Assembly (NCBI RefSeq): GCF_042739895.1
Contig: NZ_JBHYIQ010000063.1
Location: 14,471-46,470 of the forward strand
Reading direction: 5' to 3'
Source of the DNA: Amycolatopsis sp. NPDC059021
GTDB lineage: Bacteria; Actinomycetota; Actinomycetes; Mycobacteriales; Pseudonocardiaceae
Length of the DNA: 32,000 bases
Part shown: positions 1-32,000 of the stretch, in pieces
Numbering within the stretch: the stretch's first letter is position 1
Layout of the letters: every line of letters starts with the position of its first letter
Program-made: the position numbers and the translations under genes
The notes under the pieces: generated by a model
The model's database searches: none
Told to the model about the DNA's origin: nothing
What the model saw: only the letters and a program-made list of their open reading frames with translations

Positions 1-468
1 GCCGAGGACGTCATGGACGGGCGGGCCCCGACCACGCTGGTCGCCATCGAGGTCACGGTGGCCGAGCACGCGCGGGGCCGCGGGCTCGCCGCGGTCATGC
101 TCTCGGAGCTGAGGGCGCGGGCACGTGCCGCCGGGCTGTCACGACTTGTCGTCCCGGTGCGGCCGACCGGACTGGAGCAGCGACCGGATGAGTCCATTGT
201 GGACTACGTGACCCGGAAGCGTCCGGACGGCTCGTTCGCCGACCCGTGGTTGCGCACGCACGAACGGCTCGGCGCGCGGCTGATCGGCGTCGCGCCGTTC
301 GCGATGACGGTCACCGGCACGCTCGCGCAGTGGCGGGAGTGGACCGGCGTCGAATTTGTCGACGGGCTCAACACGGTCCCTGGCGGTCTCGCGCCCGTGC
401 TGGCTTCGGTGGCGCGCGACCTCGGCGTCTACGTCGAGCCGAACGTGTGGCTGGACCACCCGCTGTGA
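1..468 (+). CDS. GNAT-family N-acetyltransferase, 5'-truncated by the window edge
   Basis: The frame is open from nt 1 (AEDV precedes the listed Met at 13). It has an acetyl-CoA motif-A-like RGRGLAAVML and a stop at 466-468. Composition is typical high-GC coding. Confidence 0.55.
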   Translation, partial: AEDVMDGRAPTTLVAIEVTVAEHARGRGLAAVMLSELRARARAAGLSRLVVPVRPTGLEQRPDESIVDYVTRKRPDGSFADPWLRTHERLGARLIGVAPFAMTVTGTLAQWREWTGVEFVDGLNTVPGGLAPVLASVARDLGVYVEPNVWLDHPL

Positions 469-477
469 CACCCCGGC

Positions 478-1719
478 TCACCACCGGACGGGCAACGCGT
501 CGAGCTGCCACGTGCCCGGATTCGGTCCGTGCCGGAGTTCCTCCGGCTCGACCGCGAGCGCGAGTCCGGGATAGCGCCGGAACAACGCACCGAAGGCGAT
601 CTCGGCCTCTTGCCGGGCCAGCGCGGCGCCGAGGCAGTAGTGCGGTCCCGCGCCGAAGCCGACGTGGGTTTCCGCGCGCCCGGGATCGCGGGTGATGTCG
701 AGCCGCTCGGGGGTGGCGAATTCGCGCGGGTCGTAGTTGGCTCCGGCGAGCACCGGCATCACGGCCTCGCCGCGGCGGACCAGTTCGCCGCCGATCTCGA
801 CGTCTTCGGCGGCGTAGCGCATCCGGGTGCCCAGTCCGGGGCCGCACCAGCGCATCAGCTCGTGCACGGCCTTCGGCAGCAGGGCGGGGTCGGCGCGGAG
901 CAGGGCGAGCTGATCGGGATGGGTCAGCAGCGCGGCGGTGCCGTTGGCCAGCAGATGCGCGGTGGTCTCATGCCCGGCGACCACGAGGTTCTGCACCAGC
1001 GCGATCATCTCGACGTCGCTGAGCCGGTCGCCGTCCTCGGCCTGTGCGCGGACCAGTCCGGTGATCAGGTCGTCCGCGGGGTGGTGCCGCCGGAATTCGA
1101 GGAGAACCCGGACGTGATCCACCATTCCCGCCAGTGCCTCGGCCACTCCGGGCCCGAATCCCGCGGCCAGCGCGGCACTCCAGTCCCGCCACTGCGGCCG
1201 GTCCTTCTCGGGGATGCCGACCAGTTCGCAGATCACCGCGATCGGCAGCGGATAGGCGAAGTGGCGCAACAGATCGACGACGCCGTCCTCGGCTCGCCCG
1301 GGTAGCTCGTCCAGGAGGCGCTCGGTGAGTTCGGCGATCCGGGGACGCAGCTCGGTGACCCGTCGCACGGTGAACGCCCTGGTGACCAGCCCGCGCAGCC
1401 GGGCGTGCTCGGCGCCGTCGACCTCGCTGACTCCGGCCTTCAGGTAGACGAAGTGCTCTTCGGGGATCCCCGTGGCACGCCACAGCTGTTCCCGCAGGTC
1501 CACCGCGCCCGGCACGGCCGCGGCGGAGCTGACGAACCGCGGATCGCTCATGACGAGCTTGACGTCGTCGTACCGGGTGACCAGCCACATCGGCTCGATG
1601 CCGGGCACGACCGCCTTGGCCAGCGCCGCACGCTCCCGGATCCGCGAATACGCCGTGAACGGATCCCGCACGAGTTCGGCGTCGGTGAGGTCCACCATGC
1701 CTTCGGATGTCGTCATCAC
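478..1719 (-). CDS. cytochrome P450 monooxygenase
   Basis: 413 aa. Motifs present: I-helix AGHETT, ExxR (ELMR) and the heme-Cys loop FGAGPHYCLGAALA. Confidence 0.95.
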   Translation of the reverse strand: MMTTSEGMVDLTDAELVRDPFTAYSRIRERAALAKAVVPGIEPMWLVTRYDDVKLVMSDPRFVSSAAAVPGAVDLREQLWRATGIPEEHFVYLKAGVSEVDGAEHARLRGLVTRAFTVRRVTELRPRIAELTERLLDELPGRAEDGVVDLLRHFAYPLPIAVICELVGIPEKDRPQWRDWSAALAAGFGPGVAEALAGMVDHVRVLLEFRRHHPADDLITGLVRAQAEDGDRLSDVEMIALVQNLVVAGHETTAHLLANGTAALLTHPDQLALLRADPALLPKAVHELMRWCGPGLGTRMRYAAEDVEIGGELVRRGEAVMPVLAGANYDPREFATPERLDITRDPGRAETHVGFGAGPHYCLGAALARQEAEIAFGALFRRYPGLALAVEPEELRHGPNPGTWQLDALPVRW

Positions 1720-1836
1720 ATGTTCCTATCATCTGAATGTGATCCCATCCTGGCGTGCTCGTGAAAGGCCTGTCAACCGCCACGAATCCGGACCACGTGG
1801 TAATCCGAGTCGGCACCTGCTAACTTTTATTGGCAT

Positions 1837-2208
1837 GTGGGGGACGTCGTGGTGAGCGGCTCTTCGCCGACCGGCGACGAGCTCGTCCGGCTGCTCGGGA
1901 CGCTCGCGAATCCACACCGGCTGCGCATCGTCGCCGCGCTGCTCGCCGAACGCGCCTACGTCAGCGAGCTGGCGCGCGAGCTGCGGATCAGCCGCGCGCT
2001 CCTCCAGGTACACCTGCGCAAGCTGGAGGCGGCGGGGCTGGTGACGTCCAGTCTCGAGGTCTCGGCCGACGGCAAGGCCATGAAGTTCTACGAGGTCACG
2101 CCGTTTTCGGTCCAGCTCACCCCGCAGGCCGTCGCGGCGGCGGTACCGACACTGAGCACACCGGATTCCGTCCAGGGGGACGGCTCGGACGAGGGAGCAC
2201 GGTCATGA
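1837..2208 (+). CDS. ArsR-family winged-helix transcriptional regulator
   Basis: 123 aa. LANPHRLRIVAALLAERAYVSELARELRISRALLQVHLRKLEAAGLV is a typical ArsR/SmtB HTH. It is divergent from the P450 gene. The start is GTG 1837; GTG 1849/1852 are also possible. Confidence 0.75.
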   Translation: MGDVVVSGSSPTGDELVRLLGTLANPHRLRIVAALLAERAYVSELARELRISRALLQVHLRKLEAAGLVTSSLEVSADGKAMKFYEVTPFSVQLTPQAVAAAVPTLSTPDSVQGDGSDEGARS

Positions 2209-2453
2209 ACTGGCACCAGTGGCAGGAAATCATCGGCGTGACCGGGGTCTTCGTGCTGATCACCGTCGTGCTCACCGTCGCCATCGTGCAGCTGGCCTCG
2301 ACCTGGCGGGCCAAGGCGGCGCTGGCGCGCGAGCACGAGTACCGGGCACTGGCCGACCGGGCGACGCGGTCGCAGGAGGAGACCGAACGGCGTCTCGCGG
2401 ACGTCCAGGACCGGTTGCGCTCCATCGAGCGAGTCCTCAAGGAGGTCGAATAA
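2205..2453 (+). CDS. small single-pass membrane protein with a coiled-coil tail
   Basis: The ATG at 2205 overlaps the ArsR stop (ATGA at 2205-2208). There is one hydrophobic helix (IIGVTGVFVLITVVLTVAIVQL) followed by a charged helical tail. It lies in the frame of the listed ORF 1830..2453. Confidence 0.5.
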   Translation: MNWHQWQEIIGVTGVFVLITVVLTVAIVQLASTWRAKAALAREHEYRALADRATRSQEETERRLADVQDRLRSIERVLKEVE

Positions 2454-2475
2454 GACCGTCGGATAAGACCAAGGC

Positions 2476-2540
2476 CCTGGGCCGCCGAGCGGCAACTCGA
2501 CGGCCCAGGAGGAAGAAGCACCACCTCGCCCGAAGGCGAG
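2476..2540 (+). terminator. two stem-loops downstream of the ArsR operon (possible terminator or 5' leader of the MMPL gene)
   Basis: CCTGGGCCG (2476-2484) pairs with CGGCCCAGG (2501-2509). CTCGCC (2525-2530) pairs with GGCGAG (2535-2540) around a CGAA loop. There is no U-tract. Confidence 0.3.
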
Positions 2541-2580
2541 TCCTTACGCAGATCGCTCCTTCACGGAAGGACTTTAGTTC

Positions 2581-4761
2581 ATGCTGCCCACAGGCACCCC
2601 GGACCGGCGGGGGCCGGTGATCGAGCGGATCGCGGGCTGGTCGATCCGGCACCGCGCCGCGGTCCTCCTCGGCTGGCTCGCGCTCGTCGTGCTCGCACTG
2701 ACCGTCGGCTCGCTCGTCCCCGGTTCCAGTCTCCCCAGCTCCGACGCCGGGGAATCCGGTACGGCACAAGGGATTCTCCGCGCTCAGAACATCTACGAGC
2801 CACTGCTGGAAAACGTCCTCGTCCAACGACGTGAACAGCGCGACGACGTCGAACTCCGTTCGGCGACCGACGATCTCGTGCGCACCCTCCAGGCGTCGGG
2901 CGCGGTCACCGGTCTCCGTACGCCGGTCGACGCACCGGACGGCAGGTCGCGGCTGGTGACGTTCCAGATCACCGGCACCGACACGGAAATCCGTCCGCAT
3001 TTCACCGCGGCGAGCGCGGCCGTCGACGCCGTGGCCGCGCGGCATCCCGCGATCCTGGTGGCGCAGGCCGGGGATCTGAGCCTGAGCACCGTGGTGGACA
3101 AGAGCATCAAACAGGACATCAAGCGGTCCGAACTGATCTCGCTCCCGCTCACCGTGGTGATCCTGCTGTTCGTCTTCGGGTCGCTGATCGCCGCGTCGAT
3201 CCCGCTGCTGCTGACCGCGACCACGGTGGCCGCGACGTTCGGCTTTCTGTCCGCTGTGGACAAAGTGGTACCGATCAACAGCGCCACCACCGTGATGACG
3301 CTGCTCATCGGGACCGCGGTCGGAGTCGACTACTCATTGTTCTTCCTCCGCCGGGAACGCGAGGAACGCGCTGCCGGGCGCCCGGTCGACGACGCGATCC
3401 GGACCGCCGCCGGCACCTCGGGCCGGGTCGTGGTCGTCTCCGGGCTCACCGTCGCGTTGTGTGTGGCCGGGCTGGGTTTCACCGGGCTCGACCAGCTCCG
3501 CGGGTTCGCGATCAGCTCGATCCTGGTGGTCGGCCTGACCGTCGCCGCGTCGGTGACCGCGCTGCCCGCGCTGCTTTCGCTGCTCGGGCACTGGGTCGAC
3601 CGCGGCAGGCTGCCCTGGCTCGGCCGGCGCCGGACCACGGCCGATCATTCCCGGTTCTGGGCCAAGGTCGCCGAGGTCGTCACGCGGCGCCCGACGCTGT
3701 GGGGCGGGCTCGCCGTCGTGCTCCTCGCCGTCCTGGCGCTGCCTGCGAGCCGGATCCAGCTCCAGGCGCCGCTGGCCACGGAAAGCCTGCCGCGCAGCGT
3801 CCCGGTGATCGACGCCGCGGTACGCATGCAGGACGCCTTCCCTGGTGCGGCCATCCCCGCACACGTCGTCGTCTGGAACGAACGCGGCGGGCCGGTCGAC
3901 ACCCCGGCCGTGCGCAACGCCATCGGCGAACTCGGGGCGCGGACCGCGGGGCCGGTCGTGACGGTGTCCGTCGACCGGGCACTCGTCGTCCGGGTTCCCT
4001 TGGCGGGTAACGGTTCCCTGGCTTCCGACCAGGCACTGGGAACGCTGCGGGACCATGTGCTCCCGCAAACCCTGGGCAAGGTCGGCGGGGTCGGATTCGC
4101 CGTCGCGGGCAAGACCGCCATCGCACACGACTTCGCGGCGAAGGTGGCCGACCGGACACCCTACGTCTTCGGGTTCATCCTGCTGCTCGCGTTCGTCCTG
4201 CTATGGGCGGCGTTCCGCTCGATCGGCGTCGCGATCATGTCGATCGCGCTGAACCTGCTCTCGGTCGGCGCCGCGTACGGGGTGCTGACGTGGGTGTTCC
4301 AGGACGGGAATTTCGCGTCACTGCTGGGATTCACCCCGTACGGCGGCGTGCTCGACTGGCTCCCGGTGTTCCTGTTCGTGCTGTTGTTCGGGCTCAGCAT
4401 GGATTACCACATCTTCATCCTTAGCCGGATCCGCGAACGCTGGCTGTCCGGGATGAGCGCCCGCGACGCGATCATCGGCGGCACCGCCTCGGGGGCGGGC
4501 GTAGTCACCAGTGCGGCGGTGATCATGACCGGTGTCTTCAGCGTTTTCCTTACGCTGAGCGCGATCGAGTACAAGATGATCGGCCTCGGGATGGCGTTCG
4601 CGATCCTGCTCGACGCGACGCTGATCCGCGGGGTCCTGCTGCCCGCCGCGCTCACCGTGCTCGGGCGCCGGCTGGGGAAACCCGTCAGCCCAGCAGACCG
4701 GGACGCCGGTCCGCGAACCGTGTCGCCTGCTCGAAAGCGTGTCCGGCCCGTAGCACGCTGA
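2581..4761 (+). CDS. MMPL-family (RND superfamily) membrane transporter
   Basis: 726 aa with two repeated transmembrane bundles. Each bundle carries the conserved charged TM motif (GVDYSLFFLRRERE and LSMDYHIFILSRIRE), and each is followed by a soluble loop. Confidence 0.9.
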   Translation: MLPTGTPDRRGPVIERIAGWSIRHRAAVLLGWLALVVLALTVGSLVPGSSLPSSDAGESGTAQGILRAQNIYEPLLENVLVQRREQRDDVELRSATDDLVRTLQASGAVTGLRTPVDAPDGRSRLVTFQITGTDTEIRPHFTAASAAVDAVAARHPAILVAQAGDLSLSTVVDKSIKQDIKRSELISLPLTVVILLFVFGSLIAASIPLLLTATTVAATFGFLSAVDKVVPINSATTVMTLLIGTAVGVDYSLFFLRREREERAAGRPVDDAIRTAAGTSGRVVVVSGLTVALCVAGLGFTGLDQLRGFAISSILVVGLTVAASVTALPALLSLLGHWVDRGRLPWLGRRRTTADHSRFWAKVAEVVTRRPTLWGGLAVVLLAVLALPASRIQLQAPLATESLPRSVPVIDAAVRMQDAFPGAAIPAHVVVWNERGGPVDTPAVRNAIGELGARTAGPVVTVSVDRALVVRVPLAGNGSLASDQALGTLRDHVLPQTLGKVGGVGFAVAGKTAIAHDFAAKVADRTPYVFGFILLLAFVLLWAAFRSIGVAIMSIALNLLSVGAAYGVLTWVFQDGNFASLLGFTPYGGVLDWLPVFLFVLLFGLSMDYHIFILSRIRERWLSGMSARDAIIGGTASGAGVVTSAAVIMTGVFSVFLTLSAIEYKMIGLGMAFAILLDATLIRGVLLPAALTVLGRRLGKPVSPADRDAGPRTVSPARKRVRPVAR

Positions 4762-6094
4762 GTTCCGCGCGGTGCGCTCCGACGAGCTGCACGCCCACGG
4801 GAAGCCCGTCCGGGGTGAAGCCGGCAGGCACCGACAGCGCCGGGCTTCCCGTGGCGCTCACGAAGTACGCCGAGCTCATCCAGCCCAGATAGTCCTCCAT
4901 CGGCACGCCGTCGACCGACGCCGGGTACTCCAGCTCGGCGTCGAACGGCGGCACCTGGCTGACCGGCAGCAGCAGGACGTCGTACCGCTCGAAGAATTCC
5001 CGGGTGCGATGGAACAACGCGGTGTGCAGCACTTCGGCCCGCGCGATGTCCACACCGGACAGCCGGAGCCCTTCCCCCACGTTCTGCGCCAAGGTCGCCT
5101 TGAGCCGATCGCGGTGCTCCGCGTGGGTTTGCGCGAAACTCCACGCGCGCAAGGTGCGGAACACCTCGTCGGCGCCGGTGAAGTCGACACAGTCCCGTTC
5201 GACGTGGCAGCCGAGATCCTCGAAGGTCCGCGCAGCCCGCTCGACGACCGCGGCCACCGCCGGGTCGACCGGGAGACTGCCGCCGAGATCCGGCGACCAC
5301 GCCACGCGCAGCCCGCGCGGATCGGCCTCGAGTGGTTGCGCGAACACGGATCCCGGCGTTTCCAGCGACGTCGGATCCCGCGGATCGGGCCCTGCCATGA
5401 CCGACAGCAGCAGCGCCGCGTCGGCGACAGTGCGGGCCATCGGGCCCTTCACCGCCATCGTCGTCCACCCCATCGCGCGCGGCCAGTCCGGCACGCGACC
5501 GGGCGAGGGCCGGAAGCCGACGACGTTGCAGAACGACGCCGGGTTGCGCAGCGAACCGCCCATGTCGCTGCCGTCGGCGAGCGGGTGCATCCCGCAGGCG
5601 AGCGCGGCCGCCGCGCCGCCGCTGCTGCCGCCCGCGGACCGCGTGGGGTCGTAGGGATTGCGGGTCAGGCCGAAAACCGGGTTGAACGTGTGCGAGCCGG
5701 CGGCGAACTCGGGCACGTTCGTCTTGCCGATCGTGATGACCCCGGCCGCGCGCAGCCGTTCGACGAGCAGTTCGTCGCGCTCGGGCACGTAGTCGGCGAG
5801 CAGCGGCGAACCGTAGGTCGTGCGGATGCCCGCGGTCTCGTGACTGTCCTTGTGCGCCATGGGAATCCCGTGCAGCGGCCCGACGTCCTCGCCTGCCGCG
5901 AGCCGCTCGTCGGCCGCCGCGGCCGCACTGAGAGCGCTTTCGGCGGTGCGGGTGACGACGGCGTTGACCTGCGGGTTGACCTGCTCGATGCGGTCCAGGT
6001 GCGCCTGCGTGACCTCGCGCGCGGACACCTCCCGCGTCCGGAGCCGATCGGCGAGTTCACGAGCGGTCAGGGCGCAGATCTCGGATTCGGCCAC
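4685..6094 (-). CDS. amidase (amidase-signature family)
   Basis: 469 aa with the amidase-signature Gly/Ser-rich block GGSSGGAAAALA. Its convergent 3' end overlaps the MMPL gene by 77 nt. Confidence 0.9.
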   Translation of the reverse strand: MAESEICALTARELADRLRTREVSAREVTQAHLDRIEQVNPQVNAVVTRTAESALSAAAAADERLAAGEDVGPLHGIPMAHKDSHETAGIRTTYGSPLLADYVPERDELLVERLRAAGVITIGKTNVPEFAAGSHTFNPVFGLTRNPYDPTRSAGGSSGGAAAALACGMHPLADGSDMGGSLRNPASFCNVVGFRPSPGRVPDWPRAMGWTTMAVKGPMARTVADAALLLSVMAGPDPRDPTSLETPGSVFAQPLEADPRGLRVAWSPDLGGSLPVDPAVAAVVERAARTFEDLGCHVERDCVDFTGADEVFRTLRAWSFAQTHAEHRDRLKATLAQNVGEGLRLSGVDIARAEVLHTALFHRTREFFERYDVLLLPVSQVPPFDAELEYPASVDGVPMEDYLGWMSSAYFVSATGSPALSVPAGFTPDGLPVGVQLVGAHRAELSVLRAGHAFEQATRFADRRPGLLG

Positions 6095-6140
6095 CCGGCC
6101 ATCTGATCACCACGCCCCGGCTCACGGCAAGACCTCGGCG

Positions 6141-6608
6141 TCAGCAGCCGCAGGCGACGGCGGACACCGGCGCGGCCAGCGGGTCCGCGTCGGTCTTCCG
6201 CCGCCCGCCCGCGGAGTCCACCGGAAAGCCCTCGCGGACCCAGTACTCGTAACCGCCGATCATCTCCTTGACCCGGTAACCGAGCCGGGCGAAGGCGAGC
6301 GCGGCGCGGGTCGCGCCGTTGCAGCCGGGGCCCCAGCAGTAGGTGACCACGACGGCGTCGTGCGGGACGAGGTCGCGGGCGCGTTCGGCGATCCGCGCGG
6401 TCGGCAGGTGGAGGGCGCCGGGAATGTGCCCCTGGTCCCAGGATTCGACGCTGCGGGAGTCGACGACGACCAGGCCCGCGACGCGGGCTTCGAGGTCGGC
6501 GTGGACGTCGCTGACGTCGGCCTCGAACGCGAGGCGCCCCGCGAAGTGGGCGGCGGCCTCGGCCGGGGTGGCCGGTGAGGTGACGAGAACTGTGCTCATG
6601 GCGTTCAT
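6141..6608 (-). CDS. rhodanese-domain sulfurtransferase-like protein
   Basis: It has a rhodanese fold pattern (VVVDSRSVESWDQGHIPGALHLP) and a catalytic Cys loop (YCWGPGCNGATRAA). I start it at ATG 6608 (or 6599), because the listed N-terminal extension to 6713 is Arg-rich and overlaps the divergent gene. Confidence 0.8.
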   Translation of the reverse strand: MNAMSTVLVTSPATPAEAAAHFAGRLAFEADVSDVHADLEARVAGLVVVDSRSVESWDQGHIPGALHLPTARIAERARDLVPHDAVVVTYCWGPGCNGATRAALAFARLGYRVKEMIGGYEYWVREGFPVDSAGGRRKTDADPLAAPVSAVACGC

Positions 6609-6670
6609 CGTGCTGGGCGTGGCTCCGGGCGAACAGTGGCGTGAACGCCGCTGTTCGCTAAGATCCCGCC

Positions 6671-7648
6671 ATGCCCACGGTCTCGGTCCTGCTCTACGAC
6701 GGCATGTCCGCATTCGAACTGGGCATCGTCACCGAGGTCTTCGGCCTGCCCCGGCCGGAGTTCGACGTCGACTGGTACCGGCTGACGATCTGCTCCGCAC
6801 GTCCGGGCCCGGTGCGGGTCGTCGGCGGCGCCACGCTGCACGCCGACGGCGACCTCGACGCCTTCGCCTCGGCGACCACGGTCATCGTGCCCGGCGTCGG
6901 CGATATCCACGGCGACTGCCCGCCCGCGGTGATTTCCGCTCTACGCTTGGCTTTCCGGCGCGGCGCACGGATCGTGTCGATCTGCTCGGGCGCCTTCGCG
7001 CTAGCCGCGGCCGGACTGCTCGACGGCCGCCGCGCCGCGACACACTGGCAGTACGCCCCCGTCCTGGCACGCCGCTTCCCCCGCGTCGACGTCGACCCGG
7101 ACGTCCTCTACCTCGACGATGATCCGATCCTGACGAGCGCGGGCAGCGCCGCCGGTCTGGACCTATGCCTGCACCTGGTACGCAAGGACCACGGCCCCAC
7201 GATCGCCAACGCGGTCGCGCGCCGGCTGGTCGTCCCCGCGCACCGAGATGGTGGCCAGGCGCAGTTCATCGAATCGCCGGTGATCGCCGACGCGGACGAC
7301 AGCCGCGTCACCGCCAGCATGTCGTGGGCGCTCTCGAACCTCACGGAACCCATCACCGTCGAGACGCTCGCGCGCACCGCGAACATGTCCCCACGCAGCT
7401 ACCTCCGGCACTTCGCACGCAGCACCGGCACCAGCCCGATCCGCTGGCTCATCACCCAGCGCGTGCACGCAAGCCTGCCACTGCTGGAGAAGACCGCACT
7501 GCCGATCGACCACGTCGCCACGTCCGTCGGCTTCGACACAGCCGTGACCTACCGGCACCACTTCACGCGCACCATGCGCGTCACGCCGACGGCCTACCGC
7601 CGGAGCTTCGCCGTGTCAGGGGATGCCGGGCGACATCCCCTGACGTGA
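6671..7648 (+). CDS. GlxA-family transcriptional regulator (DJ-1/PfpI-like domain + AraC HTH)
   Basis: 325 aa. The N-terminal GATase1-like domain has the nucleophile elbow ICSGAFALAAAG. The C-terminal AraC-type double HTH reads ARTANMSPRSYLRHFARSTGTSPIRWL. Confidence 0.9.
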   Translation: MPTVSVLLYDGMSAFELGIVTEVFGLPRPEFDVDWYRLTICSARPGPVRVVGGATLHADGDLDAFASATTVIVPGVGDIHGDCPPAVISALRLAFRRGARIVSICSGAFALAAAGLLDGRRAATHWQYAPVLARRFPRVDVDPDVLYLDDDPILTSAGSAAGLDLCLHLVRKDHGPTIANAVARRLVVPAHRDGGQAQFIESPVIADADDSRVTASMSWALSNLTEPITVETLARTANMSPRSYLRHFARSTGTSPIRWLITQRVHASLPLLEKTALPIDHVATSVGFDTAVTYRHHFTRTMRVTPTAYRRSFAVSGDAGRHPLT

Positions 7649-7654
7649 CGTGAA

Positions 7655-8209
7655 TCAAGGCGCGTCGACGAGCACGCGCCCCGCGTCGGCGTTCTGCCGC
7701 ACCAGGCTTCCGGCGTAGTTCCGTTGCACCTGCGCGGCTTCCGCGGCGTTGGGTTTCGTGTTGGCGCAGCTGACGCCACCGGTGGACCCGGACATCAGCG
7801 ACGAGCACGGACCAGGCTTCCGGTCGGGCAACCCGAGGCTGTGGCCGAGCTCGTGCGAGGCGATCCGGACCTTGTTGTAGCCCTGCTGGACGGCTTCCCT
7901 GCCGTACCAGACGGTGACCTGGCCGCCGGGACGGACGGGCCCGAGCGTGGCCCGCGGCCACCCGGGATCCGCGACCACCCGGATGTTCGCGCGTTGCCCA
8001 GGAGACGCTTTCACGATGCGCACGTTGGTCACGCTGGTGTTCCAGACGTTGACGCCCTGCGCGACCACGTCCTTGAACTCCGCGGCCTGGCTGTCGTCAT
8101 AGGTGAGCGTCGTCGCGTTGATCTCGGCCGCGGCGGCGGTGGGCACCACGGTGACCGGCAACAACAGAGCAGCACCGGCCACCACGCCGGCGAATGTACG
8201 TCGAAGCAC
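7655..8209 (-). CDS. secreted snapalysin-type (M7) zinc metalloprotease
   Basis: 184 aa with an N-terminal signal peptide (AGVVAGAALLLPVTVVPTAAAA) and the HELGHSLGLPD zinc motif (HExxHxxGxxD). Confidence 0.85.
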   Translation of the reverse strand: MLRRTFAGVVAGAALLLPVTVVPTAAAAEINATTLTYDDSQAAEFKDVVAQGVNVWNTSVTNVRIVKASPGQRANIRVVADPGWPRATLGPVRPGGQVTVWYGREAVQQGYNKVRIASHELGHSLGLPDRKPGPCSSLMSGSTGGVSCANTKPNAAEAAQVQRNYAGSLVRQNADAGRVLVDAP

Positions 8210-8636
8210 GATTTACTCCTCGGGTCGGAGCGGAGCCTGTGTCGACATCAGGGACTCGTGCGGCAGCGGGCAACGCACTGTACGTGCCCCGCCAACCTCA
8301 CAGCGTGATGCTAGAACCGCCCACACCCATTCAAAACCCGCCATAAGTCGCGAAGAACAGCGGTGGCGCATGCGTCTCGCCAGACCCAAGGCTATGCCCC
8401 GGGCTCCTCGCCCGCGGTGCGGTGCTGACCCCAGGCGAACCAACCGTAGCGCCGCTCACCGAACCGGACGCGCGGGTACGACAAACGGCCTATCGCGCGG
8501 CGCACGTTCGTGTCGATGTTCAGGCTCGCCGGTTGCCTACGGCACACGGTACCTGCGAAGGTCGTCGAGCCAGTTCGCGAGCGAATTTGATCACTATTCG
8601 TTGATGTAAGTCGAGCGCGAGACACGGGGAGGGCAC

Positions 8637-9578
8637 GTGCGGGTCATGGCGGTCATGAACTACAAGGGCGGGGTAGGGAAAACAACCATCACCGCAAATC
8701 TCGGCGCGGTCGCCGCCAGTCGCGGCTTTCGTGTACTACTCATCGACCTCGACCCCCAGACCAATTTGACCTTCTCATTTTTCTCGGTCGATGAATGGCA
8801 GGACCGCCTCAAGGACAACTATACGATCCGGCAATGGTATGACGCCGAGGTGCCCGGACGAGACAGTTCACTGGCAGACCTTGTCACCACGCCGGAGCGG
8901 GTCAACAAAGTCCTCAAGAACACTGATGGAAAGCTCGACCTGATCTCCTCCCACCTCGGTCTCATCGACATAGACCTCGAACTCGCCGCGCGGCTGGGTG
9001 GGTCCACCACCCTCGACGGGTCGAAGCGAAAGTTCCTGGATCTGCATAGTTGTCTGCGACACGCGCTGGAGGACAGCCGCTTCAGCGGCTACGACCTGAC
9101 ACTCATCGACTGTGCACCGAATTTCGGCCTGGTCACCAAGACCGCTATCGCAGCCAGCGAGAAGATCCTCGTGCCGGCCAAAGCGGACTATCTGTCCACG
9201 TTGGGATTGGACTACCTGGCGGGAAATTGCGACACACTTGTGCAACAGTTCAACGCCTACGTCGACCACAAGCGCGACAATGGAAACTACCGGCCGATCG
9301 AGCCCAGCATCCTGGGCGTGGTCTTCACCATGGTTCAGATCTATTCGCAGCGAGTGACCGCCGCTCAGCATTCCTATATCGAGCAGGTAAGGCTGAATTC
9401 GCAGGTTCCCGTGCTGAACAGTACTGTCCGTAACAGTTCCCACTTCGGCGACTCTGGCGAGAATGGCGTACCGGCCATGCTGCGCGCTGCCGGCAAGGAC
9501 GACGTGGTCAGGGAGTTCGACCAGCTGGCCGACGAGGTTCTGGGTGCGCTCGCGCTGTCGCCGGGCGGCAGCCGATGA
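8637..9578 (+). CDS. ParA/Soj/MinD-superfamily ATPase
   Basis: 313 aa with the deviant Walker A KGGVGKTT (nt 8664-8687) plus LLIDLDPQ and LTLIDCAPN motifs. An SD-like GGGGAGGG sits at 8626-8633 before GTG 8637. The stop overlaps the next start (ATGA at 9575-9578). Confidence 0.9.
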   Translation: MRVMAVMNYKGGVGKTTITANLGAVAASRGFRVLLIDLDPQTNLTFSFFSVDEWQDRLKDNYTIRQWYDAEVPGRDSSLADLVTTPERVNKVLKNTDGKLDLISSHLGLIDIDLELAARLGGSTTLDGSKRKFLDLHSCLRHALEDSRFSGYDLTLIDCAPNFGLVTKTAIAASEKILVPAKADYLSTLGLDYLAGNCDTLVQQFNAYVDHKRDNGNYRPIEPSILGVVFTMVQIYSQRVTAAQHSYIEQVRLNSQVPVLNSTVRNSSHFGDSGENGVPAMLRAAGKDDVVREFDQLADEVLGALALSPGGSR

Positions 9579-10354
9579 GCGAACTGAAGAGTTTTGTTCT
9601 CCTGCAGGCCAGGTTGTACGAGTTCCTGGCGCAACAAGACGAAACCACCCTGCAGGCGATCGTCAGTGGAGCAGCGGAACTGGCTGTTCTTCGCACCGAC
9701 GACGCACGAGCACCCGACAGCTTCGTCCCTCGCGAAGAGGTACGAAGCACTTCGCGCTCGGCATCAGCTGACCCCACCAGACCGTCCTCCGATGACCCAT
9801 ACCAGGCTGCGCGGGACCTCTCGGAGCTGACATCGGAACAGGAACGGCGACTCTACTTGAACGCGACCGGGCTGCCCGTGGCAGGACTACGGCAAGTCGC
9901 CAAGTTACGTGGCTTGGCCCGTTACAGCAGACTCAGTCGCGCCAAGCTCATAAACCTACTGGTCAGCCACGGACTGGATCAGCCCGAAGTGTTCGCGGAT
10001 CAAGCGAAGACCCCGACGCCTCCCTCCTCGGAGTCGGTCGACAGCAACTCGGAGGCCGAACCGCAAGCCACCCCCCAAGAAGCCGAGCCGTCGACCGCAG
10101 CGCCGTCGGCTGGAACCGCAACCCCAACTGCCGATGTGGCGGCCATCGCCTCGCGCTTACGTGAAACCGAGACCGAGGAAGAGGGCGCCGCGTACCTCCA
10201 CGCGCTGCGGCTGGACCGAGAGGCCCTGCTCGCTGTCGCTGCCGAGTTGCTGCTCACACGCGTGGATCGCCTGAGCCGAAAGGAACTCGAGAAGAGAGTC
10301 CTCAAACAGGCGATCGGTGCTCGGCGCAAGTTCGCCGGGCTACGGAAGTGGTGA
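9575..10354 (+). CDS. hypothetical protein with two Rho_N/SAP-like helix-extended-helix repeats and a Pro/Ser/Thr/Glu-rich linker
   Basis: 259 aa. Repeat 1 (aa 78-133) reads ..EQERRLYLNATGLPVAGLRQVAKLRGLARYSRLSRAKLINLL. Repeat 2 (aa 188-246) reads ..EEEGAAYLHALRLDREALLAVAAELLLTRVDRLSRKELEKRVL. The gene is coupled to both neighbours. Confidence 0.7.
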   Translation: MSELKSFVLLQARLYEFLAQQDETTLQAIVSGAAELAVLRTDDARAPDSFVPREEVRSTSRSASADPTRPSSDDPYQAARDLSELTSEQERRLYLNATGLPVAGLRQVAKLRGLARYSRLSRAKLINLLVSHGLDQPEVFADQAKTPTPPSSESVDSNSEAEPQATPQEAEPSTAAPSAGTATPTADVAAIASRLRETETEEEGAAYLHALRLDREALLAVAAELLLTRVDRLSRKELEKRVLKQAIGARRKFAGLRKW

Positions 10355-10360
10355 GCACTG

Positions 10361-11773
10361 GTGACCGACGAGACGACGGTAGGACGAGGCCAGGAGACCA
10401 GCGGCCGCTCGATGTACCTCATCGGTGGTCGCCGCGTCAGGATTTCAGACCTGCTGGACGCCGGTCTGATACGAGCCGGTACCAAGCTCAGGTTCAAGCG
10501 CAACCGTATCGGCGTGACCTACGACGCGACCGTAACCGAGCAGGGGAAAATCCGGCTCGATCCCGGCGGCGAGGAAATCCGCTCACCGTCGCGGGCGGCC
10601 ATGGTGGCAGCCAACATGCGTGCTGTCGACGGCTGGCGGGCGTGGCTGGTTGTCGACCAGAACCGGTTGCTGGACGCCGTGCGCCAGGAATTTCTCGATC
10701 GAGCAATTTCGACAGTGGCGACCGCGGCCAACCGGCAAACCGAGGACAAAGACCGCCAACGCATCCATACGCGGTTGAGGCAGGCGCGCAGTCGCGCCGA
10801 CGAGCACGACCCGGAGAGCATCTCCGTCCGCGAACTTCTGTCGCTCTGGGGAGCGAAGGATCGTGGCGACCAGGTCAGTCAGATTGAAGCGGACCTGGCC
10901 AACCACGGGCTGACGACGTCGCCCAGTTTCCGGGCGGTGACTCTCGACACGATGATTTCGCTGACCACACCGCTCGACGAAGCGGAGGACACCGCAGCGG
11001 CTGAGTCGCCCGAGATCGACGACATCCCGGGCGCTGAGGATGACGAGGAAGGTAACGACCTGAATGTCCGCCTGACGGTGGGGAACCTGTCCCCTCTTAG
11101 CGGCGTGGAGTTCGTCGAAGTCAACAGCACGCTTAAAGAAGCGATCACGAAGATGCTTCTCAATGACTTCTCTCAGCTCGCTGTCCTCAATGGCCCTCGT
11201 AACCTGCGCGGCGCCGTGACCTGGCGCTCGATCGCACAGGCGATGCATCGGAAATCGGACGCGAGCGTCGCCGATGCAATCGTCGCTCATGTGGAAGCCG
11301 TCGCGTACGATCGTGACCTCTTCGACGTCCTTCCCACCCTGCTACAGCGGGAGTTCGTGTTCGTCCGGGACGAAACCAAGGTCATCAAGGGCATTGTCAC
11401 GACAGCGGACGTGGCGCAGCGCTACGGCGAGATGGCCACCCCTTTCTTTCAGCTGGGCGAGCTGGATCAAACACTTCGCTGGGTCTTGAACCGCGCCTTC
11501 GACCTTCAGACCATCCGACCGCTTTGCAGCAGGAAAATCACCAGCTTCGATGATCTCACCTTCGGTGACTACCAACGCGTTCTGGAGAGCACGGGCCTGT
11601 GGGAAAAGCTGGGCTGGCCGTTGGACCGTTCTTACTTCGTCTCCCGGCTGGAGGAGATCCGGCTCATTCGCAACAAGGTCATGCACTTCCACCCCGACCC
11701 GGTACCCGAGGACGCGATCGACAAGCTACGGACCTTCAACAGCATGCTGCACCGATACCGCGATCCGGCGTAA
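10361..11773 (+). CDS. RAMA-like domain + CBS pair + C-terminal HEPN (Swt1-like) predicted RNase
   Basis: 470 aa. aa 26-97 (ISDLLDAGLIRAGTKL...SPSRAA...VDGWRAWLV) match the RAMA/DUF4357-like pattern. aa 237-355 hold two CBS motifs. aa 358-465 are helical and carry the Rx4H motif RNKVMH (nt 11669-11686). The start is GTG 10361 or ATG 10412. Confidence 0.8.
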   Translation: MTDETTVGRGQETSGRSMYLIGGRRVRISDLLDAGLIRAGTKLRFKRNRIGVTYDATVTEQGKIRLDPGGEEIRSPSRAAMVAANMRAVDGWRAWLVVDQNRLLDAVRQEFLDRAISTVATAANRQTEDKDRQRIHTRLRQARSRADEHDPESISVRELLSLWGAKDRGDQVSQIEADLANHGLTTSPSFRAVTLDTMISLTTPLDEAEDTAAAESPEIDDIPGAEDDEEGNDLNVRLTVGNLSPLSGVEFVEVNSTLKEAITKMLLNDFSQLAVLNGPRNLRGAVTWRSIAQAMHRKSDASVADAIVAHVEAVAYDRDLFDVLPTLLQREFVFVRDETKVIKGIVTTADVAQRYGEMATPFFQLGELDQTLRWVLNRAFDLQTIRPLCSRKITSFDDLTFGDYQRVLESTGLWEKLGWPLDRSYFVSRLEEIRLIRNKVMHFHPDPVPEDAIDKLRTFNSMLHRYRDPA

Positions 11774-11804
11774 TCAGCCGACACCTACCCAACGTGACCA
11801 CCCA

Positions 11805-11858
11805 GGGGTCCGGGGCTTGCCCCCAAACGGGGTGTGGGGTTTGCACCTTCACAAAACA
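11805..11858. repeat. bipartite repeat, copy A (partner at 27758-27813)
   Basis: GGGGTCCGGGGC (11805-11816), an 18-nt GC-rich self-complementary spacer, TGGGGTTTGCACC (11835-11847), then AAAACA (11853-11858). The same blocks occur in the same order and spacing at 27.8 kb. Confidence 0.45.
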
Positions 11859-11871
11859 CGCGGAACGCAAA

Positions 11872-11900
11872 AGGCTCGTGCTCTCCGCGAGCACGAGCCT
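11872..11900. terminator. perfect 12-bp stem-loop (terminator-like)
   Basis: AGGCTCGTGCTC-tccgc-GAGCACGAGCCT. On the minus strand it is followed by TTTT, so it is a possible terminator for the BREX operon. It could also act for the plus-strand three-gene operon, but without a U-tract. Confidence 0.45.
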
Positions 11901-11905
11901 CCTAG

Positions 11906-12346
11906 CGTGGACCTTGGGGAACTTACTACAACACAAAAACCCAGGTAGAAGCCCTGGAGGCCCTACTCCAGGAACTACCAGACTCCACCGAACCGACTCC
12001 ACCACCCGTCGACCGACTCAAACTTCGACGGGCACGCCAGCTCGACGCGGACGAGGCCCAGGCACTCATCGCCGCCTACCAAGCCGGAGCCACGGTGTAT
12101 AAGCTGGGTGCCCGGTTCGGAATCGAACGGCGGACGGCCAGCAACATCCGCAAACAACACGACGTGTCGATACGCAGATGCGGCCTCTCGCCCGAGCAGA
12201 TCGACCACGCCATCCACCTCTATAACCTCGGTCGACCCCTCGCCCGAGTCGGCGAACACCAGGGCGTCCACCACACCACCGTACTGACCAAACTCCGCGA
12301 ACGTGGTATTCCCACCCGGGACACCCATGGACGCCCACGGGCTTGA
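11906..12346 (+). pseudogene. double-HTH (resolvase/HTH_7-like) protein remnant lacking a plausible start
   Basis: The frame is open from 11906 and encodes ..LDADEAQALIAAYQAGATVYKLGARFGIERRTASNIRK.. and ..LSPEQIDHAIHLYNLGRPLARVGEHQGVHHTTVLTKLRERGI.. The only ATG/GTG/TTG start (GTG 12095) falls inside the first HTH unit. Confidence 0.45.
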
Positions 12347-12406
12347 TCTGACCATGCCTTCCTTCTCCTGTTGCTGGCGGGCGAACTCCAGGCGCTTGAC
12401 CCGAGA

Positions 12407-14554
12407 TCAGGCACCGATGCTGTGGTCCGCATTGTCCAAAGCACGAAGATACGTGACGCCAAAGGCCTTGATCTCGCGGTGTTTCTGGTACCTCGTGGCG
12501 AGATCGAACGGACCGTCACTCGTGCGCTGGAAGATGTCGAGGCCGCGCCCGAGCAGGATTTTCCAGCCGGTATCGGTGCTGATCGAGCGGTCGTGGACCG
12601 ACTGGGGATCGACGAAATCGACGTCGAAGACGATGCCAAGCGCGGCTGTGCTCTGCTTGATCTGCACGAGGTACTCGTACTGCTTCTGCAGCTTCTCCCG
12701 GCCGTCCTGGTTCTCGACCGTGATGAGCTTGATCGCAACCTCGTCCGCGGGGTCCTTGCCGCGAGCGATCGCCTCGGCGAGCTCCATCAGGTTCCTGGCT
12801 TGGTGGAACAGGCGCACGTAGGGATCAACGATCGTGATCTGCGAGGCACCCTGCAAGTACGGGACCAGCAGCATGTCATACGAGACGCCAATTTGACCTT
12901 CTTGGTACTCTCGATGTCCCTGAAACAATTCAGGCTTGGACTGTGTGACCTTGTCAGGGTCAGCAGTGCCAGCGGACGCCGCGCCCGCTCCCCGCAGATC
13001 TGCGTTTGCCGGTGCCTCAACCGGATCACTGCCCTTGCGCACCCGGTGGTAGTGCGCGGGGTACTCGTCCTCCTCACGCGTAGCGACGGTGTACCAGGTG
13101 CCTTCCTTGTCGAGGTAACCGAACTTCACCTCGGCCATGGTCGAGTCGATGCGCAGAATCTGGTCCTTGACGCGTTTACGTCCCTCGATGGCGATCCGTA
13201 GGAGTTCCTCGATCTCCTTTCGGGTGGCCTCGCCGCCTGGATAGAGGATCTTCATCAGGCCGGAGAAGGTCTTGTGAATACCGTCGCGGTCACGGGTCGA
13301 GATGTCGGACGATAGCGTGAAGTGCTGCTGGTAGCGGTCGGAGTAGTCCTGCGAGCGCATCGACTTGAGAACTTCGGCGATGTAGTCGACGACGAACCCG
13401 TAGCCGTCGGAGAACATCTCGCCACGGATGATGTCCACCTCCCAGCCGGGGATGTAGTGGTGCAACCGGTCGAGGTAGGCCGGGTCGTGGTAGGCCTCAG
13501 GCAGTTCGTCGAACAGGTCGGAGTGCCTGAGCATGTACGGCACGGTGTGCGAGGTGTTACCGACGAATACCATCGACGCCTCGGCGCCCAGCGTCTCGAC
13601 ACCACGGGAGAACGATTTGTTCGCCATGTAGTTCTTCATGATGTCGACAAGCGCCTTGTCCGTGCGCTTCTTCTTGCCGGCGAACTCGTCGAAAGCGACG
13701 ACGTCCCAGTAGCCGACAAGGCCGATGCGTCCGTTGGAGTTGTTGACGAAGAGCTTGGGGACGGTAACCTCGCCACCGGATACCAACATTCCGTGGGGCG
13801 AGAACTCCGAGAAGATGTGGGACTTGCCCGTCCCCTTGGGGCCGAGCTCGACCAGGTTGTAGTTGCGCTCGACGAACGGAATCAGACGCACGAGCTGGAA
13901 GAACTTCCCCCGCCTGCTGAACATCTCGGGGTTGAACCCGATCGATTGCATAAGCAGGTCGATCCACTCGTCGGTGGTGAATCCGCGCCGCCCCTCGAGG
14001 TACTGGTCGACATCGAACCTCGACAGCTGAATAGGCTTGATCGAGCCGAGGATCCAAGGTGCGACACGCTGGTCATCGCTGTGGAAGTATTCGATATCGC
14101 AGATACACCAGACGCCACCAACGAGGAGCTTGGGGTGCGCCTTGATCGTTGGCGACTCGACGACCACGCCCATGATGCCGAGGTTGGCGAACTCGGCTTG
14201 ATAGACATCAGCCTTCTCATTGAGGGTGACGGTGACCTTATCAATGATCCGGTGGCGACCGCGCTCTTTGATCGTGGACTTGACCAGCTCGGACTCGCTG
14301 CGATGGACATAGTGTTCGGCGAGGATCTTGCGCACGGTGTCGATGCCAGCCTGGATGGTGGCTTCGTCATCCGAGGCTGCATATTGCCCAAGGAGGTATT
14401 CGAGGACATAGGACGGCACGACGGCGTTGCCCTTGACGGTCTTGACCAGGTCCTTGCGGACGACGACTCCGGGGAACAGCAGGTTGATCTTGTAGTCGAG
14501 ATCGCTCTGCTGCGGTGCGCCGGCGTCGGGCGCCTCGTTCTGGGTCTCGCTCAT
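12407..14554 (-). CDS. brxL: BREX type 1 BrxL (Lon-like protease/AAA+ protein)
   Basis: 715 aa and the last gene of the operon. Walker A GPKGTGKS is at nt 13820-13843. Size and position match BrxL. An SD GGAGGGGA precedes ATG 14554. Confidence 0.9.
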   Translation of the reverse strand: MSETQNEAPDAGAPQQSDLDYKINLLFPGVVVRKDLVKTVKGNAVVPSYVLEYLLGQYAASDDEATIQAGIDTVRKILAEHYVHRSESELVKSTIKERGRHRIIDKVTVTLNEKADVYQAEFANLGIMGVVVESPTIKAHPKLLVGGVWCICDIEYFHSDDQRVAPWILGSIKPIQLSRFDVDQYLEGRRGFTTDEWIDLLMQSIGFNPEMFSRRGKFFQLVRLIPFVERNYNLVELGPKGTGKSHIFSEFSPHGMLVSGGEVTVPKLFVNNSNGRIGLVGYWDVVAFDEFAGKKKRTDKALVDIMKNYMANKSFSRGVETLGAEASMVFVGNTSHTVPYMLRHSDLFDELPEAYHDPAYLDRLHHYIPGWEVDIIRGEMFSDGYGFVVDYIAEVLKSMRSQDYSDRYQQHFTLSSDISTRDRDGIHKTFSGLMKILYPGGEATRKEIEELLRIAIEGRKRVKDQILRIDSTMAEVKFGYLDKEGTWYTVATREEDEYPAHYHRVRKGSDPVEAPANADLRGAGAASAGTADPDKVTQSKPELFQGHREYQEGQIGVSYDMLLVPYLQGASQITIVDPYVRLFHQARNLMELAEAIARGKDPADEVAIKLITVENQDGREKLQKQYEYLVQIKQSTAALGIVFDVDFVDPQSVHDRSISTDTGWKILLGRGLDIFQRTSDGPFDLATRYQKHREIKAFGVTYLRALDNADHSIGA

Positions 14555-14567
14555 CGCAGCTCCCCTC

Positions 14568-17063
14568 CTAGAAGTCGAAGTCCGACGCGAACGAACGCTT
14601 CAGCGTGTAGGCCGCCCTGCGGAAGACTCGCCACTGGTTGGTGTTGGGGATCCGCTCCTCCAGGCGGAACTCCACGGCTCGGTTGTTGTAGCCGCTCGAC
14701 TCCTGACTGAGCAGCATCCGGGCGCTCTGGTACCGGTCGCGCTTGTCGGCCGAGGTCTGATCGAAGGTCAGGTCGACGAGGTTGGAGATCAGAGTCTCGC
14801 CGACGTAGAGCCCGGCCCTCAGCGTGCGGGGCCGGACCTTGTCGCTGACTGGCTCGGTCTGGAAGAGCCGGACGACGACCTGCCCGGTGGTGATCTTGTC
14901 GGATTCCGGCCAGACCTCGACGTTGACCAGCCGGGTGTCGCTCTTACGCTTCTTGTTGACCGCCAGAACCGGCACGACGATCTCTTGAAGCGCCGCCCCG
15001 CCGTGGACGAAGCGCGAGCCGCCACCGGGCAGCTTCAGCCGGTGGATCGACTTGGGGATCTGTACTTCCAGGTCGCTCTCAAGCCCGAGCTGGGCGGCGT
15101 CGAAGGCGGCGAAGGCAGTGTCGACCTTGAGGCCGTTGCCCAGCACGAAGCGTCGTTTGACGACCTTGATGTCATCGCCCTGCGGCTGAGTCGACAGGAA
15201 GAATGTGTCGGCCAGCTCCTCATCCTGGAACAGGAAGCCATGGTCGGCCGTGACGAAGATATTGGTGGCGTTGGCGCTGGCCAACTTCTTCACCAGGTCG
15301 ACGATATCGCGCAATGTGTCATCGACGGCTTCGAAAGTCTTACGCTCGGTAATGTGACTGTCGCCCGTAGCATCGATCTGATTGTGGTAGACGTACAGAA
15401 CCCGGTTGGCCTTGTACAGCTCGCGCCGCTCGTCAGCGTTCAAGGCCTTGAATTCCTCGGCCTGGATCGCCGAGCCGCCGACACCCCCCAGGATCTTGCC
15501 GCGGAAGGCGGTGTTGTTGGTCGGCTGGCCGTCGGCCATTACGGTCTTGGCGTCAAGCGAATGCTTAAGCGTCGAATGCGGCAGCAGCGCCGCCATGCCG
15601 AGCTGGGTGTAGCTCGGCAGCACTCCGAGGACGGCGTCCAGGTTGGCATCGAAGCGGTCCTCCTGCCGGATGAGTGAGCCAAGCTCGTCGGCCACTTCGT
15701 AGCGCAAGGCATCAGAGATGATGACCACGGCCTTCTTGTCGCCGTCCCGCACCAGCGGCTCGACGTAGCGAGAGTAGAAGGCGGCCTGCGAAGGCAGCAT
15801 CGTCGAGCGCCACCGCTCAACTTGGTCGAGCTGCTGCTGCCAGGCGTTACCCAGCTCGTAGACGTACTTGTTGGTGTAGCGCTTCTCAACCACCTCGCGC
15901 AGCGCTTCGAGGGGCTTCGGGTACTCCGCCGTGCGGGCAGCATAGACAAACTGCCGGTAGAGCTGGTCGATGCGGAACCACTCGCGTCGGTAGCGCTCCA
16001 ACCCGTCGTCGAACGACTCCATGCCGAGATTCAGCGAGGCTAGCTCGCCGAGCAGCTTCGACGCCCGGGCAACGGCTGTGTATAGCTGCTTGTAGTTGTC
16101 GATCCAGAAGCTGTTCTGCCGAGCCCGGACCGTCTCGTCCACCTCGCGCGGGGTGACAGTCTGTTCGGCTACCGCCCGCCCCAGGTCGCTGATGATCTTC
16201 TGGTCGGTCTCTTCGAACAAGTCGACGGTTACCAGGTCACGGAAGCTCGTGTCCTCGATCCTCGACTTGTAGTCCAGGTCGTGGGCTGCCCGCTTGGCAA
16301 GCGTGGCCATGGCCGCCTGACTACGCCGGTCGTTGCGCAGGCTGGCGAAGTCGAGCTGGATGTTCCGCAGTCCGCCCTGGCGGTCGGACTTGAAACCCTC
16401 GATGGCCTTAAGGAAGATCCACAACACCAGGTCGTCGATGCTCGGCGAGGACGACTCGTAGCCGTAGATGCTGGCGACGCCGCGCCAGTAGAAGTCATCA
16501 AGGCCATAGTCGACGAGAGCGTCGTACTTGGCGTGAGCCCCCTTGGCGTTCTCCGTCAGTAACGTCCTGGTGATCTCCAGCAGACTATGCTCGCGTTGGC
16601 CAAGCACGACAGCGCTGATCTTGGCTCGCAACCTGACAGCGTCGTCCTCCGAGCTCAGCAGTGCCTTGAGACTGTGGACGCGCTTGGCCGCGTTGAAGAA
16701 CTTCTCGTGGGTCTGGACGACCTCGTCGATACCCTGGCCGACCAAGCCCAGGTCCTGAGCCACCAGAGCCGTGCGGTCGGCCGTGAAGACTCCATAGGCC
16801 AGCTCCAGATCGAGCAGCCAATTCCCGATGCCACTCGGCACCGGCCCTGAACGGTAGACGAGAAATTTGCCCTTAGGCTCGTCACGCAGCAGCCGGTTCT
16901 TGATACCGAACTCGTCATTAGAAACCCGGATCGTCTGGACACCCGGCAGGTCGAGACTGTCCAGATCCTCGATGTACTGACCATCCGGGTCGTGCCAGAA
17001 GACAATCCGGCGGCTGTCAAACCAGCGCAGCAGGTGCGGGCGGACCGAAGTAACGTCACTCAT
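14568..17063 (-). CDS. pglZ: BREX PglZ (alkaline-phosphatase-superfamily protein)
   Basis: About 831 aa with PglZ-domain motifs VVIISDALRYEV and IFVTADHGFLF. ATG 17063 overlaps the pglX stop (ATGAGTGA). The listed TTG 17075 is less likely. Confidence 0.92.
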   Translation of the reverse strand: MSDVTSVRPHLLRWFDSRRIVFWHDPDGQYIEDLDSLDLPGVQTIRVSNDEFGIKNRLLRDEPKGKFLVYRSGPVPSGIGNWLLDLELAYGVFTADRTALVAQDLGLVGQGIDEVVQTHEKFFNAAKRVHSLKALLSSEDDAVRLRAKISAVVLGQREHSLLEITRTLLTENAKGAHAKYDALVDYGLDDFYWRGVASIYGYESSSPSIDDLVLWIFLKAIEGFKSDRQGGLRNIQLDFASLRNDRRSQAAMATLAKRAAHDLDYKSRIEDTSFRDLVTVDLFEETDQKIISDLGRAVAEQTVTPREVDETVRARQNSFWIDNYKQLYTAVARASKLLGELASLNLGMESFDDGLERYRREWFRIDQLYRQFVYAARTAEYPKPLEALREVVEKRYTNKYVYELGNAWQQQLDQVERWRSTMLPSQAAFYSRYVEPLVRDGDKKAVVIISDALRYEVADELGSLIRQEDRFDANLDAVLGVLPSYTQLGMAALLPHSTLKHSLDAKTVMADGQPTNNTAFRGKILGGVGGSAIQAEEFKALNADERRELYKANRVLYVYHNQIDATGDSHITERKTFEAVDDTLRDIVDLVKKLASANATNIFVTADHGFLFQDEELADTFFLSTQPQGDDIKVVKRRFVLGNGLKVDTAFAAFDAAQLGLESDLEVQIPKSIHRLKLPGGGSRFVHGGAALQEIVVPVLAVNKKRKSDTRLVNVEVWPESDKITTGQVVVRLFQTEPVSDKVRPRTLRAGLYVGETLISNLVDLTFDQTSADKRDRYQSARMLLSQESSGYNNRAVEFRLEERIPNTNQWRVFRRAAYTLKRSFASDFDF

Positions 17064-20000
17064 CGCTGGCCCCAAGACCGGCGATCTTCTTCAGGGCGGC
17101 ACCGAACTTCGGGTAGTTCGCCTTCACACCGTCGTCCAGGTCGATCGCCAGCTGACGAGAAGCCAGTGGGTACAACACGTCGTGCTCGTACTCCTCAAGC
17201 TCCACAAGCACCTTGCGCAACCGATCGGCCTCCTTCTGAGCCGCCGCCTGCTGACGTGGCGTACCGCCGCCAGCCGCCAGGCGCTCCTGCTGCTGCAGGC
17301 TCGACGAGAGCTTGGCCCGGAACTCGCGCAGGTACTCGTTGAGCACAGTCGAGACTGTGGACGGCGTGTAACGGTGCATGTAGATCAGGGCGTTGAACGA
17401 GCCCTTGGGGCTGGAGAAGAGCCAATAGATCGGGCGCTTCTTGTACCGTTGTACGTGGTCCTTGTAGAAGGACCTCACGAAGTAGTCACGGATGTTCTTA
17501 ACACCGAGCGACTCGGTCACGAAGCGCAGGTTTTCCTCGAAATGCTGCTCTCCGAAGGCCGCACGGAGGAACGTGCGGAAGCGAGCAACGATGTCGTCCT
17601 CGAACCAATCCCCATTCACAACGGGGATGACGTTGTCCATGTCTGGAGCGAACGTCGGGCTTGGCACCTTGGCGAGGTAATTCTGGACCGTGGCACCCTG
17701 GTCGGCGAGGATGAGCCCCGGCTCATCCAGGCTGTAGCGACCGAACATGCAGCCGATGGCGTAGGAGACGAAGTCTTCGACCAGGAGCCGAGCAGCGGCC
17801 AGCCGATCGCGGAGACAATCGTCAATGAGACCAGTCGGACGCTGAGCCTCCAGTGCGAACGCATCCTCACCAACTGCGCCAGAGGCTCGGAAGTGGTCTT
17901 CAATCTCCCGCTCGATCCCCAAGATAGCGTCCTCCTGCGCGAGCCGCTCAGCACAGTCGGCCTCAAGAGCGTCCCGAGTCTTGAGTAAGGCTTCGCTCGA
18001 CCGAAGGTGGGAACCGCTGAACGATGGAGATGTCTCCAGCCGGCTCCAGATAGCAGTTGCGTGGGCCAGCGCCTGCTCGACGCGGGCGGTCACGAAGGTC
18101 GGATCGTTCGGCGGGATGACAGGGATACGACCGACGGGACCCTCGTGATAGTCCAAGGTTGGAGACAGAGAGTCGATCAACTCCCGAGCGATCGGCGTGT
18201 TCAGATAGCCAAGCAACCAGCGAAGGTCGCTCTCTCGCGACGGGAACAGCATCGAGCCCTTCGTCTCAAAGATATATCCAGCGGGAGAGAACCGCATTGC
18301 GAACTCGCCCGACAGGCTCGACCAGGTTGCTCCCTCCCGGAAGTAGTACGCTGTATTCTGGGCTCGCGACTTGGGCCGACCGCCTGACTCGGCACCAAAG
18401 GCCCTGATCTCCTTGCCGTCTTCGTACCAGTCGACGATATACTCATCATTGCCAGCCCATCGGCGTGGAGTTCCTCCCTTCTGCAAAGGGAACCACTTGG
18501 CCTTCGAATTTGCAGCCTCAGTGCCGTCGGTTGCGTTTCGATTGGTCCGCGAAGCCGACACCTCCCACCAATAGCGAAGGAAGCGGTTATTGTCGCCCGT
18601 CGCAAGCCCCTGACGCGTCACCCCAAGCGTTGAGAGTGGGGGGAAGTCACGGTAGATGGCGAGCTCCTCCGGTCGCAACCAGTAGGCGAACGGACTGCCA
18701 TCAATGCCAAGGAATAAAAACTGCTTAACGACAAAACTCTGATACGTGGGGTTAAGAAAGAATTGCTCAAGCGCGTCCCGCTGCCTCACTTCGAGCGCAC
18801 GCTCATAGAGCTTCCGATAGATAGCGGAACAGTTCACGTCAGGCTTGGACCGCAGGACAACAAATGCCGCCGAAGCCCAGTCGGACCCGAAGACGCCACG
18901 GCCGAAATGCACAAGGCTCGTGAGAATATTTTCCGACAGGAATAAGCGTCGCCAATCCGCGAATGACGACTGGAACATCCAGCCATGCGGAGAGATAATG
19001 CCCCAAGCTCCGCCCCCGAGACACAAGGAAGCCGCCCGTTCCATGAACATGTTGTAGAAGTCAGACCTCGTCATCGGGAAGTTGTTCTTGGCAAACCGAA
19101 CAAGCACGTCGCCCATGCTGTTGCTACCCATGTAGGGAGGGTTTGCGACCACTACAACATACCGCGGCGCAAGGTACTCGGCCTGGAGAACGACCCGCTC
19201 GGCCCGATCAAGCAGGTCGGTCAGGAGAATATCCGTGCCATCGTCGAGTTCGGAGAGGTGCTGCTTGAGACTAGCGGTGAGCTCGGGGTCAGGCTGAATC
19301 AGTGATCCAAGGACGTCCCCGTGCTCGAACTGGTTCCAGAACGCCGACTCAGCATCACGGTCACCGCCACGTATCAGCAGGAAGTCAATCTCGGCCAGTG
19401 TGAAGCGGATCGGTTCGAGGACGCAGACGTTGGGCTCGATCTGTTTGTTGAAGAACATGCGCTGCTTCGCGCGGGCCTTCATCGTCAGGGCGAAGGCTGC
19501 AAGTGCCCCAGCACGCGGGTCGATCTCGATCCCGTAGAGATTGTTGGTCAGGATGAGCCCAGGAATCTCGGCCGGGGCGTAGCCCTCTTCCTCATAGATG
19601 GCGTAGAGCAGGTCGAAGGCATAGGTCAGCATGTGTCCAGAACCACAGGCGGGGTCGACGACCTTGAGCTCCTTGGGGCCACCGATCTTGAGGAAGTCGG
19701 TCTCCTCGTCGGCTGGGGCGATGTAGTACTGCATCTGGTCAACGAGCCGAGAAGACGGACGATTGAGCATCCACAAGCGACCGAGGGAGTTCTCGACGAG
19801 GTAGCGGACGATCCAGTGCGGCGTGAAGAGCTGAGTGGCTGCGGGGATCTCGTCTGCGCCGGCCTTCTTGTTCTTCTTGAAGCTGGCGAAGACCTCATCT
19901 TTGCGCTCCGAGATGTAGAATTGGTACAGCCAGCCGATCACCTCGACGTTCTGGCAGGCATCGGAGGTGAGTACTTTGACGGCACGGCTCAGCACCGAGT

Positions 20001-20547
20001 CGTCGGCCAGCAGGTTAGCCGGGATGAGCAGCTCGGTAAAGTCGCCCTCCCGCTCGAACATGAACGGCATGGCGCGGTTCCAATAGCGGCAATAATCCGC
20101 GAGCAGCAACGCGTAAGCCTCGCTTTGAGCGTCGCCGCTGCGCCGGGTACCATTGAGGAGACTCATCACCATCTCGCGAGTCTTGGTCCCGACCACCGTG
20201 GCGTCGATGTTGCCGCGCTTGGCTTCGGCCAGGATCTCGGGCTGACCTGACTCGACGCCAGGCTGTGGCGAGACGACTCCGACGCCGGTGTATCCGTTGG
20301 CGTCCATGAAACGCAGGGCGATGATCCGGTTGAACCAGGTGTAGGCGCCCCGATCGGCAACCACCGTTTTGCCCTTGTCGCCGCCACCAGCCGTCGCGAT
20401 GGCCTTCTCCAGGGCTTCTACGGCCCCGGGTTGCTCGACCCGCTCGAGCGAGGCTTGGGCCAGCACCACGGCGATACGCGCGCTCACCTCGCGAATGAGC
20501 GCCGTACGTGCCCAGGTGGCGAACGACTTCAGCGGTGCGGTTTCCAT
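17056..20547 (-). CDS. pglX: BREX PglX N6-adenine DNA methyltransferase
   Basis: 1163 aa. The SAM motif I VVDPACGSGHML is at nt 19627-19662, and the catalytic motif IV NPPY is at nt 19132-19143. The start overlaps the brxC stop (TGATG). Confidence 0.95.
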   Translation of the reverse strand: METAPLKSFATWARTALIREVSARIAVVLAQASLERVEQPGAVEALEKAIATAGGGDKGKTVVADRGAYTWFNRIIALRFMDANGYTGVGVVSPQPGVESGQPEILAEAKRGNIDATVVGTKTREMVMSLLNGTRRSGDAQSEAYALLLADYCRYWNRAMPFMFEREGDFTELLIPANLLADDSVLSRAVKVLTSDACQNVEVIGWLYQFYISERKDEVFASFKKNKKAGADEIPAATQLFTPHWIVRYLVENSLGRLWMLNRPSSRLVDQMQYYIAPADEETDFLKIGGPKELKVVDPACGSGHMLTYAFDLLYAIYEEEGYAPAEIPGLILTNNLYGIEIDPRAGALAAFALTMKARAKQRMFFNKQIEPNVCVLEPIRFTLAEIDFLLIRGGDRDAESAFWNQFEHGDVLGSLIQPDPELTASLKQHLSELDDGTDILLTDLLDRAERVVLQAEYLAPRYVVVVANPPYMGSNSMGDVLVRFAKNNFPMTRSDFYNMFMERAASLCLGGGAWGIISPHGWMFQSSFADWRRLFLSENILTSLVHFGRGVFGSDWASAAFVVLRSKPDVNCSAIYRKLYERALEVRQRDALEQFFLNPTYQSFVVKQFLFLGIDGSPFAYWLRPEELAIYRDFPPLSTLGVTRQGLATGDNNRFLRYWWEVSASRTNRNATDGTEAANSKAKWFPLQKGGTPRRWAGNDEYIVDWYEDGKEIRAFGAESGGRPKSRAQNTAYYFREGATWSSLSGEFAMRFSPAGYIFETKGSMLFPSRESDLRWLLGYLNTPIARELIDSLSPTLDYHEGPVGRIPVIPPNDPTFVTARVEQALAHATAIWSRLETSPSFSGSHLRSSEALLKTRDALEADCAERLAQEDAILGIEREIEDHFRASGAVGEDAFALEAQRPTGLIDDCLRDRLAAARLLVEDFVSYAIGCMFGRYSLDEPGLILADQGATVQNYLAKVPSPTFAPDMDNVIPVVNGDWFEDDIVARFRTFLRAAFGEQHFEENLRFVTESLGVKNIRDYFVRSFYKDHVQRYKKRPIYWLFSSPKGSFNALIYMHRYTPSTVSTVLNEYLREFRAKLSSSLQQQERLAAGGGTPRQQAAAQKEADRLRKVLVELEEYEHDVLYPLASRQLAIDLDDGVKANYPKFGAALKKIAGLGASDE

Positions 20548-23500
20548 CAGAGAGAGATTCGCTTTCCGTCGTTCAGGGTCTGGACGAGTGCTGTGCGCAA
20601 GGCGGCAAGATACCGATCGACGTCCTCTTCCGTTTCCAGCACACCCGAGACGCCGGTGGCTGAGATGGCCTTGACCGACACGGTCTGCTTCGGTGGAGAA
20701 GCATCGTCTCCTCCTCCACCCTGCGTTGATGCGGCCAGCAGATCGAGCAAGCCCGGATAAACGGACGCCTCGAAGCTCGAGCCGATCTCCCGGATGAGGG
20801 CGATCTGGTCTTGGGAGCGGACGTGGGAGACTGTCTGGTCAATTCGGCCAAGCACGCTCTTCTGGGCATCCAGCGCTGCCTTGGCGTAAATGGCAGTCGC
20901 TTTGATCTCAGCCTTACGTCCCTCGATTGCCTCGACGACCTCCGCGCAGTTCGACGCGACGACTTCGTCGATCTGGGCGCGTAGCTGGTCGTTGGCTTGC
21001 TTGAGCTGGGCCATCTTGCTGCCGCGAAAGGCGTTCGGGTCGTCCAGGGCAGCGCGCACCGCAGTGTCGCTCCCAGACGGCAGATAACCGAGGTTGATGC
21101 TGTGAGTGGCCAACAGATCGACAGCCTGGTCGTAGATGACCTTTTGGCCACCGCTGAGGAATGCCTGGATCGGGTCAATCGTGCTGTCCTTGGCGTCGAG
21201 CAAGTCGTCGCCAAGGTTGAAGTCGGTCAGGTACCAGTCGTCGGGTTTTCCGACCACTCGGTCAAGCAGGGCGATCGGAGTGGAGAGCTCCGCCACGAAG
21301 GGGTACTTCGAACCCGTGATGGTCGCGTTGAGCTCGTCGCGCTTGGCCTTCAGCTTGTCGGCCCCGTGGCGGGCGAGTTCCAGCGGGTCTTTGGGGGTGT
21401 TGCCCTCGTCGAAGAAGTCGGTGCAGAACTTGCGGAAGGCGGCGACCTTGTGCTCGTCGAAAGTCTTTTGGGGAGACACCACGACGTGTGCGTGCTTCTG
21501 GGTGTTGCGCAGGACAGCGGCAGCTTCGGAACGTTTGAGGACATTCCCGTCGACCGTGAGCGTGAGCTTGGATGTGCCCACCAGGAAGGCGATCAGAACC
21601 TCGATCGAGGCTAGGTCCCAGCCGTAGGGCTTCGCCGTGAAGCTGTCGACGATGGTCCTGATCGTGACCTGCTCACCGAGCGCCTCCTTGCGGAGAACGA
21701 AGGACAACACCTCCTCCGTTGGGGCGAAGAGCTTGCTGGCGGTATCTGCATCGAACAGCCCGCTGTCGGGCTTGACAGCCGCGGCGACCTGCTGCTCGCT
21801 GTAAGTCGTACCGCCGAGCAGCTTGAGCTGAGAATAGGTGCGGCTGACGAGGTCCTGGAAGCCGTCGGTCACTCGAACGAGCGCGTCCTGGGAGCTTGGG
21901 GTGATGTCGGCGGCGTTGATGACCAAAGAGGACTTGCCCACCGAGGCCTTTACCCGCTCGATGAGCTCCTTCTCGCGGCCGATGTTCTGTGCACCCTTGG
22001 TCTGCAGGATCTGGCCCTCGATGACCGAGATCGAGTTGCTCTGCTTGCGCTTGATGTACTTCTCGGTCCTGACCAACAACCTCAGATCCGAGAGCACTCG
22101 GGCGTCCGGTTCGAGGATGACGCGCAGCTCGTCCTTGCCCGCGCTGTGCATGCGGATCTCTTCGGGCGAGTGCGGATACTCCGGCGAGATGAAGTGGATC
22201 GCCAGCTCGCGCTGCGGACCATGGGCCTGGTCGTCGAGCTTGAAGCCGAACGGGAAGTCCTGACCGTTCTTGACGTAGCGGATCTTGTTCGTCTTGATGA
22301 CGTCGCCCGAGAGCATCTTGAACAGCCGCGCGCTGATTTCGGAGTCGTCGATGTCGACGTTCTTGATCTCTTCCTCGATGACCTGCTCTTCGTTGGTCAG
22401 ATACTCATAGGCGTTGCCGTTGCGCTGAATGTAGGTCTGCGCCTCCAGCACGGTCAGCGCTTCCTTAACCTGCTCCGAGAGCGCGGGAAGGTCGAGGCCG
22501 AAGTGGTCGTAGACCAGCACCGTGAGGTTGCGCCGGGTCGCCTGAAAGCTCTCGACGTATTTGACCAGGAACAAAGCCTTGAGCAAGCGGACTGCCAGCG
22601 GGTTGTCGAGGTTGCGCTCGGCGACGTCGATCGAGCGCTGGGCGGCCGACTTCAGCGCGGCGCGGATGCCGGCGAACATGCTGTCGAACGTGGCGAGCTT
22701 GCCTACCTCAACATTGCCGACGTCCTTGGCGACCTGCTGGACGACGCCGAGCAACGAGCGCTCGCCCACCGACCTGTTGCGCCCCTCGAAAACGTTATGG
22801 TCGGAGAGGCCCTCGATCGCGGCCTGGAACAGCGGGAACTGATAGCTGACGAACGGGTAGGTCCCGACGAAGTGGGATTCGTCGGTGTAGTTGCGGTAGG
22901 TCTTGGCCCCGTCGACGAAGTCGAACAGCGTTTTGAAGTTAGCGTGCTGGTCGGCGTGGATCGTACTCAACACAGCCGCACCGGCGTCGTTCTTCTCAAG
23001 CAGACGCTTGCGGATGACCTCCTCAACATCGGCACTGGTGAGTTTGAGGCGAGTCTTGAAGCGGGCCTGGATCTTGGAGAAGTCGTTGCCCTGCTGTCTG
23101 GTCCGGTCGCCGATGACCTTATCCATGTCCTCCTGCGAGGTCACGAAAACCCACGCCCGGCCAGAGCACCTGGTGTTGAGCGACTCGGTGATGGTCTGCA
23201 GGTTGAGCATCAGCTTGGTGTCCGAGCCGATGAACTGGCCGACCTCGTCGACGAAGAACGCCAGCCGGAAGGTCGGGTCGCCCTGCTTGTCCAGCCAGGC
23301 CTTGACCTCGTTGGCGAAGTCGTCGATCGAGACGGAATACGAGGCGCTGTACTGCTGGATGATGCTGTCGGCGGTCCCGCCATTGACCTCGGCGAAAGCC
23401 TGGTCGATGCTCGGACCTTCCAACGCGCTCTGCTCGCGTCCCTGTGTCCAGGGGATCCCGGCGATGCGTTCGAACGCCGATTGGAAGGCCGCGTACTGGC

Positions 23501-24017
23501 CGCGGTTGTCTAGATCGCGCTCGAACCGGGCGACATGGCCGTGGTTGCCGTAGTAGCCGCAGCTCTCGTCAAACACCTTGACGAACACCTTGAGCAAAGC
23601 GTCGGTTTGGTCCTTGCTGATCAGGTTGGCCTTTTGGTCGATGTTGAACAACAGGCTCTTGGCGGGAATACGGTCGGCCTTGTTGAGCAGGCCTGGGAGA
23701 AAGGCGTCAGAGCTCTTCGCCCGGAAGCTGTCAGAGACGCTCTGGCGCGGGTAGTCTTGACCCTCGACGTCACCGAGGAGGTGGGCGAGCATTTTGAGCA
23801 TGTGCGACTTGCCGGAGCCGAAGAAGCCGGAGATCCACACACCGTTGGCGTTGGTGTAGGACGTGTACTCCTCAAGTAGAAGCTCCAAGCCCTTCGCGGC
23901 TTCGTTGGTCAGGACGTACTCCTCGACCTCAGTGCCCAAGTGTGCGACGTCGTCGGCCTTAATAACGCCTTCGATCGGGCGCTGGATGTCCTTGGCGAAA
24001 ATCTCGCTGAGCTGCAT
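20547..24017 (-). CDS. brxC: BREX BrxC (large P-loop ATPase)
   Basis: Walker A GFFGSGKS is at nt 23805-23828, and Walker B-like FFVDEVGQF is present. The N-terminus MQLSEIFAKDIQRPIEGVIKADD is typical of BrxC. ATG 24017 lies 10 nt after AGGAGG. The listed GTG 24026 is an alternative start. Confidence 0.92.
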   Translation of the reverse strand: MQLSEIFAKDIQRPIEGVIKADDVAHLGTEVEEYVLTNEAAKGLELLLEEYTSYTNANGVWISGFFGSGKSHMLKMLAHLLGDVEGQDYPRQSVSDSFRAKSSDAFLPGLLNKADRIPAKSLLFNIDQKANLISKDQTDALLKVFVKVFDESCGYYGNHGHVARFERDLDNRGQYAAFQSAFERIAGIPWTQGREQSALEGPSIDQAFAEVNGGTADSIIQQYSASYSVSIDDFANEVKAWLDKQGDPTFRLAFFVDEVGQFIGSDTKLMLNLQTITESLNTRCSGRAWVFVTSQEDMDKVIGDRTRQQGNDFSKIQARFKTRLKLTSADVEEVIRKRLLEKNDAGAAVLSTIHADQHANFKTLFDFVDGAKTYRNYTDESHFVGTYPFVSYQFPLFQAAIEGLSDHNVFEGRNRSVGERSLLGVVQQVAKDVGNVEVGKLATFDSMFAGIRAALKSAAQRSIDVAERNLDNPLAVRLLKALFLVKYVESFQATRRNLTVLVYDHFGLDLPALSEQVKEALTVLEAQTYIQRNGNAYEYLTNEEQVIEEEIKNVDIDDSEISARLFKMLSGDVIKTNKIRYVKNGQDFPFGFKLDDQAHGPQRELAIHFISPEYPHSPEEIRMHSAGKDELRVILEPDARVLSDLRLLVRTEKYIKRKQSNSISVIEGQILQTKGAQNIGREKELIERVKASVGKSSLVINAADITPSSQDALVRVTDGFQDLVSRTYSQLKLLGGTTYSEQQVAAAVKPDSGLFDADTASKLFAPTEEVLSFVLRKEALGEQVTIRTIVDSFTAKPYGWDLASIEVLIAFLVGTSKLTLTVDGNVLKRSEAAAVLRNTQKHAHVVVSPQKTFDEHKVAAFRKFCTDFFDEGNTPKDPLELARHGADKLKAKRDELNATITGSKYPFVAELSTPIALLDRVVGKPDDWYLTDFNLGDDLLDAKDSTIDPIQAFLSGGQKVIYDQAVDLLATHSINLGYLPSGSDTAVRAALDDPNAFRGSKMAQLKQANDQLRAQIDEVVASNCAEVVEAIEGRKAEIKATAIYAKAALDAQKSVLGRIDQTVSHVRSQDQIALIREIGSSFEASVYPGLLDLLAASTQGGGGDDASPPKQTVSVKAISATGVSGVLETEEDVDRYLAALRTALVQTLNDGKRISL

Positions 24018-24022
24018 CGAGC

Positions 24023-24622
24023 TCACGCCTCCTGTTCCAGGATGTTCTTGGCTCGGTAGTACTGGTCGTCCTTAAGCCGACCGAACAATACGAGCGAGGA
24101 GCCCAACGTGGCGGACTGCTCGTAGCGGCCTGGGAAGAACATGAGCATCGGCTTGACTTTGACCACCGACTGCAGGTTGTTCAGCACGTTGTGCGAGCGA
24201 ATATGCGGGAAGACCTCTCCGATCCCGGTAAGGAAGAAGATGTCGAAGTCGACCTGCGCGAGCCGGTCACGGATCGCCGGGGCGAGGTGCAGTTGCGGGT
24301 CGAGCATTCCCTGGAGCATCTCGCGGAAATCGGCCTTGTCCCGGTCGGGCTCGATGGCGAGGACCCGATCCCAGACGCCTCGCTCCCTCAGGAGTTCGAC
24401 AGACAGGTCGTAGAGGTTGATCTCGAACACGGTGATTCCGGTGTTGGACAGCCGGTTCTTGATACGCTTCTTGGCCGCCGCGACAGCAAGTGCGTCCTCC
24501 GGCGGGTACGGGTAGATGAAGAACGGGACTTCGTTGCTCAGGCCCTCCATCTGCAGGAACCGCTTCCCGCTGAGTACCGCGAACAGGTGGTCTTCCTGCT
24601 GCGACAGAGTTTTCGGGATCAC
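24023..24622 (-). CDS. brxB: BREX BrxB (DUF1788-like)
   Basis: 199 aa, second gene of the operon, with a GTGA overlap with the brxA stop. Size and position fit BrxB. I recognise no catalytic motifs. Confidence 0.85.
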   Translation of the reverse strand: MIPKTLSQQEDHLFAVLSGKRFLQMEGLSNEVPFFIYPYPPEDALAVAAAKKRIKNRLSNTGITVFEINLYDLSVELLRERGVWDRVLAIEPDRDKADFREMLQGMLDPQLHLAPAIRDRLAQVDFDIFFLTGIGEVFPHIRSHNVLNNLQSVVKVKPMLMFFPGRYEQSATLGSSLVLFGRLKDDQYYRAKNILEQEA

Positions 24623-25311
24623 AGCGCAGCCCCCTGTTTCGCGGTTGGCCGGGTCGGGAAGAACCGCAGGTCACTCGGCGTGCGGGCGCTGAGGGCGGCA
24701 ACGACTCGCTCGGATAGTACGGTCGGCCTGATGCACCCAGCCGCCGACAACAGCTCGGCTTCCCGCAGCATCTTAAACACGTTTGACCTCAGCTTCTGCA
24801 GCGTCGAGTCCTTGATCGCGGCCAGCTCTTCATGCCACAGCGCCTTGGTTCGGACGAAGCTGTCGAAGTCCTGGTACTCCAGTGTCGAGGCCAGGAGCAA
24901 AAAGCGCTCCCGCACGACCTCCTCGGCAAACTCACCGATGAGCTTGTAACGGCGGCAAGCAGCGGCCCACATGAGGTATCCACGCTCGGAGGATGTCGCC
25001 TTGGTCAAGAGCGCGACTTCGTCGTCGGCAAGCACGGAGAGCCGCTTCACGGTCTCGCGGACCAGACGGACTCTCGTGCTATGGGTACGTGCCTGAAGCA
25101 GGTTGCCCTGTACCGCTTGGTCGCGGACCTGCTCCCAGTCACGCCGCTCGAGGTAGACGGGCACAAGCACCGCGGCCTCACGCGCCAAGAGGGCGCCCGT
25201 GGTGAACGAGAGCGCGTACCGCCGCGCTGCCGCCAACGGGCCGTTCATCGATCCTTCCTTCCGGTTTCTGGGCAGGTCGAACAGGCCATCCAGAGTGGCC
25301 GTCTTACTCAT
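24619..25311 (-). CDS. brxA: BREX BrxA (DUF1819-like)
   Basis: First gene of the operon, about 230 aa from ATG 25311. That start overlaps the stop of the upstream HTH reading frame (ATGAGTAA). The listed start 25350 would overlap by 47 nt. Confidence 0.8.
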   Translation of the reverse strand: MSKTATLDGLFDLPRNRKEGSMNGPLAAARRYALSFTTGALLAREAAVLVPVYLERRDWEQVRDQAVQGNLLQARTHSTRVRLVRETVKRLSVLADDEVALLTKATSSERGYLMWAAACRRYKLIGEFAEEVVRERFLLLASTLEYQDFDSFVRTKALWHEELAAIKDSTLQKLRSNVFKMLREAELLSAAGCIRPTVLSERVVAALSARTPSDLRFFPTRPTAKQGAAL

Positions 25312-25529
25312 CGCCAAGAGAAGTTCCTTCACCCGACGACGCCGCGCCACCGCTTCGAACCCACTCGTCGACCTCTCTCGCCTGGAACTTCCACAACCAA
25401 CCCCCCTCGTGCGCCACCATCTCCTTCTCCGCGATCCACGAGTAGACCGTGTCCTTTCGTAACACCGAGGTGAGTCGCGATGTTGTCAGCGGAGAGCCAG
25501 GGGTCAGCCACGAGGCAACCTCCAGCCAT
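25304..25529 (-). pseudogene. excisionase/MerR-like (HTH_17) small DNA-binding protein, frameshifted
   Basis: The frame from ATG 25529 gives MAGGCLVADPWLSADNIATHLGVTK. A frame offset by one nucleotide continues DTVYSWIAEKEMVAHEGGWLWKFQAREVDEWVRSGGA. Joined, they make a canonical HTH_17 protein. The join requires removing one G at 25453/25454 (minus-strand AAAGGAC). Confidence 0.65.
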
Positions 25530-25829
25530 CCAGCAGTCACGAACACGCTAAGGATCTCACCTTACTGGGAAGACCCTGCTTGACCCGTCTAGTCTGATGC
25601 GACAGGCAACAACCCGTCTCAGGCGGCTCCGCCTCGTAGACGCCCAGCTGCAAGAACCCATCTGTTCAGCTGTCGGCACCGACAGGACGGTTCTGCGAAC
25701 TGGCCGCTGCCGATGCGGTCGCTGGTTCCGCGACGTGGGCCCCCTATTCGTGTCATGCCCGAGCCGGCTACGCATCCAGCACATCACGAACGCCAAGTCA
25801 TCAACCTTGCGACTGCACCGCGATCCCAT

Positions 25830-26020
25830 CGGGCGGTGATCTACTTGCGGATGTCCTCGGTAAGTCACGTGAGGCGAGATTACGCCCCAGAGGATCTCGA
25901 TCCCTCCGGCGCGAGGCCTGCTGCCGCGGAGTCGAACAGCTCGGCTTGGTGATCGTGGAGGAGTACGCCGAACCAGGCCGGTCAGCCGAGAAGATCGCCA
26001 AGCGTGCCGCGTTCAAGCGT
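25830..26020 (+). pseudogene. serine recombinase (resolvase-domain) N-terminal stub, frameshifted and truncated
   Basis: RAVIYLRMSS (catalytic-Ser motif region) is at 25830-25859. After a frameshift near 25880-25915 the sequence continues REACCRGVEQLGLVIVEEYAEPGRSAEKIAKRAAFKR. The remainder of the catalytic domain is absent. Confidence 0.55.
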
Positions 26021-26131
26021 GCGGACTGCACGCCGGGCCCGAGGAGAAACGACCTCCTCGGCACCGCCCTGCCACGCAGCGTTGCAGGCGCTGGCCGGCT
26101 ACGCGCAATACACTGAATTAACTCAACATGA

Positions 26132-27262
26132 GGCCGGCCTGACAGGGAGACAGTTGTTACGCTGCGCGACACGATCAAGGAGTGTGTCGACCGGCTTGAC
26201 CGCTATGGCCGACAGGGACAGCGGATCGGCGAGCAGAACACCAAGGCCGGTCTGATCGAACCCGTGATCGCTACGCTGGGCTGGGACATCGTCAACCCTG
26301 ACGAGGTGCACCGTGAGTACGTCGCCGTAGCACGGACAACCCGGTCGACTACGCCCTGCTGATCATGCGGACGCCACGGCTGTTCATCGAGGCAAAAGGC
26401 CTGGGCGAGAACCTGGACGACCCGAGGTGGGCCAACCAGACAATCAGCTACGCCGCCGTCGCCGGCGTCGAGTGGGTCGACTGACCGATGGGGCGGAGTG
26501 GCGCATCTACAACGCCCACGCTCCCGTGCCCGTCGAGCAGAAGCTGTTCCGTTCCGTCCGGCTCGCCGAGGACCTCAACCAGGCAGCCGAGGTCCTCGCG
26601 CTGCTTGGCCGCGATGATCTACGCGATAACCGCATCCGGGAACAGTGGGAGAGCTACTTCATCGATCGCCAAGTCCACCGTGCACTCGTCGCCTTGTTCA
26701 CTGGCCAGGAGCCTCCTCGTGAGCTGGTGAACCTGGTCGCCAAGCAGGCGTCAAATCTAACCCGCGCCAACGTCAAGGCCAGCCTCATGCGCACCCTGGC
26801 CAGCTTCGATTTCCCCCTCACCACCCCGCTCCTGCCCACCCACCCCTCAATCACGGCGCCACCATCCGCCATCCCAGCAGTCCCAAACCGATCGATGACC
26901 ACCACCTCACGCCCCGCAAATAGGGTTGCGGTCAGCGACGCCGAACGCTCCATCACCCTCCGTGACCTCATGCTGCGGGCATGCTTACACCTGGGCAACC
27001 TTTGATCGCAGAAGGGCGACAACAACGCCGACAAGCAGACCTGCTTCCCGATGGGACGCTCCGTGTCAACGGCCAGACCTACACCTCACCCAGCGCCGCC
27101 GGTGAAGCCGTCAAGATCGACATCGCCGACCCTGACCTCAAGGATACAACCCGAGCCACGGACGGCTGGGACTTCTGGAAGGCGCTCGATCCGGCAACTG
27201 GCCATCCACCAGTGCGCCTCAAGGAACTACGCCGACGTCACGCCCAACGTGCCGCCAAATAG
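26132..27262 (+). pseudogene. restriction-endonuclease-like N-terminal domain + C-terminal RAMA-like domain gene, with at least 3 frameshifts and no start codon
   Basis: Four frame segments read through as follows: LRDTIKECVDRL..NTKAGLIEPVIATLGWDIV..HREY | NPVDYALLIMRTPRLFIEAKGLGENLDD..ISYAAVAGVEWV | LTDGAEWRIYNAHAPVPVEQKLF.. | MLTPGQPLIAEGR..LLPDGTLRVNGQTYTSPSAAGEAV..TDGWDFWKA. The shifts are near 26335, 26480 and 26980. Confidence 0.6.
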
Positions 27263-27757
27263 GTCATCCCGCTTGACGACCCAATGGCCGCATCGGACGC
27301 CTGCCTCAACTCCGTCATCCCGATGAATGACACTTCGGCTGGCCGAGCAGTGCACTCGATGCTGTGCTGAAGCGGACAGCCAGACACGAGGTCAGCACCG
27401 TCATCACCGGTGCTGGTACTCAGGCGCCGTGACCGCCCACCCGGAGAAACGATGTCCGCCAGCCCGGAGGCCCAAAGCCGCACCCCGGAGATCACGACGA
27501 CCATTGACAAGGGTCTACAACCTTGTCCGAGCAATCCTCGCGGTGGCATGCCAACAGGGCATCGATCCGCACCCCCGACAAGGACAAACAAGGCTAGACA
27601 CCCTAAGTGAATAGAACCATAAAACAACCCATGACCAGCGAGTTTACAGAAGCATCGACGTAGCACCAGACTATGAACACAACTGCGCTGATCAAGTGCA
27701 TGTAGAGGACTCAGGGTGGCCCTAGAGGAGCTTACTCGAACACCAGGCCACAGACTG

Positions 27758-27845
27758 GGGGTCCGGGGCGGAGCCCGCCGGGCGGCATTTGGGGTTGCAC
27801 CCCAAATAAAACAACAGAGCGAGCCGGTTGGCGCTTCTCGCCAAC
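27758..27845. repeat. bipartite repeat, copy B, plus two hairpins, 20 nt from the tRNA 3' end
   Basis: GGGGTCCGGGGC (27758-27769), a 20-nt spacer, TGGGGTTGCACC (27790-27801), then AAAACA (27808-27813). There is a perfect 9-bp hairpin ATTTGGGGT-tgc-ACCCCAAAT (27787-27807) and a 7-bp hairpin GTTGGCG-cttct-CGCCAAC (27827-27845). Confidence 0.45.
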
Positions 27846-27865
27846 ACAACTCGCCCTATGTTACG

Positions 27866-27938
27866 TGGAGCTGAGGGGAATCGAACCCCTGACCTTCTCG
27901 ATGCGAACGAGACGCGCTACCAACTGCGCTACAGCCCC
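27866..27938 (-). tRNA. tRNA-Ala (anticodon CGC)
   Basis: The 73-nt minus-strand sequence GGGGCTGTAGCGCAGTTGGTAGCGCGTCTCGTTCGCATCGAGAAGGTCAGGGGTTCGATTCCCCTCAGCTCCA folds as a cloverleaf. The anticodon loop is TTCGCAT. The G3:U70 Ala identity pair and the TTCGATT T-loop are present. CCA is not encoded. Confidence 0.95.
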
Positions 27939-27994
27939 TTGTTTTGAAGCTCCATGAGCCTATCAGTGGCTCATGGAGCCCCTTGCACCGGGGG

Positions 27995-28807
27995 TCACTC
28001 TCCGGCGGCCCGGCGGAAGGTCCTGGTCCCCGGGTCGTCGAGGTCCACGAAGGCGGGGTCCTCGTCGTCGAGGTCCACGACGACGGCCTGCCTGCGGGCG
28101 CGGAGCATCGGCGACGGCTTGCGTTCGACGACCGGGCGCCGGACGGGGGCAACGACCTCGACGTCCTCCGCATCGTCTACTACAGGCTCCTCGTCGGCCT
28201 CGGGGGCCATCGGGCGCCGAGGCGCGCGGGTGCTGTTGAAGCGCGCCATGCGGCGCTGCCGGATCTCGTTCTCGATGCGGACCTGGCGGCGGAGGTAGCC
28301 CAGGTAGCCGACGAGGACGACGTCGGCGGCGGCGTGGGCCCACCAGACGAGCGGGATGAGGAAGCCGGCGACGGCGGCGGTGGCCACGGCGACGATGAGC
28401 AGGATGACGACGACGCGCTGCCGGAAGGCGTACTTGGCGCGGGCGGCGATCTCCGCGGCTTCGGGGTCGAAGCCGCCCCGGCCGGGCCGGTAGCCGTGCC
28501 GTTCGGACTCGGCGCGCTGTGCGCGTGACGGTTGCGGCAGGGGGTCGGGTTCGGGCTCCTCGTCCTCGAGGTCCGCGTCGAGTTCGGCTTCGAGCTCGGC
28601 GAGGTCGTCCTCGACCGTCGGCTTCGCGCTGTCGGACATGGCGAACTCCTCCTGTCCTTCGTTGCGTGCGCTCCCGCTCCGCACCACTCGCGCGGCGAGC
28701 GCGGAGTCGGCCGTCCGCGCGACCTGCTGGCGCTTGCGGGCGACCATGGGCACGAGTACGACGAGCCATGCCGCGGCGAGCGCGACGATGATCACGGAGC
28801 TGGGCAT
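27995..28807 (-). CDS. conserved actinobacterial membrane protein (GlpR-like, Rv0996-type position)
   Basis: 270 aa with an N-terminal TM helix, an acidic linker, a second TM pair and an Arg-rich tail. It sits next to rimJ-moeA-galU, as in mycobacteria and corynebacteria. Confidence 0.65.
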   Translation of the reverse strand: MPSSVIIVALAAAWLVVLVPMVARKRQQVARTADSALAARVVRSGSARNEGQEEFAMSDSAKPTVEDDLAELEAELDADLEDEEPEPDPLPQPSRAQRAESERHGYRPGRGGFDPEAAEIAARAKYAFRQRVVVILLIVAVATAAVAGFLIPLVWWAHAAADVVLVGYLGYLRRQVRIENEIRQRRMARFNSTRAPRRPMAPEADEEPVVDDAEDVEVVAPVRRPVVERKPSPMLRARRQAVVVDLDDEDPAFVDLDDPGTRTFRRAAGE

Positions 28808-28972
28808 CTCCCGTCACCTCCCCCGATATTTCCTGTCCTGAAGTCACGCTAGCCACAGGAGTAACAGAACGGGCGGAGGCTCGCCGGGTTCGATCACGGA
28901 AATGCATCACCGGATTAGGTGAAACTCACGGAATGTGGTAACGCCGTTGCGGAGCCGGACGAGTAATCACGA

Positions 28973-29644
28973 TCAGGCCTGCTCGGCACGTCCCGAGGCG
29001 ATGAGCCGGGGCACCAGGCCGTTGCCGGTTTCCTCCTGGGTGATGGCGTAGCAGTAGTGGTCCCGCCAGCCGCCGGCGACATCGAGATAACGCTCGAAAA
29101 GGCCTTCCCGCCGGTACCCCGCCTTGGTCAGAACGCGCAGGCTGGGCCCGTTCTCCGGGCGCACGGTGGCCTCCAGCCGATGCAGTCCGGCCAGCCCGAA
29201 AGAGTGATCCGTCACGAGCGCCACGGCGGCGGTCGCGACACCCCCGCCGACGAAGTCCGAAGCCACCCAGTACCCGATCCACGCGGACCGCAGCGACGCG
29301 CGGATGACGTTACCCACAGTGATCTGCCCGGCGAACCGGCCGTCGACGGTCACCGTGAACGGCAGGCACTGCCCGCGCCGCGCCAGCGATCGCAACGCGG
29401 CCCACTGCGACGGCCACGACCAGAAGGCGTTGCGATCGGGCCATGGCCCGATGCCGGTGGGCTCCCACTGCTCCAGGTGCTCGCGGTCGCGCTGGCGGAT
29501 CCGGCTCCACTCGCCCGCGTCCCGCAGCCGGATCGGCCGCACCGCGACGACACCCGCCTTGACACGCAACGGCCCGAGCCGGGCGGGCCAGCCGGGATGC
29601 CTGCTTTCCACCGGGTAGGACACGCCGGACACGGGCGAGGTCAT
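28973..29644 (-). CDS. rimJ: GNAT N-acetyltransferase, RimJ/RimL family
   Basis: 223 aa. It shows the RimJ-type pattern (RPIRLRDAGEW...GQITVGNV...WIGYWV...GGGVATAAVALV...LHRLEATVRPENGPSLRVLTKAGYRREG). Confidence 0.8.
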   Translation of the reverse strand: MTSPVSGVSYPVESRHPGWPARLGPLRVKAGVVAVRPIRLRDAGEWSRIRQRDREHLEQWEPTGIGPWPDRNAFWSWPSQWAALRSLARRGQCLPFTVTVDGRFAGQITVGNVIRASLRSAWIGYWVASDFVGGGVATAAVALVTDHSFGLAGLHRLEATVRPENGPSLRVLTKAGYRREGLFERYLDVAGGWRDHYCYAITQEETGNGLVPRLIASGRAEQA

Positions 29645-29652
29645 CCGCCGTG

Positions 29653-30954
29653 CTACCCCCGCTGGGCCAGGAAGGTGACCTTGACCTGTTCGCCCGCCGG
29701 TACCTCGGTGAGATCCTCATCCACGTTGATCAGGCAGTTCGCCTCCGCGAGCGAGGCGAGCAGATGCGCGCCGGACGTGCCGAGCGGCTGCACCAGGTAC
29801 TCGCCGTTGGCCTCGTCCCGCAGCAGCTGGCCACGCAGGAAACCCCGCCTGCCCTTCGTGGACGTGACGGGCGAGAGCAGCCGTGCCCCGACGACCCGGC
29901 GATGCGGGTTGCGGGTGCCGCGTGCCGCACGGATCAGCGGCCGCACCAGCACCTCGAACACCACGAGCGCGCTCATCGGGTTGCCGGGGATGAGGAACGT
30001 CGGGACCGAATCCGGCCCGAGCCGTCCGAAGCCCTGCACCGAGCCCGGGTGCATCGCCACTCGCGTCGTGTCGATCCGTCCGAGGTCCGACAGCGCGGCA
30101 TGCACCTCATCGCCGATCGTGCCGCCGGCGCCCCCGGCGACGACGACGATCTCGGACATCAGGAGCCTGCCCTCGACGACCTCGCGCAGCCGCTTCGGAT
30201 CGCTGGACACGATCCCGACGCGGCTGACCTCGGCCCCGGCGTCCCGCGCGGCCGCGGCGAGCGCGTAGGAGTTGACGTCGTAGACCTGCCCGACCGACGG
30301 GGTGCGGTCGATGTCGACCAGCTCGTCGCCGACGGACACGATCGACACGCGGGGCCGCGGGTAGACCAGCACCTTCGCCCTGCCGACCGCGGCGAGCAGG
30401 CCGACCTGGGCCGAGCCGATCGTGTCGCCGTTGCGCACCGCGACGTCGCCGATCTGGACGTCTTCGCCGGCACGCCGCACGTACCCCGCAGAGGGCACCG
30501 GGCGGTGCACGGTGACCTTCGCCTGGTGACCGTCGGTGTAGGCGGTGGGCACGACGGCGTCGGCCAGCGTCGGCAGCGGCGCGCCCGTGTCGACCCGCAC
30601 TGCCTGCCCCGGCTGGAGGCGGCGCGGCTGCCGGGATCCGGCGGCGATCTCGCCGACGACGGGCAGCTGGACCGGTTCCTGACCCGCGGCGCTGACGTCG
30701 ACGCTGCGGACCGCGTAGCCGTCGACGGCGGCCTGGTCGAATCCGGGCAGGGCGTGCTCGGCGATCACTTCCTCCGCGCACAGCAGGCCCTGTGCCTCGG
30801 AGATCGCCACTCGCACCGGCCGCGGGCGCACGGCGGCGTCGAGGGTCAGTGCGATCTGCGCGTCGACGGAGCGGAATTCGCCGGGCTCGGCCGGGATCTC
30901 CGTCACGTCGGCCATGCCGGCTTCTTCGGTCGGTGCGTCGAGGGAGTCGGTCAT
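29653..30954 (-). CDS. moeA: MoeA/gephyrin-like molybdopterin molybdotransferase (Glp-type)
   Basis: 433 aa from ATG 30954, which overlaps the galU stop as ATGA. MoeA domains are present (GYAVR.., GEDV, TGDEL-like VGDELV, GGAGG, PGNPMSA). The listed 570-aa extension is Arg-rich and overlaps galU. Confidence 0.9.
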   Translation of the reverse strand: MTDSLDAPTEEAGMADVTEIPAEPGEFRSVDAQIALTLDAAVRPRPVRVAISEAQGLLCAEEVIAEHALPGFDQAAVDGYAVRSVDVSAAGQEPVQLPVVGEIAAGSRQPRRLQPGQAVRVDTGAPLPTLADAVVPTAYTDGHQAKVTVHRPVPSAGYVRRAGEDVQIGDVAVRNGDTIGSAQVGLLAAVGRAKVLVYPRPRVSIVSVGDELVDIDRTPSVGQVYDVNSYALAAAARDAGAEVSRVGIVSSDPKRLREVVEGRLLMSEIVVVAGGAGGTIGDEVHAALSDLGRIDTTRVAMHPGSVQGFGRLGPDSVPTFLIPGNPMSALVVFEVLVRPLIRAARGTRNPHRRVVGARLLSPVTSTKGRRGFLRGQLLRDEANGEYLVQPLGTSGAHLLASLAEANCLINVDEDLTEVPAGEQVKVTFLAQRG

Positions 30955-31856
30955 GCGCGATCTTCCCCGATCCGTTCGCTCAGCCACGCCCGTAACGATG
31001 GCCCGTACTCGGGGGTTTCGAGCGCGAAATCGACGGCGGCACGCAGAAAACCACCCGGATTCCCCAGATCGTGCCTGCCGCCGCGGTGGACGACGATGTG
31101 CACCGGGTGTCCCTCGGCGATGAGCAGCGCGACCGCGTCGGTCAGCTGCAGCTCGCCACCGGACCCCGGGGTGATCCGCTTGAGCGCGTCGAAGATCGCC
31201 CGGTCCAGCAGGTAGCGGCCGGCCGCGGCGAACGTCGAGGGCGCGTCTTCGGGCTTCGGCTTCTCGACCATGCCGTGCACCCGTTTGACGTCGGGGTTGT
31301 CGGTGTCGGTGACGTCGAAGACGCCGTACGGGGAGATCTGTTCCTTGGGGATGTCGAACGCGCACAGCACGCTGCCGCCGTGTTCGGCGCGGACCGCGGA
31401 CATCCGGTCGAGGACGCCGGTGGGCAGGACGAGGTCGTCGGGCAGCAGGACGGCGACCGCCTCGTCCGCCGGGGTCAGGTTCGGCTCGGCCTGCGCGACG
31501 GCGTGCCCCAGCCCGAGCGCCTGCTCCTGGATCGCCACCTCGACGTCGAGCAGTCCTGGCCCGCGCCGGACCTTCTCCAGCAGTTCGGTCTTGCCCTTGG
31601 CCTCGAGCGTCTTCTCCAGCTCCGGCTGGTCCTCGAAGTACTTGACGACCGATTCCTTGCCGGGCGAGGTCACGATCACCAGGCGCTTCGCGCCCGCGGC
31701 GGCGGCTTCGCTCGCGACCAGCTCGATGCCCGGCGTGTCAACCACCGGGAGCAGTTCTTTCGGCACTGCTTTCGTGGTCGGCAGGAAGCGTGTGCCGAGG
31801 CCCGCGGCAGGCACGATGGCGGTTTGGAACGTCTGCGAGGTCGTAGCGCCCGTCAT
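30951..31856 (-). CDS. galU: UTP-glucose-1-phosphate uridylyltransferase
   Basis: 301 aa from ATG 31856. It has the N-terminal nucleotide-binding signature AIVPAAGLGTRFLPTTKAVPKELLPVVD, plus VEKP and GELQLTDA motifs. Confidence 0.92.
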   Translation of the reverse strand: MTGATTSQTFQTAIVPAAGLGTRFLPTTKAVPKELLPVVDTPGIELVASEAAAAGAKRLVIVTSPGKESVVKYFEDQPELEKTLEAKGKTELLEKVRRGPGLLDVEVAIQEQALGLGHAVAQAEPNLTPADEAVAVLLPDDLVLPTGVLDRMSAVRAEHGGSVLCAFDIPKEQISPYGVFDVTDTDNPDVKRVHGMVEKPKPEDAPSTFAAAGRYLLDRAIFDALKRITPGSGGELQLTDAVALLIAEGHPVHIVVHRGGRHDLGNPGGFLRAAVDFALETPEYGPSLRAWLSERIGEDRA

Positions 31857-31880
31857 GGGCGCAAAGCCTAACCTGGTCCC

Positions 31881-32000
31881 ATGCAGGGGCTGGGCAATGA
31901 GCACCCGAGCAAGGCGGAGTGGCGTACCCGGCTCACCCGGGCGCGGGGTGCCGTCTCGCCCGAACAGCACGCCGCGGATGCCGCCGCGCTCGCCGAAACG
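31881..32000 (+). CDS. possible 5-formyltetrahydrofolate cyclo-ligase, 3'-truncated by the window edge
   Basis: ATG 31881 opens MQGLGNEHPSKAEWRTRLTRARGAVSPEQHAADAAALAE, which resembles the K..LR..L...R N-terminus of that family. Its position divergent from galU matches mycobacterial synteny. Only 40 codons are visible. Confidence 0.35.
   Translation, partial: MQGLGNEHPSKAEWRTRLTRARGAVSPEQHAADAAALAET

Follow-up and report, generated by a model that had tools for sequence, protein, structure and literature searches.

A three-gene operon with its own leader, lying in a window of 32,000 nucleotides from Amycolatopsis sp. NPDC059021 (the whole stretch of DNA that was analysed), is best explained as a self-contained, DNA-associated variant, with several components, of the DS-11 anti-phage family, a reading to which we assign a probability of roughly 0.55. 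Since the protein encoded by the third gene is related to DS-11, the cassette counts as a new form, with several genes, of a defence family that is already known, and is neither a wholly new system nor an accessory of the BREX operon that it adjoins. The features on which the argument draws are the following:

8455–8636, plus strand: non-coding leader/promoter region, conserved in a cross-genus alignment
8637–9578, plus strand: g1, 313 aa, GTG start; ParA/Soj-type deviant Walker A ATPase
9575–10354, plus strand: g2, 259 aa, ATG start; cassette-specific helical adaptor
10361–11773, plus strand: g3, 470 aa, GTG start; RAMA plus full-length DS-11-like CBS-HEPN
10400–10702, plus strand: RAMA domain of g3 (aa 14–114; Pfam RAMA)
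11078–11410, plus strand: CBS pair of g3 (about aa 240–350; Pfam CBS, Foldseek)
11411–11761, plus strand: all-alpha C-terminal domain of g3 (about aa 351–467), assigned as HEPN
11669–11686, plus strand: RNxxxH motif of g3 (aa 437–442, RNKVMH)
11873–11899, plus strand: hairpin with an 11-bp GC-rich stem, likely terminator, read from the sequence
11936–12346: HTH_23 fragment
25350–12407, minus strand: type 1 BREX (BrxA, BrxB, BrxC, PglX, PglZ, BrxL)
25307–25546: HTH_17 ORF
26427–27262: second RAMA gene, frameshifted, within the BREX block
27865–27938, minus strand: tRNA-Ala(cgc)

An earlier sequence-only reading of this DNA had described three co-directional plus-strand ORFs beside a type 1 BREX operon, with a GC content below that of the flanks, and all of this holds: g1 and g2 overlap by ATGA (9575–9578), the g2 stop TGA (10352–10354) is parted from the GTG of g3 at 10361 by a 6-nt gap (GCACTG, 10355–10360), and the cassette has a GC of 0.617, as against 0.704 (1–8209) and 0.711 (27939–32000) in the core flanks, with the adjoining BREX block equal to it at 0.613. 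The same reading had placed the cassette in a tRNA-Ala island, which stands as far as composition goes, but the comparative data show the low-GC tract to be composite; its decayed mobility genes come down to the HTH_23 fragment, the HTH_17 ORF and the frameshifted RAMA gene, with no integrase or transposase remnants found.

DS-11 is a one-protein CBS+HEPN anti-phage system (WP_000257686.1; DeWeirdt et al., DefensePredictor, Science 2026, PMC13092281), validated in E. coli as a gene cloned alone and with mutant data on residues R330, H335 and Y157. g3 passes the NCBIfam equivalog DS11_antiphage (NF053863) with 279.1 bits against a cut-off of 260, its aa 157–463 covering profile positions 1–305 of 305, and in BLASTP its aa 130–464 align with aa 4–357 of the 365-aa DS-11-type ORF of E. 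coli (32% identity, E 6e-52). The functional residues are likewise aligned and conserved, which speaks for membership of the g3 core in DS-11: R437 and H442 correspond to R330 and H335 and are invariant in 46/46 homologues, and F270 corresponds to Y157, taken as the adenine-stacking position, in a column that is aromatic in 44 of the 46 (F 27, Y 17, V 2). Both proteins have a small N-terminal domain, an acidic linker, a CBS pair and a C-terminal RNxxxH domain; the E. coli protein, 32% identical to g3, is the only one of the two with demonstrated activity against phage. The CBS pair is recognised by Pfam (1e-07) and, in Foldseek, matches many CBS pairs with bound adenosyl ligands (E about 3e-5).

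Ahead of this core, g3 has a RAMA domain (PF18755, 4.7e-21; 75.2 bits against a Pfam gathering cut-off of 35.2) that matches the MPND-DNA complex 7ydw (Foldseek TMt 0.79), keeps D90, G91, W92 and W95 invariant among homologues and is the only part of the protein (aa 25–114) with a counterpart in PADLOC-DB v2, namely PDC-S14 (9.6e-14); it is predicted to be a reader of DNA, perhaps of modified DNA. As judged from these alignments, g3 is a DS-11 homologue behind an added RAMA domain. The union of RAMA, CBS pair and Rx4H motif previously assigned to gene 3 is borne out, and the further claim that it is a ligand-gated HEPN effector gains support as a prediction, now as a member of a defence family. 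At the level of folds, the models match RAMA and CBS; the C-terminal domain is all-helical in the AF2 model, the fold search did not recover a HEPN fold, and g3 has no match to a Pfam HEPN family at E<=1. The missing fold match counts against the favoured reading.

The two upstream genes are of a different nature. g1 has the deviant Walker A motif attributed to it, KGGVGKTT (aa 10–17), belongs with AAA_31 (3.7e-34) and CbiA (1.1e-19) in Pfam and has Soj/ParA as its closest PDB relatives; it is probably an active ATPase, because 36 orthologues all keep KGGVGKTT, DLDPQ, DC.PN (Walker B, D167) and VPAK.DYLS unchanged. It remains far under the cut-offs of all NCBIfam partition equivalogs (e.g., ParA_partition, 72 vs 180), and its only match in PADLOC-DB v2 is a 35-residue Walker A stretch of PDC-M28B (1.2e-4). 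g2 is modelled by AF2 as a helical hairpin (aa 2–31), a Rho_N-like four-helix module (aa 75–132) and a second, similar four-helix module (aa 188–257, or aa 188–259 with the tail), connected by two disordered linkers (pLDDT >90 in the helical modules, <50 in the linkers). Its basic C-terminal tail, KQAIGARRKFAGLRKW, is invariant in the homologue alignment and resembles the ATPase-stimulating peptides of ParA/MinD partners. The two Rho_N/SAP-like repeats that had been proposed survive as these two modules, but the Rho_N match itself is sub-threshold (E 0.012, 16 bits vs a cut-off of 24.9), with a precomputed PF07498 match in about a third of the homologues. Profile searches with g2 gave no ParB, RHH or HTH family match, and neither the PDB fold search nor PADLOC-DB v2 gave any; its C-terminal module is shared by many proteins that are unrelated to it and have no ParA, and so is not a dedicated ParA partner, a further point against the favoured reading.

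What ties these proteins together is their genomic linkage. Whether ParA-like and Rho_N-like genes are conserved neighbours of gene 3 had been put as a test, and indeed, wherever the RAMA form occurs in the actinomycete genomes (42/42 loci), g1, g2 and g3 adjoin one another with order and strand unchanged; they are also contiguous in nine metagenome contigs as far as each of these reaches. Throughout, g1 and g2 either share an ATGA-type overlap or are no more than about 15 nt apart. The identities of g1 and g3 are correlated across the loci (r = 0.88), and in one of them (L037) the two genes have decayed together; together with the co-occurrence, this supports the view that the three genes act as one functional unit. 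The cassette is pseudogenised in 3/42 loci, and in L003 g1 is apparently frameshifted and g3 intact. All six RAMA-less DS-11-like genes (L043, L044, L046–L049), on the other hand, are without g1 and g2. What is new here is the architecture, in which the RAMA form is tied to g1/g2 and the RAMA-less form stands without both: DS-11 is a stand-alone gene, whereas g3 has the extra N-terminal domain and, in 42/42 loci, two strictly linked genes upstream, which takes the RAMA form outside the one-protein definition of DS-11. All the cassette hosts found are filamentous actinomycetes, as against the E. coli in which DS-11 was validated.

The cassette is patchily distributed, lies on chromosomal-size contigs in 42/42 loci and has a GC below both flanks in 29/37. 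Many Amycolatopsis species keep it at the same tRNA-Ala-adjacent site, where it has diverged about as much as its core neighbours; in Nocardia, Actinoplanes, Dactylosporangium and Fodinicola it sits between unrelated flanks, and between Fodinicola and the window g1 is 79% and g3 76% identical, as against 46% for a common neighbour. These patterns indicate vertical inheritance beside tRNA-Ala(cgc) in Amycolatopsis and horizontal transfer of the three genes together between genera. The leader appears to belong to the same unit: about 190 nt can be aligned among Amycolatopsis, Actinophytocola, Fodinicola and one MAG, with unrelated flanks, and contain the conserved blocks TACGACAAACGGCC, GCACGTTCGTGTCGATG, GGTTGCnT...TCTGCGAAGGTCGTC, GAATTTGATCA and CGAGACACGGGGAG, the last of which includes the Shine-Dalgarno sequence. 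The leader has no match in Rfam, and an RNA structure in it is unsupported (z = 0.09, covariation term +1). As for the surroundings, defence genes are neighbours at only a minority of loci—BREX in the window, in L002 a Fic/SoFic gene separating g3 from tRNA-Ala, a type IV REase or Mrr_cat gene elsewhere—and their enrichment is weak: with E<1e-10 as the limit, PADLOC models match about 13–16 of the 276 representative flank proteins, and the neighbours are for the most part ordinary metabolic or regulatory genes. This weak defence-island context counts against a role in defence, as does the long vertical retention at one site with core-like divergence, which is unusual for defence genes.

Several described systems share parts with the cassette. 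Restriction-type contexts are where RAMA typically occurs (Iyer, Zhang & Aravind 2016, PMC4738411), and g3 has in common with the RAMA restriction proteins, MPND and PDC-S14 the domain itself and, with the first of these, its fusion to a nuclease-type effector; the usual partners, however, are DNA endonucleases, methylases and McrB-type ATPases, whereas in g3 it is a CBS-gated HEPN with a ParA partner. The HEPN-MNT toxin-antitoxin systems and HEPN abortive-infection effectors resemble g3 in an Rx4-6H HEPN kept inactive until triggered, but the cassette has no MNT nucleotidyltransferase, and its control presumably lies with the CBS pair and g1/g2. ParA/Soj-HEPN dyads, like CBS-HEPN fusions, were noted computationally in 2013 (Anantharaman et al., PMC3710099); they, too, are operons with the ATPase upstream of an Rx4-6H HEPN protein, but they consist of two genes, with the HEPN fused to RES-NTD1, Toprim-NTD1 or Schlafen domains, so that by these descriptions the cassette is set apart by its third (adaptor) gene and its RAMA-CBS-HEPN effector. 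The type Ib ParA-ParB/ParG and McdA-McdB pairs likewise combine a small deviant-Walker-A ATPase lacking an N-terminal HTH with a translationally coupled, largely disordered small partner; there the pair serves a cargo or replicon, whereas the third gene here encodes a predicted RNase effector. As a candidate, ParABS/type Ib partition was rejected: the deviant Walker A is present, but a cognate centromere-binding protein of ParB, RHH or HTH fold and centromere repeats are absent, as is a plasmid location among the records searched, of which few are from these genera. Since no PADLOC-DB v2 model covers the three proteins (g1 and g3 have partial matches only, g2 none) and no searchable model or publication describes all three genes together, the combination is still undescribed, as had been claimed, but its g3 core has a named and validated relative.

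With ATP, ParA dimers attach to DNA without sequence preference; modules of the Rho_N/HeH type are nucleic-acid binders, and RAMA is predicted to read modified adenine in DNA, so that g1, g2 and the RAMA domain may all be DNA-associated. We propose that g1 and g2 hold the g3 effector on DNA or load it there. They could then respond to a cue at the level of DNA, such as foreign DNA, DNA with a different modification or a lost nucleoid, by releasing or activating the g3 RNase. The switch would be the hydrolysis of ATP by g1, which the invariant basic tail of g2 may stimulate. The CBS pair would bind an adenine nucleotide or derivative and gate a dimeric HEPN RNase, as has been proposed for DS-11 (PMC13092281), and RNA cleavage by g3 would arrest the infected cell. 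We offer only tentatively, as a possibility with the odds against it, a bolder picture in which ParA, HeH-type adaptor and RAMA reader form a DNA-bound surveillance complex that senses the state or identity of DNA and signals to a CBS-gated HEPN RNase. If true, no earlier defence system would have had a ParA-type (deviant Walker A) ATPase at its core, and this one would link DNA recognition to abortive infection at the level of RNA, and the gain of RAMA, g1 and g2 would show how the one-protein DS-11 was upgraded to a multi-component sensor.

An anti-phage role has to be weighed against other uses of the same parts. The original prediction for CBS-HEPN fusions was that they regulate the stability of RNA in response to a ligand (PMC3710099), and the cassette could be a chromosomal regulator of this kind outside defence, i.e., a nucleoid-associated, adenine-nucleotide-sensing RNase, positioned by ParA and the adaptor, that adjusts RNA stability to the energy or stress state or to filamentous actinomycete development. 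The retention beside tRNA-Ala with core-like divergence, the ordinary neighbours with few PADLOC matches and the restriction of the hosts found to filamentous actinomycetes all favour this, but we think it unlikely: g3 lies above the equivalog cut-off of a family validated as anti-phage, RAMA points to restriction-type contexts, and the patchy occurrence at unrelated locations outside Amycolatopsis, the low GC, the cross-genus identity far above that of the neighbours and the pseudogenised copies fit it poorly. A toxin-antitoxin or addiction module, with the HEPN RNase g3 as toxin and g1, helped by g2, as antitoxin or inhibitor, would persist through post-segregational or stress-triggered killing, with phage sensing not primary. 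It has a precedent in the MAE_18760-family HEPN and ParA/Soj dyads, predicted on computational grounds alone to be toxin-antitoxin pairs with the ATPase as antitoxin (PMC3710099), the tight coupling of the genes and the order of ATPase upstream and HEPN downstream fit it, and it predicts both the strict co-occurrence and the joint decay in L037. We nevertheless regard it as quite improbable: DS-11 relatives that lack RAMA need no partner, among them the E. coli protein that was cloned alone and gave defence, so that the CBS-HEPN core is self-controlled; the intact g3 beside an apparently frameshifted g1 in L003 is hard to square with an essential antitoxin, and the search of plasmid records gave no copies. 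A module could, however, serve both as toxin-antitoxin pair and in abortive infection.

Two further proposals of the sequence-only reading fall away almost entirely. That g1 and g2 are a relic partition pair next to an unrelated solo toxin would suit a bona fide ParA/Soj-family protein, but it is contradicted by the co-occurrence in every locus and the correlated divergence of g1 and g3, by the lack of full-length copies on phage or viral contigs and in 72,556 plasmid records (which include few plasmids of these genera), and by the lack of centromere-like iterated repeats, with only chance-level short repeats in 8150–8700 and no iterons in the conserved leader, and of any similarity of g2 to ParB, RHH or HTH proteins. 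That the cassette is a BREX accessory guarding PglX methylation would suit its abutting BREX here, in a block with a second, decayed RAMA gene; however, BrxL, PglZ, PglX and BrxC are found within 10 kb of the cassette in 0/42 loci, and it is missing from the list in the BREX survey paper. Four relatives have tRNA-Ala only some 50 nt past the g3 stop, so BREX in the window is a later insertion between g3 and tRNA-Ala, its adjacency to the cassette incidental. Either proposal we hold to be very remote.

At 100 nt past the g3 stop the arms GGCTCGTGCTC-TCCGC-GAGCACGAGCC form a perfect 11-bp hairpin. This is likely a terminator without a T-tract, missed by the consensus terminator scan because it has no T run, and L012 has a comparable hairpin in the interval from g3 to tRNA-Ala.

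The sequence-only reading placed a candidate undescribed defense operon of three same-strand ORFs beside a BREX operon, and the layout on which it was built stands: coordinates, strand, the ATGA overlap at the g1/g2 junction (9575-9578) and the 6-nt gap between g2 and g3 (GCACTG) are all found in the sequence. The GC content of this cassette is 0.617 and that of the BREX block 0.613, against 0.704 and 0.711 in the core flanks. The features of the locus, with the domains of g2 and g3, are as follows:

8637-9578, forward strand: g1, ORF of 313 aa, ParA-type ATPase
9575-10354, forward strand: g2, ORF of 259 aa, helical adaptor, stop TGA at 10352-10354
g2 aa 2-31: N-terminal helical hairpin (alignment and AF2 model)
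g2 aa 75-132 and 188-257: two four-helix modules, alike, pLDDT >90 (alignment and AF2 model)
g2 between the helical parts: two disordered linkers of Pro/Ser/Thr/Ala/Glu (alignment and AF2 model)
10361-11773, forward strand: g3, ORF of 470 aa, start GTG at 10361
g3 aa 14-114: RAMA domain (Pfam 4.7e-21; fold match to the MPND-DNA complex 7ydw)
g3 ~aa 150-204, window ~10808-10972, forward strand: small, highly conserved domain
g3 thereafter: acidic disordered linker, then a CBS pair (fold matches to many adenosyl-ligand-bound CBS structures)
g3 C-terminus: all-helical domain with RNKVMH at aa 437-442
25350-12407, reverse strand: complete type 1 BREX operon (BrxA, B, C, PglX, PglZ, BrxL)
27865-27938, reverse strand: tRNA-Ala(cgc)

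At the sequence level, g3 is a RAMA domain joined to a complete DS-11-like protein, as can be seen from a full-profile family match, a full-length alignment and the conservation of functional residues. The NCBIfam equivalog model NF053863 ("DS11_antiphage, CBS domain-containing anti-phage protein") matches g3 with 279.1 bits (cut-off 260), aa 157-463 spanning all 305 profile positions. DS-11 is a one-protein CBS+HEPN system of E. coli validated by DeWeirdt et al. (PMC13092281), who propose a HEPN nuclease gated by a CBS domain that binds an adenine derivative; its defense is abolished by Y157A in the CBS domain and by HEPN catalytic mutants, and the supplement gives WP_000257686.1, a 1098-nt gene, with the mutants R330A, H335A and Y157A. 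The E. coli ORF in our sample (L046:5992-7089, 365 aa) agrees with the published residue numbering, and its residues 4-357 align with g3 aa 130-464 at 32% identity (E 6e-52), pairing R330 with R437, H335 with H442 and Y157 with F270. R437, N438 and H442 do not vary across 46 homologues, 44 of which have F or Y at position 270. The HEPN fold of g3 was recovered neither by a whole-chain Foldseek search against the PDB, which was dominated by CBS matches, nor by a profile search against PDB sequences, which gave CBS alone; the sole hint of this fold is a weak Ribonuc_2-5A (KEN) match (E 0.037) in the HEPN region of a Streptomyces homologue. CBS pairs bind adenosyl ligands, and HEPN domains with the Rx4-6H motif are typically dimeric RNases. 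RAMA domains, for their part, are predicted to recognize adenine-modified DNA.

The small domain that separates RAMA from the acidic linker (~aa 150-204) recurs at the N-terminus of E. coli DS-11 and holds the densest invariant positions of g3 (V156, R157, W163, R168, D170, E176, N181-G183, P188 and F190-D196); no family matched it, and it might serve to bind a target or a trigger. Two RAMA-less relatives reside on plasmids. The Streptomyces homologue, a DS-11-like CBS-HEPN protein encoded on a 1-Mb linear plasmid of Streptomyces sp. NBC_01445 (L047:5419-7098), bears an N-terminal extension of ~150 aa (MIRAGADGE...GDIIVLPL...GYLTGDYQYRAD...) where RAMA would stand; the extension has no Pfam match, and g1 and g2 are absent nearby. 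This different extension in place of RAMA suggests a DS-11 core that can take various sensor domains at its N-terminus. The other gene lies on the conjugative plasmid pR132505 of Rhizobium leguminosarum (L048, 2379-15347), among genes annotated as encoding NYN-domain, PIN-like, radical SAM and two ATP-binding proteins, a neighborhood that is defense-island-like in appearance.

The first gene matches Pfam AAA_31 (3.7e-34) and has Soj/ParA as its closest solved structures, with a score far under the cut-off of each NCBIfam partition equivalog. Its catalytic motifs—Walker A KGGVGKTT, DLDPQ, the Walker B aspartate (DC.PN) and VPAK.DYLS—are invariant in 36 orthologues, from which we infer an active enzyme. 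With ATP bound, ParA dimers attach to DNA irrespective of sequence, and hydrolysis stimulated by a partner acts as their switch; the roles described for such ATPases to date are segregation and cargo positioning. As for g2, the window sequence has no significant Pfam match (Rho_N at E 0.012, under the cut-off), and about one-third of its homologues have a precomputed match to PF07498. Alignment and the AF2 model end the protein in an invariant basic tail, KQAIGARRKFAGLRKW. A fold search against the PDB gave nothing significant, the top local match being 43 residues of the Rho N-terminal domain (2a8v) at probability 0.47.

A scan of one genome per species yielded 44 loci. The 42 actinomycete loci, drawn from Amycolatopsis, Nocardia, Actinophytocola, Saccharopolyspora, Actinoalloteichus, Fodinicola, Actinoplanes, Dactylosporangium and MAGs, show the co-occurrence throughout: g1 and a g2-type ORF stand directly upstream of g3 in all 42, with order and strand kept. 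Identity to the window is 54-81% for g1 over these loci and 33-59% for g2, weakest in Micromonosporaceae; in one locus (L030) g2 had no tblastn match and was found by ORF clustering only. The g1 and g3 identities correlate (r = 0.88), g1 and g2 either overlap in ATGA fashion or lie no more than ~15 nt apart, and nine metagenome contigs found via g2 keep the arrangement as far as they extend. All three genes are apparently intact in 39/42 loci. One exception, L037, has a g1 with three stops and a g3 with an internal deletion, which indicates joint decay of the two. The RAMA-less DS-11-like genes, from two Chthoniobacterales MAGs, E. coli, a Rhizobium plasmid, Methylobacterium and a Streptomyces plasmid, are without g1 and g2 in 6/6 cases. 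Thus, with g1 and g2 beside the RAMA form in 42/42 loci and beside the RAMA-less form in 0/6, the DS-11 core appears to have gained RAMA, g1 and g2 jointly.

The cassette also carries its own control region, since ~190 nt of non-coding sequence upstream of g1 (window ~8455-8636) is conserved across genera between unrelated flanks. When this leader is compared with the equivalent regions of seven other loci (L001, L004, L006, L009, L018, L033 and L038), several blocks are invariant, among them a GATC within GAATTCGATCA and TTGCnT...CTGCnAnnGTC. In another seven (L017, L019, L025, L026, L034, L035 and L039) no more than ~30 nt separates the TACAAACGG block from the start codon, as though a stretch of ~150 nt had been lost. 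A structured RNA or riboswitch was considered and set aside, with no Rfam match, a z-score of 0.09 and an unfavorable alifold covariation term; in the absence of an RNA-structure signal the leader is read as a promoter or operator. A scan for sigma-70 consensus promoters and T-tract terminators was uninformative in this high-GC actinomycete window. Centromere-like repeats upstream of g1 were sought as well and gave chance-level matches only, which tells against the earlier suggestion that g1 and g2 are a relic of a partition system.

Many Amycolatopsis species have the cassette at the same chromosomal site as the window, flanked on the left by an MMPL transporter and its neighbors and on the right by an unknown gene, a GNAT gene and MoeA. 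At this site g1 is 75-81% and g3 67-78% identical to the window, about the same divergence as that of the core neighbors (MMPL 62-69%, MoeA 81-94%) and thus consistent with vertical retention. The cassette also moves horizontally: in Fodinicola it is 76-79% identical to that of the window while a shared neighbor is only 46% identical, its flanks in Nocardia and Micromonosporaceae are unrelated, and its GC is under that of both flanks in 29/37 loci. No full-length cassette-type copy was found in 72,556 plasmids, few of them from these genera, 50,697 phage records or IMG/VR, the plasmid result again disfavoring a partition relic, and g3 has no matches in phage (INPHARED) or IMG/VR. In L012, L015 and L018 the left-flank genes of the window (clusters 3, 16, 8 and 10) lie downstream of the cassette and right flank, inverted, which indicates a chromosomal inversion relative to the window; one of its breakpoints would lie immediately 5' of the cassette.

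Between g3 and tRNA-Ala(cgc) lies a site of variable cargo in Amycolatopsis and relatives. The tRNA gene is ~50 nt past the g3 stop in four species (L006, L012, L015 and L018) and ~3 kb from g3 in three (L002, L004 and L024), the insert of L002 being a Fic/SoFic-type gene; in the window the two are separated by 16 kb (11774-27864) holding BREX, an HTH fragment, an HTH_17 ORF and a frameshifted second RAMA gene. Given a slot that is empty, slightly filled or occupied by 16 kb, the simplest reading is that it accepts cargo and that BREX is one later insertion. BrxL, PglZ, PglX or BrxC occur within 10 kb in 0/42 loci, so the proposal that the cassette guards BREX methylation is left without comparative support, and adjacency in one genome is not evidence for functional coupling. 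To delimit the BREX insertion, a copy of the tRNA-Ala 3' end was sought as an att repeat, with no significant result (top local alignment 29 against a shuffle maximum of 32); the slot edges at 11805-11848 and 27758-27801 have weak, non-significant similarity (GGGGTCCGGGGC...TGGGGTTGCACC). No integrase was found in the 8.2-27.9 kb low-GC tract. Two small HTH ORFs flank the BREX operon: an HTH_23-type fragment between g3 and brxL (11936-12346, forward), possibly a recombinase or regulator remnant, and an HTH_17 (excisionase/MerR-like) ORF just upstream of brxA (25307-25546, reverse). The second RAMA gene, apparently frameshifted, lies inside the insert between brxA and tRNA-Ala (26427-27262, forward): the ORF at 26981-27259 matches Pfam RAMA (8.1e-14) from profile position 30 on, and that at 26427-27005, in another frame, ends in "...ITLRDLMLRACLHLGNL", resembling the start of the domain.

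With a DS-11 core that keeps its functional residues, intact ParA motifs and strict linkage of g1, g2 and RAMA, we favor a three-component defense module of g1, g2 and a DS-11-type g3, at a probability of roughly 0.55. Under such a scheme, g1 and g2 would tether or load the RAMA-bearing effector on DNA and relay a signal from the DNA that activates the CBS-gated RNase, with abortive infection as the outcome. A non-defense, nucleotide-sensing regulator of RNA on the nucleoid is unlikely, even if vertical retention and the ordinary character of the neighbor genes—mostly P450s, TetR or LysR regulators, glyoxalases and similar—would suit it. The defense context is indeed weak: ~13-16 of 276 representative proteins within 5 kb match PADLOC models at E<1e-10, a count made without a random-locus control, and no enrichment is claimed. 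These matches comprise a type IV REase, PD-Lambda-1, SoFic, MADS components, ApeA, AriA, AbiEi, WYL regulators and some PDC candidates.

A toxin-antitoxin system in which the ParA-like ATPase acts as the antitoxin, an idea proposed in 2013 for ParA/Soj-HEPN dyads (Anantharaman et al., PMC3710099), seems rather improbable, as the DS-11 core works alone and one locus (L003) retains g3 beside an apparently broken g1. That the cassette is a partition relic or a BREX accessory is very improbable indeed. Set against DS-11, a single protein, the cassette has three strictly linked additions: RAMA, a ParA ATPase and a HeH-type adaptor. The claim that it is undescribed holds for the combination, no model in Pfam, PADLOC-DB v2 or NCBIfam covering all three genes and a literature search finding no published description of ParA with a Rho_N-like adaptor and RAMA-CBS-HEPN; it fails for the g3 core, which belongs to a named, validated family. 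The parts have precedents in DS-11 itself (2025/2026, PMC13092281), in CBS-HEPN fusions and the ParA/Soj-HEPN dyads (2013, PMC3710099) and in RAMA-nuclease fusions (2016, PMC4738411). DS-11 having been validated only recently, a variant with three DNA-associated parts offers a tangible way into the question of what the family senses, and if the defense module is real, ParA-type ATPases may be recruited into immunity. The annotation is also corrected for hundreds of actinomycete genes labeled only "CBS domain-containing protein", "hypothetical protein" or "ParA family protein".

The C-terminal module of g2 (aa 188-259, window 10136-10354; pattern …LRETETEEEGAAYL…LLAVAAEL.LTR..RLS..ELE.RV.KQAIGARRKFAGLRKW) has a wider distribution of its own. 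An exhaustive profile search finds it in 673 proteins at E<=1e-3, many sharing only this module with g2, and it is widespread in actinomycete proteins, some of whose carriers have repeated wHTH-like units. It is a portable domain, not a dedicated ParA partner. In some cases it makes up a whole protein of ~75-80 aa, in others it forms the C-terminal end of unrelated proteins that reach ~760 aa, and the protein P0257 has it in tandem; further carriers are, e.g., P0281, P0282, P0288, P0290 and P0306. A Pfam scan assigned no families to the fusion partners in the large proteins. Five short metagenome contigs (L059-L063, 1.0-3.4 kb) have the module with no g1 or g3 match, and in L059 the genes downstream of it encode a membrane protein and a lytic transglycosylase.

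Follow-up and report, generated by a model that had tools for sequence, protein, structure and literature searches.

A RAMA-fused, DS-11-like CBS–HEPN protein encoded in a conserved ParA-containing operon of actinomycetes

The gene at 10361–11773 of the window (the whole 32,000-nucleotide stretch of Amycolatopsis sp. NPDC059021 DNA analysed here) probably encodes a RAMA-fused effector of the DS-11 type, the third product of a ParA/adaptor operon, which acts as an RNase that is held on the nucleoid and released on infection. From N- to C-terminus, the protein comprises RAMA, a CBS pair and a helical domain, and its residues ~127–470 belong, as judged by sequence, to the DS-11 family. A sequence-only reading of the gene had called a RAMA-like segment, two CBS motifs and a HEPN domain; all three calls hold, the last to the level of the superfamily. 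Profile searches gave no non-HEPN assignment for the C-terminus, and the conservation of the RNKVMH residues and the relation of the N-terminal segment to RAMA came out as that reading had anticipated. It had, however, taken the fusion to stand alone, whereas the gene closes a conserved operon of three genes, the other two of which encode a ParA-like ATPase and a Rho_N-motif protein, a combination that appears never to have been described as a system.

Domain architecture of the effector

The features of the effector are as follows.

10400–10702, + strand: RAMA domain, a predicted DNA-binding or modified-DNA reader module (aa 14–114)
10814–10966, + strand: small alpha/beta N-terminal domain of the DS-11 core (aa ~152–202)
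10976–11071: acidic disordered linker (aa 206–237; AF2 pLDDT <50)
11096–11428, + strand: CBS pair (aa 246–356; PF00571 and PDB CBS-pair alignments)
11429–11770, + strand: all-helical HEPN-type domain (aa 357–470)
11669–11686, + strand: Rx4H motif R437-N438-K-V-M-H442, predicted to be catalytic

An in-frame ATG (M18, nt 10412) is the start in many annotated homologues, and its use leaves the domains unaffected. Conservation was assessed in an alignment of 126 divergent homologues (25–50% identity), in which the invariant columns are T347, D350, R373, R437 and H442 only.

The N-terminal segment matches the Pfam RAMA model PF18755 over aa 14–114 with an E-value of 4.7e-21 (75.2 bits against a cut-off of 35.2), as the call of a RAMA-like domain would require. 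It also matches the C-termini of the PADLOC MTase_II model (E = 1e-4) and the NCBIfam CcrM model (E = 0.024). Searched as a profile against the PDB, the domain aligns with CcrM (6pbd, aa 280–360; E = 1.1e-4) and human MPND (7ydt, aa 61–156; E = 1.8e-4); the single RAMA sequence found no meaningful match among PDB sequences. RAMA is described in the literature as a DNA-binding module, and the RAMA domains of CcrM and MPND act in DNA binding and the reading of adenine methylation. The N-terminal domain of the effector is a bona fide RAMA by Pfam, but CcrM and MPND carry the domain on a methyltransferase and a deubiquitinase, respectively, whereas the window protein carries it on a predicted RNase effector. 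The sequence-only reading had also noted that aa 26–97 resemble the open reading frame at 26981–27262. Both match PF18755, the latter with an E-value of 8.1e-14 over profile positions 30–104 of 107, and the resemblance therefore reflects true homology; in a direct BLASTP comparison, the match between the two is weak (E = 8e-5). A frameshift near 26985 splits this second RAMA gene in two.

Contrary to the sequence-only reading, the RAMA fusion is not unusual: it makes up over 120 clusters formed at 90% identity and is present in at least 40 of the 151 sequences examined. Elsewhere, the CBS–HEPN core is fused to an HsdM-type methylase plus RAMA, to an SNF2 helicase plus RAMA, to kinases and to Mrr_N, which supports a role as a defence effector tied to restriction-type DNA sensing.

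The small domain at aa ~152–202 aligns with aa 25–75 of DS-11, is modelled by AF2 with a pLDDT of ~75–89 and contains four residues (R168, L179, L184 and P188) that are at least 90% conserved in the homologue alignment; the RAMA part of the full-length AF2 model is poor. Two stretches of the protein match PF00571 (32.6 bits against a Pfam cut-off of 24), and CBS-pair proteins of solved structure in the PDB align over aa 246–356, in agreement with the two CBS motifs that had been read at aa 237–355. The ribose-binding signature takes the form G344-h-h-T347-x-x-D350, with T347 and D350 present in 126/126 homologues. Position 270, which is F in the window protein and corresponds to the adenine-contacting Y157 of DS-11, is Y in 71/126 and F in 50/126 (Y or F in 121/126).

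The AF2 model of aa 356–470 comprises six helices at a pLDDT of 93.7. A Foldseek search of the model of this domain against the PDB gave no significant match, and a profile of the domain gave no meaningful match to PDB sequences. The window effector itself matched no HEPN Pfam model; among 34 family members, sub-threshold HEPN matches were obtained to RiboL-PSP (8/34), Swt1 (5/34), DUF4145 (4/34), Cthe2314 (4/34) and pEK499_p136 (1/34). The Rx4H motif lies at nt 11669–11686, as had been proposed, with R437 encoded at 11669–11671 and H442 at 11684–11686. R437 and H442 are each found in 126/126 homologues, so the expected conservation of RNKVMH is seen at both predicted catalytic positions, and N438 is found in 125/126. 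Because merely five columns are invariant across the whole alignment, the conservation of R437 and H442 is far beyond chance. Assignment of the C-terminus to the HEPN superfamily is supported. The narrower label "Swt1-like" is not specifically supported. CBS-fused HEPN domains have been placed in the Swt1-like group (Anantharaman et al. 2013, Biol Direct 8:15), but the Pfam Swt1 matches (PF18731; best E-value among the 34 members 0.0095, weaker than the RiboL-PSP matches) fall below threshold and do not surpass those to other HEPN models, so that the window domain is at most a candidate for this group.

Relation to DS-11 and other CBS–HEPN proteins

The sequence-only reading could name no characterised counterpart, but the CBS–HEPN core falls in a named family. 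NCBIfam model NF053863 (DS11_antiphage, labelled 'CBS domain-containing anti-phage protein') matches aa 157–463 over its entire length (1–305 of 305) with 279.1 bits, above the curated cut-off of 260. Moreover, BLASTP aligns residues 130–464 of the window protein with residues 4–357 of a 365-aa E. coli protein (E = 6e-52) in which Y157, R330 and H335 stand where they were published for DS-11. DS-11 (E. coli WP_000257686.1) defends against phage with one CBS+HEPN protein; the system was recently validated in E. coli, where the substitutions Y157A, R330A and H335A each abolish phage defence (DeWeirdt et al., DefensePredictor, Science 2026 / bioRxiv 2025). In the alignment, these residues correspond to F270, R437 and H442 of the window protein.

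The two proteins share a small N-terminal domain, an acidic linker, a CBS pair and a HEPN domain, are 32% identical across the full length of DS-11 and keep the three defence-essential positions in register, the CBS aromatic being Phe in the window protein and Tyr in DS-11. They differ in that the window protein, which comes from a high-GC actinomycete rather than E. coli, has an additional N-terminal region of ~125 aa containing the RAMA domain, and in that its gene belongs to a three-gene operon, whereas DS-11 is a single-gene system without a nearby ParA. The earlier suggestion that a DNA or modification reader and an adenosyl-ligand sensor are coupled to an RNase that serves in infection is partly supported, as it fits the E. 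coli DS-11 experiments.

CBS–HEPN fusions were already catalogued in 2013, and the CBS(+HD)–HEPN proteins described then (for example, alr3009) were predicted to convert ligand sensing into RNA cleavage (Anantharaman et al. 2013). The window protein resembles them in combining a CBS module with a HEPN domain that contains an Rx4-6H motif, but it has a RAMA domain and lacks the HD domain.

Operon partners: a ParA-like ATPase and a middle protein

The effector gene is the last of three genes that are arranged in the order ParA-like ATPase, Rho_N-motif protein and RAMA–CBS–HEPN protein.

8637–9578, + strand: gene 1, ParA/MinD-type ATPase (313 aa)
9575–10354, + strand: gene 2, middle 'adaptor' protein (259 aa)
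10361–11773, + strand: gene 3, RAMA–CBS–HEPN effector (GTG start, 470 aa)
11872–11900, + strand: perfect 12-bp hairpin ~100 nt past the effector stop, which may be the operon terminator

Gene 1 is preceded by the Shine–Dalgarno sequence GGGGAGGG upstream of its GTG. Its product has a deviant Walker A motif, KGGVGKTT, with signature lysine K10 and Walker lysine K15, and matches the Pfam models AAA_31 (E = 3.7e-34), CbiA (E = 1e-19) and ParA. In NCBIfam, it reaches no equivalog and gives partial matches to RepA, ParA and SopA. Across the ParA-like homologues, conservation is 95% or higher for the motifs KGGVGKTT, DLDPQ and LIDCAPN.

The product of gene 2 is conserved at both ends, in an N-terminal helix of ~40 aa and in a C-terminal module of ~75 aa that ends in QAIGARRKFAGLRKW. 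Between the two lie a variable linker rich in P/A/S/T/E and, after it, a SAP/Rho_N-like motif. The window copy has no match in Pfam, NCBIfam or PADLOC. Its family comprises 182 clusters, all annotated as 'hypothetical', many of which carry a precomputed PF07498 (Rho_N) call; it was seen with this cassette only, and no other paired effectors were found.

The association of the three genes is strongly conserved. The ParA gene lies directly upstream in the cassette in 54 of the 56 actinomycete genomes (56–81% identity), and the middle gene is present in 53 loci, including those of Micromonosporaceae. The reading frames overlap or nearly abut, as in a translationally coupled operon, across at least three actinomycete orders, and the ATGA overlap of gene 2 with the ParA stop is kept in nearly all loci. 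Moreover, the identity matrices of ParA and effector are correlated (r = 0.91) and their trees are congruent. The three genes are co-inherited, and the operon moves between genomes as a unit. In other clades, at least 13 metagenomic RAMA–CBS–HEPN loci with at least 3 kb of upstream sequence lack ParA.

In ParA–ParB and McdA–McdB systems, the gene for a deviant-Walker-A ATPase adjoins that of a small partner protein, which has a low-complexity linker and a terminal peptide that is conserved. Genes 1 and 2 resemble this layout, a likeness that we treat as a lead only, but they show no ParB, RHH or McdB homology and no centromere-like repeats, and they have no obvious cargo except the RNase. Gene 1 does encode the deviant Walker A motif, but a partition system was rejected for genes 1 and 2: the middle protein matches neither ParB nor RHH in Pfam or NCBIfam, and the window and four other loci contain no centromere-like repeat arrays.

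A precedent is given by the dyads of ParA/Soj with a HEPN protein of the MAE_18760 family, which were predicted to be toxin–antitoxin pairs with ParA as the antitoxin (Anantharaman et al. 2013). As in these dyads, the ParA gene of the window lies upstream of a HEPN gene in one operon. The window operon differs in that its HEPN domain is of another family, its effector also has CBS and RAMA domains, and a third, cassette-specific gene intervenes, so that ParA is upstream of the HEPN gene but does not abut it. We know of no experimental test of the dyad prediction made in 2013.

Distribution, genomic context and decay

The cassette scan, the patterns of which are biased to this clade, returned 56 matches among 185,579 species genomes. 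Further related loci were retrieved with a hand-made degenerate DNA pattern; the divergent representatives P0121 and P0122 lie on contigs of less than 2 kb, too short to be informative on context. Searches of the viral collection yielded no relatives and there were no phage matches, and the plasmid matches were to short-form CBS–HEPN proteins only, none of which covered the RAMA domain.

The flanks of the cassette are heterogeneous and consist mostly of ordinary metabolic genes. Apart from ParA and the middle gene, each neighbour is common to at most 19 of 57 loci, the window being counted with the 56 genome loci. A census of the flanks revealed no enrichment of defence or mobile-element genes, and no plasmid, integrative and conjugative element (ICE) or phage genes are conserved beside the cassette. 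Copies from Nocardia are 72–77% identical to the window copy, whereas some Amycolatopsis copies are just 67% identical, values that we regard as signs of horizontal spread. In the window, the operon adjoins, convergently, the brxL gene of a complete type 1 BREX system and lies within an island of low GC content with a tRNA-Ala gene at its boundary, at which neither an att repeat of at least 12 nt nor an integrase was found. None of BrxA, BrxB, BrxC, PglX, PglZ and BrxL is encoded within 10 kb of any of the 56 other loci. The cassette is usually outside defence islands, and guilt by association is therefore absent beyond this window.

Some copies are decaying. In two loci (L050 and L049), the effector is broken and its partners are intact; in a third (L003), the ParA gene is frameshifted and the effector is intact.

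Discussion

We infer the RNase activity of the effector, its ligand, the DNA specificity of its RAMA domain and every step that involves ParA or the adaptor. The effector would be of the homodimer type, with a CBS pair that binds an adenine-nucleotide-like ligand and thereby gates the C-terminal HEPN RNase (catalytic residues R437 and H442). The RAMA domain would attach the effector to DNA or read the state of adenine methylation, and an ATP-bound ParA dimer, together with the adaptor, may hold the RNase inactive on the nucleoid or license it there. A change linked to infection would then free or activate the RNase, which would cut RNA and arrest the infected cell, as in abortive-infection-type defence. 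The trigger may be a change in the adenine-nucleotide pool, to which the CBS pair would respond, the loss or alteration of host DNA, or foreign DNA without the host methylation pattern, which RAMA or ParA might detect. Because one gene suffices for E. coli DS-11, the partners may be dispensable for the basic mechanism. Tentatively, the three proteins might form a three-component nucleoid-surveillance immune system in which ParA has been repurposed as a sensor or safety catch: it would watch over the host chromosome and its state, or register incoming foreign DNA, and control a nucleotide-gated RNase that RAMA tethers to DNA.

Several other explanations were weighed. The cassette could be a toxin–antitoxin or addiction module, a reading compatible with defence that we nevertheless consider unlikely; the HEPN RNase would be the toxin, ParA and the adaptor would neutralise it by nucleotide-dependent binding or modification, and loss of the cassette would kill the cell. 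Such a module would suit the 2013 proposal of ParA/Soj–HEPN pairs (Anantharaman et al. 2013), the tight coupling and co-inheritance of the genes, the occurrence of the cassette alone in unrelated chromosomal contexts with signs of horizontal spread, and the decayed copies, in which it is mostly the effector that is broken. However, the frameshifted ParA beside an intact effector in L003 argues against ParA as a strictly essential antitoxin, many RAMA–CBS–HEPN genes occur without ParA, and E. coli tolerates the homologue as a lone gene, which protects it from phage (DeWeirdt et al.). That one-protein homologue, with no ParA nearby, invites the converse view, namely that the effector is a stand-alone protein of the DS-11 type and that ParA and the middle gene make up a partition or maintenance module of their own, which is merely its neighbour. 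ParA proteins usually segregate DNA or cargo, and gene 1 partially matches RepA, ParA and SopA. We find this view very unlikely given the adjacency in 54/56 genomes of at least three orders with overlapping or nearly abutting frames, the congruent ParA and effector trees (r = 0.91), the confinement of the middle-protein family to the cassette, and the failure to find conserved plasmid, ICE or phage genes alongside, centromere-like repeats or a ParB/RHH homologue.

Two further roles were considered for the effector. As a housekeeping or regulatory nucleoid RNase, it would tune RNA stability to energy charge through AMP, ADP and ATP bound by the CBS pair, the role in which CBS–HEPN proteins were first proposed (nucleotide-responsive regulators of RNA stability; Anantharaman et al. 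2013) and one that the ordinary metabolic flanks would suit. The patchy distribution (56 matches among 185,579 species genomes, with clade-biased scan patterns), the signatures of horizontal transfer, the frequent decay, the fusion of the core elsewhere to restriction-type modules and the experimental defence phenotype of the E. coli homologue leave this role with slender prospects. As an accessory of BREX, its RAMA domain would read the adenine methylation made by PglX and its RNase would back up the neighbouring type 1 system. The window operon does adjoin brxL of a complete system within the tRNA-Ala-bounded low-GC island, and RAMA fusions are known in the literature from BREX-related systems; however, the operon and brxL are convergent and therefore not co-transcribed, and a BREX gene accompanies 0 of the 56 other loci within 10 kb. 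On this lack of co-occurrence, we rejected a BREX accessory as scarcely credible and regard the adjacency in the window as incidental. Our preferred reading remains that of a DS-11-type RNase held on the nucleoid.

What is new here is the three-gene actinomycete form, as the CBS–HEPN core was already known from DS-11 and the RAMA fusion is common. The core behaves as a portable effector that has been wired repeatedly to RAMA, to a methylase plus RAMA, to an SNF2 helicase plus RAMA and to Mrr_N, and its repeated joining to DNA-sensing modules points to the state of DNA as part of the trigger. The usual position of the cassette outside defence islands explains why island-based screens would miss it. 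If ParA and the adaptor do regulate the RNase, this would be a new job in immunity for ParA-family proteins and would provide a first handle on the ParA/Soj–HEPN pairs predicted in 2013.

Domain architecture of the effector

The effector, which is identical to an entry from Amycolatopsis sp. NPDC059021, is a 470-aa protein with the following features.

Features of the effector
10361–11773, +: effector ORF, GTG start, 470 aa
aa 14–114: RAMA domain (Pfam PF18755, E = 4.7e-21, 75 bits; cut-off 35)
Two CBS motifs (Pfam PF00571, 32.6 bits; cut-off 24)
nt 11669–11686: C-terminal motif EEIRLIRNKVMHFHPD, from R437 to H442

Both the RAMA-like N terminus and the CBS pair proposed in the sequence-only reading were confirmed by these above-cut-off matches, and solved CBS-pair proteins align with aa 246–356. 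The Rx4H motif lies precisely where it had been placed.

The NCBIfam model NF053863 ('DS11_antiphage, CBS domain-containing anti-phage protein') matches aa 157–463 of the window protein along its entire length of 305 positions and scores 279 bits, above its curated cut-off of 260. DS-11, a one-protein CBS + HEPN system of E. coli (WP_000257686.1, 365 aa), was discovered with DefensePredictor and has proven anti-phage activity; defence is abolished by Y157A in the CBS region and by R330A and H335A in HEPN, and the AlphaFold3 prediction is a dimer in which each protomer carries one ATP (PMC13092281). We recovered a 365-aa E. coli ORF that has Y, R and H exactly at DS-11 positions 157, 330 and 335. 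Its residues 4–357 align with aa 130–464 of the window protein (E = 6e-52, 32% identity), giving each of these CBS-pair and HEPN residues a positional counterpart.

DS-11 residues and their counterparts in the window protein, by alignment
Y157: F270
R330: R437
H335: H442

Together, the NF053863 match and the E. coli alignment indicate that residues ~127–470 form a complete DS-11 unit, to which RAMA, absent from DS-11, is an N-terminal addition. The core is already known, from DS-11 (2025/26) and from CBS–HEPN fusions catalogued in 2013. Our literature search found no paper on a CBS–HEPN protein joined to RAMA or associated with ParA.

When the core (aa 157–470) was used as the query of an exhaustive search, 2,120 representative clusters were returned at E ≤ 0.001, 556 of them at E ≤ 1e-30. 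Among 126 aligned members with 25–50% identity to the query, the only invariant columns are the five at T347, D350, R373, R437 and H442. N438 is kept in 125 of the 126, and the family motif reads R-x-I-R-N-D-V-M-H-F-x-P-D-P. Position 270 is aromatic (Tyr or Phe) in 121 members. T347 and D350 fall in the G-h-h-T-x-x-D of the second CBS motif, in CBS domains the canonical ribose-binding signature for adenosyl ligands.

The C terminus had been read as a Swt1-like HEPN domain. No HEPN Pfam model matched it in the window protein, even at E ≤ 10. When 34 divergent C-terminal domains were scanned against Pfam one at a time, weak matches were obtained to HEPN_RiboL-PSP (8 of 34; best E = 0.0015), HEPN_Swt1 (5; best E = 0.0095), DUF4145 (4), HEPN_Cthe2314 (4) and pEK499_p136 (1). 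The AlphaFold2 model of aa 356–470 is confident (pLDDT 93.7) and all-helical, and CBS(+HD)-fused HEPN domains have been placed in the Swt1-like group (Anantharaman et al. 2013). Weighing these observations together with the invariant R-N-x3-H and the homology to the HEPN domain of DS-11, which is validated by mutation, we accept the C terminus as a predicted member of the HEPN superfamily; the label 'Swt1-like' is unproven, as the Pfam hits fall to several HEPN families and are all weak.

RAMA has been described as a reader module for modified bases (PMC12839542). The effector domain shows weaker matches to the C termini of type II/orphan adenine methylases (PADLOC, E = 1e-4) and of CcrM (NCBIfam), and a RAMA profile finds solved structures of CcrM (6pbd, aa 280–360, E = 1.1e-4) and human MPND (7ydt, aa 61–156, E = 1.8e-4). 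The CcrM C-terminal domain contacts DNA, and the MPND RAMA domain binds DNA. Judged from its sequence, the effector is a DS-11-family member in which the predicted ligand-site and catalytic residues are intact and RAMA is fused as a putative DNA-binding domain.

The window holds a second RAMA gene.

26427–27262, +: second RAMA gene, ORFs 26427–27005 and 26981–27262, split by a frameshift near 26985

The downstream ORF, previously noticed to resemble the effector N terminus, is itself RAMA (E = 8.1e-14, profile positions 30–104 of 107), so the resemblance reflects real homology; direct BLASTP between the two is weak. The upstream ORF had no family match. The gene may be a pseudogene, or its frameshift an error of sequencing.

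A three-gene operon in actinomycetes

Two genes precede the effector on the same strand.

Other elements of the cassette
8637–9578, +: ParA/MinD-type ATPase gene (AAA_31, E = 3.7e-34; KGGVGKTT)
9575–10354, +: middle gene, between the ParA gene and the effector; 259-aa protein without a family match
11872–11900: perfect 12-bp inverted repeat, AGGCTCGTGCTC N5 GAGCACGAGCCT, ~100 nt 3′ of the effector stop

The ParA gene is preceded by a strong SD, and its stop codon forms an ATGA overlap with the start of the middle gene, which in turn ends 6 nt before the effector GTG. These junctions point to a single transcript, of which the inverted repeat is a possible terminator.

A scan of one genome per species yielded 56 loci, from Pseudonocardiales, Nocardia, Micromonosporales and Fodinicola. 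ParA lies directly upstream of the effector in 54, and 53 have a middle gene encoding 145–280 aa, in which the ATGA overlap is conserved. No other neighbour is common to more than 19 of 57 loci (the 56 plus the window); the nearest flanking genes are heterogeneous and ordinary (among them P450s, hydrolases, MFS transporters and TetR regulators), and a flank census gave 105 families among 97 proteins. Conservation of the ParA ATPase motifs is at least 95%. ParA exceeds the effector in mean identity (72% versus 67%), and the pairwise-identity matrices of the two proteins correlate with r = 0.91. The middle protein has four parts: a helix at the N terminus and a basic module at the C terminus, both conserved, a SAP/Rho_N-like motif, and a linker that is variable and of low complexity. 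Its family numbers only 182 clusters, all from the cassette's taxa and many with a precomputed Rho_N call. The effector is inherited together with a dedicated adaptor and a ParA ATPase that is apparently active, and this actinomycete ParA–adaptor–effector cassette is an undescribed system architecture. Nocardia copies are 72–77% identical to the window copy and some Amycolatopsis copies 67%, which suggests that the cassette moved horizontally.

Genomic surroundings

A complete type 1 BREX system (12407–25350, −) is convergent with the cassette.

Type 1 BREX genes and tRNA
12407–14554, −: brxL
14568–17075, −: pglZ
17056–20547, −: pglX
20547–24026, −: brxC
24023–24622, −: brxB
24619–25350, −: brxA
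27865–27938, −: tRNA-Ala(cgc)

In BrxL, BrxL_N and the BrxL ATPase are followed by a C-terminal PF16565 MIT_C domain (phospholipase-D-like; aa 556–704, E = 1.3e-37). Cassette and BREX lie in a low-GC island (~8000–28000; GC 0.58–0.66 versus about 0.68–0.73 in the flanks). Its right edge coincides with the tRNA gene, where no att-like repeat of ≥12 nt and no integrase were found, and at its left edge is a Streptomyces-type M7 extracellular neutral protease gene (7655–8209, −; Peptidase_M7, E = 6.9e-22), separated from the ParA start by a 430-nt gap with no recognisable gene. An 80-aa ORF just upstream of brxA (25304–25546, −) matches HTH_17 (excisionase-type helix-turn-helix) weakly, short of the Pfam cut-off (E = 7.6e-5). 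Between the effector and brxL, an 83-aa ORF (12095–12346, +) is helix-turn-helix-like, without a family match, and has homologues in two related loci (L011 and L029).

Distribution of the fusion and of the ParA partnership

The RAMA-fused DS-11 subfamily is widespread. The best 120 clusters (90% identity) of a word-indexed search were all full-length RAMA + CBS proteins, from Amycolatopsis, Nocardia, Saccharopolyspora, Actinophytocola and relatives. In a set of 151 sequences, made up of the window protein and 150 representatives of the core clustered at 50%, about 73 have a short, DS-11-like form, at least 40 carry RAMA and a few are much longer. Pfam scans of longer relatives and one differently extended relative (proteins P0126, P0133, P0148, P0131, P0181 and P0177) revealed, in other organisms, fusions of the core to HsdM_N + N6_Mtase + RAMA, to ResIII/SNF2 helicase + RAMA and to a Ser/Thr protein kinase, as well as to Mrr_N in the 448-aa P0177. 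Given such variety, the CBS–HEPN unit is a portable effector module with differing sensor or enzyme parts in front of it, often DNA-sensing domains of restriction type.

When metagenomes were scanned for the signature motif, 54 loci came up. ParA and the middle gene are present in only two, both near the actinomycete clade; at least 13 RAMA-fused genes whose upstream sequence extends for ≥3 kb are accompanied by neither. E. coli DS-11, unlike the actinomycete cassette, also has no ParA nearby. On these ParA-less cases, the partnership is a lineage-specific elaboration that belongs neither to the family in general nor to the RAMA fusion as such. Two metagenomic ParA-less RAMA–CBS–HEPN genes lie in apparent operons, one with an Eco57I-type methylase and a 1403-aa protein (L094:39-8581) and the other with an ORC/Cdc6-like AAA ATPase (L073:4943-9068), which could represent further multi-gene forms of the system.

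Alternative readings and proposed mechanism

A partition system was rejected, as the window and four other loci contained no centromere-like repeats and no ParB or RHH homologue was found. A BREX accessory was rejected on the occurrence of BREX genes in 0 of 56 loci and the convergent arrangement in the window, and phage or plasmid cargo on the absence of phage matches and the restriction of plasmid matches to short-form CBS–HEPN. The cassette might also be a toxin–antitoxin module: ParA/Soj + HEPN dyads have been predicted to be such systems, with the ATPase as antitoxin (Anantharaman et al. 2013), and decayed copies mostly lose the effector. The effector lacks aa 244–423 in Nocardia jiangxiensis (L050:10001-10871) and is frameshifted in two further loci (L049 and L054), and a Dactylosporangium cassette (L055) is reduced to the adaptor tail and RAMA. 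However, an Amycolatopsis locus (L003) has a frameshifted ParA and an intact effector, so that the pattern of decay is mixed.

We favour a defence role, with moderate confidence; confidence in the DS-11 family assignment and architecture of the effector is high. As in DS-11, a CBS-pair dimer would bind an adenine-containing ligand and control a composite HEPN RNase site, while RAMA would place the enzyme on DNA or read its methylation. ParA-ATP of characterised family members binds the nucleoid non-specifically; here, ParA-ATP and the adaptor might hold or license the RNase on host DNA, although our confidence in their specific roles is low. An infection-linked shift in nucleotide pools or DNA state would then lead to RNA cleavage and growth arrest. 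If ParA does serve as a sensor or safety catch of the RNase, the finding would gain interest.
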